A DNA stretch of 64,000 bases from Eledone cirrhosa (Eukaryota), in assembly GCA_964016885.1 (NCBI GenBank), contig OZ024743.1:162316001-162380000 (forward strand), read 5' to 3'. The translations under genes were made by a program, and so were the position numbers. Numbering within the stretch: position 1 is the stretch's first letter; each line of letters starts with the position of its first letter. The notes under the pieces were generated by a model. That model worked only from the letters and a program-made list of their open reading frames with translations, was not told where the DNA came from and did not search any database. This document shows positions 1 to 64,000 of this stretch, one piece after another.

Positions 1-2732
1 ACCTACCTATTTCGTTACTATCTACTCTTACCCCTCTTTCTTCCTCCCCCTTTCTCCCTCTCACTTTCACTCATCCTCTCTACCAGTCTTCTCTCTCCTT
101 CTACCTACCTATTTCGTTACTATCTACTCTTACCCCTCTTTCTTCCTCCCCCTTTCTCCCTCTCACTTTCACTCACCCTCTCTACCAGTCTTCTCTCTCC
201 TTCTACCTACCTATTTCGTTACTATCTACTCTTACCCCTCTTTCTTCCTCCAACTTTCTCCCTCTCACTTTCACTCATCCTCTCTACCAGTCTTCTCTCT
301 CCTTCTACCTACCTATTTCGTTACTATCTACTCTTACCCCTCTTTCTTCCTCCCCCTTTCTCCCTCTCACTTTCACTCATCCTCTCTACCAGTCTTCTCT
401 CTCCTTCTACCTACCTATTTCGTTACTATCTACTCTTACCCCTCTTTCTTCCTCCCCCTTTCTCCCTCTCACTTTCACTCATCCTCTCTACCAGTCTTCT
501 CTCTCCTTCTACCTACCTATTTCGTTACTATCTACTCTTACCCCTCTTTCTTCCTCCCCCTTTCTCCCTCTCACTTTCACTCATCCTCTCTACCAGTCTT
601 CTCTCTCCTTCTACCTACCTATTTCGTTACTATCTACTCTTACCCCTCTTTCTTCCTCCCCCTTTCTCCCTCTCACTTTCACTCATCCTCTCTACCAGTC
701 TTCTCTCTCCTTCTACCTACCTATTTCGTTACTATCTACTCTTACCCCTCTTTCTTCCTCCCCCTTTCTCCCTCTCACTTTCACTCACCCTCTCTACCAG
801 TCTTCTCTCTCCTTCTACCTACCTATTACGTTACTATCTACTCTTACCCCTCTTTCTTACTCCCCCTTTCTCCCTCTCACTTTCACTCATCCTCTCTACC
901 AGTCTTCTCTCTCCTTCTACCTACCTATTTCGTTACTATCTACTCTTACCCCTCTTTCTTCCTCCCCCTTTCTCCCTCTCACTTTCACTCATCCTCTCTA
1001 CCAGTCTTCTCTCTCCTTCTACCTACCTATTTCGTTACTATCTACTCTTACCCCTCTTTCTTCCCCCCCCCCCTTTCTCCCTCTCACTTTCACTCACCCT
1101 CTCTACCAGTCTTCTCTCTCCTTCTACCTACCTATTACGTTACTATCTACTCTTACCCCTCTTTCTTCCTCCCCCTTTCTCCCTCTCACTTTCACTCATC
1201 CTCTCTACCAGTCTTCTCTCTCCTTCTACCTACCTATTTCGTTACTATCTACTCTTACCCCTCTTTCTTCCCCCCCCCCCCTTCTCCCTCTCACTTTCAC
1301 TCACCCTCTCTACCAGTCTTCTCTCTCCTTCTACCTACCTATTACGTTACTATCTACTCTTACCCCTCTTTCTTCCTCTCGCTTTCTCCCTCTCACTTTC
1401 ACTCATCCTCTCTACCAGTCTTCTCTCTCCTTCTACCTACCTATTTCGTTACTATCTACTCTTACCCCTCTTTCTTCCTCCCCCTTTCTCCCTCTCACTT
1501 TCACTCATCCTCTCTACCAGTCTTCTCTCTCCTTCTACCTACCTATTACGTTACTATCTACTCTTACCCCTCTTTCTTCCTCCCCTTTTCTCCCTCTCAC
1601 TTTCACTCATCCTCTCTACCAGTCTTCTCTCTCCTTCTACCTACCTATTACGTTACTATCTACTCTTACCCCTCTTTCTTCCTCTCGCTTTCTCCCTCTC
1701 ACTTTCACTCATCCTCTCTACCAGTCTTCTCTCTCCTTCTACCTACCTATTACGTTACTATCTACTCTTACCCCTCTTTCTTCCTCTCGCTTTCTCCCTC
1801 TCACTTTCACTCATCCTCTCTACCAGTCTTCTCTCTCCTTCTACCTACTACGTTACTATCTACTCTTACCCCTCTTTCTTCCTCCCCCTTTCTCCCTCTC
1901 ACTTTCACTCATCCTCTCTACCAGTCTTCTCTCTCCTTCTACCTACCTATTACGTTACTATCTACTCTTACCCCTCTTTCTTCCTCTCGCTTTCTCCCTC
2001 TCACTTTCACTCATCCTCTCTACCAGTCTTCTCTCTCCTTCTACCTACCTATTACGTTACTATCTACTCTTACCCCTCTTTCTTCCTCTCGCTTTCTCCC
2101 TCTCACTTTCACTCATCCTCTCCACCAGTCTTCTCTCTCCTTCTACCTACCTATTTCGTTACTATCTACTCTTACCCCTCTTTCTTCCTCCCCCTTTCTC
2201 CCTCTCACTTTCACTCACCTTCTCTACCAGTCTTCTCTCTCCTTCTACCTACCTATTTCGTTACTATCTACTCTCACCCCTCTTCTTCCTCTCCCTTTCT
2301 CCCTCTCACTTTCACTCATCCTCTCTACCAGTCTTCTCTCTCCTTCTACCTACCTATTACGTTACTATCTACTCTTACCCCTCTTTCTTCCTCCCCCTTT
2401 CTCCCTCTCACTTTCACTCATCCTCTCTACCAGTCTTCTCTCTCCTTCTACCTACCTATTACGTTACTATCTACTCTTACCCCTCTTTCTTCCTCTCGCT
2501 TTCTCCCTCTCACTTTCTCTCATCCTCTCTACCAGTCTTCTCTCTCCTTCTACCTACCTATTACGTTACTATCTACTCTTACCCCTCTTTCTTCCTCCCC
2601 CTTTCTCCCTCTCACTTTCACTCATCCTCTCTACCAGTCTTCTCTCTCCTTCTACCTACCTATTTCGTTACTATCTACTCTCACCCCTCTTCTTCCTCTC
2701 CCTTTCTCCCTCTCACTTTCACTCATTCTCTC
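1..2732. repeat. Tandem satellite, 102-bp unit, about 27 copies, runs off the left edge of the window
   Basis: The unit acctacctatttcgttactatctactcttacccc...ctctctccttct restarts at 103, 205 and so on. The first unit has only 14 purines in 102 nt. Confidence 0.97.
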
Positions 2733-2844
2733 TCTGTCAGCCACCTCATGGTTTCCCTCGCCTGACCCTCTAGCAGTCCTTTTCTCACTTACAACTCGCT
2801 GGGGTCAGATGTGTCTTTTCTTTCGCCCACACGCTTTTGAACCT

Positions 2845-3130
2845 AAGTTCTCTTATCCCTGTGGTCTTGGATTTTCTTACCTTAAGCTGCTCGCACATTG
2901 CTCGGTTTGCTGTTGTTTTTTTTCGCTGTTTTCTCTTTTCTTCCCTTTTCCTTTCTATTTTCCTTCCCTCCCTCCTCCGTTTTCCCAATAACTTACCCAG
3001 TTATTGAACGCTCTGGGCGGTAGATATCTTGTCTTTAAAGCGTGGAAATATCCGAGATCCCCAGTAGACAACTGATGAGAAAAACTCCCCCCGTTCTTGC
3101 TTTCTTCTTATTCTCGCTCCATTTTAAGCT
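2845..3130. repeat. Dispersed repeat, second copy at 60294-60582; probable retroelement terminal region
   Basis: Colinear similarity: aagttctcttatc...ggtcttggattt...tgctcggtttg...ttcccaataactta...gaaatatccgaga...ccagtagacaactgatgag...cattttaag. Both copies lie next to (TA)n. Confidence 0.7.
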
Positions 3131-3180
3131 ACCTTAACTATCAACTACACAGCCAATCCTATTCTATATATATGTATATA

Positions 3181-3395
3181 GTAGTGAAAGAGTGAGGAAT
3201 AACATGGTCGGCTGTACAAAAACGGTTTTATTCCGATGATTTGATCAGAAACACACACTGTATTTAAGGTCGAGTGACGCAACTTCGAGTGATTAGCGTC
3301 CTTTAGACTCCCTTGATCAATAAAACAATTGTTAATACTGTAAATAAAACCCTTTTTGTACAGCCGACCATGTTATTCTTCACTCTTTCTCTACT
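3181..3395. repeat. Inverted repeat (~52-bp arms) inside a (TA)n-flanked block
   Basis: gtagtgaaagagtgaggaataacatggtcggctgtacaaaaa (3181) is the reverse complement of tttttgtacagccgaccatgttattcttcactctttctctac (to ~3394). Confidence 0.85.
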
Positions 3396-3577
3396 ATTAC
3401 TTCAAGAATAACCTGCATGAGAATTCTCGCAAACTCGCTACCTAACTAAGGAACCCTCTTGTTGAGTTAAACAACGCCATCCGTTAAAACTATCCATAGT
3501 ACAGAGTACTCACAACCTTTAACTGGATTACCTAAAACGATAACTTGTTATCCCATATATATATATATATATATGTG

Positions 3578-3632
<55 letters not shown>

Positions 3633-3634
<2 letters not shown>

Positions 3635-3735
3635 TGTTTCTACTTTAGGCACAAGGCCTGCAATTACCCAGTGCATTACTGGTACTTTATTTTATCGACC
3701 CCGTAAGGATGAAAGGCAAAGTTAACCTCGGCGGG

Positions 3736-3736
<1 letters not shown>
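3633..3736 (-). mobile_element. tRNA-derived SINE family 1, 3' part
   Basis: Reverse complement of the 3' half of the full copy at 59852-60042, with an (ATT)n tail at 3579-3632. Confidence 0.85.
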
Positions 3737-3786
<50 letters not shown>

Positions 3787-3787
<1 letters not shown>

Positions 3788-4815
3788 GATACAGTAATGG
3801 ACTACAAATTTCAGAAGTCCCATTTACTGCTGAAATGGAAAACACAGAAAAAGCAAAGCAGGTAAAAGTAACTGCAAAGAAAGAACTGCTACAGAAACTG
3901 GCTAAGAAATGGCAAGAAAAGCCTCTGTATGGAAAATACCCAGAGCGAGCTAACAATCCTGATGTTGACAAAACTTTAACCCATCAGTGGTTGGCATCCT
4001 CTGGACTGAAATCGGAGACTGAAGGACTGATTATATCCGCACAAGATCAGTGTCTGCCAACAAAAAATTACCAAGCCAACATAATAAAAAATGGATGCAG
4101 CCCATTATGCCGTGTATGCAAAAAACAACCAGAGACCATTGACCATATAATTTCAATGTGCAGTCCTATAGCTCCAACCGAATACCTAAACAGGCATGAC
4201 AGAGCTGCACAATACATACATTGGATAATGTGCAAGCATTTTGACCTGCCCCATCAAAAGAATTGGTGGGAGCATCAACCACCTCCCATACTTGAAAAAG
4301 ATCACATCTCAATCTTGTGGAACTTTAGCATCCAAACAGACCGAAAAATAGATGCAAATAGACCTGATATAATATTGAAGGACTTTCAAAGGAGGGTATG
4401 CCTGCTAATTGATATGTCTGTTCCAATAGACAAGAATGTATCTATAAAAACATTTGAAAAATTGAGCAAGTATAAGGACCTGGAGATAGAAATTGGAAAA
4501 ATGTGGAAATTGAGAACTAAAACAATACCAGTGGTTGTAGGCGCTCTGGGAATGATACCTAAGGGGTCTAACGACTACTTATCGCAAATCCCAGGAAACC
4601 CGCGTATAGGAGAAATACAAAAGATAGTACTAATGGGAACTGCCCATATACTAAGGAAGATCCTGTCAATATAAGTACATCACAAGTCTAAACACTAAGG
4701 ATGCATGTGTGAACATGTGTGTTCTTTCTTGAACATGGCGGACCTTGTTGTCTCTTGAGGTCACTGGTTGTGACTTGGTGATTACTCGTATAAACATAAA
4801 GCAAGATAAATGCAA
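3787..4815 (+). mobile_element. 5'-truncated R4/Dong-type RLE retrotransposon, family A
   Basis: Nearly identical to 9719-10750. Encodes a CCHC knuckle (CRVCKKQPETIDHIISMC) and a restriction-like endonuclease (RHD, RPD..., IDMSVP...KLSKY). Flanked by (AAT)n on both sides. Confidence 0.92.
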
Positions 4816-4832
4816 ATAATAATAATAATAGT

Positions 4833-5643
4833 ACCTTCTTTGAGAAAACTGAATTCAGAGATCCACAGACATGGAACTGGTTGAAAAGAGGAGACCTTAA
4901 AAAGGCTACAGAAGGAATGTTAATGGCTGCGCAAGAGCAGGCCCTCAAAACGAAGTGGTTGAAACACCATATTTACAAGGAGGAGGCTAGCCCACTGTGC
5001 AGGATCTGTGGAGAGAGAGAGGAGACTGTGGCTCACATTGTATCCGAGTGTAAACACCTAGCCCAGACTCACTATAAGGGCTGGAGACATGATGTGATGG
5101 GCAGGGTGATCCACTGGCACCTATGCAAAGTAAACAATTTACCACATTCTGAGAAGTGGTATGAGCATAAGCCAGAGTCGGTGATAGAAAACGATCAGGT
5201 GAAGGTGCTGTGGGATTTTAAGATACAGACGGACAAGAAACTGGAACACAATAGACCTGACCTGGTGGTTGTAGACAAAGAAAAAAGATCGTGCCTGATT
5301 GTGGATGTGGCCTGCCCATTCGACACGAGAGTGCAAGAGAAGGAGAGGGAGAAAATTAACCGATACCAGGACTTAAAGTGGGAGGTAAAAAGGATTTGGA
5401 ACTGCCATGAAGTTAAAGTGGTCCCGATTGTCATAGGCACACTAGGTACTATCTCAAAAAGTTTCCAGGGATGGTTAAAGAAAACTGGCCCCTTCACGCT
5501 TTTTGGAACGCTTCAAAAGGCATGCTTGTTGGGAACAGCAAGAACCCTCCGATACGTCCTGAATATCTGAGGCTGCAGGTAGTGGCTTGATATTCATTTC
5601 AACAAACTTTCCAGTTAACCAACATCAATGACTGAGACTCAAA
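4833..5643 (+). mobile_element. 5'-truncated R4/Dong-type RLE retrotransposon, family B (ORF to 5570)
   Basis: ORF 4881-5570 has CRICGEREETVAHIVSEC, RHD, RPDLVV..VDVACP..EKINRY. Followed by an (AAT)n then (GAA)n tail. Confidence 0.9.
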
Positions 5644-5664
5644 GAATAATAATAATAATAATAA

Positions 5665-5695
<31 letters not shown>

Positions 5696-6183
5696 AAGAA
5701 GAAGAAGAAGAAGAAGAAGGGAAGAAGACGCACGTGGTGGTAGAAGGTCATGAAATCGCTCCCGTAAGTTTTTGATTTTTAACATATTTAAATCAATTGT
5801 GAAGTAACAATTCTTAGTACAAATGATGCATACACCACCGAATCAAGTCTCATAAAATTTCGGTTCCATAATATATTGTTATATCGCTCAAATATTCAAT
5901 TTTGTATTATATATTTTATATTAAAAAAAGAAAATGGTTATAAATGGAAGAAAACCCCCTCTGTCTACACTATATAGAACAGCCAAATAACAGCAATTTC
6001 ACCAACACCAGAGACTTGATACACCACCTACCCCATCACCCCGCTGTGTACACTAAATATAACAGCCAGATAACGGCAATTTCACCACCACCACCACTAA
6101 TCCCAGCATCATAATAATAATTACTATTATTATTGTCTCAAGTTTTAACAAAATGTTTAATTGCAATATTAAGATGAATATGT

Positions 6184-6322
6184 CAACACATATATTAAAC
6201 ATACGCGACACAAACGCATAGATACTACAGATCAAACAAAACTAGTCTATTCAACACATATATTAAACATACGCGACACAAATGCATAGATACTACATAT
6301 CAAAAAAACTAGTCCATTCAAC
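6184..6322. repeat. Tandem duplication, ~69-bp unit
   Basis: caacacatatattaaacatacgcgacacaaa.gcatagatactaca appears at 6184 and again at 6253. Confidence 0.85.
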
Positions 6323-6769
6323 AAAACTCAGTAACGACAACGCCACCGCCGCCACCACTCCATCCATCATTGCTACCACTATCCCATCACCGCCGCCACC
6401 ACTCCTTCATTGCTACCACCACTATTCCCCTGTTAACTTAAGAAAGGGGAAGGTGGCGGTATCACTAGACAAGGGAGAGGCTAGCAAAAGATATAAATAG
6501 ATTGACTTAGTGACCCGGCCACCGACCAAACGTCAACAACTATGGCACTGCTGGCCCCCCCCCCTTCCTCACCAACAATATAAAAAGCCCCAGCACCACC
6601 ACCGACATAGCCAACAACAATAACAGGCAACTTCAGCAAAAAGTATATTATATTATTGTAATGCACTGGGTGATTGCTGGCCTTGTGCCTGGAGTGGAGA
6701 CAATTATTAATAATTTCATTCTTAAGCCACGCAATGCTCACATTAAGGAACCACTCATGATAATAACAA

Positions 6770-9700
6770 TTTAAAAAAACAACAAAAAAGAAAACCGCGT
6801 GACCAAGAAATACCGAGAAGGCGGCCGGCGGGGAATAGCCGTGTCTCTAGGGGAGAATGACCCCTCTAGTCTTGGTTGACACTCGTTCTAGAAGTGGTAA
6901 CACGAAATGATTACCCCTTGGCGGATAAGGATAAAACGCGACAAAATAAAGTAAATGTCTAATGATAAAATCTCATACCGGATCGGCCGTCACCCGGGTA
7001 AAAAAGGGCCGCGTCCCTCAGAGAGGAACCAGACTGGGGTCGAAAAATCAGCTAATGGTTCAAACCTTCCCATCACTTCGGAGCTGGAGACCTCCCATAA
7101 CCGGAATACTCCTACTGTTGGCCCTCCATGCTCACCACCAAGAAATCCAAAGAAAAAGAGAGAAAAATGGTCAAGGGAAGATAATAAAGAAGTCCTTGAG
7201 GCTTTCTACACTGCCATGTACTACCCATCAAATACATCGAATACAGAACAGACATATATCAACTGGAAAAAGAAACATCCCGAAAACAGAGGCTATATTG
7301 ACAGTAACAAACTAGCCAATAACGAAGAAATATTGTAAAAAAAAAGTTACTAACTGATATAGAAATTGATCAGATCAAGCTATTAGCACAAAGTCAGCGA
7401 AGGGAAAATGAAACATGTGTCAGTGAAAACGAGGTAAATTGTAACACTTCGAATCCCAGGGTTGGGGCGGAATCACTGGCAACAGAACAAATTAAAGAAA
7501 GGATCGAAAAAGTGGAGGGAGTGCATGCTCAAGATGAAACTCCAAATGAAAATAATGAGATCGTAAATGATAAAGAAATGAATGAGAATGAACTTGCCAA
7601 CTTGAAGGATGAAATTATGATCGAATGGATGAAAATGAAAGAATCTGACATGGGGCAACGAGACACCCTCCCTAAGATCCAGAACTCCAAACAGAACCAA
7701 AAGATAATACACAAGACTAACATAATTCTCAAAAACATTATCATCACAAACAAACTAAACATTACTGATTTAAATCATCTCTATTATGCATCGGCTAAAG
7801 TCACCACTCACTTATGTGGAGTGAAGATGAAAAAACAAAGGAATTCCCTCAAGAAATCTACTTGGCAAGAGAACATCAATCACCAAATAAACCTTCTCCG
7901 ATCTGACATAGAAATTTTAACAAACTATAAAGTAGGTGAACAAGTTAAACAAACTAAACTTAGAAAATTGAAAAGAAAGTACAGTATAAAATCAACAAGT
8001 GACATAGACATGCTGATAGAAATAATCAAGCAAAAAGTGTCGGCCAAAGCTGCTCGTATAAGGCGCTTTGAAAAACGATCTAGATTCTATAAGGACAATA
8101 ATATGTTCAAAAACAACCAAAGAAACTTCTACAGAAAAATTGGTAAGTCAACAATAACTGCTAAATTAATACCACCCAAGGAGGAAGTGCAAGAATTCTG
8201 GGAAAAGATCTGGGCCGAAGAAAAAGTTCATAACATACATGCCCCATGGATAGACAGAAAAAATGAAAGATACGGCTCACCTTGAAGAACAAATATGGGA
8301 AAATATAACAGTTGAACAGTTGCGCTTGGCTCTAAGGAAAACCAGCAAATGGAAATCCCCAGGAAAAGACAAAATACAAAATTTTTGGATAAATGCCTTC
8401 ACAGAGTCTCATGAGCTGTTAGCCCAACTTTACAATGAAATAGTTAAGGAGCCAGAAAAGATACCATCATGGCTAGTTAACGGCATTACATTCCTGCTTC
8501 CGAAGAATGATGAGACAAACAATCCCAAAAATTACAGACCGATAACTTGCTTGACCACAATGTATAAAATTTTAACATCAGTCCTAACTGAATACACATA
8601 TGACCACCTGATAACAAATGACCTATTTCCCATTGAGCAGAAAGGGTGTAAACGAGGCTCATATGGCTGTAAGGATCAGCTTTTGGTTAACAAAATGATA
8701 CCGGAAGATTGTCATAATAGACACAAAAATCTATCAATTACTTGGATATATTATAAAAAAGCAGTCGATAGTTTGCCACACAGTTGGATTGAAAAATGTT
8801 TAGAGATTTTCAAAATATCCCCCGTTGTCAGGAGGTTTTTTGTCATTCGGTATGAAGACATGGAAAACGACACTCTTTTTGAATAGTGAAACAAAATCAC
8901 TGGAAGCTGGAGAAGTTAATATTAATTGTGGAATTTTTCAGGGTGACTCTTTATCACCGCTTTTATTCTGCATTGCACTTATACCATTAAGTAAAATGCT
9001 CAATGAAACAAAACGTGGATATAAAGTCTATGACAAAACTATTAATCACTTGTTCTACATGGATGACCTGAAACTATCTGCAAAAAATGATGAACAATTG
9101 CAAGGGCTATTATCCACTGTGGAGCAGTTCAGTGATGACATTAAAATGGAGTTTGGACTAGATAAATGCGCCAAAGCAACGTTCACCAGAGGAAAGCTGC
9201 TGAAGAGTTCAGACATTAATCTTGATCGGGGGAACGTGATAAGAGAACGTGATCAAGAAAAAACTTACAAATATCTAGGTGTTTGTGAAGGAGACGGAAT
9301 CAAGCACTCGACAATGAGGGAAAGGATAAGCAAGGAATGTTACCGCAGAGTAAGAGCAATCTTAAGAACGGAATTGAATACAAGGAATAGGATCGATGCC
9401 ATAAACACGCTTGCCATACCTGTAGTAACCTACAGTTACAATGTCATCAACTGGTCAAGCACAGAGATCCGTAGGCTCGATACAAAAATTCGAAAATTCT
9501 TAACCATGCACAGAATGCATCACCCTAAGGCAGATACAGATAGAATATATCTCCCTAGGAAAGAAGGAGGACGTGGGTTAATCCAGTTAGACATTGCGTT
9601 GAAAACTGCAACAATTGGATTATCTACATATCTAAGGGAATCACATGATTGGATGATCAAACTCGTTTTGAAACACGAAAGCATCAAAAGATCATATTCC

Positions 9701-10750
9701 ATTACAAAAGATGCACAAAGATACAGTAATGGACTACAAATTTCAGAAGTCCCATTTACTGCTGAAATGGAAAACACAGAAAAAGCAAAACAGGTAAAAG
9801 TAACTGCAAAGAAAGAACTGCTACAGAAACTGGCTAAGAAATGGCAAGAAAAGCCTCTGTATGGAAAATACCCAGAACGAGCTAACAATCCTGATGTTGA
9901 CAAAACTTTAACCCATCAGTGGTTGGCATCCTCTGGACTGAAATCGGAGACTGAAGGACTGATTATATCAGCACAAGATCAGTGTCTGCCAACAAAAAAT
10001 TACCAAGCCAACATAATAAAAAATGGATGCAGCCCATTATGCCGTGTATGCAAAAAACAAACAGAGACCATTGACCATATAATTTCAATGTGCGGTCCTA
10101 TAGCTCCAACCGAATACCTAAACAGGCATGACAGAGCTGAACAATACATACATTGGATAATGTGTAAGCATTTTGACCTGCCCCATTAAAAGAATTGGTG
10201 GGAGCATCAACCACCTCCCATACTTGAAAAAAGATCACATCTCAATCTTGTGGAACCTTAGCATCCAAACAGACCGAAAAATAGATGCAAATAGACCTAA
10301 TATAATATTGAAGGACTTTAAAAAGAGGGTATGCCTGCTAATTGATATGTCCGTTCCAATAGACAAGAATGTATCTATAAAAACATTTGAAAAATTGAGC
10401 AAGTATAAGGACCTGGAGATAGAAATTGGAAAAATGTGGAAATTGAGAACTAAAACAATGCCAGTGGTTGTAGGCGCTCTGGGAATGATACCTAAGGGGT
10501 CTAACGATTACTTATCGCAAATCCCAGGAAACCCTCGTATAGGAGAAATACAAAAGATAGTACTAATGGGAACTGCCCATATACTAAGGAAGATTCTGTC
10601 AATATAAGTACATCACAAGTCTAAACACTAAAGATGCATGTGTGAGTATGTATGTTCTTTCTTGAACATGGCGGACCTTGTTGTCTCTTGAGGTCACTGG
10701 TTGTGACTTGGTGATAACTCGTATGAACATAAAGCAAGATAAATGCAACT
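6770..10750 (+). mobile_element. Near full-length R4/Dong-type non-LTR retrotransposon, family A
   Basis: Structured 5' UTR, one long ORF broken into pieces, 3' UTR and (AAT)n tail. Insertion in (TAA)n is typical of Dong-type elements. Confidence 0.92.
6955..10607 (+). pseudogene. Disrupted ORF: N-terminal domain + reverse transcriptase + CCHC + RLE
   Basis: ORF pieces 6955-7338, 7512-8285, 8263-8886, 8825-10189 and 10173-10607. RT motifs NYRPITCL, EQKGCKRG..CKDQLL, GIFQGDSLSP, FYMDDLK, YKYLG. Several frameshifts, plus a CAA>TAA change at ~10187 relative to the copy at 3787. Confidence 0.9.
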
Positions 10751-10772
10751 GTAATAATAATAATAATAATAA

Positions 10773-10950
10773 GATGGTTAAAGAAAATTGGCCCCGCCCC
10801 GCTTTTTGGAACACTTCAAAAGGCATGTTTGCTGGGAACAGCAAGAACCCTCCGATACGTCCTGAATATCTGAGGCTGCAGGTAGTGGCTTGATATTCAT
10901 TTCAACAAACCTTCCAGTTAACTAACATCAATGACTGAGTCCCAAAGAAC
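10773..10950 (+). mobile_element. Short 3' fragment of RLE family B
   Basis: Matches 5470-5645 (gatggttaaagaaaa...gaaccctccgatacgtcctgaatatctgaggctgcagg). (AAT)n on both sides. Confidence 0.9.
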
Positions 10951-11065
10951 AATAATAATAATAATTATAATAATAGTAATAATAATAAATTTGAAGACTA
11001 AAATCCAAAGAGGGCTCGATAAGTATAAATATATATCAGATATATAAGAACCGTAGAGCAAATAT

Positions 11066-11948
<883 letters not shown>

Positions 11949-12051
11949 GGAAAAAATGAAACGAAATTTCATTTCTCACTCTTAAGTACGGCTGTTACTT
12001 AAATATAAGTATGTATACGTACATACATATATGTATACAGACGTACAGTAG

Positions 12052-12133
<82 letters not shown>

Positions 12134-12192
12134 CATGCACACATATATATGTGTACGTATACATACTTATATATATATATATACATACATAC

Positions 12193-12224
<32 letters not shown>

Positions 12225-12225
12225 G

Positions 12226-13325
12226 ATTTCTTTATTGGCCACAAGGGCTGACATCAAGAAAAACATTACAGACGGCACAGGACGGTACAGGACGGTGCGA
12301 TGTGGGTTTGTGCGTGTAAATACTTTTATTAGTTATATAAGAAAAGAAAAAAAAGACATAGAAACATATATATATATAAACAATAAAAATAAAAATTGAA
12401 ACAATGAAAAATTCTCCAATAGGGGGGAAACCTCCGAGGGTTACTCGTGGCGAAAACCACACAAAAGACCACGACCACCCTGACCACCAGGGCAAGCGTC
12501 CTCTCTCAATTTTTCCATTTCTCAAACTACAGGCGTATATTCAGAGCGGTCCCGTTCACTCGGACCATTCTCGCTACATTCACCCACCTTTCAACAAACT
12601 TGCTAGAAGGCAGCACTTGCCTCTCCACCCTGATTTCCCTTTTCACTTTGACCCTCACAATTTTCTGCCCGCAGTAGGAGGGCACCAAGACTATCTCCTC
12701 ACTCTTTAGGGTTTCCAAAGAGTGAGACTTCCTGGGGGTTGGCGAAAAGTACGTCTACTGTGGCGTACTTTCTGCCTCGGGTGATGTGGGTTTTGCGTGC
12801 CCAGACGCACCCCAAAACCTTTTGGATTTGAGCCTCCGTGGCTCTCTCCACCCGATGTGAGATTTTGCTTACGGTGCGGTCACCATCGCCCTTGCGACTG
12901 CCATCTCCTCCTCTGTGACTAACACTATCTCGATATTTCGGGCGACACCTGCAAAAGAAGTGGTCCCTTTTTCAGCAGCACCACTATTTCTACCGCTACT
13001 GGTCTTACAGGTGGTGCTGAGATCGCTGTTACAGGTATCGATGTCATTGTTGATGTTTTCGTTGGTACAGTTGTTGTTGTTACTGTTACTGTGGCTGTTG
13101 TTATTATTGTTGTTGTTGTTGATACTGTTCCTACTATTATTGTTGTTGTGGCTGTTGTTATTGTCATTGTTATTGTCGTTCTCGACCTTACCGCTGTTAT
13201 TTTTGTTATTGTCGTTCTCGACTTTACCGCTGTTATTTTTGTTGTTGCTGTAGTTATTGATGGTGTTGTTGTTGGTGTTATTGTTGGTGTTGTTTGTGTA
13301 AGAAATATTTGGTAATTTTAAATCT
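12226..13325 (-). mobile_element. Internally deleted Tx1/L1-like LINE (ORF2 C-terminus + 3' UTR joined to a probable ORF1/low-complexity segment)
   Basis: The minus strand encodes KVKREIRVERQVLPSSKFVERW, homologous to the ORF at 13628-13942. 3' end ccttgtggccaataaagaaatc followed by (ATT)n. Confidence 0.65.
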
Positions 13326-13381
<56 letters not shown>

Positions 13382-13382
<1 letters not shown>

Positions 13383-13982
13383 CTTTCTTTATTAACCACA
13401 AGGGTTTACACAAAGTAGACATTAAGGAGAGTACAGGACAATACAGGACGGTACAAATGGGCATTTCTGCGTGTAAAAAACAAAAAAACAGAGGATGTAA
13501 TAAAAGAACAATGAAAAATTCCCCAATAGGGGGGAGACCTCCGAGGGCCATCGTGGAGAAAGCCCATTAAAAAAAGCCACGGTGACCCTGACCACCAGTT
13601 TTCCACCTTCAATTTACAGGCATATACTCAGAGTATTCTTGCCTCTCTCATCCATCTTTCAACAAAATGCTGGGAAGAGAGCACCTCCCTCTCTACCCTG
13701 ATTTTCCTTTTCAAATGAAATTGGAAAAAGTTAATCAGGGCATCACCGAAGAGGTAAGTGCTCGTCTTCAGCCCTTTCAGACGCGTCCACCATACTATCT
13801 CTTTCGCCGTGGCCACCAGACAGATAAAAATTTCCTGCCCTTCCCGGCTAAAGGAAGAGGGCGGGGCAATCCTCACGATGGACTCAGCTGATAGTCGGAT
13901 CCGTTCTACACGCGACAGCAGGTGTTCGACATAAATCCACAAGTCAGCAATGCTCGGACACTGGACGAGTGCATGCAGGACA
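13382..13982 (-). mobile_element. 5'-truncated Tx1/L1-like LINE 3' end
   Basis: Minus strand HALVQCPSIADLW (end of the L1-type zinc knuckle)...AKEIVWWTR...VERW. 3' UTR ends cttgtggttaataaag followed by (ATT)n. Confidence 0.75.
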
Positions 13983-13999
13983 TAATAATAATAATAATA

Positions 14000-14178
14000 A
14001 TTGTTTCTACTTTTGGCACAAGGCCAGCAATTACCCAGTGCATTACTGGTACTTTATTTTATCGACCTGTAAGGATGAAAGGCAAAGTTAACCTTGGCGG
14101 GATTTGAACTCAGACCGTAAAGGGATGTAACTATACTGAAAAGCATGGCGTCCGACCCCCTACCGATACTGCCAATTC
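14000..14178 (-). mobile_element. tRNA-derived SINE family 1, near full length
   Basis: Reverse complement of 59852-60042, including the A box (TGGCAGTATCGG) and B box (GAGTTCAAATCC). Confidence 0.9.
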
Positions 14179-14659
14179 AATAATGATAATAATAATAATA
14201 GTGAGTAAAATCGAAGTTGCAGCTGCGAAATCAATCTTCTGAGGCTGGCACAAAGCACTCAATGGAGTGATATCGATAAATCAATAAATTATAGCTCAGA
14301 GTAATAACAATACTTTAGGGGTGTGACACAGTGAAAATTGCGACCGGAGACAAGTAGCCACAAAGCCACTACAACAACGAAACAACTTAAACAGGTTTTA
14401 GACGAACTTCATCGATAGACATAAATATCTTCGATTGGTTTCTGGGAATCTGGAAGCTACACTCCAAGCTGCATAACATACAAGCCAGTAATGTATCCTA
14501 AGATGGAACGAGAATATCCCTTTCTCAACAGGCATTTCGTTCTGTTATCCTCCAGCGTGGCTTTGTACCTCTGCTGCCAAGGACTGTAGCAACAACCTTT
14601 GCAGCGGGGTCACGTGTTCTTTCTCAAAAAGATATATATATATATATATTCATATACAT

Positions 14660-15162
14660 ATGTCTGTATCTGCTCGCGATCTATTGGTACATTCTACCAA
14701 GTCATATTCGATTGCAGGTAACGGCCGTAGTTTTAGTTTTCGCGCACACACACACACACACATATATATATATGCATACACACACATACATATATATGCA
14801 TATATATATATATATATATATATAAGGAACGATCGACTTTCGTCGAATCGGACCGAGGGAACAATGTTTCCGTTGGTCTTTCCAATTGCTAATACTATCT
14901 ATCGGTCGCAACTCCAGGTAGAAGGAGCAACGTGAAATAAAGTGTCTTGCTCAAGAACATAACGCATCGCCTGGTCCAGGAATCGAACTCACAACCTTAC
15001 GTTTGCGAATCCAATTCTCTAACCACTCCGCCACACGTCTTCAAGGCGTGTGGCTGAGTGGTTATATATATATAAAACTGAAAAGGTGGTCAAGAAGGCA
15101 TTAACCACCCAAGCCAAAAACCAATTCAAGCTAAACAGATCAAAACAAAATAAATGATAAAA

Positions 15163-15209
<47 letters not shown>

Positions 15210-15341
15210 TATATATATGTATGTGTGTGTATGCATAAATATATATGTGTGTGTGTGTGCGAAAACTAAAACTACGGCTGTTACCTGTAATCGAATATGA
15301 CTTGGTAGAATGTACCAATAGATCGCGAGCAGATACAGACA
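14660..15341. repeat. Inverted duplication (arms 14660-14822 and 15167-15341), including the microsatellite flank
   Basis: tgtctgtatctgctcgcgatctattggtac...ttttcgc(ac)n is the reverse complement of (gt)n gcgaaaactaaaac...gcagatacagaca. Confidence 0.9.
14925..15037 (-). mobile_element. tRNA-derived SINE family 2, 5' part
   Basis: The minus strand reads GTGGCGGAGTGGTTAGAG (A box)...GAGTTCGATTCCTGG (B box)...ttcttgagcaagacactttatttcac. Confidence 0.8.
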
Positions 15342-15856
15342 TCATCTCAACATTCCTTCGCATGATGCAGAAAAACACGGGGATACACCATACTGGGTTG
15401 GTACTTTCTTTATCGGCCCCAGAGGATGAAAGACGTTCGAACAAGTCTTCTAAATCGACTGCATGTATATGAGATTTTCGTTTTGATTGATTAACATGTC
15501 TGATGAGCAGATTGGGCTGGAATTGCGTCTATAACACTAGCATGCATCCTGAGCCAGCCATGTGTGAAAAGACCGCCACTGTACATAATCAGTAAAGACA
15601 ATAACAAATCTCATTTTGTTCCCCTTAAATATATCCTGGGAGTGTAACGCGAAGTTACTGTAGGTTCACGCAGGTCAGCATTCAATGTGTAGGTTGAGGC
15701 CAGTATGGAGGTGTAGAGCTAGACAGTGTGTAATACAAGGACGAATGGTTAAGCCTTCATTACGTTTACTGGTTAGTGACGCGCGTTTCGCTATTGATCA
15801 CCTCAAGGTTCGATCTGGCCCGACTCTCGAATCAAAAGCTCGTTCAATCTCTGTTG

Positions 15857-15901
<45 letters not shown>

Positions 15902-16075
15902 ACACATGTATATATATATATATACACATACAAACACGCGCGCGCGCTATTGAATGTATGTATAGTATATTTGGCAATATACCGTATGTTTAATTAAAAA
16001 CATTTAGAAGACCTTACGCTATCGGTTTGAAAGTAGTGACTATGTCACTTCGTTTCGGCGAAAGAAGGGAAAGAA

Positions 16076-16115
16076 GCTGACAGTCTGTTTCACGCTGGTT
16101 GGCGTTAATCAGAGC
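16076..16115 (-). ncRNA. Type I minimal hammerhead ribozyme motif (core variant CUGAUUA)
   Basis: GCU-CUGAUUA-ACGC caacca GCGU-GAAA-CAGACU-GUC-AGC. G8 is substituted. Confidence 0.65.
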
Positions 16116-16487
16116 CACGCACTCCCCTGCTTCCACCGAAAATTATAGAAGCTGGATTCTTATAGAATTCCAGTAATAATCAGGAGCTGATTATACAGAG
16201 CGATTGCCGATCCAGCAAAAATTAGGTATTATGATTGATGCTCTGAAATAGCGATGTATACATGAATGTATGTATAGTATATTTAGCAATATACCATATG
16301 TCTAAATGTTTTTAATTAAACATACGGTATATTGCCAAACATGCTATACATACATTCATGTATGCATCGCTATTTCAGAGCACCAATCCTAATACCTAAT
16401 TCTTGCTGTAAATCAGCTCCTGATTATTACTGGAATTCTATAAGAATCCAGCGTCTATAATTTTCGGTGGAAGCAGGGGAGTACGTG

Positions 16488-16527
16488 GCTCTGATAAACG
16501 CCAACCAGCGTGAAACAGACTGTTAGC
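16488..16527 (+). ncRNA. Type I minimal hammerhead ribozyme motif (core variant CUGAUAA)
   Basis: GCU-CUGAUAA-ACGC caacca GCGU-GAAA-CAGACU-GUU-AGC. Confidence 0.6.
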
Positions 16528-16645
16528 TTCTCTCCCTTCTTTCGCCGAAACGAAACATAGTCACTACTTTAAAACAGATAGCGTATGGTCTTCTAAACGT
16601 TTTTAATTAAACATACGGTATATTGCCAACTATACTATACATACA

Positions 16646-16721
<76 letters not shown>

Positions 16722-16724
<3 letters not shown>

Positions 16725-16781
16725 TCTTTTACTCTTTTACTCTTTTACCTGTTTCAGCCATCCGGCTGAGGCCATGCTGGG
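16722..16781 (-). mobile_element. 3' tail of a SINE/LINE ending in (AAAAGAGT)n
   Basis: (actctttt)3 followed by cctgtttcagccatccggctgaggccatgctgg. Resembles an abundant octopod repeat tail, from memory. Confidence 0.55.
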
Positions 16782-16791
16782 TATATATATA

Positions 16792-16939
16792 TAATATTAA
16801 TAAATGGAAACTATCTTTATAAAACCATATTTATTTTATTATCTATATATTTCAGCGTATCAAAAATGTTGGTACCCTTGAAATATATATAATAAAATAA
16901 ATATGGTTTTATAAATATAGTTTCCATTTATTAATATTA
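16792..16939. repeat. Short fold-back made of two ends of the 'aaatggaaactat' PLE-terminal family
   Basis: taatattaataaatggaaactat..ttataaaaccatatttattttatta and its reverse complement, separated by a very short spacer. Confidence 0.85.
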
Positions 16940-17035
16940 TTAATATTATACTCCAGAAGAAAAGATTGTAGAGTAATTCTAATCTGTTATAAACTAAATT
17001 TGTTGAATTAACCAACAAATTAAATAACTCATTGC

Positions 17036-19700
<2,665 letters not shown>

Positions 19701-20269
19701 CTTTTTCTCTCTCCCCCCACCCCCTATCACGCACACACCCACCGGTACATATATACATGCACTCACACTAACCACACACCCTACTACCACCACTAACCCT
19801 CACCCACACATCGACTCCCACCACCCCACAACTAATACCACTAACATCCCCCCGACCCCACGCACACGAACACACACACCCACCCACACCCACTTACACC
19901 ACCCACTCTACACACCCTACCACCACTGACCCCCACTAACACACCCGCAATCAACCCTTTACCCACCACCAGTATACTAACACCCACTAACACCCCCTTC
20001 ACCACACGCACACACACACCAGTACACTACACTCCCTCCACCGTCCCCACACCTTTCTCTCCCTCTCCACGCTCCACCCACACCCCTTCACACACACATC
20101 CCACTAACACCTCTACTAATACACACCCCTTCCCCCCGCACGACCCCCTCCCCACTCCACCTTTCACACCTACCCATCCTCTCCCTTGTCCCCCGCACCT
20201 CCGCACACACAGATACACCAACTTTCTCCACCTGCCATTCTCCCCTACTGCTGCTATGCTCTGACCCCC

Positions 20270-20723
20270 TGACCACCTCTCCGCACACACAGACACACAA
20301 CCCTCCTCCTGCCTTGACCCTCTGACCACTTCCTGTTGCGCGCGCACCCCACATCTCCCCTCTTCCGACCAACCCAACTACGGATTACACACATTGGACA
20401 TCGCTCCCACGAATCAACTCCATCACTAGGAAAATATGCGGCAACCCACCACACCCTCTACGGAACTACCTTAGGAACTTACCCACGGAGATACACTCAC
20501 AAACATTTTTTTTCCCACACGCCACCTACATCCACAATACGTATAAACACCACACACACGTGCGTACCCCCACATATTTACACACTCAGCCTCCGGAATC
20601 CTCTCTCCCCTCCCCCACCCCTCTGACCCCTCCCCATCCACACACGCACATACACACCGACCTACACCCCACACACACCTTTTCCTGAACATGGAACCCC
20701 GTTCTTCCCCCAACACTCACATT

Positions 20724-20760
<37 letters not shown>

Positions 20761-21140
20761 ACATCTACACAGACACACCACCTTCAGCCCTCCCCGGTCG
20801 GACACCCCGCCTCCCTCTCCCCACTCTACTCGCCACCACCCCTACATGCCCCACACCCTTCCACCACTTGTTTATCTTCATGTTTATTTTTAATTTTGTT
20901 ATGTTTTTATATTTATTTTCATTTGTACCCCTTCCACCGTTTCCTGTCACCCCCTTTTTTCTAAATGTCTCTCCCCCACTCCCCTACACACCCTTGGAAC
21001 TCTCTTCCCACACACTTTTCGCCTGAAGAAGGGCTTATGCCCGAAACGTCGTTCCCCACCACCACCCTCCCACTCTCAAGAGCGTGAAACTAATAAACCT
21101 TTGTTCGTACTGCCTCTCTGTTTTGTTCCCGTTCCATTTT

Positions 21141-21145
<5 letters not shown>
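20270..21145 (+). mobile_element. PLE 3' region with C-rich UTR and terminal hammerhead
   Basis: Hammerhead at 21020-21051, then gcgtgaaactaata (shared with 23341), then (TA)n. Confidence 0.55.
21020..21051 (+). ncRNA. Type I minimal hammerhead ribozyme motif
   Basis: CUGAAGA 21023-21029, A-GGGC uuau GCCC, GAAAC-GUC. Stem I is poorly paired in this copy. Confidence 0.75.
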
Positions 21146-21185
<40 letters not shown>

Positions 21186-21746
21186 ATGTGTGTGTATATA
21201 TGTATATATATATGTGTGTGTATGTGTGTGTATAAATGTGTGAGCGGATGGATATGTGCGCACGTACGTATGTCAGTGTACGTCCGTATTTGTCTTGTCT
21301 TTCATGTTCACTGTATAATTGTTCCTCTTTCCCCTACCTGTCAATACTAACGCATCTTAAGTATGACTTATAGCTTAAGGAATGCTTCAAACAAGTGTGG
21401 CCGTGGAAGACAGGCAGTCTTTCATGCATGAATGCACGCGACGACGTGACCGAATGGAGGATAGACGTTGTTTTGTAAATAAACCGATTTTAGGAATGAT
21501 AACGAACCAATGAGCGAAGATCGCAGAATACCACGTTCATGGAATGTGGTAAATATAACAAGGAATTGGGAGATGTTCACACAAAATCAGAGACGAGCTT
21601 ACCTATTGAGGCATATCTGAGGATCTTTCGATTCCAGAGTCAGGTTCGATCAGTAATGATTTGTTCTTCGAGCTGATCGACAGTGAAACATATGTAATAT
21701 GTTATTAAATATGTTATGATGCAACACTGATTTTTTTTTCCTTTAT

Positions 21747-21807
21747 TCCTATACTATATATATATATATGTCTGTGTGTGTGTGTGTGGGTGTATAACTA
21801 TACTTGT

Positions 21808-21896
<89 letters not shown>

Positions 21897-23173
21897 TCTC
21901 TCTCTATGTATATGTATATATATATATGTACATATAATTCTTTGTCTCTCTCCTTATGCATTCTCAAATGGCTCGACCGAATCAAATCAAATTTTTCAAG
22001 TATTAGACCCCGGGATTAACAACATGTAATTTTTATTTTCATTTAGATTAAAACAATGTAACATTTTAACTAAAATAATCTTTCTATAGTCAACAACTAT
22101 AATAAACGGACATTTTATAACGCGACGACGATGACATCAGATTTTGTATATGAGTGTGTATGTGTTTGTTAGTGTGTGTGTGTGTTTATGCGTTCGTTAC
22201 GTACGTTAGGCCTTATACACACACATCTTCACGTAAATATTTAATCAGATACACAGAGAATTAAACACACACACCCACATCTTCACATAAATATACATAT
22301 GTGATGACTGACAAGTATATTTGTGTGAGTGTACATGAGAGTGTATGTGTGTGTGTGAGTATACATAGATTTCTCTGACGACTGACATAACAAAAAGCTG
22401 GGGGTAAAACTGTGTGTGTTTGTATGAATGTATGTCTGTGTGTGTTTTTTATAAGTTTTTGTGAGTGTATGTGTGTCTGTTCGTGGGTGAAACTGTGTGT
22501 GTTTGTATGAATGTATGTATGTGTGTGTGTTTTATAAGTGTATGTTTGTGTGAGTGTATATGTGTCTGTTCGGTTATATTTATATTCTCATGCCATTAAA
22601 TTAGCAGTTAATACATTTGCTTACATTTGGTTATATTGCTTATATTTGGTTAATTTACACCTCATACAAAAACAGATTAATATATATTTCTTTTGGATGT
22701 TGATACTTATTTGTTTACAATATTGGAAGAAAAAAATGTCTTTATTCCAAAAATTGCTCTCATACCCACAGATGTTCCATTTGAATTAAAGAGGTTTCAG
22801 TTTCCAGTCAAAGTTTTGTTATTTCAATTAACAAATCTCAGGGTCAATCCCTCAAGGTAGTTGGACTTGATCTCGCTACTACATGTTTCTCCCACGGTCA
22901 ACTCTATTTTGGTTGCTCACAATTTGGAAGCAGCAACAATTTATTCATTTGCACACCAACAGAAAATTACACAATGAATATTGTTTACCCTGAGGTGCTT
23001 CAAGATTGACAGATTTTCATTTCTAAATTCTATTATCATTACAATTTTGATATTCTTTTATAAAATATAGATATTTTGAAATAATTATGAGAAAAAAATA
23101 TATTTCATATTTATTGTTTACTAATGTGAATAAGAACAGCAGTAACCCGGGCAACGCCGGGTTATTCAGCTAG
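21747..23173 (+). mobile_element. Non-autonomous Helitron with a PIF1 helicase C-terminal remnant
   Basis: 5' TCCTATACTATA start (less certain). 3' hairpin taacccgg-gcaacg-ccgggtta at 23143-23164, followed by CTAG at 23170-23173. Confidence 0.8.
22728..23009 (+). pseudogene. Helitron RepHel PIF1 helicase C-terminus (frameshifted)
   Basis: VFIPKIALIPTDVPFELKRFQFPVK, frameshift, then SINKSQGQSLKVVGLDL..CFSHGQLYFGCS..TMNIVYPEVL*. Confidence 0.92.
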
Positions 23174-23204
23174 CATATATATATATATATATATACAACA
23201 TACA

Positions 23205-23400
23205 TATATCCCCCACCCCTGCTCACATTTTTTTTGTCTCTTTCATTTAGTTCCAACCGCCTCTTTCTCCATAGTTTAATCTTTCCCGATAAAGGACTGA
23301 TGTCCAATAGGTGGTGACATTCGCCTTCCTTTACCCACAAGCGTGAAATTAATATGACTTTATGTAATTGTTCCCCGTGTTTTCTCTTTTAACCTTCAAC
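23205..23400 (+). mobile_element. PLE terminal fragment with a decayed hammerhead
   Basis: ccgataaaggactgatgtcc resembles CUGANGA-AGGAC..GUCC. Downstream gcgtgaaattaata matches 21082. Confidence 0.45.
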
Positions 23401-23470
23401 TATATACACACACACATGCATACACGCACACACACACACGCACACATACACACATATATCCATGTATACC

Positions 23471-23520
<50 letters not shown>

Positions 23521-23599
23521 CATGTGTATGCATATATATATATATATATATATATGCATACATATATATATACAGATATATATAAGATATATATATCTG

Positions 23600-23680
<81 letters not shown>

Positions 23681-23681
23681 C

Positions 23682-23736
<55 letters not shown>

Positions 23737-23757
23737 CATATATAAATATATATATAC

Positions 23758-23857
<100 letters not shown>

Positions 23858-23901
23858 GTATGCATATATATATACAGATATATATAATATATATATATCT
23901 G

Positions 23902-23991
<90 letters not shown>

Positions 23992-24388
23992 AATTCTGGA
24001 CTAAATGAGAATTTTTATCCTGGTACATAAATAGCCGAGCTTCTCAGGGGGTAATTCTATATATGGTAAAAGTGATTGTCACAAGGATTGGTCAAAAGTT
24101 TGTTGTTGAGACACATAATTCTATCATGGCATTCTGTGGAAGGAAGGGGTAGCTGAACTTGCCAGTAGAAGAAAGAGGGAGAGGGAGTGGAGGAAACCCA
24201 GTCGTGCGTTGATAGTGCCAATTACAAGCAGGATCCTAAGGATAAGAGGTCAAGAAAGTATACTAGGGAGGGGGAGGAAGTCGAAACAATAAGTAAATCA
24301 ATATGGAGTAAATATATAGAATAAGAATGTTAAAAATATAAAAAAACAATTTCTGGTTACTATTCCCTTACCACAATCATCAAGTATT

Positions 24389-24444
<56 letters not shown>

Positions 24445-24446
<2 letters not shown>

Positions 24447-25956
24447 CATTTCTGAATTTGTTTAGCAAGATTCTTTATTTGAAAACGTGTGTTGAGACCG
24501 ATATTGTTATACTTTTGGAGGGTCATGTTGCCAATAAGAAACACACGCACCAGTTGCTTTCACTCCAATTTATAATAAATTAAATTATAAATTTTAAAAT
24601 TTATAGATTTCCGGTTGGTTGGTTGGTTGGTTCCACAACCGGACGGTTGTTCATATATTGTCAAAGTTCTTTCGTCACACATTCTGTGACCTCTTCAGAG
24701 AATGGGGATTCTTTTCTTTGTTTTGTGCCTCTCCTTTGTTCTGTCCTACGCCATCTTGTTTTTGTGTGTGTTGTGTGCTTAGTTTGCGCAAGTATTGCAT
24801 CCGGGTGTCTGTGTGTGTTTTCATTTGTTTATTTATATGTTACTAGTTGGTTGTTTGTTCTATGTGTGTATGTTTTCATTTTGTCCTCAATTGTAAGTTG
24901 TGATGTTGCTATCAAATTATGTTTTCTATTTAATTTTGGTTGGAGTTCATTTATGTTTATTGCCTCTGTGATTTGTCTAGACATTGCGTCTTTTCTATGT
25001 GCAGTTTTTATTTTTATTTCTATGTTCTCTAATTTGCCCTTATGTTGGTGGAGTACTGATGATTCTTTTCTATCTTGAAGCTCTCGCCAGTGTTCATTTA
25101 ATCGTTCTCCTATGCTACGAGCTGTCTCACTTATGTACATAATACACTTATTAGTAATACACACCCTTTTCAAAGACCTCCCTGTATAGACAGGAAAAGC
25201 ATAATCTGTAAACTAAGCCCCCATATTAACTGTAATACTAGAAACATAGTTTATATCATAAGATGTACTGAGGGACAATGTAAAGATAAGAATATAATGT
25301 ACATAGGTGAGACAGCTCGTAGCATAGGAGAACGATTAAATGAACACTGGCGAGAACTCCAAGATAGAAAATACTCATCAGTACTCCACCAACATGCTAA
25401 TATAGAACCTAAGGGCAAATTAGAAAACGTAGAATTAAAAATAGAATCTACACACAGAAAAGACGCAATGTTTAGACAAATCACAGAGGCAATAAACATA
25501 AATGAACTCCAACCAAAATTAAATAGAAAACATGAATGGAATAGCAACATCACAACTTACAATTAAGGACAAAATGAAAACACGCACACATAGAACAAAC
25601 AACCAACCAGTAACATGTAAATAAACAAATAAATAAACAAATAAAAACACACACAGACACCCGGATGTAACACATGCGCAAACTAAGCACACAACACACA
25701 CAAAAACAAGATAGCGTAGGATAGAACAAAGGAGAGGCACAAAACAAAGAAAAGAATCCCCAGTTACTGAAGAGTTCACAGAATGTGTGACGAAAGAAAT
25801 TTGACAATATATAAACAACCGTCCGGTTGTGGAACCAACCAACCAACCAACCGGAAATCTATAAATTTTAAAATTTATAATTTAATTTATAATAAATTGA
25901 AGTGAAAGCGACTGGTGCGTGTGTTTCTTATTGGCAACATGACCCTCCCAAAGTAT

Positions 25957-25962
<6 letters not shown>
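24445..25962. mobile_element. Tail-to-tail pair of PLE 3' ends (GIY-YIG + terminal repeat), flanked by (TA)n
   Basis: Minus ORF 24829-25173 and plus ORF 25297-25566 both encode YIGETARSIGERLNEH...RQITEAININELQPKLNRK. The arms are inverted around ~25170. Confidence 0.92.
25763..25805 (+). ncRNA. Type I hammerhead ribozyme motif (inverted partner at 24660-24702, minus strand)
   Basis: GUUA-CUGAAGA-G UUCACA gaaug UGUGAC-GAAA-GAAA-UU-UGAC. Confidence 0.65.
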
Positions 25963-26004
<42 letters not shown>

Positions 26005-26007
<3 letters not shown>

Positions 26008-26850
26008 TCTGTCCTGGGTGTCCTTTTACATTACGGATCACAGCCCTCTCGCACCAGAACTGAACAGAGTCTGATTTACCGCCTTGGGTCCTGTTTCCCT
26101 CATGGACTCAACTCTCCTCCCCAATTTCTTTAATATTACACATATACGTTCGTGCTTACCTCTCTACCCTTTTCCCAGTCACTTTTACCCCGTCTGTTAT
26201 CACACACGCGCTTGTACATTCACCCCTAGATTCCTATAGGTCTCTTATGGTTAGAAACATATACTCTTACAGCTGATGCAGACCAACAAAATAGGCACAC
26301 ACACCTCTACTTTTCCCTTCACAGCTCTGTATATACACACACACACAGACACATACACACCACACACACACACCTTCATATTAACGTACTTTTGCTGGCA
26401 GCTTCGTACTTACAAGCACACCCACACTCTTTTACTTACATATACATACACATATCCTTTTAGCTTCGTATGGATGCACACATACACATGCACGCGCGCA
26501 CACAGACACACGCACACGTATAACTTTACATACAATACGATTTTTTTCCATTTCAGGTAGACGCGCTCCATCATCCAGTTTTCTAAAAGAAAATATATCA
26601 TACACAAAACGCCAGCATCAACAGTTTTCCAAGAGATGGCAACCTGAATGGACTTGTTATTTTTCTCTAAAAACATTATTTTCCGATTCCGTCCCGCCCG
26701 TCCCTTCAATCTTTCTAATTTCTCATTGTTTCTTCTGAAGAAGGACTAGCGTCCGAAACTTTAAGACCCTCTTCCTGCTATTTCAAACATTAACCTAATA
26801 TATTCCCTATACTGTACCTTTTGTGTTGTTATTTCTGTTTACCTTTTACA
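26005..26850 (+). mobile_element. PLE 3' fragment (GIY-YIG C-terminus, UTR, hammerhead)
   Basis: SRTRTEQSLIYRLGSCFPHGLN is a typical PLE GIY-YIG end. The terminal region matches the reverse complement of 60618-60765. Confidence 0.75.
26731..26767 (+). ncRNA. Type I minimal hammerhead ribozyme motif
   Basis: UCUU-CUGAAGA-A GGAC uagc GUCC-GAAAC-UUU-AAGA. Confidence 0.75.
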
Positions 26851-27140
26851 TATAATAAAATATGAGAAAATAAAAGAAAAAAATATGCCTATTTTTTTTT
26901 CAAAGTCCCGGATGCAGTTTCGCCGATCTGTGTGCAACGTATCTGCACTATAAAAATGCATCATCGCTGTGAGGTTGATTTTGATTATCAAGAGACCCCT
27001 CAGAAAAAAGGATTATTTCTTTCGTAGCAAGTGAGAATATTTCGAGAGGCGGAGCGAGAAATTAACACATGATACAGTGATCACAGAAGGGTAGTAAGGT
27101 GGACAGTAAGCGAATAATATATATATATATATATATATAA

Positions 27141-27245
<105 letters not shown>

Positions 27246-27285
27246 GATATTAAATAAATGGAAACTATATTTATAAAACCGTATT

Positions 27286-27350
27286 TATTTTATTATATAT
27301 ATTTCAAGGGCAACGAAGCCAACCTTGGTGCGCTTTCATCAGATAAAATA
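27286..27350 (-). ncRNA. Type I hammerhead ribozyme motif inside the (TA)n-flanked element 27245-27497
   Basis: Minus strand UAUUUUAU-CUGAUGA-AAGCGCACCAAGG...GUUGCCCUU-GAAA-UAUAUA-UA-AUAAAAUA. Confidence 0.75.
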
Positions 27351-27493
27351 CAAAGTTTGTTTTATAAATAAAGACGTACCCATGAAAATCATACCTTATC
27401 GGTCAGAAATTCACTGGAGTTTACTGTTGAGTGCTCTAAATCAGTTATAAATATTTATGTTTGTCGGAATTCCAACAAATTATATACAACTTC

Positions 27494-27559
<66 letters not shown>

Positions 27560-27563
<4 letters not shown>

Positions 27564-27728
27564 AACAGGTAAGACCCCGACGGCTGAGCTCTGTCCAGAA
27601 TTAGCCGTCGAAACGGCTTGAGCTCAGCCGTCGGGGTCCTACTCGTTCCTATTACCCACTCTACTACCCTAAGTATTGAGTACTTTGGTGCGTTATGGCC
27701 CACCTGGTTCCTTACCACATTTCCTTCG

Positions 27729-27730
<2 letters not shown>
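27560..27730. repeat. Hairpin-ended repeat (gaccccgacggc.gagctc family), other copies at 39075-39132, 45460-45520 and 45645-45700
   Basis: gaccccgacggctgagctc...gagctcagccgtcggggtc forms an inverted repeat at 27572-27638. All copies abut (TA)n. Confidence 0.75.
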
Positions 27731-27794
<64 letters not shown>

Positions 27795-27925
27795 CTTGAC
27801 TCTGTATACCGTTTATCTTTCACCGAAAGTGATTTTTCATTACATCTCTTCTTTCCATGATATCCGGAATACATTGAGTTCTTCATACGGATTGGACACT
27901 ACCGTAAACTCTTGGTAGATTTATC

Positions 27926-27959
<34 letters not shown>

Positions 27960-27962
<3 letters not shown>

Positions 27963-28283
27963 TTTGAATTTGTTTTGCAAGATTTCTTATCTGAAAACGC
28001 GTGTTGAAACAGATATTGTTATACTTTTGGGGGGTCATGTTACCAATAAAAACGTACGCACATGTTGGTTTTCACTTCAATTTATTATAAATTTCCGGTT
28101 GGTTGGCTGGTTGGTTCGATAACCAGAAGGTTGTTTACTTATTGTCAAAGCTCTTTTTAGATGTGTGACGAAAGCGCTTTGACAATATATAAACAACCTT
28201 CCGGAAATTTATAATAAATTGAAGTGAAAACCAACAGGTGCGAGTGTTTTTATTGGCAGCGTGACCCTCCCAAAGTATAACAA
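27960..28283. mobile_element. Miniature tail-to-tail PLE derivative (family of 24445-25962)
   Basis: Left end tttgaatttgttttgcaag and right end cccaaagtataacaatat, the same ends as the larger copies. Contains gtgtgacGAAAgcgcUUtgac, a hammerhead 3' half. Confidence 0.85.
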
Positions 28284-28489
28284 TATATATATATATATAT
28301 ATATACAATGTGGAAAACGAATATATATGTGTGTGTATATATATATATATATATACACACAAAGAAAGAGAGAGGGGGAGAGAGAGAGGGGAAGACATGG
28401 ATAGAAAAATCAGTTTTAAAATCATTTTTAATTCCTTACACATTGAATTATATACTATCATATATAATTCTCTACATACATTTGAGCTT

Positions 28490-28533
<44 letters not shown>

Positions 28534-28590
28534 TTTATATATATATTAATTCAAAATATTAACAAAAATAGACATTCGTGTGATCAAGTA

Positions 28591-28657
28591 TATTTTATTA
28601 TACATATTTCAGAGGTACTGAGCTATCTTCAACAGTACGTCCTCATCAGATGAAATA
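28591..28657 (-). ncRNA. Type I hammerhead ribozyme in the 3' pseudo-LTR
   Basis: Reverse complement of the motif at 35467-35533. Confidence 0.8.
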
Positions 28658-30559
28658 AGATGATGCATGACATACCCTGACATAGTAGATGGTTAAGATT
28701 CAGTCATGGTAGTTTATATACCTTAAGATTGAGACATGAAAAAACTTACATATAATACACAGGGTGCGTGTGAGAAAGCTTAAAAATACATAAGAGCAAT
28801 TTACATAAATGTTAGAGATTCAAATAATTTAAATTATTGAAGAAAGAAAGAAAGAAGAAAGACAGAGAGAAACAGATGAGGAAAAAATATAGTTACTAGA
28901 AGTATAGAAAGCAAAAGAGAATTGATCAAGGATAGAGAGACAAAGGGGAATAATTTTTATAGTATAAAGCATAGATAAATACATGAATATACATTTGGGC
29001 ATAGCTTTGTGAAAGAGTAAACTCGAATCTTTGAATTATCTAGAAGTATCCATCTATCTAAATATTAAATATATCTGGGTGTAATTATATGAGGGTTTAA
29101 TTTCGAGTCTTCAATTAATAAGAAATATACTAACAATTATTTATACACCATATATATCCAAACTTATCCGGCTGACCGCTAAATTTCAAATTCCTTATGT
29201 TAGTTCAGAATAATGGATTAAACTAAAGGTATAATATTTCAGGCTATAAAATTTATAAATGTCTATATTAATATTAAAGTATACTAACATATTTAATTTA
29301 TAAAATCATATTTAAAGTATTTTCAAACATGAGAAAGAAACTTAGTATTTTCATCCACACGAAGGTAAACCATATTAAATTATATTATCTTATATTATTT
29401 TCCTATATTAAAATAATGCTCATTATATAATTTAGAAAATAATTACAGTTATAACTTAAAAAATTTAAAATTAACAATTAGAATGCCCTAAAGCATCTAA
29501 AGGCCTTATAATTAAACTTTAAAAAGTTATTATTAAATTTGATATATGCATTTGTCCAAATATATACAAAGAGTATATTGTCTAAAGTTCAAGACGATAT
29601 TAGTCAGTTATACATAACACAATATAATATAATAGAATAAATAAGTTACTGTTAATATTGTTACAATTAAGGTTTTATATCAATTATTGTATCTTAGGAT
29701 CATGTAATACATATATACTATAAAAATTTCATTAATCATAAGGAAACGAACCAGATTCAAAATGAATAAGTAAATTGTTTGCGATCATATAAGTGCCAAA
29801 TATTTAAGCTATATAATTTAAAATACACGAACATTTTTTAAGGATCTATATATATCATATTTAAAGTGTCTGCAAACATGAGAAAGAGAAAACTTAAGAT
29901 TTTCATCGACCCGAAGGTAACCCGAATTTAATTAAATTAAAAAACAATAATCGTTATATAATTTAGAAAATATTTAACAATTATAACACTAGAATGTCCT
30001 TAAGTATCTAGAGTACTTATAAATGTAGCTAGAAGCTTGTTATTAAACCAGATATTCACACTTGTCCAAACACATACAGAGTATTCTGTTCTGAACTCAA
30101 GACGATATTAGTGATCCATATACATATAATAAATAAATAATAAAACTAGTAAAGTTATAATTGAAGTTTAACATCAAGTTAAGTGGAAAAAGTTTGTCGA
30201 CTAGGATCGTGTACGACGGATATACCATACATATATATATAAACAAATATGAATATATAAATCAAACATCTTGAATCTTAAAACTAACTTACTCAAAAAG
30301 AATAAATATATAAATACATAAAAGCATGAATTGTTTACGGTTAATTACAACTGTCAACCATATAAGCTATATATTTAAAAAAATACAAGAATCCCAAACA
30401 AAATAAAATGTATATTCATCAAGATATCGTGTTAACAATGTATATGTTAATATATTTATATAGAACCCTTAATCTAACAATTATCATATCATAAATGAGT
30501 AAAAAAAATTAATATAACATTTTACGCACTCAGTTGATACGAGACGTCAAAAAATTAGA

Positions 30560-32909
30560 ACGTATTTATTTAGTGTTTTTTCCTGACTTTTTGCGAGGCT
30601 TGGAATGTAGAGGAAGCTTTATGAAGGTAATTTGAGAATAATCCACTTTTTTTGTTAATTAAATTATCATTTTTAATAGGGTCTTCATGGTACAGAGATT
30701 ACAATTAGGTGATATTGACGAATTCCAGTATATTCGACTATTACACAGCTTCGACCAAGTAATCGAGTATTTTAAATTTTTGTCTTTTAACGACCATGTA
30801 AGTTGTGATAAAGAAGTCGAAGATTTCCTATTAGGATTCAAAAAAGAGCATTTATGATTCGCAAATCTTAATTTAAATGTCGATGAAGTTGCACTAATGT
30901 AGTTGTATGTGATGTCATTTGCTTTTACGGTGCATTTATAGACCAGATTGCTATTCAGACAATTATTTTGTAGAGGGCAATTTGATCTATTTCTACAATT
31001 ACATTTCGATTTATTGTTATTACTATAAATTGGACAATTGATATTAACATTGTTAGTACTTTGAAGTGTTCTATTGATTGTGCTTAGATCAATGTTATTG
31101 TTATTCCTAGTATTAATATTGCTAGTGTTATTAAATTCATTATCGTTAATTGTTTGTTGATTATGATTTAGAATTCTACTATTTATTTTTGCGATGTTCT
31201 GGGCCATATTCATAGTTGTAGAATAAGAAAGCTTAATTGTGTGTCTGTTAAATATGGACCGGTATTTGTGTTGAATGGGGAAGCATTTATCTAAAGCTTT
31301 AAAGAATAGATTTGCGAGTGGTGTTTTTATTGCTACCGAAGCGGGGGGTGGGCAAACCATATAACTGATTTAGTTCTGATTTTTTTCGCCGATTTATTCA
31401 CGGTATTGGTGTTTGTATTATAATTTTTAGAATCTCGTTTGTATATGTTAGTCTTATTTTTATCAGGATTATAATTCAAATTATTATTATCTATATATTC
31501 AATATTATTTTTATAACCTACCTTTCTTAGCGCGTCATTATAATATCCTGCTTTTTCATCTAATATGGATTTATTAGCGGAAATTCTAGTTATGCGTTTC
31601 TGCACACTATTGACTATTGCATTTTTCACGGATTTAGGGTGATTAGAGTAATAGCTAAAGTAATTTAAGTTTTCATTGGGAAAGGGTAATAAAAACCAGA
31701 GTTTAAGTTAAGGGTAACGTCAAGGAAATTAACTATTTTGGTACTACTTTCAACTTCTAATTTAAGGTCATAATTTTTTAAGAATTCAATTATAGTTTTC
31801 TTAACCCTATTTAGTTCTGTGTTGCTATGTTTGACAACCGTAAATAAAATATCGTCCCTATATAAACCACCGGTAATCTCCGGCAGTTTTCTATTTACCA
31901 TATTTAAGATAAAAATCCCCAGAAGATCGGTGACCTGCGCTGAGTCCGATGAGCCCATGGTAATGTCAAAGTTTCTATTCCTATCTGAACGGGTCCAATA
32001 CTCATTGTTGAAATTAATTAGAGTTATTTTAACAGTTAATATTATATTGATTTCATCCGTAGTTAGATCTGTATGTTTGTAAGCATAAGACAAAGCCTTA
32101 TTTAATAGGTTAGGTGTAATAGAAGAATTATAGCTTGCTATGTCCATTTGGATGAATTTGTGATTTTTCTTATTATCTATATTTTTAAACCAGTCAATCA
32201 CTTCATTAGTGTCCTTCCATAAGCTCAATTTAGACTTCAATTTCAGAGTAGGTAGAATTCTATCAATAATATTCTTACTGATTACTCCAATATCCGATTT
32301 AGATGGAGCTATCAGTCTAACGGGCAGGTCTTCCTCAAAGTTTCTCTTGTGATCCTTAAAATTTATCCTCGACTGTCTATGTATAAAAGGTTCGGTTCTT
32401 CCTTCAATTCTAAGTTTGGCTATTAATTTAAATGCATCATTATTGATGTCTGTAAGATCTTCAGCCGGGGCTTTGCTATAATTGTTCCGCAGTTCTTTTA
32501 AAATCAAATCATTATATTCTTCTGTATTTATCCCATATAAATTGTTGGTTTTGTCAGACTTCACCAATATTTTATTCACTTTTTTTATATCTAAGATTTT
32601 TTCTTTTAAAGTTCTAAGGTATTGGTGACCTTTATATGGATTTTTCTTGAATTTAATCTTCTTTAGTATATTCAACATTTCTGTTTCAAAATCCTCCAGG
32701 AGTTTGTTGTATGGGGGATTTTTTCTAAATTTAAAGATAGTTTCGAAATTATTGTTGTTGCTTTTCCTTTTAGCTTCTTTATTATAGAAATGAAATGCCC
32801 GCTATCTCACTCTTCTTATAAAAGTTTCCTCTATAAGTTTCCTCATGTATTCTTCATTAGATGGTATTGGTATATCCTTGAGAGATGTCGGGAATGTGAA
32901 GAATTTCAT
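30560..32909 (-). pseudogene. PLE RT + GIY-YIG ORF (Naiad-like motifs), frameshifted
   Basis: ATG at 32909: MKFFTFPTSLKDIPIPS..; KSDKTNNLY; KDHKRNF..VRLIAPSKSDIG; FDITMGSSDSAQV..GGLYRDD; CNCRNRSNCPLQNNC; LVYKC..YISAT..FKLRFANH; CNLC. Confidence 0.92.
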
Positions 32910-33114
32910 TATTTATTAAAATTTGCAATCTGTTGTAGAGAAAAGCGCTCAACCTGCTGGGAGCTAGATATATTTAAAGGTTAAACAAGGTTCAATGAAT
33001 AAATCAAAGAATGAGTTTTACAATAGATTGGAAGCACTCAACAAGGATGGTTTTCCGGAGTTATTAATATTAATTCAAAATATTAACAAAAATAGACATT
33101 CGTGTGATCAAGTA

Positions 33115-33181
33115 TATTTTATTATTCATATTTCAGAGGTACTGAGCTATCTTCAACAGTACGTTCTCATCAGATAAAATA
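33115..33181 (-). ncRNA. Type I hammerhead ribozyme in the 5' pseudo-LTR, ~200 nt upstream of the ORF
   Basis: Same motif with two substitutions. Confidence 0.75.
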
Positions 33182-35466
33182 AGATGATGCATGACATACC
33201 CTGACATAGTAGATGGTTAAGATTCAGTCATGGTAGTGAATATGATATGACAAGACTCAATATTTATATACCTTAAGATTGTGACATAAAAAAACTTACA
33301 TATAATACACAGGGTGCGTGTGAGAAAGCTTAAATATACATAATAGCAATTTACATAACTGTTAGAGATTCAAATAATTTAAATTATTGAAGAAAGAAAG
33401 AAGAAAGACAGAGAGAAACAGATGAGGAAAAATATAGTTACTAGAAGTATAGAGATCAAAAGAGAATTGATCAAGGATAGAGAGACAAAGGGGAATAATT
33501 TTTATAGTATAAAGCATAGATAAATACATGAATATACATTTGGGCATAGCTTTGTGAAAGAGTAAACTCGAATCTTGAATTATCTAGAAGTATCCATCTA
33601 TCTAAATATTAAATATATCTGGGTGCAATTAATAAGAAATATACTAACAATTATTTATACACCATATATATCCAAACTTATCCGGCTGACCGTTAAATTT
33701 CAAATTCCTTATGTTAGTTCAGAATAATGGATTAAACTAAAGGTATAATATTTCAGGCTATAAAAGTTTATAAATATCTATATTAATATTAAAGTATACT
33801 AACATATTTAATTTATAAAATCATATTTATAGTATTTTCAAACATGAGAAAGAAACTTAGTATTTTTATCCACACGAAGGTAAACCATATTAAATTATAT
33901 TATCTTATATTATTTTCCCATACTAAAATAATTCTCCCTATATAATTTAGACAATAATTACAGTTATAACTTTAAAAATTTAAAATTAACAATTAAAATG
34001 CCCTAAAGCATCTAAAGGCCTTATAATTAAACTTAAAAAAGTTATTATTAAATTTGATATATGCATTTGTCCAAATATATACAAAGAGTATATTGTCTAA
34101 AGTTCAAGACGATATTAGTCAGTTATACATAACACAATATAATATAATAGAATAAATAAGTTACTGTTAATGTTGTTACAATTAAGGTTTTATATCAATT
34201 ATTGTATCTTAGGATCATGTAATACATATATACTATAAAAATGTCATTAATCATAAGGAAACGAACCAGATTCAAAATAAATAAGTAAATTGTTTGCGAT
34301 CATATAAGTGCCAAATATTTAAGCTATATAATTTTAAATACACGAAAATTTGTTAAGGATCTATATAGTAGTATAGTATCTGGTTCGTTTCCTTATGATT
34401 CATGAAATTTGTATAGTATATATGTATTACATGATCCTAAGATACAATAATTGATATAAAACCTTAATTGTAACAATATTAACAGTAACTTATTTATTCT
34501 ATTATATTATATTGTGTTATGTATAACTGACTAATATCGTCTTGAACTTTAGACAATATACTCTTTGTATATATTTGGACAAATGCATATATCAAATTTA
34601 ATAATAACTTTTTTAAGTTTAATTATAAGGCCTTTAGGGCATTCTAATTGTTAATTTAAAATTTTTAAAGTTATAACTGTAATTATTTTCTAAATTATAT
34701 AGGGAGAATTATTTTAGTATGGGAAAATAATATAAGATAATATAATTTAATATGGTTTACCTTCGTGTGGATAAAAATACTAAGTTTCTTTCTCATGTTT
34801 GAAAATACTTTAAATATGATTTTATAAATTAAATATGTTAGTATACTTTAATATTAATTTAGACATTTATAAACTTTTATAGCCTGAAATATTATACTTT
34901 AGTTTAATCCATTATTCTGAACTAACATAAGGAATTTGAAATTTAGCGGTCAGCCGGATAAGTTTGGATATATATGGTGTATAAATAATTGTTAGTATAT
35001 TTCTTATTAATTGAGGACTCGAAATTAAACCCTCATATAATTACACCCAGATATATTTAATATTTAGATAGATGGATACTTCTAGATAATTCAAAGATTC
35101 GAGTTTACTCTTTCACAAAGCTATGCCCAAATGTATATTCATGTATTTATCTATGCTTTATACTATAAAAATTATTCCCCTTTGTTTCTCTATCCTTGAT
35201 CAATTCTCTTTTGATCTCTATACTTCTAGTAACTATATTTTTCCTCATCTGTTTCTCTCTGTTTTTCTTCTTTCTTTCTTTCTTCAATAATTTAAATTAT
35301 TTGAATCTCTAACAGTTATGTAAATTGCTATTATGTATATTTAAGCTTTCTCACACGCACCCTGTGTATTATATGTAAGTTTTTTCATGTCTCAATCTTA
35401 AGGTATATAAACTACCATGACTGAATCTTAACCATCTACTATGTCAGGGTATGTCATGCATCATCT

Positions 35467-35533
35467 TATTTTATCTGATGAGGACGTACTGTTGAAGATA
35501 GCTCAGTACCTCTGAAATATGTATAATAAAATA
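35467..35533 (+). ncRNA. Type I hammerhead ribozyme in the inverted terminal copy
   Basis: UAUUUUAU-CUGAUGA(35475)-GGACGUACUG...CAGUACCUCU-GAAA(35514)-UAUGUA-UA-AUAAAAUA. Stem I is a perfect 8 bp. Confidence 0.82.
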
Positions 35534-35674
35534 TACTTGATCACACGAATGTCTATTTTTGTTAATATTTTGAATTAATATTAATAACTCCGGAAAACCA
35601 TACTTGTTGAGTGCTTCCAATCTATTGTAAAACTCATTCTTTGATTTATTCATTGAACCTTGTTTAACCTTTAA

Positions 35675-35723
<49 letters not shown>

Positions 35724-35991
35724 TACATACACACACACACTCATATATATATTGATATTTATGTGTGTGTGTGTGTGTGTGTGTTATGGTGTGTCTGTTC
35801 CAGCGTTCCTCTTTCTCTGTCTTCGGTTTCTCTCTCGCTCTCTTCATTTCTTTAACTGCTTTTTCTTCGAATGTGTTACTATACGTGTGCATATATATAT
35901 ATTTATGTGTATATCTATATGTCTGTATTTGTGTATGTGTGCGAATGTGAAACATGCAATGCAGACGTTGAGACCTGCAATCAGCTATGTT

Positions 35992-36064
<73 letters not shown>

Positions 36065-36071
36065 CAGACAA

Positions 36072-36590
36072 GTAGGTGTAGTTAGATAGGTATGTAGATA
36101 GGTAGGTAGGTTGGTAGGTAGGTAGGTAGGTAGGTAGGTAGGTAGGTAGGTAGGTAGGTAGGTAGATAGGTAGGTAGGTAGGTAGGTAGGTAGGTAGGTA
36201 GGTAGATTGGTAGGTAGGTAGGTAGGTAGGAAGGTAGGTAGGTAGGTAGGTAGGTAGGTAGGTAGGTAGGTAGGTAGGTAGGTAGATAGGTAGGTAGGTA
36301 GGTAGGTAGGTAGGTAGATTGGTAGGTAGGTAGGTAGGTAGGAAGGTAGGTAGGTAGGTAGGTAGGTAGGTAGGTAGGTAGGTAGGTAGGTAGGTAGATT
36401 GGTAGGTAGGTAGGTAGGAAGGTAGGTAGGTAGGTAGGTAGGTAGGTAGGTAGGTAGGTAGATTGGTAGGTAGGTAGGTAGGTAGGAAGGTAGGTAGGTA
36501 GGTAGGTAGGTAGGTAGGTAGGTAGGTAGGTAGGTAGGTAGGTAGGTAGGTAGGTAGGTAGGTAGGTAGGTAGAAGGGTAGGTAGGCATG
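36072..36590. repeat. (TAGG)n microsatellite, ~500 bp, with AGAT/GGAA interruptions
   Basis: Direct reading. Confidence 0.97.
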
Positions 36591-38205
36591 TAGGTATATT
36601 GGTAGATAGGACGGTAGGTAGTTAGGTAATTAGGTATATAGCTACGTCATTAATAATGGTTTCTAATAATTTGAACTGGAGTCTTTCTGGCCATACTGAA
36701 ACATCATCACAAGGTACAAAAGTTTTAAGGAAGAATATTGATGTTCGTAAGGCATCACCTTGCACGCACTTTATTGCCTACGCACTCAGAACAACTGTAA
36801 ACCAACATATACATCATATATTTTTACACATACACACAAACACGCATGCAATGACATGTTAGTTTATTTACACACAGCATCTAGAGTAATGATATTGTCT
36901 GTTATTCAAAAATGCCGACAAACTAGTGATACTTGAGAAATAAACGATACATAACATCCCTAGCAACTATATGCCTACAGCCTGAAGCGATCTCCCTTCT
37001 CTTATCTTAGATTTAGCCACTCAATATCAGCTATACATGTGCTTCACGAAACTCAACGACACTCGATGCTAAATGACAAATGAACTAACGTTTTAAAAGC
37101 ATAATTAATAAAAGAAGAAAAATGTATACTTTGCCATTGATTTTAAGGTGTATATATACCTGTAGTTGCATTTGTTTACACGCCTGTCTCTGTGCACGGA
37201 ATCACTGAGCATGTCAGGTGTACATAGAAATTGCACATTCGCAATGAGTGACGGTTGACAAAGACTATATCAAAATACGCTTTTGGCATCTTTATGGGGT
37301 GTGGGGTATTTTACAAACAAAATATTGAAAGGCGAACACAGTACTTTGAAGACAAAACCCAGTAGATTAAGACAGATAAAAACAATGCGAAGAAGAAAAA
37401 AGAATGATATGCTGGAAGACGAGGGAGTTTTGTTATGTGTGCTTATGAGTGCACATTTTCAATAAGAAAAGGCGCGTGACTCCTGCAGCTAACAAGCACA
37501 GCACACGCGTGTATGCATGCATACATACATGATTCAATGCACGAATGCATGCATGATTACGTGAGCATTTGTGTGTGTGTGTGTGTGAGTACAAGCGTGC
37601 ATATGACTTTGTGGAAAACATCTTTAGTAAATAGCGGATGAAATGACAAACTAATTCCGTAAATTGAATCATCAGACGTTTGTTTGTTTGTTTGTTTTTG
37701 ACATAAAATACAGATATTTAGAGTAATATTTTTATAAACACTACTTTTTTCAACCATTTTTTCTTTCTTTTTTTTTTTTCGTTTTGTAAAAATATACATA
37801 GTAAGATATTTTCGTCACTTATCACCCAATGTGCTTATTATTTTAAGGGCGAGCGGCATTACAAAAAGAAGCAGACGACGTTTAAAGGAAAGAAAAGGGC
37901 GGGAAAAAAACAGAAACATCACTTTACCTTGAAGGATTGCTGCTTAGTTAGTGCCAAAACATCTGTAGGTGTTTATCCAGGAACGTGGTAGCAGCACTGA
38001 CAATTAAAGCAACACTTTGAGTGGGAATTGAGACAACAACGGCAGCAGCAGAGGCAGCAGCACCAATAGAAGCAGCAGAAGTAGCAGTGGATTCATCTAC
38101 TCACTGCCGCAATGGAGACGGCATTGGTGCTTCTTCTCAGTATTCCTATAGAATTACTAGTAGTACTATTAGTTAGGATTAGAACTAATAATAGCATGTG
38201 TCAAT

Positions 38206-38237
<32 letters not shown>

Positions 38238-38279
38238 GTGTGTATATATATATATGTATGTGTGTGTGTATATATATGT

Positions 38280-38322
<43 letters not shown>

Positions 38323-38553
38323 AATTAAGCTGATGTGTACAGTGACAAAGAGTAAGTTTATTTTGTATGTGTATGTACTTATACACACTCATATATATAT
38401 ATAGATATATAGATATATAGATATATAGATATATACAGAGAGAAAGAGAGGGGGAAGAGGGGAGACTATGTGAAAAAAGAGAGAAGGAGAGAAAAAGTGA
38501 TGGAAAGAAAGACAGAAACTCAAGGATTGATATGGAGAGGGAGAGGAATATAT

Positions 38554-38614
<61 letters not shown>

Positions 38615-38627
38615 CAAATATATAGAT

Positions 38628-38667
<40 letters not shown>

Positions 38668-38669
<2 letters not shown>

Positions 38670-38812
38670 TTCTTTATTAGCCACAAGGGCGCAACAAGAA
38701 AGGGGACAATACAAAGACATGCCGGGGATTTTACATACAGTCGTGTAAAAAATATAAAAACAAACAATTTCAACAATCGAAATCCCCAATAGGGGGGAGG
38801 CGCCACAAATGG
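38668..38812 (-). mobile_element. Tx1/L1-like 3' UTR fragment inserted in (GATA)n
   Basis: cctccccctattgggg...cccttgtggctaataaagaaatc matches the 3' ends at 12226 and 13382. (ATCT)n on both sides. Confidence 0.8.
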
Positions 38813-38813
38813 G

Positions 38814-38888
<75 letters not shown>

Positions 38889-39211
38889 GCGCATTAGTAA
38901 AAGTTTGGGCACCAATGAGGATATAGACACATTTGTTTATATAAATGTGTGTGTAGGTATAAATATATATATGTGTGTGTGTGTGTGCGTGTATATGTGA
39001 GTGTGTGTGCGTATGTGTGTGTATGTATTTATGTATGTATGTATTCATCTATGTATTGTATGTATATATATATATAGGAAAATGTATGACCCCGACGGCA
39101 GAGCTCAAGCCGTTTCGACGGCTATTTCTAGACTATATATATATATATTACACACATGCATATTACACACTTGCAAACATACATACTTGCAAACATACAT
39201 GTATATGCGTG

Positions 39212-39249
<38 letters not shown>

Positions 39250-39299
39250 TACGTTTGTGATACAGAGATACGCGCACATACATATATATTATATATATT

Positions 39300-39760
39300 C
39301 TTCCTGGTCCAAGCAGCCCTCACCAGCGCACGTGAGGTCCAACAACACCTCAGTTTTCACTCTTGCTTCAGACCCCACTGCTACACATGCAATTTCATCA
39401 CCAACACCACTAGCTTTAGTGGGCCAAACGGCCAATTTTTCCAAGTCAGAAACTCCTTCCGCTGCACCTCCTCCAGCCTTGTCTACGGGTTCCATTGCAC
39501 GTTATATGAGGCCGTCTACATTGGAAAAACCGGTTTTCGACTAGCAGACAGGTTTGCCGAGCATCTCCGTGGCATTAGGCTCGGTAACCAGTCTCCAGTT
39601 ACCCGACATTTCCACACCGCTCGGCACTCTACACACCATCTTACTGTTTTCGACCTCGTTGCTTGCTCCGAAGCCCAGGATTCAGCAGATTATTGTTTCT
39701 CTCCAAACATGGAGCGAAAATTGCCTTAAATCCCCATCCCTCTTCCTATAACCGTTCCCA
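39300..39760 (+). pseudogene. PLE GIY-YIG endonuclease fragment with Cys-rich linker
   Basis: CFRPHCYTCNFI...SFRCTSSSLVYGFHC..VYIGKTGFRLADRFAEH...PVTRHF. Confidence 0.85.
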
Positions 39761-41478
39761 TTACCCACCTCCCAACCACTCACATACCCACACACGCGCA
39801 CTACTACTTCACCAACACATCCACTCACACACACGCCCAGACAAACTAACACACATAGATATGAAAAAACAAACTAATTAATTAGTTACACCAATACGAC
39901 CGTGATACACATTTAATCCTACTAACGTTACTAATTAACTAATCTAATATACTAACAGACCACTTTCACACCAACACACATGAGCTACTCCCAACGCGCA
40001 CCGACACACCCATCCACACGCACACTTGGACACACCAACACGATCATAGATAAATATACACATTTCATTGTTCCTAACTAATTAATCAACTAATCATACT
40101 GTCACACCACTACACGGCCAACTCAAACATTAATACAACACTCCTTTACTACCAACACACACATCCTAGAAATAACAACCAAATATCCTTCAAATCACAG
40201 CCTACTATATTTAAAACAAGAATACATAGGGTAATACATTGCAGTTCTTGATGCACTTTGTCTGAAAAAAAACGGGATAATCACAGCTAAAATGTCATTG
40301 TCCTAGTTGGTCATAGCTGACATGGGGTTAAACAATAACTATAACAATAATCTTTAGTCAGAGAATCACCACAAAGTTCTGTCTCTGGCCTCTTATTCAT
40401 CATTCCGTTAGACATAACTAACAGAATTCATTCTGAAATAATCCTTTTGTATATCACACGAGGTAAAGACCGCCAAGGATTATTCAGAGATTATTCCGAA
40501 AGTTGAACTCTATACACGACTGGAAACAAAATATTAATACGATGTTCGATAGTAATGGAAAGAAATATCCAATGAGTCCCGAAAATGAACCAATGAGAAT
40601 CAATGTGGTATCATTCTCTCCAGTAATCATTCTTTCTAAAACACAGACTACATTCTGAGAACTTTCTCTGGTCCTAAGATGTAGGAATGTCTGCTCGCCG
40701 TTGTTATATGGTCTGAAAATGTTATTATATGGAATATACCTCCGTCTTACAATTGCCAAAATTGTTTCGCAAGGTCCGTAACTGACCACATCTGATAGTA
40801 TCAAAAAGATAAGAGTAAAACCTTTGTTTAAACGTGTATTACACCCACATAGCTTTTACTGCTCGCAGCTTAGCTGGTGTTTACAGGTGTAACTTCAGTA
40901 TCATATATTATGAACGTAATGTTACAACTTTGTTGCAGGGGCATTCGTCTTTTATCCTGCAAGAGCATCTTGGTTTTTCTGTTTGATTTATTTATTTTTT
41001 GTTTGTTTTTTCAACCTGCATGCCAACATGGTTTATTTTCGGCACACATGCCTTCCTTTTTTTAAAATGAAATCTGTTTGACTCTTTTCTTCTTCCTACG
41101 TCTCTTTCTGTCATTTTAAAACTGATGAAATGATCGACTTAATATCAATTCAGATAAATCAATTCAACTCTAGTTACGAAACCTAAGTGGTAGCGTTATG
41201 TTTTGAGTGCACGAACCATAATATATATATATGTGTGTGTGTGTAAAGGATATATGATTATAAAGAGGCGAGAGGAGTTTGGAAATTGAAATAGAAGGTT
41301 TCGCCGTAACTTTTTAACTAAATAAAATAGTCTTAAAACGGAGCGTATAAACCAACTGAACATAAAAAGATGGGGTTTATCTTCTTCCATTCACTGGCTT
41401 TTGTGCTCCATTATAAAACTATTTTTTTTAGCCAAAAAGTTACGGCGAAATCTTCTATTTCAATGTTGTGTGTTTGTT

Positions 41479-41525
<47 letters not shown>

Positions 41526-42589
41526 TCTCTATATATAATATATAGAGAGACAGAGGGGTAGAGAGAGAGAGGGTTAGTGATAGATATTGGTTTGGTGATG
41601 TGGTGGTTTGCTTAGTTTATTTGTGGTGGTGTAGTAGAAGTGTGAAGATGTTGAGTGAGTAGGTTGTTGGTCGAGTAATAGCAAGTGAGTGAAGTATGTC
41701 TCAGTGAGTCTGGAGAAGTTTTGCCCTGTTCGAGAAACAAGTAGTTGTACTCGCTTGTGGTTGTTTGATATGATATTACTGCGGAGATGATTTTCCCAAA
41801 TCACATGGATAAGAATTAAGAAATGAACAAGACACTGCTAATTTAAATGTTTTTATTTGTAACATGACTTATGTTGAAATCATGTGAAGCAATGGACAAC
41901 GGAAAAAGATGTACGTATAGATGTAGTATGTTATATGTGCTGCAAATGTAGAATACCATAGTAGTAATACTTACTAGCTTGTGCTGGCTGTAATTCAGCT
42001 AGTGCCGATCCGAACAGGGCTGGCTAGCCAGTGCGTGCATCTGTGAGTGTGGCTACATCGCATGGCTGGCCGAACAAACTATTTATTTGTTGAAGGGTCA
42101 AAGGTAGACAATATTTTACGGGATCGAAATTTCTTGTGTATATCATATTTAGGGTGCGCAGAAACATTAAACAGATGGCCTTTTCGACTGTGCTCTTTTC
42201 GGACACTCTTTTGCCGTGAGTCCCTTACAAGAGAATATTATCTGGGTTTTGGGCTCTGCGGTCCCAGTTCTGGCTTTTGGTCGTGTGTGGCAGAGTAAGA
42301 AAACCATTGTAGGGAAAATATGTTGATATTTCGTTTTATATGTATATGCGTGTGAGTGTGTGTGCGTCTGTGTGTGTGTCTATGTGTGTGTGTGTGTGTG
42401 TCTGCGTGTGTGTCTGTGTGTGTGTGTATTTGTGTGTGCGCGTATGTGTGTATGTGTGTGTGTGTGTGTGAGTGAGTGGGTGCGTATGTATGTGTGTGAA
42501 TATTACATAAAAATGACTTCTACAGGACTAGAACTCTTTCATTCATATGATATCATCATATTGTAGTACACACTTCGTGTAAACGTCCC

Positions 42590-43310
42590 AGAGTTTAGAG
42601 CACTCAGTCCATGGGACGGGTTATGTATAATCAGTAACAACAATATCATACGTAAATACTTAAGTTTCGTTGAGTTTAACACTAACTCATTCAGTCTGTC
42701 ATATTGTGATCACAATATGACAAACTGAATGAGTTAGTGTTAAAGCCAACGAAACTTAAGTATCTACGTATGATATTGTTGTTACTGATTATATATATAT
42801 GAGTTGTGGTATATGGGAGGATAGTGTGTATGTGTTTCATTGGTTTGTGTTTGTTTTCGTCATATAGTTTGTTTTTGGTTGTTTTATTACGCACGTTTTT
42901 TTGTTTATTTTTGATATGTGAGAAATCCAAATGTCTAATAAAATTACCATTGCATTACCAATGAAGACGAGAGGGGATTGGTCACGAGGCTTTTGGAAGT
43001 TTCTATTGGTTCTGTTGGCGAGATTATTCCAATTTCAGCTTCCAAACATTTGTTATATAATGTTAACAGCCTTTCATTCAATAGTAAAGGCGTAGTTTGG
43101 ATTTTTGATGAGCTATAGAATGCGTTCATTTTTTGGAGTACTGTTGTTACACGATATAGTCTGTTGATCGTGAATTCCTTTCGTTGTTTTGGTTATTAAA
43201 GAAAGACGTTGTTATTATTTTTTTTTAAATCATCATTATATATAATTTGCTGCAAAAGCTTGGTAGAAGACGTTGATCTTTGTCGTTTTCACGTTGAGTG
43301 TGCAATTACC
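42590..43310 (-). mobile_element. Highly decayed PLE-like 3' fragment
   Basis: gcactcagtccatgggacg at 42600 is shared with the end of the PLE at 18080. Only faint GIY-YIG-like remnants on the minus strand. Confidence 0.35.
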
Positions 43311-44305
43311 TTAAGTTTCATGACATAGAGGATGTTGTGTTTACATTGAGACAGAGGAAGAAACAGAGAAAGAGAGAGGCCGTATGTGTGTGAGAGATAG
43401 CTAGAGAGAGACAGAGACAGACAGAGAGAGTGAGTTTACGATGCTCCATCACTTGTTGCTAATGTGTTGCTTGTCTAGTCTTTTCTCAATCTAGTATTGT
43501 ATTTATTTTTTCATCTGACTGTCTGCCTGGTTATAGCTTTGCTTACGTAACTTTCTTTGTTGAGAATATTGCACTTTTTAATTTGTCTTCTAGCCAAGCA
43601 TTGTCACCTGTTTACATAGGTACGTAGCTGCACACACACACACGCGCACGCACACACACACACACACAAATATATATATGTGTGCACATGTGTGTATATA
43701 TATATATACAAAAGAGAAACATTCACATATTACATAAGCAAAGGCACATTTACACGTATACTTTTCTGATGTGCATGCGTTTGATATATGTGTGTGCGCG
43801 TGCGCGCATACGTGTGTATGTATGTGTATATGTGTGCATACATACTTGTATGCATCTGTGTGCGTGTATGTGAAACAAAATCTATTTAATTACACGAGAC
43901 GTATTAACAGAGTCGTTTTAGTATAGGTAGTATGATTAAACAAATGGGGTGGCAAAATCGGTAGAGCATCATGCAAAATGTTGGTGGTTGGTTGAATCTG
44001 GAGAGTGACAATCAAAAGGGTGTTGGTGGAATGACAGAATCGGTAGAGTGTTGAACAATGCATTTTGTAGCATATCATTACCATGTCCCTTTACTTTCTG
44101 ATCGCAAACCTCGCCAGAGTTGATTTTTGCCATACATCCCTCCTAAAACGATTAAATAAAGTAATAGGTCGATATAATTAACAATATCCTCCATAAGACT
44201 ATGTTGAAATATATACAGTAGTGAGATTAGAGTCGGATTGACTATTAAGTAAAATAAGCACATATATCAAGGGAAAACCTGTATAATAATAGAAATTCAA
44301 ATTAA

Positions 44306-44366
<61 letters not shown>

Positions 44367-44369
<3 letters not shown>

Positions 44370-45260
44370 ACTAGACATTGATTAAAATATAAATAAACAT
44401 ATGAAACAATCACAGGGGATAATTTTTACAAGTGTGTAAGCACACGTAGCTAGGTAGGTAACTAAATAAAGTTAACTAGAACTTCAAAAATAGATACCTT
44501 ATAATATGATTAATCTTCCCTGTATATATTCCATTAAAGAAACATATTTCACCAATTAATCGAATGGTAAACCACCTATTCATTAGAATCTTGGAGCTTA
44601 TTTTACGGGTGATATGGCGCATGCCTTTCTGGCATGACACCCATAATTTTGATTTAGATTAAATTCACTTTGATTTATCTTAATTTTGGATACAGATATA
44701 TAAATACGGCTCCTTAATTGTAGAGCTAACTGTGTTGAAAGGACTTGACTGCTGTTTCTAATTGTCGATAACCCTATTCACGCCACTGGGACGAAGCTGG
44801 TATGATGTGTGTATTTTTAGTAGATACAGCACGTGTTACTGGCCAGTCGCTGATTTGAACTTAATGCGTAAACATAGATCGCTGGACTTCTTCCTTGTTG
44901 AAAATCCAAGTATCGGCCTCCGTGGTTTACCATTCGATTAATTGGTGAAATATGTTTCTTTAATGGAATATATACAGGGAAGATTAATCATTATAAGGTA
45001 TCTATTTTTGAAGTTCTAGTTAACTTTATTTAGTTACCTACCTAGCTGTGTGTGCTTACACACTTGTAAAAATTATCCCCTGTGATTGTTTCATATGTTT
45101 ATTTATATGTTAATCAATTTCTAGTTGTTATAAAATGCTCGGACCTATTCATTAGAATCTTGGAGCTTATTTTATGGGTGATATGGCGCATGTCTATCTG
45201 ACATGACACCTATAATTTTGATTTAGATTAAATTCACTTTGATTTATCTTAATTTTGGAT
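44367..45260. mobile_element. Non-coding element with inverted arms (44367-44576 and 44922-45129) and a direct repeat (44575-44690 and 45143-45260), between (TA)n tracts
   Basis: Arms and direct repeats read directly. Implies a ~568-bp unit with a partial tandem copy plus an inverted end. Confidence 0.8.
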
Positions 45261-45347
45261 ATATATATATATATATATATATAAAGAAAGAGGTGTGGTA
45301 AGGAACCAGATAGACCATAACGCACCAGAGTACTCAATACTTAGGGT

Positions 45348-45729
45348 TTGAAATATGTATAATGAAATAAATATGGTTTTATAAATATAGTTTCCATTTG
45401 TTAATATCGTATATATATATATATATATGCAGAGGTTATATTTAATTATATATATATATAGGAAAATGTTTGACCCCGACGGCAGAGCTCAAGCCGTTTC
45501 GACGGCTATTTCTGGACTGTTGTTTATATATGTCCAGTGACAACCTTAGTGGGCCTGTATGTTCTCCAACACTCGACCAATTGATTGATACATCACACTC
45601 AGGGTTGGATAAAGCTCTTTCGAGGCCCTAAGTTATAGTGTCCATAAATAGTCATCGAAACGGCTTGAGCTCTGCCGTCGGGGTCAAACATTTTCCTATA
45701 TATATATATATATAATTAAATATAACCTC

Positions 45730-45770
<41 letters not shown>

Positions 45771-45830
45771 GATATTAACAAATGGAAACTATATTTATAA
45801 AACCATATTTATTTCATTATACATATTTCA
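45348..45830. repeat. Composite palindrome spanning several element ends and (TA)n spacers
   Basis: Arm 45348-45511 is the reverse complement of 45646-45830. Confidence 0.9.
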
Positions 45831-45920
45831 AGTTAAATTATGGTATGCCTTCATCAGACAAAATACAATTGCATTTTGAAAGGGTACGTCAATGTTTATT
45901 TATAAAACTGGTATATATTG

Positions 45921-45985
45921 TATTTTTTCTGATGAAGGCATACCATAATTTAACTTGGTATCCTTGAATTATGCATAATGAAATA
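45921..45985 (+). ncRNA. Hammerhead motif, mutated (GAAA>GAAU)
   Basis: CUGAUGA at 45929, AGGCAUACCA...UGGUAUCCUU, GAAU-UAUGCA-UA. Same family as 17322. Confidence 0.55.
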
Positions 45986-46112
45986 AATATGGTTTTATAA
46001 ATATAGTTTCCATTTGTTAATATCGTATATCTACTCCAAATACTTGTCGAGTGCTTTATATCAGTTATAAAAATATTTGCTTGTTGTATCCCAACAATTT
46101 AAATAGAACTTT

Positions 46113-46151
<39 letters not shown>

Positions 46152-47090
46152 CTCTGTACAGAGAGACGAACACAGATATATAACCAAATGCTTTCAAATC
46201 ACAAGGGACACATGTGCGTTATTTAGTCTTCTAAGAAATTGAGTAGTGAGGGATTTACTAGTTGTGAAGCATCGATTGAAAAACATCGGATCAGTAAATC
46301 TCTTCACTGAATTGTGAACAGTTCTACTCGAAAGCTGTCTGGATGCTTGATAGTTATCATAGTAGGTTTGTGTATCTCGATTTATCCTTTTAATTGAGTT
46401 CTGTGAACCTTACTATTTTTATTCAGTATTTTCTTCACCCTGGCGGTTTCTGTCTTTTGTGATTTGAACACATATAGTTATATATCTGTGTTTGCCTCTC
46501 TTTACTGTGTTATTAGGCTCGGAAAAAATTTTTTGCTTGAGCTAATTTGATTATAAGGGACTTTTGTGAGTTTTTAACTCAATATATATATGTTTGTTAA
46601 ATTGAACTCCTATGCTTTTGTTGAGCTTTTAATATATCGGGTGGTTCTAGCTGCTATTTTTTCTAGTAGCCTTATTTTCTATTTGATCCGCCTGGCACGT
46701 GATAACCATGTGATTTCTCCCTTAACACATGTGCGTTATTTAGTCTTCTAAAAGATTTAGTAGTGAGGGATTTACTAGTTGTGAAGCATCGATTGAAAAA
46801 CATCGGATCAGTAAATCTCTTCACTGAATTGTGAACAGTTCTACTCGAAAGCTGTCTGGATGCTTGATAGTTATCATAGTAGGTTTGTGTATCTCGATTT
46901 ATCCTTTTAATTGAGTTCTGTGAACCTTACTATTTTTATTCAGTATTTTCTTCACCCTGGCGGTTTCTGTCTTTTGTGATTTGAACACATATAGTTATAT
47001 ATCTATGTTCGTCTCTCTTTACTGTGTTATAAGACTCGGAAAATGTGTGTTCCTTGAGCTAATTTGATTATTGTGAGTTTTTAACTCAAT
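46152..47090. mobile_element. Partial tandem (~517-bp period) non-coding element with a short inverted end
   Basis: acacatgtgcgttatttagtcttcta starts at 46209 and 46726. 46152-46210 is the inverse of ~46455-46505. Flanked by (TA)n. Confidence 0.8.
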
Positions 47091-47096
47091 ACATAT

Positions 47097-47147
<51 letters not shown>

Positions 47148-47715
47148 AGAGAGAGAGACAAACAGGGAGACAAAGGTAGAGAGGTGACTTTAATATAGCG
47201 TGGGACACCCTAACTTAGGGCCTCGAAAGAGCTTTATCCAACCCTGAGTGTGATGTATCAATCAATTGGTCGAGAACTCGAGAACATACAGGCCCACTCA
47301 GGTTGTCACTGGACATATATAAACAACAGTAGTAAACTGAGGCTAAACAACATCTAAATATTTTATAAAACCCATATTGTCTCCCCAACCATTCGCTCAC
47401 TCGCATACAACTCAAGCTGATCTGTTAAAGGTCACTGTACTGTGTCATTAAGAATTACAATTTTAGCATCATTCAATTGTAGGGGACTAAGGTCGCTCTC
47501 AGCAATGTGTTGTGTGTAGAAATTATAGTGTCTGAGATATGTTTTTGAATTGATAATGTTTTGCTTGGTGTGATCTATTTGTAACGTTGTGTGCACTTGT
47601 GCGGTTTATACATACATACATACATACATACATACATACATACATACATACATACATACATACATACATACATACATACATACATACATGCATACATACA
47701 TAAAGGCATATATAT

Positions 47716-48212
47716 ACATAATATGAAAGAGTACTGGTGGAATGTTCCAGTAAAAACCCCAATAAGATGCAGGCATAGCAGACCAGATATAATGATATGG
47801 GACGGAGAAAAGAAGTCATGCAGAATAGTGGAAGTTAGCTGCCCAGGAGATGCCAATATAATATCAAAGATTAGCGAAAAGAAGAATATTTATGCAGAAC
47901 TAAGGAGAGACTTACAGATACTCCACCCTGACTATACCTTCAGATTTATACCTGTGATTATTGGGACACTGGGATATGTTAGTAACTGACTTAGTACAAA
48001 GCTTGAGAAGCTGGGCTTCACAGAAACAGAAAGAACACGACTAGTTAAAAAAATTACAAGTACAATCCATTAATGGGTTGTAAAAATATGTAAAACATTC
48101 CAATAATTCTGCATCTAATAACTCTATGTAAACATGTACAGATACAAAGAATATACACATGCACATATATAACTCAAAACATACACCTCCACACATACAA
48201 TAACATCCATAC
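47716..48212 (+). mobile_element. R4-type RLE family C, 3' fragment after (CATA)n
   Basis: HNMKEYWWNVPVKTP..RPDIMIWD..VEVSCP. Matches 50326-50820. Confidence 0.9.
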
Positions 48213-50950
48213 CTGAATACTATCTTCGACAGTAATGCTACAACTACAGCCAGGTTGAATAACTGGTTATTCTTCTAACTATCCCTTCTGACGACACCTT
48301 TTATTCGAATTCGTAAAGATATCCGACTAAATACATAATTCATTTTACAAGGATTTGCTACAAACAGCATGGCTGAATACAACATCAACAACAAAATTAA
48401 GGAAGTATCGAAGACAAACAACGAGAAAGGTAAACAAACTTTATTCAGTTGTAGCTACAGAAGAAACCGAAATTATAAATCGCATTTCTCTTGGACTTAA
48501 TGATGATTTATTTAATTGTTATAAAATGGCAAAAAACAATCCCTCCATTGGCTATATAAACAGAAGGAAGCTACACTGGGACGAAATGGACCCAGAGCTA
48601 AATTATTTCACAGCGAAACAATTACGCCAACAAGCGACGTTTGTTGAACGTAAAAATAAGATAAATATTATTAATTGTAAGTCACCCACAACAAACATGG
48701 GATTAACAACACGTGCTACAGGTCGCCATGCTACTAGACTTCCTAGCAGCCAGGTTGAACAGCGCCTTTGAAACAACTATGCCTGTAAGAAACTTGACAC
48801 CACCTGTACCATCTAAGTCTACCTCGAATGCTGGGGAAAACACTATCGATAATAATAATAATCGAAGAAATAATAATAATAATCGACGAAATTTGACACC
48901 ACGTGTACCATCCGAGTCTACCTCGACTGTTGTGGAAAATACTAGCGATAATGATAATAATCAAAAGTATAAACAATTGAAAATTTCCCTCAACGAAATC
49001 TTCCAGAGAGAAATTAATTCATGTATAAACATTTCTCTTGTTGAAAGTTTTAAAACAACAATATTTAATAAAAAATAAAAAAATAATAAAAAAATAATGA
49101 AATATTACGTGTTATTGACGAAATGGGGGATGAATATTTACGACGGATAAAAACCCCAACATTTTGGCAAATCAACGCCTGTTTATATGCCTTAGCAACG
49201 ACAGTGAAGCTTTATCTTGGTAGCAGAGATATTAACAAGAACAAAACACCACTAAAAATACCATCATATATAACTAAATTAGAAAAAAAGATTGCTGACC
49301 TACGAAAAACCATAGGATATGTGACAATGCTCCTTACATGCAAACAAACACAAAAAAACCTCACACCTCACCAACAAAGAGTGAAAAATAAAATAGAGAC
49401 GATGTTTGGTAACAGTAGAACCAGAACACTTCAATATAATCAGTGCTTAATAAAAGATTCGGACGAAACCAAACGGAACTCTCTGCGCAAAACAAAACAG
49501 TGGCTCACAATGTGTTTGCTGTGCCTGTCCTAACACCAACGTTTGAAATACTTAATTGGACAATAGACGAAATCCGAGCAGTTGATGTTGGAACTCGAAA
49601 AATACTAAACAACACCGGAAACTTCCATATCAACAGTGATATAGACCGCTTTTACTTGAAACGTAAGCAGGGAGACAGAGGCCTAACATCAGTCCAGACA
49701 GCATTTGAATGTCGCATCATATCCCTCCGACAACATCTACGAACCTCAAAGCGTAGGAGCCTGCTTCTCGAGCAAGTCTATCTGCATGAAACAGATAAGA
49801 TCATGAGAGTTGGGAAGGAACTCCTCGAGAGATATTCCCTGTGGGATAATCAAAAACTCACACCCAGGGAAGTCGCTCAGCAGTATCGCAGTGAATCCAT
49901 GGATGAAAAACTGCATGCCTATCAGCAAAAGATTTTGCACGGATATGTTGCCAGGAAGTTCCAGAGTGAGAGTAATATAGATAAGGAAAGTAGTCTATCT
50001 TGGACCAACAACCGCTATATTGGCTCCCACTTTGAAGGATACGCTTTTGCAATCCAAGAACAGGAGATTAGCACGAAATACTTGATTCACAAAAGAGATA
50101 GGGATGCAGGCAAAACACCTAGATGTGATAACAAGTGCAGACTCTGCAGAATTAACATTGACGATGTCACCCATGTCATAAGCACCTGTCCAAAGATGTC
50201 ATCGTGGTACTATTTACCTATGAGGCATGATATAGTGGCCAAAACACTGTACAATGCAGTTCGTAAAAAAGATAGCCCCGATAATAAACACATTAAAAGC
50301 TACAACAATGTGGAAGACATCCATGTACATAATATGAAAGAGTACTGGTGGAATGTTCCAGTAAAAACCCCAATAAAATGCAGGCATAACAGACCAGATA
50401 TTATGATATGGGAGAGGGAGAAGAAAACATGCACAGTAGTGGAAATTAGCTGCCCAGCAGATGCCAATATAATATCAAAGATTAGTGAAAAGGAGAATAT
50501 TTATGCAGAGCTGATGAGAAATCTGCAGATACTCCACCCTGATTACACCTTCAGATTTATGCATGTGATTATTGCGGCACTGGGATATGTTAGTAACTGC
50601 CTCAATACAAATCTTGAGAAGCTAGGCTTCACAGGAACAGAAAGAACACAACTAGTTAGGAAACTACAAGTACAATCCATTAATGGAACAGTAAAAATAT
50701 GTAAAACATTACAAAAATTTTGCATCTAATAACTACATATACACATGTACAGATACAAATATACACATGCACACATACAACTGAAAACATCCACATCCAC
50801 ACATACAATAACATCCATATCTACACATGCATGCAGACATACATATCTACCTAGTTGATGTTGTGTAAATTCCAATGAGAGAGACTTGTGTCTATGTTAG
50901 AAATCGACTCTCTCTCTATTGGTAAAACTTTGTGAAATTATAAAACCAGA
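48213..50950 (+). mobile_element. R4-type RLE family C copy with the RT core deleted
   Basis: The N-terminal piece (NDDLFNCY..WDEMDPELNYFTAKQLRQQA) joins at ~49445 to ORF 49443-50729 (thumb, CRLCR..HVISTC, RHD, RPD..EISCP). Ends in (CATA)n. Confidence 0.88.
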
Positions 50951-51042
50951 ACATACATACACAAATACATACATACATACATACATACATACATACATAC
51001 ATACATACATACATACATACATACATACATACATACATACAT

Positions 51043-51577
51043 GATGGCTACAACTCGATTTCGAGTAATGCCATCAGATGATACTTAAACATGAGCTTCA
51101 CAGATGTGGCTTTTTAGTCCTGCTAGGGACTTGGCTATGACCAGCAATACAATACATCGCAAACAATGTCACATATCAAGCGATGCCTGTGCTTGAAGCT
51201 TTTTTAAGTGACAAAAGGCTTTGCACGGAGCCAATCCCACTCTTTGAACATCAAATGCGTTTGCCCAAGAAGAAGAACTGGTCTACATCATTGGATGCAA
51301 ACGAAGTCGCAGGTTTTATATCAGAGTAACCTTCATCTAGAGAGATGCCCTAATGAAGATGAGGAGTCTCTCGCTCCACAAAAAAATATTGGATGGCCGT
51401 TGACTCTTCTAAGTTCCTCCGCCCTTTGACGGATTTTGTTTTCATTCCGCAGGGTGTCCAAAATCACCCTCTTCACTAAGCAACCATGGTGGGCTTGCCG
51501 GTTTAGTCGCCGACGACCCGACCATGCACAGGTTGTACTGGGTCACATGTTACCAGCAGCGCTGAAGAGTGACCTGA
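51043..51577 (-). mobile_element. Short non-autonomous RTE derivative (5' part fused to ORF2 3' end) within (CATA)n
   Basis: The minus strand encodes AKSLAGLKSHI (compare RSLAGLKSHI at ~61730). 3' stem-loop atggcattactcgaaatcgagttgtagccatc resembles 61261-61300. Confidence 0.7.
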
Positions 51578-52883
51578 CATACATACATTTAAGATGAATA
51601 CTATTTCAAACAGTAATGCCACTACTATCACTCGTGTTGTAAAAGTGGATATTATTCTAATTATATTCATTGAAAATAACTTTTATTCGAATTGTAGAGA
51701 TATCCGTCTAAATATTGAATTCACTTTACATGGATTTACTACAAACAACATGACTGAACATGTCGACATCAAAATCAACAACTCTGATGAAGAATCGAAG
51801 AAAAACAACAGTGAGAAAGGTAAAAAGAATATTTTTAGTTGTAGTTACAGAAAGAACCGAAACTATAAATCGCAGTTTTCTTGGACCTACAAACCCAATA
51901 ACGGCCTATGTAATTGTTATAAAATGACATAAGAGATCCCTCTGTTTGCTATATGAACAGAATGAAGCTACATTAGGATGAGCTTCATCCAGAGATAAAT
52001 TATTTCACAACCAAACAAATACGGCAACAAGCAATGTTTGCCAAGCGTAAAATAACATAAACATTATTCAAAACAATAATATAACAATATTAAGTGATCA
52101 GTCTCCTAGATCGAACATGCAATAAACACATGTAGCAGCAGGCCGCCATATTAGGTTTTGTAGTAGCCAGTACGAACATCAACAACAAACAACAGCAATA
52201 AACAAAGAGTCTCTTGAAACAGCCCTGGCACCGAGAAATTTGAAACCCCCTTGTCACAACAAACTATACTTCAACTGCTATATCTTGCAGTTATGTTAAC
52301 CTCCTACACCAGAATACCGACAATGATACTAAGTCTACAATTAACTGAGAAGTGAAGAGTATAAAGAGTTAAAATATACTCTTAGCGAAATCTTCCAATC
52401 AGAGTTTGTGTATGAAGCTTTCTCTCAAAAATAGACATAAAACGACAATATTAAACGATATATATAATGACATTCTGCATGTTATCGACGAAATTGGAGG
52501 TGAATATTTACGACAAATTAAGCCTAATATTTTTACAAGTTAACTTCTGCTTATATGCCGTAGCAATGACAGTGAAGCATAATCTTAGTGATAATAGAGA
52601 TGTTAACAGAAACAAAACAACACAAAAAATGCCAGCACATATTTCAAAAATAGAAAAATAAGATCGCTGATTCACGGAAAACTATCGGCAATCACATGCT
52701 TATCACATGTAAACAAGAACAAAAGAAAATGATGCTCCTCCCCAACAACGATTGAAAAATAGAATAGAAATGATGTTTGGAGACAGTACAAGCAGAACTC
52801 TTCAATACCTCAAACAAGAACTGAGAGCTATCAGCGAAAACTCCGATATACGAAGAGAGTGGTTGAAAGGAAAATTATTAATA

Positions 52884-54478
52884 TAACGTTTCTGAATTTG
52901 TTTAGCAAGATTCTTTATCTGAAAACGTGTGTTGAAACCGATATTGTTATGCTTTGGGAGGGTCATGTTGCCAATAAGAAACATACGCACCAGCTGCTTT
53001 CACTCGAATTTATTATAAATTAAATTTATAAATTTAAGAATTTATAAATTTCCGGTTGGTTGGTTGGTTCCATAACCGGACGGTTGTTCATATATTGTCA
53101 AATCTCTTTCGTCACACATTCTGTGACCTCTTCAGTGACTGGGGATTCTTTTCTTTGTTTTGAGCCTCTCCTTTGTTTTGTCCAACGCCATCTTGTATTT
53201 GTGTGTGTTGTGTGCTTAGTTTGCGCATGTGTTACATCCGGTTGTCTGTGTGTGTTTTTATTTGTTTATTTATTTGTTTATTTACATGTTAATGGTTGGT
53301 TGTTTGTTCTATGTGTGTGTGTGTGTTTTCATTTTGTCCTTAATTGTAAGTTGTGATGTTGCTATTCCATTCATGTTTTCTATTTAATTTTGGTTGGAGT
53401 TCATTTATGTTTATTGCCTCTGTGATTTGTCTAAACATTGCGTCTTTTCTGTGTGTAGATTCTATTTTTATTTCTATGTTCTCTAATTTGCCCTTATGTT
53501 CTATTTTAGCATGTTGGTGGAGTATTGATGATTCTTTTTTATCTTGAAGTTCTCGCCAGTGTTCATTTAACCGTTCTCCTATACTACGAGCTAGCTCACC
53601 TATGTACACTATATTCTTATCTTTACATTGTCCTTCAGTACATCTTATGCTATATACTACATTTCTAGTTTTACAGTTAATATGGGCGCTTAGTTTACCG
53701 ATTATGCATTTCTTATCTATACAGGGAGGTCTTTGAAAGGGGTATGTATTGCTAATAAGTGTTTTTATGGAGGTAGCTGGTCTTTCTACTATCTTAATAT
53801 TAAGTTTGTGTTTATCTTCTAAATTTGTAAGCTAATTCACCTCTAGGGGTTGTATTGATGAACATTACACTCTGGTATTTATTGCTATCATACCATGAGT
53901 TTATTCTATTAACCTTATTCCTAGTTCTTTCTATTCTATTCCAAATTTTGCCCCTATACAAGAGGCAGGTCCCATTTGTATCATTATTTACCATTTTTTC
54001 CCATTTGGTTCTGGCTCCTCTATATACTCTGATTTTATCTCTCTGATTGTAACCAGAGAACTGCATACGGTGGATGAAGTGTTGTATGTGTCTCTATAGT
54101 TCTTTGGGGTTGCACATGCGGGACACGTTTCTCATCACCTGTACCAAATCCGCAATCAGTATGTTGATTTTGGTATGGTCCGAAACAGCTGAGTTTCGGT
54201 GGATCAGATATTTGGAAGTCATGGGTTTGGCATAATGGGAATGGAGGATTTGTTTTTTGTTATTAATGGTTTCTAACCAGATCTCTGTGTCTAGTACAGG
54301 TAATCGATGATTGGGGTGTTTGCTTGGGTAGTCTATAGTAACTCTAATACTCTGGTGGATCAACCGGAAATTTATAAATTTTTAAATTTATAAATTTAAT
54401 TTATAATAAATTGGAGTGAAAGCAACTGGTGCGTGTGTTTCTTATTGGCAACATGACCCTCCCAAAGCATAACAATAT
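52884..54478 (-). mobile_element. 5'-truncated PLE (RT C-terminus, GIY-YIG) with a ~120-bp inverted terminal copy (54361-54478)
   Basis: DYPSKHPNHRLPVLD..YAKPMTS; YIGELARSIGERLNEH. Same family as 24445-25962. TATTAATA occurs at both junctions. Confidence 0.92.
53097..53139 (-). ncRNA. Type I hammerhead ribozyme motif
   Basis: GUCA-CUGAAGA-G GUCACA gaaug UGUGAC-GAAA-GAGA-UU-UGAC. Confidence 0.75.
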
Positions 54479-56935
54479 TAATAAAACATTCAGCCGAAAC
54501 CAACCATCAATCTATAGAGATATAAGGGGGAAATCAATAAATGTCATAGAGGCCCCATCCAGAAAGACAGATTCCTTCTGGAGAAAAATATGGGGTGAGA
54601 AAAAGAAATTCAACCAAGATGCAGAGTGGTTGAAAAAGATACAAACGAACTACTGTTCCTGCATTACACGAAAAATATACAGCATCAATGATGATACCCT
54701 TGAAACTGTGGTAGGAAAAGTTTAAGACAAGAAAGTACCGGGAAGAAACTTGACTGCCGGTACAAAAAACCGACTTTCTATCGGATGTATCTTATCAACC
54801 TCTACCACAAGCTCTCAAGAGATATGTCAACCCAGCTGGCTGACATTAGTAGAAATAATATTAATCCCCCAAAACAAATACCCATTTGGCAAAAAACCCA
54901 CCGACCTATTGCATGCCAAAAACTAATGTATAAAATGTATACAGCCTGTCTGAACCTATTCCTCTAGGGCCACTGTGACAGCTACAAAATCATCACAGAT
55001 GAGCAAGCAACTGGGTAGAAAGGTGTTTGTGGGGGTGTTGAGCAACTCCTAATTAAGACAACTGCGGTGTCAGAAGTGCGGAGTCTTAAGAGAAACTTAG
55101 TTACAGTTTGGCCGGACTGCAGGAAAACATTCAATTCTGTTTCCCACTCTTTGATGCAAGAGGTTCTTCGACTTGCTAAAATCCCAGATACCATTATCAG
55201 AGCCATAGAAAACATATCTTTATCCTGGGCCACTATCCTGAAGTTAAATACAGAGGAGAACTATATTGTCACTAATAAAATAGAATATCGTAGGAGTATA
55301 TTTGCAAAAGACAGTCTTTCTGTCAATAAACCCCTTGTCCTTTATGCTTAGGAAATATGAAGGATATCTAATTGGTTCACATGAGGCCGAAAACAATAAT
55401 CTAACACAACTTCTTTGTGGATGACCTGAAACTTTATGCCAATAATATAAATGGTATGAAAAAAACTTAACCTGGTTATGACGTTCTCGAAAGATAAAGG
55501 AATGGTCTTTAGCCATGATAAATGTTCCTATATGATTGTAAAACGAAAAAAATAACACAAGCCAATCTAACCACATCTCTATTAATTCCCTGACTGTTTC
55601 ATCGGTATCTGGCGTGAAGTGCTACAGATATTTAGGGATAGATGAAAATATATCCTTTGATGGTATTTATAACAAGGAACAAATAACCAGGGAATATAAC
55701 ATCCCAATAAGGAAATATAGTCTTTTGAACTATCTACGCACAATAAATTAGTAGCCCTCAATGTGTTTGCTGTCCTGACACTAACATTTGTAATACTTGA
55801 TTTGACGCTAGATGAAATCCGAGCAATCGATGTTAAAACACGAAAACATCCTAACCAGCACTGGAAATATCCATATCAACAGTGGCATAGACAGTCTCTA
55901 CCTGAAACGTAAACAGGAGGCCTAACATCAGTCCAAACAACATTTGAGTGTCAGATAACGTCTACGAACCACCAAGCGAAGGAGCCCATCAATTGAACAA
56001 GTCTATCTACATGAGACAAATAACATCATGAGAGTTGAGAAGGATATTCTTGAGAAATAATCCCTGTATGACAACTAAAAACCCAGGGAAATTACACAGC
56101 AATACCGCAATGAATCCATGAATGAAAAGCTGCATAATTATCAGCAAAAAAATCATGTATGGTTGTGTTGCCGGAAAGTTTCAAAGTGAGAATAAGATAG
56201 ATAAGCAAAGCAGTCCATCTTGGACCAACAACTGTTATATTGGCTTTCACTTTGAAGAATATATTTTTGCAATCCCAAAACAGGAAATAACAACAAAATA
56301 CCTAATGCACAAAAGGGACAGGGATACAGGCAAACATATAGATGTAATATCTCCCTATGAGGCATGTTGTAGTGGCCAAAACACTATAGAATGCAATCCG
56401 TAGAATAAATAGGCCCAACAATAAATATATAAAAAGTTACATGCGTAATATGGTGGAATGTTCCAGTCAAAACCCTAATGCATACACATGAAACCAGATA
56501 TAACGGTATGGGACAGAGAAAAGAAGGCATGAACAGTAATGGAAGTTAGCTGACCAGCATAATGCTTAAGATTAGTGAAATTGAGAACATTTTTGCTGAA
56601 CTAATGACGAATCTGCAGATACTCAACCTTGACTATACTTTTATATTTGTACCTATGATAATTGTGGCCCTGGGATTGATAAACTGCCTCAGTACAAATC
56701 TTGAGAAGCTGGGCTTCACATAACCAGAAAGGTTACGGCTAGTTAGGAAGTTGCAAGTGCAGTCCAACATTAAGAGTAAGTTAAACATTTCAAAAAATCA
56801 GCCTGTAATAACTGCATATACACATGTATAGATGCAACTAGAGTCCCGTGACACGCCGAAGCAAGATGACTGGGAGTTGCTTCAACTGCAGGTTTTAAGG
56901 AGTTTCCTTCTCACTTAGTGACACCCATATATACG

Positions 56936-57449
56936 ACACACACACACACACACACACACACACGCGCGCGCGCACACACACGCACGCACGCACTCACATA
57001 CACACACACTCACTCACTCACACACACACTCACTCACTCACTCACACACACACACACACACTCACTCACACACACACACACACTCACACACTCACACACA
57101 CTCACTCACACACGCGCACACACACTCACACACACTCACTCACACACTCACACACACTCACTCACACACGCACGCACATACACACACACTCACACACACA
57201 CTCACTTACACACACTCACTCACACACGCACACGCACACACACTCACTCACTCACACACACACACACACTCACACACTCACACACACTCACTCACACACG
57301 CGCACACACACTCACACACACTCACTCACACACTCACACACACTCACTCACACACGCACGCACATACACACACACTCACACACACACTCACTTACACACA
57401 CTCACTCACACACGCACACGCACACACACTCACTCACTCACACACACAT
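56936..57449. repeat. Complex (CA)/(CACT) microsatellite with an internal higher-order duplication
   Basis: Variant patterns such as cacgcacgcacatacac and cacttacacac recur about 186 bp apart. Confidence 0.9.
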
Positions 57450-57464
57450 ATATTACTGTCATTT

Positions 57465-57650
57465 GAATTGGCAGTATCGGTAGAGGGTCGGACGCCATGC
57501 TTTGACGCAATGAGTTACGGCCCTTGCTATTCTGAGTTCAAATCCCGCTGAGGTTAACTTTGCCTTTCATCCTTATGAGGTCGATAAAATAAAGTACCAG
57601 TAATGCACTGGGTAATTTGCTGGCCTTGTGCCAAAAAGTAGAAACAATTA
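57465..57650 (+). mobile_element. tRNA-derived SINE family 1 (full), followed by a second 5' fragment at 57666-57742
   Basis: A box tggcagtatcgg, B box gagttcaaatcc, body as in 59852-60042. Confidence 0.9.
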
Positions 57651-58541
57651 TTAATACTATAGATTTGGATTTGCAGTGTCGGTAGAGGGTCGGACACCAT
57701 GCTTTGACGCATAGAGTTACGGCCCTTGCCATTCTGAGTTCAAAGTTGTTTGGCTTTTTATCGTTTTGATGCTGCTGTTGTTGTTGTAGATATTGGTATT
57801 GTTGTAGATAGCGGTGTTGGTGTTCGTTTTGATGCTGTTGTTGTTGTAGATGTTGGTGTTGGTGTTCGTTTTGATGCTGTTGTTGGTGGTGTTCGTTGGT
57901 CGTTTTGACTGAGTAGTGGTGATGGCAGTTAATGTAGTTCGATTTTTTATCGTTTTGATACTGTTGTTGTTGTTATAGATGTTGCTGTTCATAAGCTCTG
58001 ACCCAGTCACTAAACACCAGATTTGTGTCCTCTTCTTTTCAAATTTGTGGGATTGGACGTTAAAGAACTTCAGGTAGAATTAATTTGTGCTTTCTCGTCT
58101 TTCTTTTCACCATATTTATAACAAAGCACATGAGAGTATTATTCAGTTTGAAAAAGTCAAAATCGATAAAAAGTACTATACCCGTTGCATCAGTGACAAA
58201 AATGTTTCCAGGGTGTCTAGTAGTTTACTTATCCAAACAATGGAATAAAATAAGTATACGGAAAAAAAACAAAATAAAACCTAACAGTCATACATAAAAC
58301 ACCCGACGATATAAAAGCATGTAGCTCAAACATATATACATACATGGTAGTATGACAGCAGCTTCATAGCGTCTGTCCTCTTCATTGGGTGGCCGAGATT
58401 GGGAAAACATGTGGTCCTCCTTTAATTTGACGAATTTAGATGAGGAGTAGGGTTTGTTTGGCAGGAGTCATGGGTACAGGTTGGCATCCGGTTTAGGATA
58501 TTTTCTGAGGGTGAGTAGACTGATTGGAACAATAACACTCT

Positions 58542-58625
<84 letters not shown>

Positions 58626-58771
58626 TTTTGAGTTTATGTTGGTTGTATACCAACACCTCAGTATGCAGGCTGGAGCACTCGACGAAGTGCGCAGGTTGGT
58701 TTGGTTACTCCGGAGTAGTGTAAAATAAAGTTAAATAAAAGTCAAATGATTAAAATTTAGCTTCGTTTATT

Positions 58772-58826
58772 ACTGCTATATATATTTCAGTGACAGCCAT
58801 CTTTGGCTGTGACCTCTTCAGGCAGT
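58772..58826 (-). ncRNA. Type I hammerhead ribozyme
   Basis: Exact inverse of 58998-59052. Confidence 0.85.
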
Positions 58827-58997
58827 TTGAATTAGTATGGTATAGACAAGTACATATGTTGTTTAGGTGTATGATATTGTCAATGACTCCAGTTCCCCAG
58901 TGAATTAACAACCCAACAAGGAACTGGGCATATCAGAGTATTGACAATATCATACACCTAAACAACATATGTACTTGTCTATACCATACTAATTCAA

Positions 58998-59052
58998 ACT
59001 GCCTGAAGAGGTCACAGCCAAAGATGGCTGTCACTGAAATATATATAGCAGT
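58998..59052 (+). ncRNA. Type I hammerhead ribozyme
   Basis: ACUGC-CUGAAGA-GGUCACAGCCA aaga UGGCUGUCACU-GAAA-UAUAUA-UA-GCAGU. Confidence 0.85.
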
Positions 59053-59092
59053 AATAAACGAAGCTAAATTTTAATCATTTGACTTTTATTTA

Positions 59093-60295
<1,203 letters not shown>

Positions 60296-60701
60296 TTCTC
60301 TTATCGAGTGGTCTTGGATTTCCTACCTATAGTTGCTCACACAATGCTCGGTTTGTTGTTTTTTTTCGTTGTTTTGTTATTGTTTTCTCTTTTCTTCCTC
60401 CTTTGCTTTCCTTCCCTCCTTCCTTCGTTTTCCCAATAACTTATCTAGTTATTGACGCCCTGGGGCGAGGTTTATTGTCTTTAAAGCGTAGAAATATCCG
60501 AGACCCCCAGTAGACAACTGATGAGGACCCCCCCCCCGACCCCCGTTCTTGCTTTCTTCGTATTCCCACTGCATTTTAAGTTATATATATACGTGTGTGG
60601 ATGTCTGTGTGTGTGTAAAAGGTAAACAGAAATAACAACATAATCGGTACAGTATCTGGGAGGGATATATTAGGTTAACGCTTGATATAGTAGGAAGAGG
60701 G

Positions 60702-60736
60702 TCTTAACGTTTCGGACGCTAGTCCTTCGTCAGAGA
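60702..60736 (-). ncRNA. Type I minimal hammerhead ribozyme in a PLE terminal fragment (60618-60765)
   Basis: UCU-CUGACGA-A GGAC uagc GUCC-GAAACGUUA-AGA, with palindromic AACGUU as stem III. Confidence 0.82.
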
Positions 60737-60779
60737 AATGAGAAATAAGATAGACTGAAGGGACACACACTCCTCATAT

Positions 60780-60819
<40 letters not shown>

Positions 60820-61312
60820 TTACATACACCCACGTACATACATACACATACATACACATACATACATATATACACTCATATACACATACATACACCTATA
60901 CACACACACACACACATACACACATATATATATATACATATACATACATACACACACACGTATATAGATATATACACATATATACATATATGCACACATA
61001 CGCACACACACATATATATACACATATACATATATATGTATACATATACACGTACATACACACACATATATATATATATACACATACACACACACAGACA
61101 TACATACGTACATACACACGTACCCACATGTGTATATATATATATATATATACACATACACTCACACACATATATATACACACACATATATATATGCACA
61201 CACATACATATATACACACAGCCATGTCTACATATGTACATACACACATATATACACATATGATGGCTGGCCCCTCGTTATCGAGTATGGCCATTGCACG
61301 AGAAAAAAAAAA

Positions 61313-61348
<36 letters not shown>

Positions 61349-61484
61349 AAAAGAAAATAAAAATACAAAAAAAAAAAATATATATATATATATACATATA
61401 CATACACATACACACACACACACACTCACACACACATATACACACACATATACATTAATAACAATAATAATAATAATAATAATA

Positions 61485-61596
61485 ATTGTTTCTACTTTAG
61501 GGACAAGGCCAGCAATTACCCAGTGCATTACTGGTACTTTATTTTATCGACCCCGTAAGGATGAAAGGCAAAGTCAACCTCGGCGGGATTTGAACT
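61485..61596 (-). mobile_element. tRNA-derived SINE family 1, 3' part
   Basis: Same sequence as 3633-3736, with an (ATT)n tail. Confidence 0.88.
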
Positions 61597-61711
61597 AATA
61601 ATAATAATAATAACAACAATAATAATAACGACAACAACAATAATAATATACATATACATACATATATACACACTTAAGCATATCTACACACACACACACA
61701 CACGATAGCAA

Positions 61712-62161
61712 CTAACAGCGCTGCGATCGAATGTGGCTTTTTAGCCCAGCCAATGATCTAAAATGTCTTGCACTGAGTCGGCAACCAAAACATTCACTGG
61801 GAATAGTCGGCTGTGGTTGGAGTTCGTGTACTTTTGCATGTCGTTTGAGCCCTCCTGCTGATTTACATTCTCTACCACATGTTTGGCAAGCATGATGAGT
61901 AGCATCTCCAACAGCAGCCTGGTAGTCAACCACTGGTCTTACTTTATGACTGCGAAGATGACTTTCGAGTCCAGCTTTGCTTAGGCAGAGTCTCGCACAT
62001 ACGCTGCATGTCAGCACCATAGGAGGACCCTCGCCGTCTGGAAGTGCAACAGCAATGCCCTTCCTCACATCCCGCTTTACTTTCTCGTATGCGATTCGAG
62101 ATGCCTCAAGGGCAAATTTTCCCTCATATATATTCCCTCCATTTATTACGATCAGCAGCAA
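61712..62161 (-). CDS. RTE ORF C-terminus with three C2H2-like zinc fingers (frameshifted from the RT ORF)
   Basis: CSVCARLCLSKAGLESHLRSH; CQTCGRECKSAGGLKRHAKVH; CRLSARHFRSLAGLKSHIRS. Confidence 0.8.
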   Translation of the reverse strand: MLLIVINGGNIYEGKFALEASRIAYEKVKRDVRKGIAVALPDGEGPPMVLTCSVCARLCLSKAGLESHLRSHKVRPVVDYQAAVGDATHHACQTCGRECKSAGGLKRHAKVHELQPQPTIPSECFGCRLSARHFRSLAGLKSHIRSQRC

Positions 62162-64000
62162 TATTCTCCCATGTATCAGCAGAGATGTTAGCGTCTTTCA
62201 GAGAGGCTTTCAAGGAATCCTTATACCTCTTTTTGGGTTTATGTGGCGGTCGTTTTCCTTTAACCAACTCTCCATAAAAGAGTTGTTTTGGTATTCTAGA
62301 ATCCTTCATCCTGGCAAGGTGACCACTCCAACGGAGTCGTTGCTTAAGCACAAGAGCTTCTATACTGTCACACATAGAGCTTTCCAAAATCTCGACATCA
62401 CTGATGTGGTCCCTCCAGTGAACGCCATGGATCCGTCTAAGACACATCTGATGGAAACGCTCCAATTGCTTAAGGTGGTGTCGATATGTGACCCAGGTCT
62501 CGCAGGCATAAAGAAGACAAGAGAGCACACATGCCCTGTACACCTTTACCTTTGTCCTCCTGCATATGTCTCGCCGACCCCAGAGTCGCCTTTCTAGCTT
62601 TCCGAAAGCATCACTTGCTTTCCTAATCCTAAGTGAGATTTCACTGTCAAGGTTGCTGTATCGATTGACAGTGCTTCCCAGGTAGACAAACTGATCAACC
62701 ACTCCAAGTCGTTTGCCATACACATAGATGTTTGGTTCAGTGTACTGCTTACCAGGGGCAGGTTGGTACATGACGACGGTTTTCTTGAGACTGACAGTCA
62801 GACCTAGGGCAGTGCAAGCGTCAGAAAATGCATTCAAAATGTGCTGCATATCACTCTCTGTGTGCGCTACAAGATCGCAATCATCTGCATACAAGAGGTC
62901 TCTTATGATTGATGTAAACACTTTTGTCTTCGCAGCAAAGGGCCTGATGTTAAATATGCTGCCTGAGGTTCGATATCGGATGTAAACACCATGCTCGCAA
63001 TTCCTGAATGCAATACAGAAAACCATTGCAAAGTATATGGCAAACAGGGTCGGTGCTGGAATATCCCCCTGCTTCACTCCATTTTTTACTGAGATAGGCT
63101 CCGACATGTTACCCCCAACATTAACCCAAGCCTTCATGTCGTCATGGAAAGACCTAACTAAAGCAAGGAACTTATCAGGGCAACCAAGTTTCTGGAGAAC
63201 CTTCCATAATGCATCTCTGTTAACAGTATCGAAAGCTTTTGTCAGATCGACAAAAACCTGATACAGATCCAAGCCTTGTTCCATGCACTTCTCCTGGAGC
63301 TGTCTAGCTGAGAAGATCATATCAGTAGTGCCGCGTCCAGCACGAAAACCAGATTGACTTTCAGGAAGAACACAATCTGCAATGTGTGTCAGAAGACGGT
63401 CCAGAAGCACCCTACATAAAACTTTCCCTACGACAGAAGGCAATGATATACCTCTGTAGTTGCCACAATCGTTCCTGTTACCCTTTCCCTTGTACAAGAC
63501 CACCATTACTGCATCTCTCCAGTCCTCAGGTACGGATTCATTAGCCCATATCCTTCCAAACAAAGAGTGAAGATGTTGCAGGAGTCTCTCACCACCATAT
63601 TGTAGGAGCTCAGCATGTATGCCATCCATATCTGGAGATCTTCCACTGTTCAGCTTCGAAATAGCCACTGCAACCTCCACAAGCGTCGGAGGTTCTGCGA
63701 GAGCTACTTTCACAGGACTTTCTGGAATGAGATTGAGGAAATCTTCACTGACGACAGACGGCTGATTCAAAAGATCATCAAAGTGCTCTCGCCATCTTCG
63801 TAGAATTCCTTGTGAGTCACGAAGAAGTTCTTTGCCATCCTTGCTGCGAAGCGGTGTCACCAGAGAAGAAGACGGTTCATAAACCTCACGCAAGAGACTG
63901 TACAACAGCTTTGTGTTATTGGAATCAGACGCAGTTTGTATCTCACCAGCCTTCTCACTCCACCACTGATCTTTCATCTGAGAAAGACTCCGCCTAACAC
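62124..64000 (-). CDS. RTE-clade LINE reverse transcriptase, continues off the right edge
   Basis: GNYRGISL, ESQSGFRAGRGTTDMIFSARQLQEKC, FVDLTKAFD, GVKQG, LLYADD, FVYLGS, RLRWSGH..RM..RIPKQLFYGEL. Confidence 0.95.
   Translation of the reverse strand, partial: VRRSLSQMKDQWWSEKAGEIQTASDSNNTKLLYSLLREVYEPSSSLVTPLRSKDGKELLRDSQGILRRWREHFDDLLNQPSVVSEDFLNLIPESPVKVALAEPPTLVEVAVAISKLNSGRSPDMDGIHAELLQYGGERLLQHLHSLFGRIWANESVPEDWRDAVMVVLYKGKGNRNDCGNYRGISLPSVVGKVLCRVLLDRLLTHIADCVLPESQSGFRAGRGTTDMIFSARQLQEKCMEQGLDLYQVFVDLTKAFDTVNRDALWKVLQKLGCPDKFLALVRSFHDDMKAWVNVGGNMSEPISVKNGVKQGDIPAPTLFAIYFAMVFCIAFRNCEHGVYIRYRTSGSIFNIRPFAAKTKVFTSIIRDLLYADDCDLVAHTESDMQHILNAFSDACTALGLTVSLKKTVVMYQPAPGKQYTEPNIYVYGKRLGVVDQFVYLGSTVNRYSNLDSEISLRIRKASDAFGKLERRLWGRRDICRRTKVKVYRACVLSCLLYACETWVTYRHHLKQLERFHQMCLRRIHGVHWRDHISDVEILESSMCDSIEALVLKQRLRWSGHLARMKDSRIPKQLFYGELVKGKRPPHKPKKRYKDSLKASLKDANISADTWENIAADRNKWREYI

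What the first reader, a model, noticed from the sequence alone, without database searches (positions are those of the whole stretch)
15951..16650. Coding-free ~312-bp hammerhead unit, more than one monomer long and mirrored: candidate retrozyme
Seen: each arm is one ~312-bp unit plus ~40 bp of the next, with a single hammerhead per unit. The two copies carry different substitutions at core G8 (U and A), consistent with decay from CUGAUGA. There is no ORF. Established: animal non-LTR retrozymes are short tandem hammerhead repeats that yield circular RNAs and are proposed to use PLE enzymes. Inference: greater-than-unit length copies fit reverse transcription around a circular or multimeric RNA.
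Basis: partly seen in the sequence, partly recalled or inferred. Interest (0 to 1): 0.72.

Follow-up and report, generated by a model that had tools for sequence, protein, structure and literature searches.

The report
Dead two-armed Penelope-copied hammerhead repeat
This is a mirror-image pair of copies of a 316-base non-coding repeat with a hammerhead (self-cutting RNA) motif, broken in both copies here; the repeat occurs at hundreds to thousands of sites in this animal genome and was likely pasted in by a Penelope-type jumping-gene enzyme, possibly from a small RNA circle.

Summary
Observation confirmed. Two head-to-head arms (15951-16305 minus, 16301-16649 plus) each hold one unit with a type I hammerhead plus 43 or 58 bp of 5' redundancy. 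Both cores are broken at G8; most other copies keep CUGAUGA. The family is dispersed (3089 first-look candidates, 514 exact intact-core matches), about 3.4% diverged, non-coding, and not the pseudo-LTR of any coding Penelope-like element (PLE) sampled. Its 3' ends are not circularly permuted. They fall at two fixed sites about 36 nt apart, mostly in (TA)n, and 30 of 36 classed inverted pairs use one site at each end: the PLE 'tail' footprint. A young sister family forms long two-armed arrays with the same two sites. The 'unit plus 40 bp' shape here may be the end state of array collapse rather than the length of the copying run. No RNA data were available, so cleavage and circular RNA are untested. 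This scan has already noted this kind of element several times on other DNA of this genome; this is an older, inactive sister family.

The parts
15951..16262 (-). Left arm, full 312-bp unit; outer 3' end at site A (…CATACATTCA), 15951
   Evidence: 10 substitutions in 312 aligned bases against the family majority
16263..16305 (-). Left arm 5' redundancy, 43 bp (end of a preceding unit)
   Evidence: (D5)
16052..16142 (-). Type I hammerhead with extended stem I; core CTGATTA at 16112-16106 (G8 changed to U), predicted cut after GUC between 16079 and 16078
16301..16305 (.). Head-to-head junction; 5-bp overlap shared by both arms
16301..16358 (+). Right arm 5' redundancy, 58 bp
   Evidence: (D7)
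16359..16649 (+). Right arm, 291-bp unit with internal deletions; outer 3' end at site A, 16649
   Evidence: 12 substitutions in 291 aligned bases against the family majority
16461..16551 (+). Type I hammerhead; core CTGATAA at 16491-16497 (G8 changed to A), predicted cut after GUU at 16524
16649..16723 (.). (TA)37 flank, the likely target microsatellite
   Evidence: 104 of 181 family arms end in (TA)n
15862..15950 (.). Left flank of mixed (CA)n/(TA)n/(CG)n microsatellite

Best explanation
The locus is one insertion of a non-coding 316-bp hammerhead repeat with both ribozyme cores broken, likely made when a Penelope-type reverse transcriptase/endonuclease cut a (TA)n tract and copied a likely circular RNA from both DNA ends. 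Shown: head-to-head arms, two fixed 3' ends about 36 nt apart with one used at each end of most pairs, variable 5' ends, (TA)n flanks, shared rare variants within insertions, and no attached ORF. Inferred steps: a multi-unit transcript is cut by its hammerheads into monomers and ligated into circles; a helper PLE protein starts cDNA at two internal RNA sites; the two cDNAs are joined at their unfinished ends by short microhomology or a small fill-in; the arms later shrink by recombination between units until the remaining redundancy is too short (43 and 58 bp here); the cores then decay. Odds: PLE-driven non-autonomous element about 0.85; circular rather than linear multimeric template about 0.5; collapse explaining the arm length about 0.55.
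For: 3' ends: site A 101, site B (tail) 56, other 24 of 181 arms in 129 insertions; 50 of 51 multi-arm insertions are simple head-to-head pairs; 30 of 36 pairs with both ends classed are A+B (17.8 expected, p=2.6e-5); (TA)n follows 104 of 181 arms. Craig et al. describe inverted 5'-truncated copies, a 30-40 bp tail often at one end only, and (TA)n bias as PLE features (PMC8557442, passages). Frangieh et al. show that a PLE protein nicks and extends both strands at AT-rich DNA and starts at two internal RNA sites that define the tail (PMC11167929, parts 1-2 of 4). Rare variants are shared within insertions at 0.44 (inverted) and 0.69 (tandem) per 100 nt against 0.062 between insertions (one recent DNA duplication, L147, gives 16 of 71 tandem sharings). 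30 of 73 insertions in the hammerhead-pattern set have an arm longer than 326 bp without counting the tail; the longest is 1103 bp. A young sister family (69% identical, 4033 exact motif matches) forms two-armed arrays of 0-9 full units per arm at 99-100% identity, and 6 of 6 fetched arrays have A+B ends at the homologous sites. Sister families keep the stems by compensatory changes, including U3-A8 for C3-G8. Collapse: arms with one or more full units have a short partial unit (<100 bp) in 22 of 33, against 10 of 32 for unselected sub-unit arms (p=0.006); 24 of 42 A-ended but 3 of 20 B-ended selected arms keep a full extra unit (p=0.002).
Against: This locus is one of the minority A+A pairs (5 of 36), so it lacks the tail. 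No pile-up of 5' ends at the cleavage site: 3 of 155 arms within 5 nt, and 1 of 38 unselected partner arms; the first figure is biased low by selecting intact hammerheads. This fits a circle or an uncut multimer equally. Frangieh et al. found uncut RNA to be the main substrate and cleavage dispensable in vitro, and a 76%-identical sister forms an array of at least 155 units, a ready source of linear multimers. No A-to-G strand excess marks an RNA stage (A>G 207/16526 against T>C 199/16068, p=0.92). No helper PLE sharing the unit's sequence was found in 79 coding loci. Sharing of variants between arms could also come from gene conversion. In the monomer's lowest-energy fold part of the core is mis-paired. 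The age series has only three families, and the samples are biased towards full-length or intact-core copies.
Confidence: 0.6

Rival explanations
1. Same PLE two-end insertion, but the template is a linear, uncut read-through transcript of a tandem array; no circle is involved and the hammerhead is a passenger.
For: Uncut RNA is the dominant substrate of a PLE protein in vitro. A sister family has an array of at least 155 units over at least 50 kb. 5' ends ignore the cleavage site.
Against: No long array of this family was found: 41 two-motif tandem matches, 2 of them in an unrelated satellite, none consecutive. Stems and core covary across sister families, which suggests that cleavage matters for spread. 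Young sister arrays are 99-100% identical across both arms, whereas the long array's units vary by 1-4%.
Confidence: 0.27
2. The arms are 5'-truncated pseudo-LTR remnants of a coding PLE.
For: Type I hammerheads lie in PLE pseudo-LTRs, and 24 of 57 Xenopus retrozyme families match 22 known elements, 21 of them PLEs (10.64898/2026.07.22.740005). One copy (L080) directly follows a decayed RT/GIY-YIG frame in the same orientation.
Against: 0 of 29 other copies of the L080 coding family carry the unit after the GIY-YIG frame; they have their own 3' end with another hammerhead. Longer arms continue into another unit, not into an ORF. Of 78 single-orientation insertions only 3 have PLE protein matches within 600 bp upstream, and only L080 is collinear. 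One of 79 coding loci holds the unit, as a separate inverted insertion about 670 bp past the GIY-YIG match.
Confidence: 0.06
3. A DNA-level event (fold-back repair, or a MITE-like palindromic DNA element) made the mirror structure.
For: This locus has symmetric A+A ends and a 5-bp microhomology at the centre; the arms share a rare variant.
Against: Across the family the centres vary freely and 30 of 36 pairs have different outer ends; 78 of 129 insertions have a single orientation; young sister arrays have arms of unequal unit number.
Confidence: 0.04
4. For arm length only: the enzyme goes once round a circle and stalls 15-75 nt after meeting its own cDNA, so 'one unit plus 40 bp' is the original insertion length.
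For: 17 of 24 A-ended selected arms with an extra unit stop 14-75 bp past one turn.
Confidence: 0.2

Closest known systems
Metazoan non-LTR retrozymes (Cervera and de la Pena 2020, PMC7229834, parts 2-4 of 6 read; Li, Clavereau and Pollet 2026, 10.64898/2026.07.22.740005, parts 1-3 of 5 read, supplements closed)
   Same: Non-coding unit of about 316 bp, low GC, one type I hammerhead per unit, strongly self-paired RNA, thousands of copies as monomers and dimers, co-existing with coding PLEs; sister families form long tandem arrays.
   Different: This family is dispersed with mostly 0-1 extra units per arm; it is often head-to-head with two fixed 3' ends, which the parts read do not describe for retrozymes; no sequence match to a PLE pseudo-LTR was found; this locus has dead cores; RNA not seen.
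Penelope-like elements and their insertion structure (Craig et al. 2021, PMC8557442, 12 passages read; Frangieh et al. 2024, PMC11167929, parts 1-2 of 4 read)
   Same: Partial tandems, inverted 5'-truncated partner, 30-40 bp tail at one end, (TA)n targets, type I hammerhead, two start sites.
   Different: No RT or GIY-YIG ORF; the repeat period is the 316-bp unit itself.
Rfam Hammerhead_HH9 (RF02275, clan CL00010)
   Same: An intact family copy aligns over all 77 model positions, with core, stem II, the CCAA-type loop II and the UAC stem I bulge matching.
   Different: 25.1 bits against a gathering score of 52; stem I has mismatches to the model and stem III has a 3-nt loop; the window's copies do not hit.

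Membership tests
Metazoan non-LTR retrozyme | Short (150-450 bp) non-coding repeat unit | tested here: met
   66 full monomers, majority length 316; longest stop-free frame 46 codons
Metazoan non-LTR retrozyme | Type I hammerhead with intact core (family level) | tested here: met
   514 exact intact-core matches, control 0; 35 of 46 segments intact; weak Rfam HH9 hit
Metazoan non-LTR retrozyme | Active locus: two consecutive units with complete hammerheads (definition of Li et al.), at this locus | tested here: not met
   One hammerhead per arm, opposite strands, both lacking G8. The locus is therefore filed only as a dead copy of the family.
Metazoan non-LTR retrozyme | Tandem organisation (family level) | tested here: met
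   41 two-motif tandem matches, 2 of them in an unrelated satellite; longest arm 3.4 units; sister arrays of up to 9 units per arm and of at least 155 units
Metazoan non-LTR retrozyme | Self-cleavage of the RNA | not testable with these tools
   Only folding and covariation were done
Metazoan non-LTR retrozyme | Expression as monomeric circular RNA | not testable with these tools
   No RNA holder listed
Metazoan non-LTR retrozyme | Target-site duplication longer than 4 bp, when present | tested here: inconclusive
   Flanks are mostly (TA)n, which hides a duplication
Non-autonomous PLE passenger | Two fixed 3' ends 30-40 nt apart, tail at one end of inverted insertions | tested here: met
   157 of 181 arms at sites A or B; 30 of 36 pairs A+B. 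This locus itself is A+A.
Non-autonomous PLE passenger | Variable 5' truncation, head-to-head inversion, (TA)n targeting | tested here: met
Non-autonomous PLE passenger | Identified autonomous partner sharing terminal sequence | tested here: inconclusive
   None in 79 coding loci, a small sample of 10597 GIY-YIG candidates
Autonomous PLE (pseudo-LTR remnant) | Unit lies directly 3' of an RT/GIY-YIG ORF in longer copies | tested here: not met
   1 of 78 single-orientation insertions is collinear with an ORF, and 0 of 29 other copies of that coding family carry the unit

The most novel reading that the evidence does not exclude
This genome holds an age series of one retrozyme lineage (young arrays of up to 9 units per arm, intermediate 0-2, this old family 0-1) that records the whole life cycle: Penelope enzymes run round a small self-cut RNA circle from both ends of a DNA break, using two start sites kept over 30% sequence divergence, and the arrays then collapse like solo LTRs to 'one unit plus about 40 bp'. 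Many apparent pseudo-LTR-like hammerhead monomers in animal genomes would then be collapsed retrozyme arrays.
Probability: 0.3. Interest if true: 0.62.

Novelty: new member of a known kind. Interest (0 to 1): 0.37.

Why it matters
Mobilisation of animal retrozymes by PLEs is proposed in the papers read but not shown mechanistically. The family's two fixed ends match the two start sites shown in vitro for a PLE protein, so the lineage offers a 316-nt template to test trans-mobilisation and circle copying. The young sister family is the better test object; this locus is a dead, atypical (A+A) copy, and the scan has noted this kind of element before, so the added value is the older time point and the collapse signal.

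Tried and rejected
RNA evidence: no RNA holder listed; four runs of unrecorded kind, kept as contigs, were laid on a family copy and say nothing on expression, ends or circles. Rfam at gathering score: 0 hits in 3 loci; the window's miRNA hits reflect hairpins and microsatellites. L061 (two opposed hammerheads 4.7 kb apart) has no PLE frame between them. L080 as the autonomous partner: rejected; the rest of that coding element is not downstream either, so it is a one-off chimera or an insertion with deletion. L079, L014 and L067 lie near PLE fragments but are separate from them; L140 abuts one in opposite orientation. A-to-I editing scars: none as a strand excess. Helper identity by comparing 3' ends of coding families: no match; two families with long open frames also end in (TA)n at two sites, by eye about 60 nt apart (few copies). 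DNA search with the young sister unit gave 0 candidates (the tool skips very common words), and a motif search found it. Earlier notes by sequence and by nearby place: none. Paper searches listed no description of this family; 'octopus' was used as a term because earlier scan notes call the genome a cephalopod, which I did not verify. Only the held library was searched, and Repbase was not available. Clade names for the coding PLEs were not tested by a tree and are not claimed.

Full report
Observation. The region holds two inverted arms meeting at a 5-bp overlap (16301-16305): left 15951-16305, right 16301-16649. In ribozyme sense both point outward. Each is one unit (312 and 291 bp) preceded by 43 or 58 bp of the end of a previous unit, and each ends at the same base next to a microsatellite. 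Each unit has a type I hammerhead with 4/4/3-bp stems at the tip of a long stem I; the cores read CTGATTA and CTGATAA. No frame exceeds 46 codons. The two hammerhead regions fold at z = -4.1 and -4.9.

Family. The own genome (3.0 Gb) gives 3089 first-look candidates, of which 40 were scored; 126 exact matches to a 37-nt hammerhead motif; and 514 to a gapped intact-core pattern, each with 0 in the reversed control. 66 distinct full monomers have a majority length of 316 and a median divergence of 3.4%; the window's arms differ by 10 of 312 and 12 of 291. Position 8 is G in 41 of 46 segments from loci chosen by similarity alone, so both arms here have decayed. Frangieh et al. report that G8C or C3G abolishes cleavage of a PLE hammerhead; that G8U and G8A do the same is my inference from the lost C3-G8 pair. 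An intact copy matches Rfam Hammerhead_HH9 weakly but end to end and folds at z = -7.0 linear and -6.4 circular.

Not a pseudo-LTR. Of 78 single-orientation insertions, 3 have PLE protein matches in the 600 bp upstream (12 query proteins from this genome), and only L080 is collinear and abutting; only two pairs share junction-near flank, one a segmental duplicate. The coding family in L080 has its own 3' end: 0 of 29 other copies carry the unit there. Among 79 coding PLE loci the unit appears once, as a separate inverted insertion, plus one 41-bp weak hit. Arms longer than a unit run into another unit. The sample covers a small part of 10597 GIY-YIG candidates.

Insertion anatomy. From loci L001-L170, after dropping hits under 78% identity or 18 nt, clusters under 60 bp and exact duplicates, 129 insertions with 181 arms remained (L151, a duplicate of L150, was left in there and removed). 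The sets are biased: 30 best full-length matches, first rows of intact-core patterns, and dimers. 3' ends fall at site A (101), at site B about 36 nt further on (56) or elsewhere (24); 104 are followed by (TA)n. 50 of 51 multi-arm insertions are simple head-to-head pairs, and 30 of 36 with both ends classed are A+B, 5 A+A (this locus among them) and 1 B+B (17.8 A+B expected, p = 2.6e-5). Centres show overlaps of 2 bp or more in 19, near-blunt joins in 14 and gaps in 17 of 50 (from BLAST ends). This is the PLE pattern described by Craig et al. and explained by two internal start sites and extension of both target strands. Start points are thus fixed, not permuted; 5' ends are spread and show no pile-up at the cleavage site (3 of 155 arms; 1 of 38 unselected partner arms). 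Rare variants are shared within an insertion 7-11 times more often than between insertions, and polymorphic sites agree at 0.88 and 0.83 against 0.64, as expected if both arms come from one template lineage; gene conversion is not excluded. There is no A-to-G strand excess.

Sister families. A 69%-identical 310-bp family has 4033 exact motif matches and forms two-armed arrays, 99-100% identical, with 0-9 full units per arm; 6 of 6 fetched arrays end at the homologous A and B sites. A 76%-identical family with a U3-A8 core has 7 dispersed loci examined, with 0-2 full units per arm, and one array of at least 155 units. Across seven aligned units 8 of 20 named pairs show changes on both sides, above all 500 shuffles and the slid controls; the rows are related, so this is support and not a probability. 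Earlier notes of this scan describe two-armed 310-nt families in this genome; my A+B result preceded that look-up, and whether the family is the one they describe was not checked.

Why one unit plus about 40 bp. If copying stopped with a hazard that repeats with the unit, the number of full units would not depend on the length of the partial unit. It does: 22 of 33 arms with an extra unit have a partial under 100 bp, against 10 of 32 unselected sub-unit arms (p = 0.006), and for partials of 175 bp or more 44 arms have no extra unit and 7 have one or more. A-ended arms keep an extra unit in 24 of 42 cases, B-ended arms, whose tail adds 36 bp of redundancy, in 3 of 20 (p = 0.002). Collapse of arrays by recombination down to a redundancy too short to recombine predicts all three patterns and the fall in unit number from young to old families. 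A stall after one turn of a circle is the rival. Both are inferences from small, biased samples and these tests were chosen after seeing the data.

Mechanism and limits. Most likely a multi-unit transcript was cut to monomers and circularised, as shown for coral, mussel and axolotl retrozymes, then copied by a helper PLE from both ends of a break in (TA)n, joined at the centre, trimmed and left to decay. The PLE footprint is shown; cleavage, circle, helper and collapse are inferred. A linear uncut multimer fits nearly as well. No RNA data bear on it. Supplements of the Li et al. preprint (family lists) could not be seen and might bear on novelty.

Verdict. A real feature: a dead copy of a new family of a known kind (non-LTR retrozyme-like, non-autonomous PLE passenger). 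Interest 0.37: the family-level footprint makes a proposed route testable, but the young sister arrays, already noted by this scan, are the better object.

Noticed in passing
G000:C2:207686300-207736000+ (L250-L254): Tandem array of at least 155 units (at least 50 kb, right end not reached) of a 76%-identical sister unit whose hammerhead core reads UUGAUAA (U3-A8 in place of C3-G8); its left end has a short opposite-strand arm, so it looks like one arm of a two-armed insertion grown into a satellite.
   Followed up: partly
L227-L232 (G000:C1, e.g. 5388500-5392900): Very young 310-bp sister family in two-armed arrays with A+B ends; 4033 exact motif matches.
   Followed up: partly
L080 3398-5223 (G000:C3:209719400-209721200): Decayed RT/GIY-YIG frame joined directly, at short microhomology, to a 5'-truncated unit; possibly a template switch from the short RNA to a coding PLE RNA, which would hint at a helper.
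   Followed up: partly
window 17330 (+), 27342 (-), 35475 (+), 45857 (-): Hammerhead motifs of another family (8-bp stem I, palindromic stem III), similar in build to those at the 3' ends of coding PLEs.
   Followed up: no
window 58770-59060: Another head-to-head pair of hammerhead-bearing arms (core CTGAAGA at 58821 minus and 59003 plus).
   Followed up: no
window 17477-17880: A further inverted element between two (TA)n tracts with a CTGATGA…GAAA motif at about 17650; 14660-15342 is another inverted pair.
   Followed up: no
window 31665-32801 (-), 30659-31369 (-), 18853-19248 (-), 25102-25566 (-), 53340-53831 (-), 39001-39729 (+): Fragments resembling PLE RT and GIY-YIG frames from several families; Pfam hits are weak or absent. 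3649-10607 and 47585-50729 hold other retrotransposon-like frames (RVT_1 at 8804-10189).
   Followed up: partly
L201 (938 aa), L203 (1096 aa), L202 (844 aa): Long open RT/GIY-YIG frames, candidate helpers; the L201/L202 family has a hammerhead-like motif with core UUGAAAA (U3-A8).
   Followed up: partly
L147 1332-1956: Two adjacent units share 16 rare variants and differ at 1 site: a recent DNA-level tandem duplication of an already decayed unit, showing that arrays also grow without RNA.
   Followed up: no
window 1-2733: 102-bp pyrimidine-rich tandem repeat, 26.8 copies.
   Followed up: no
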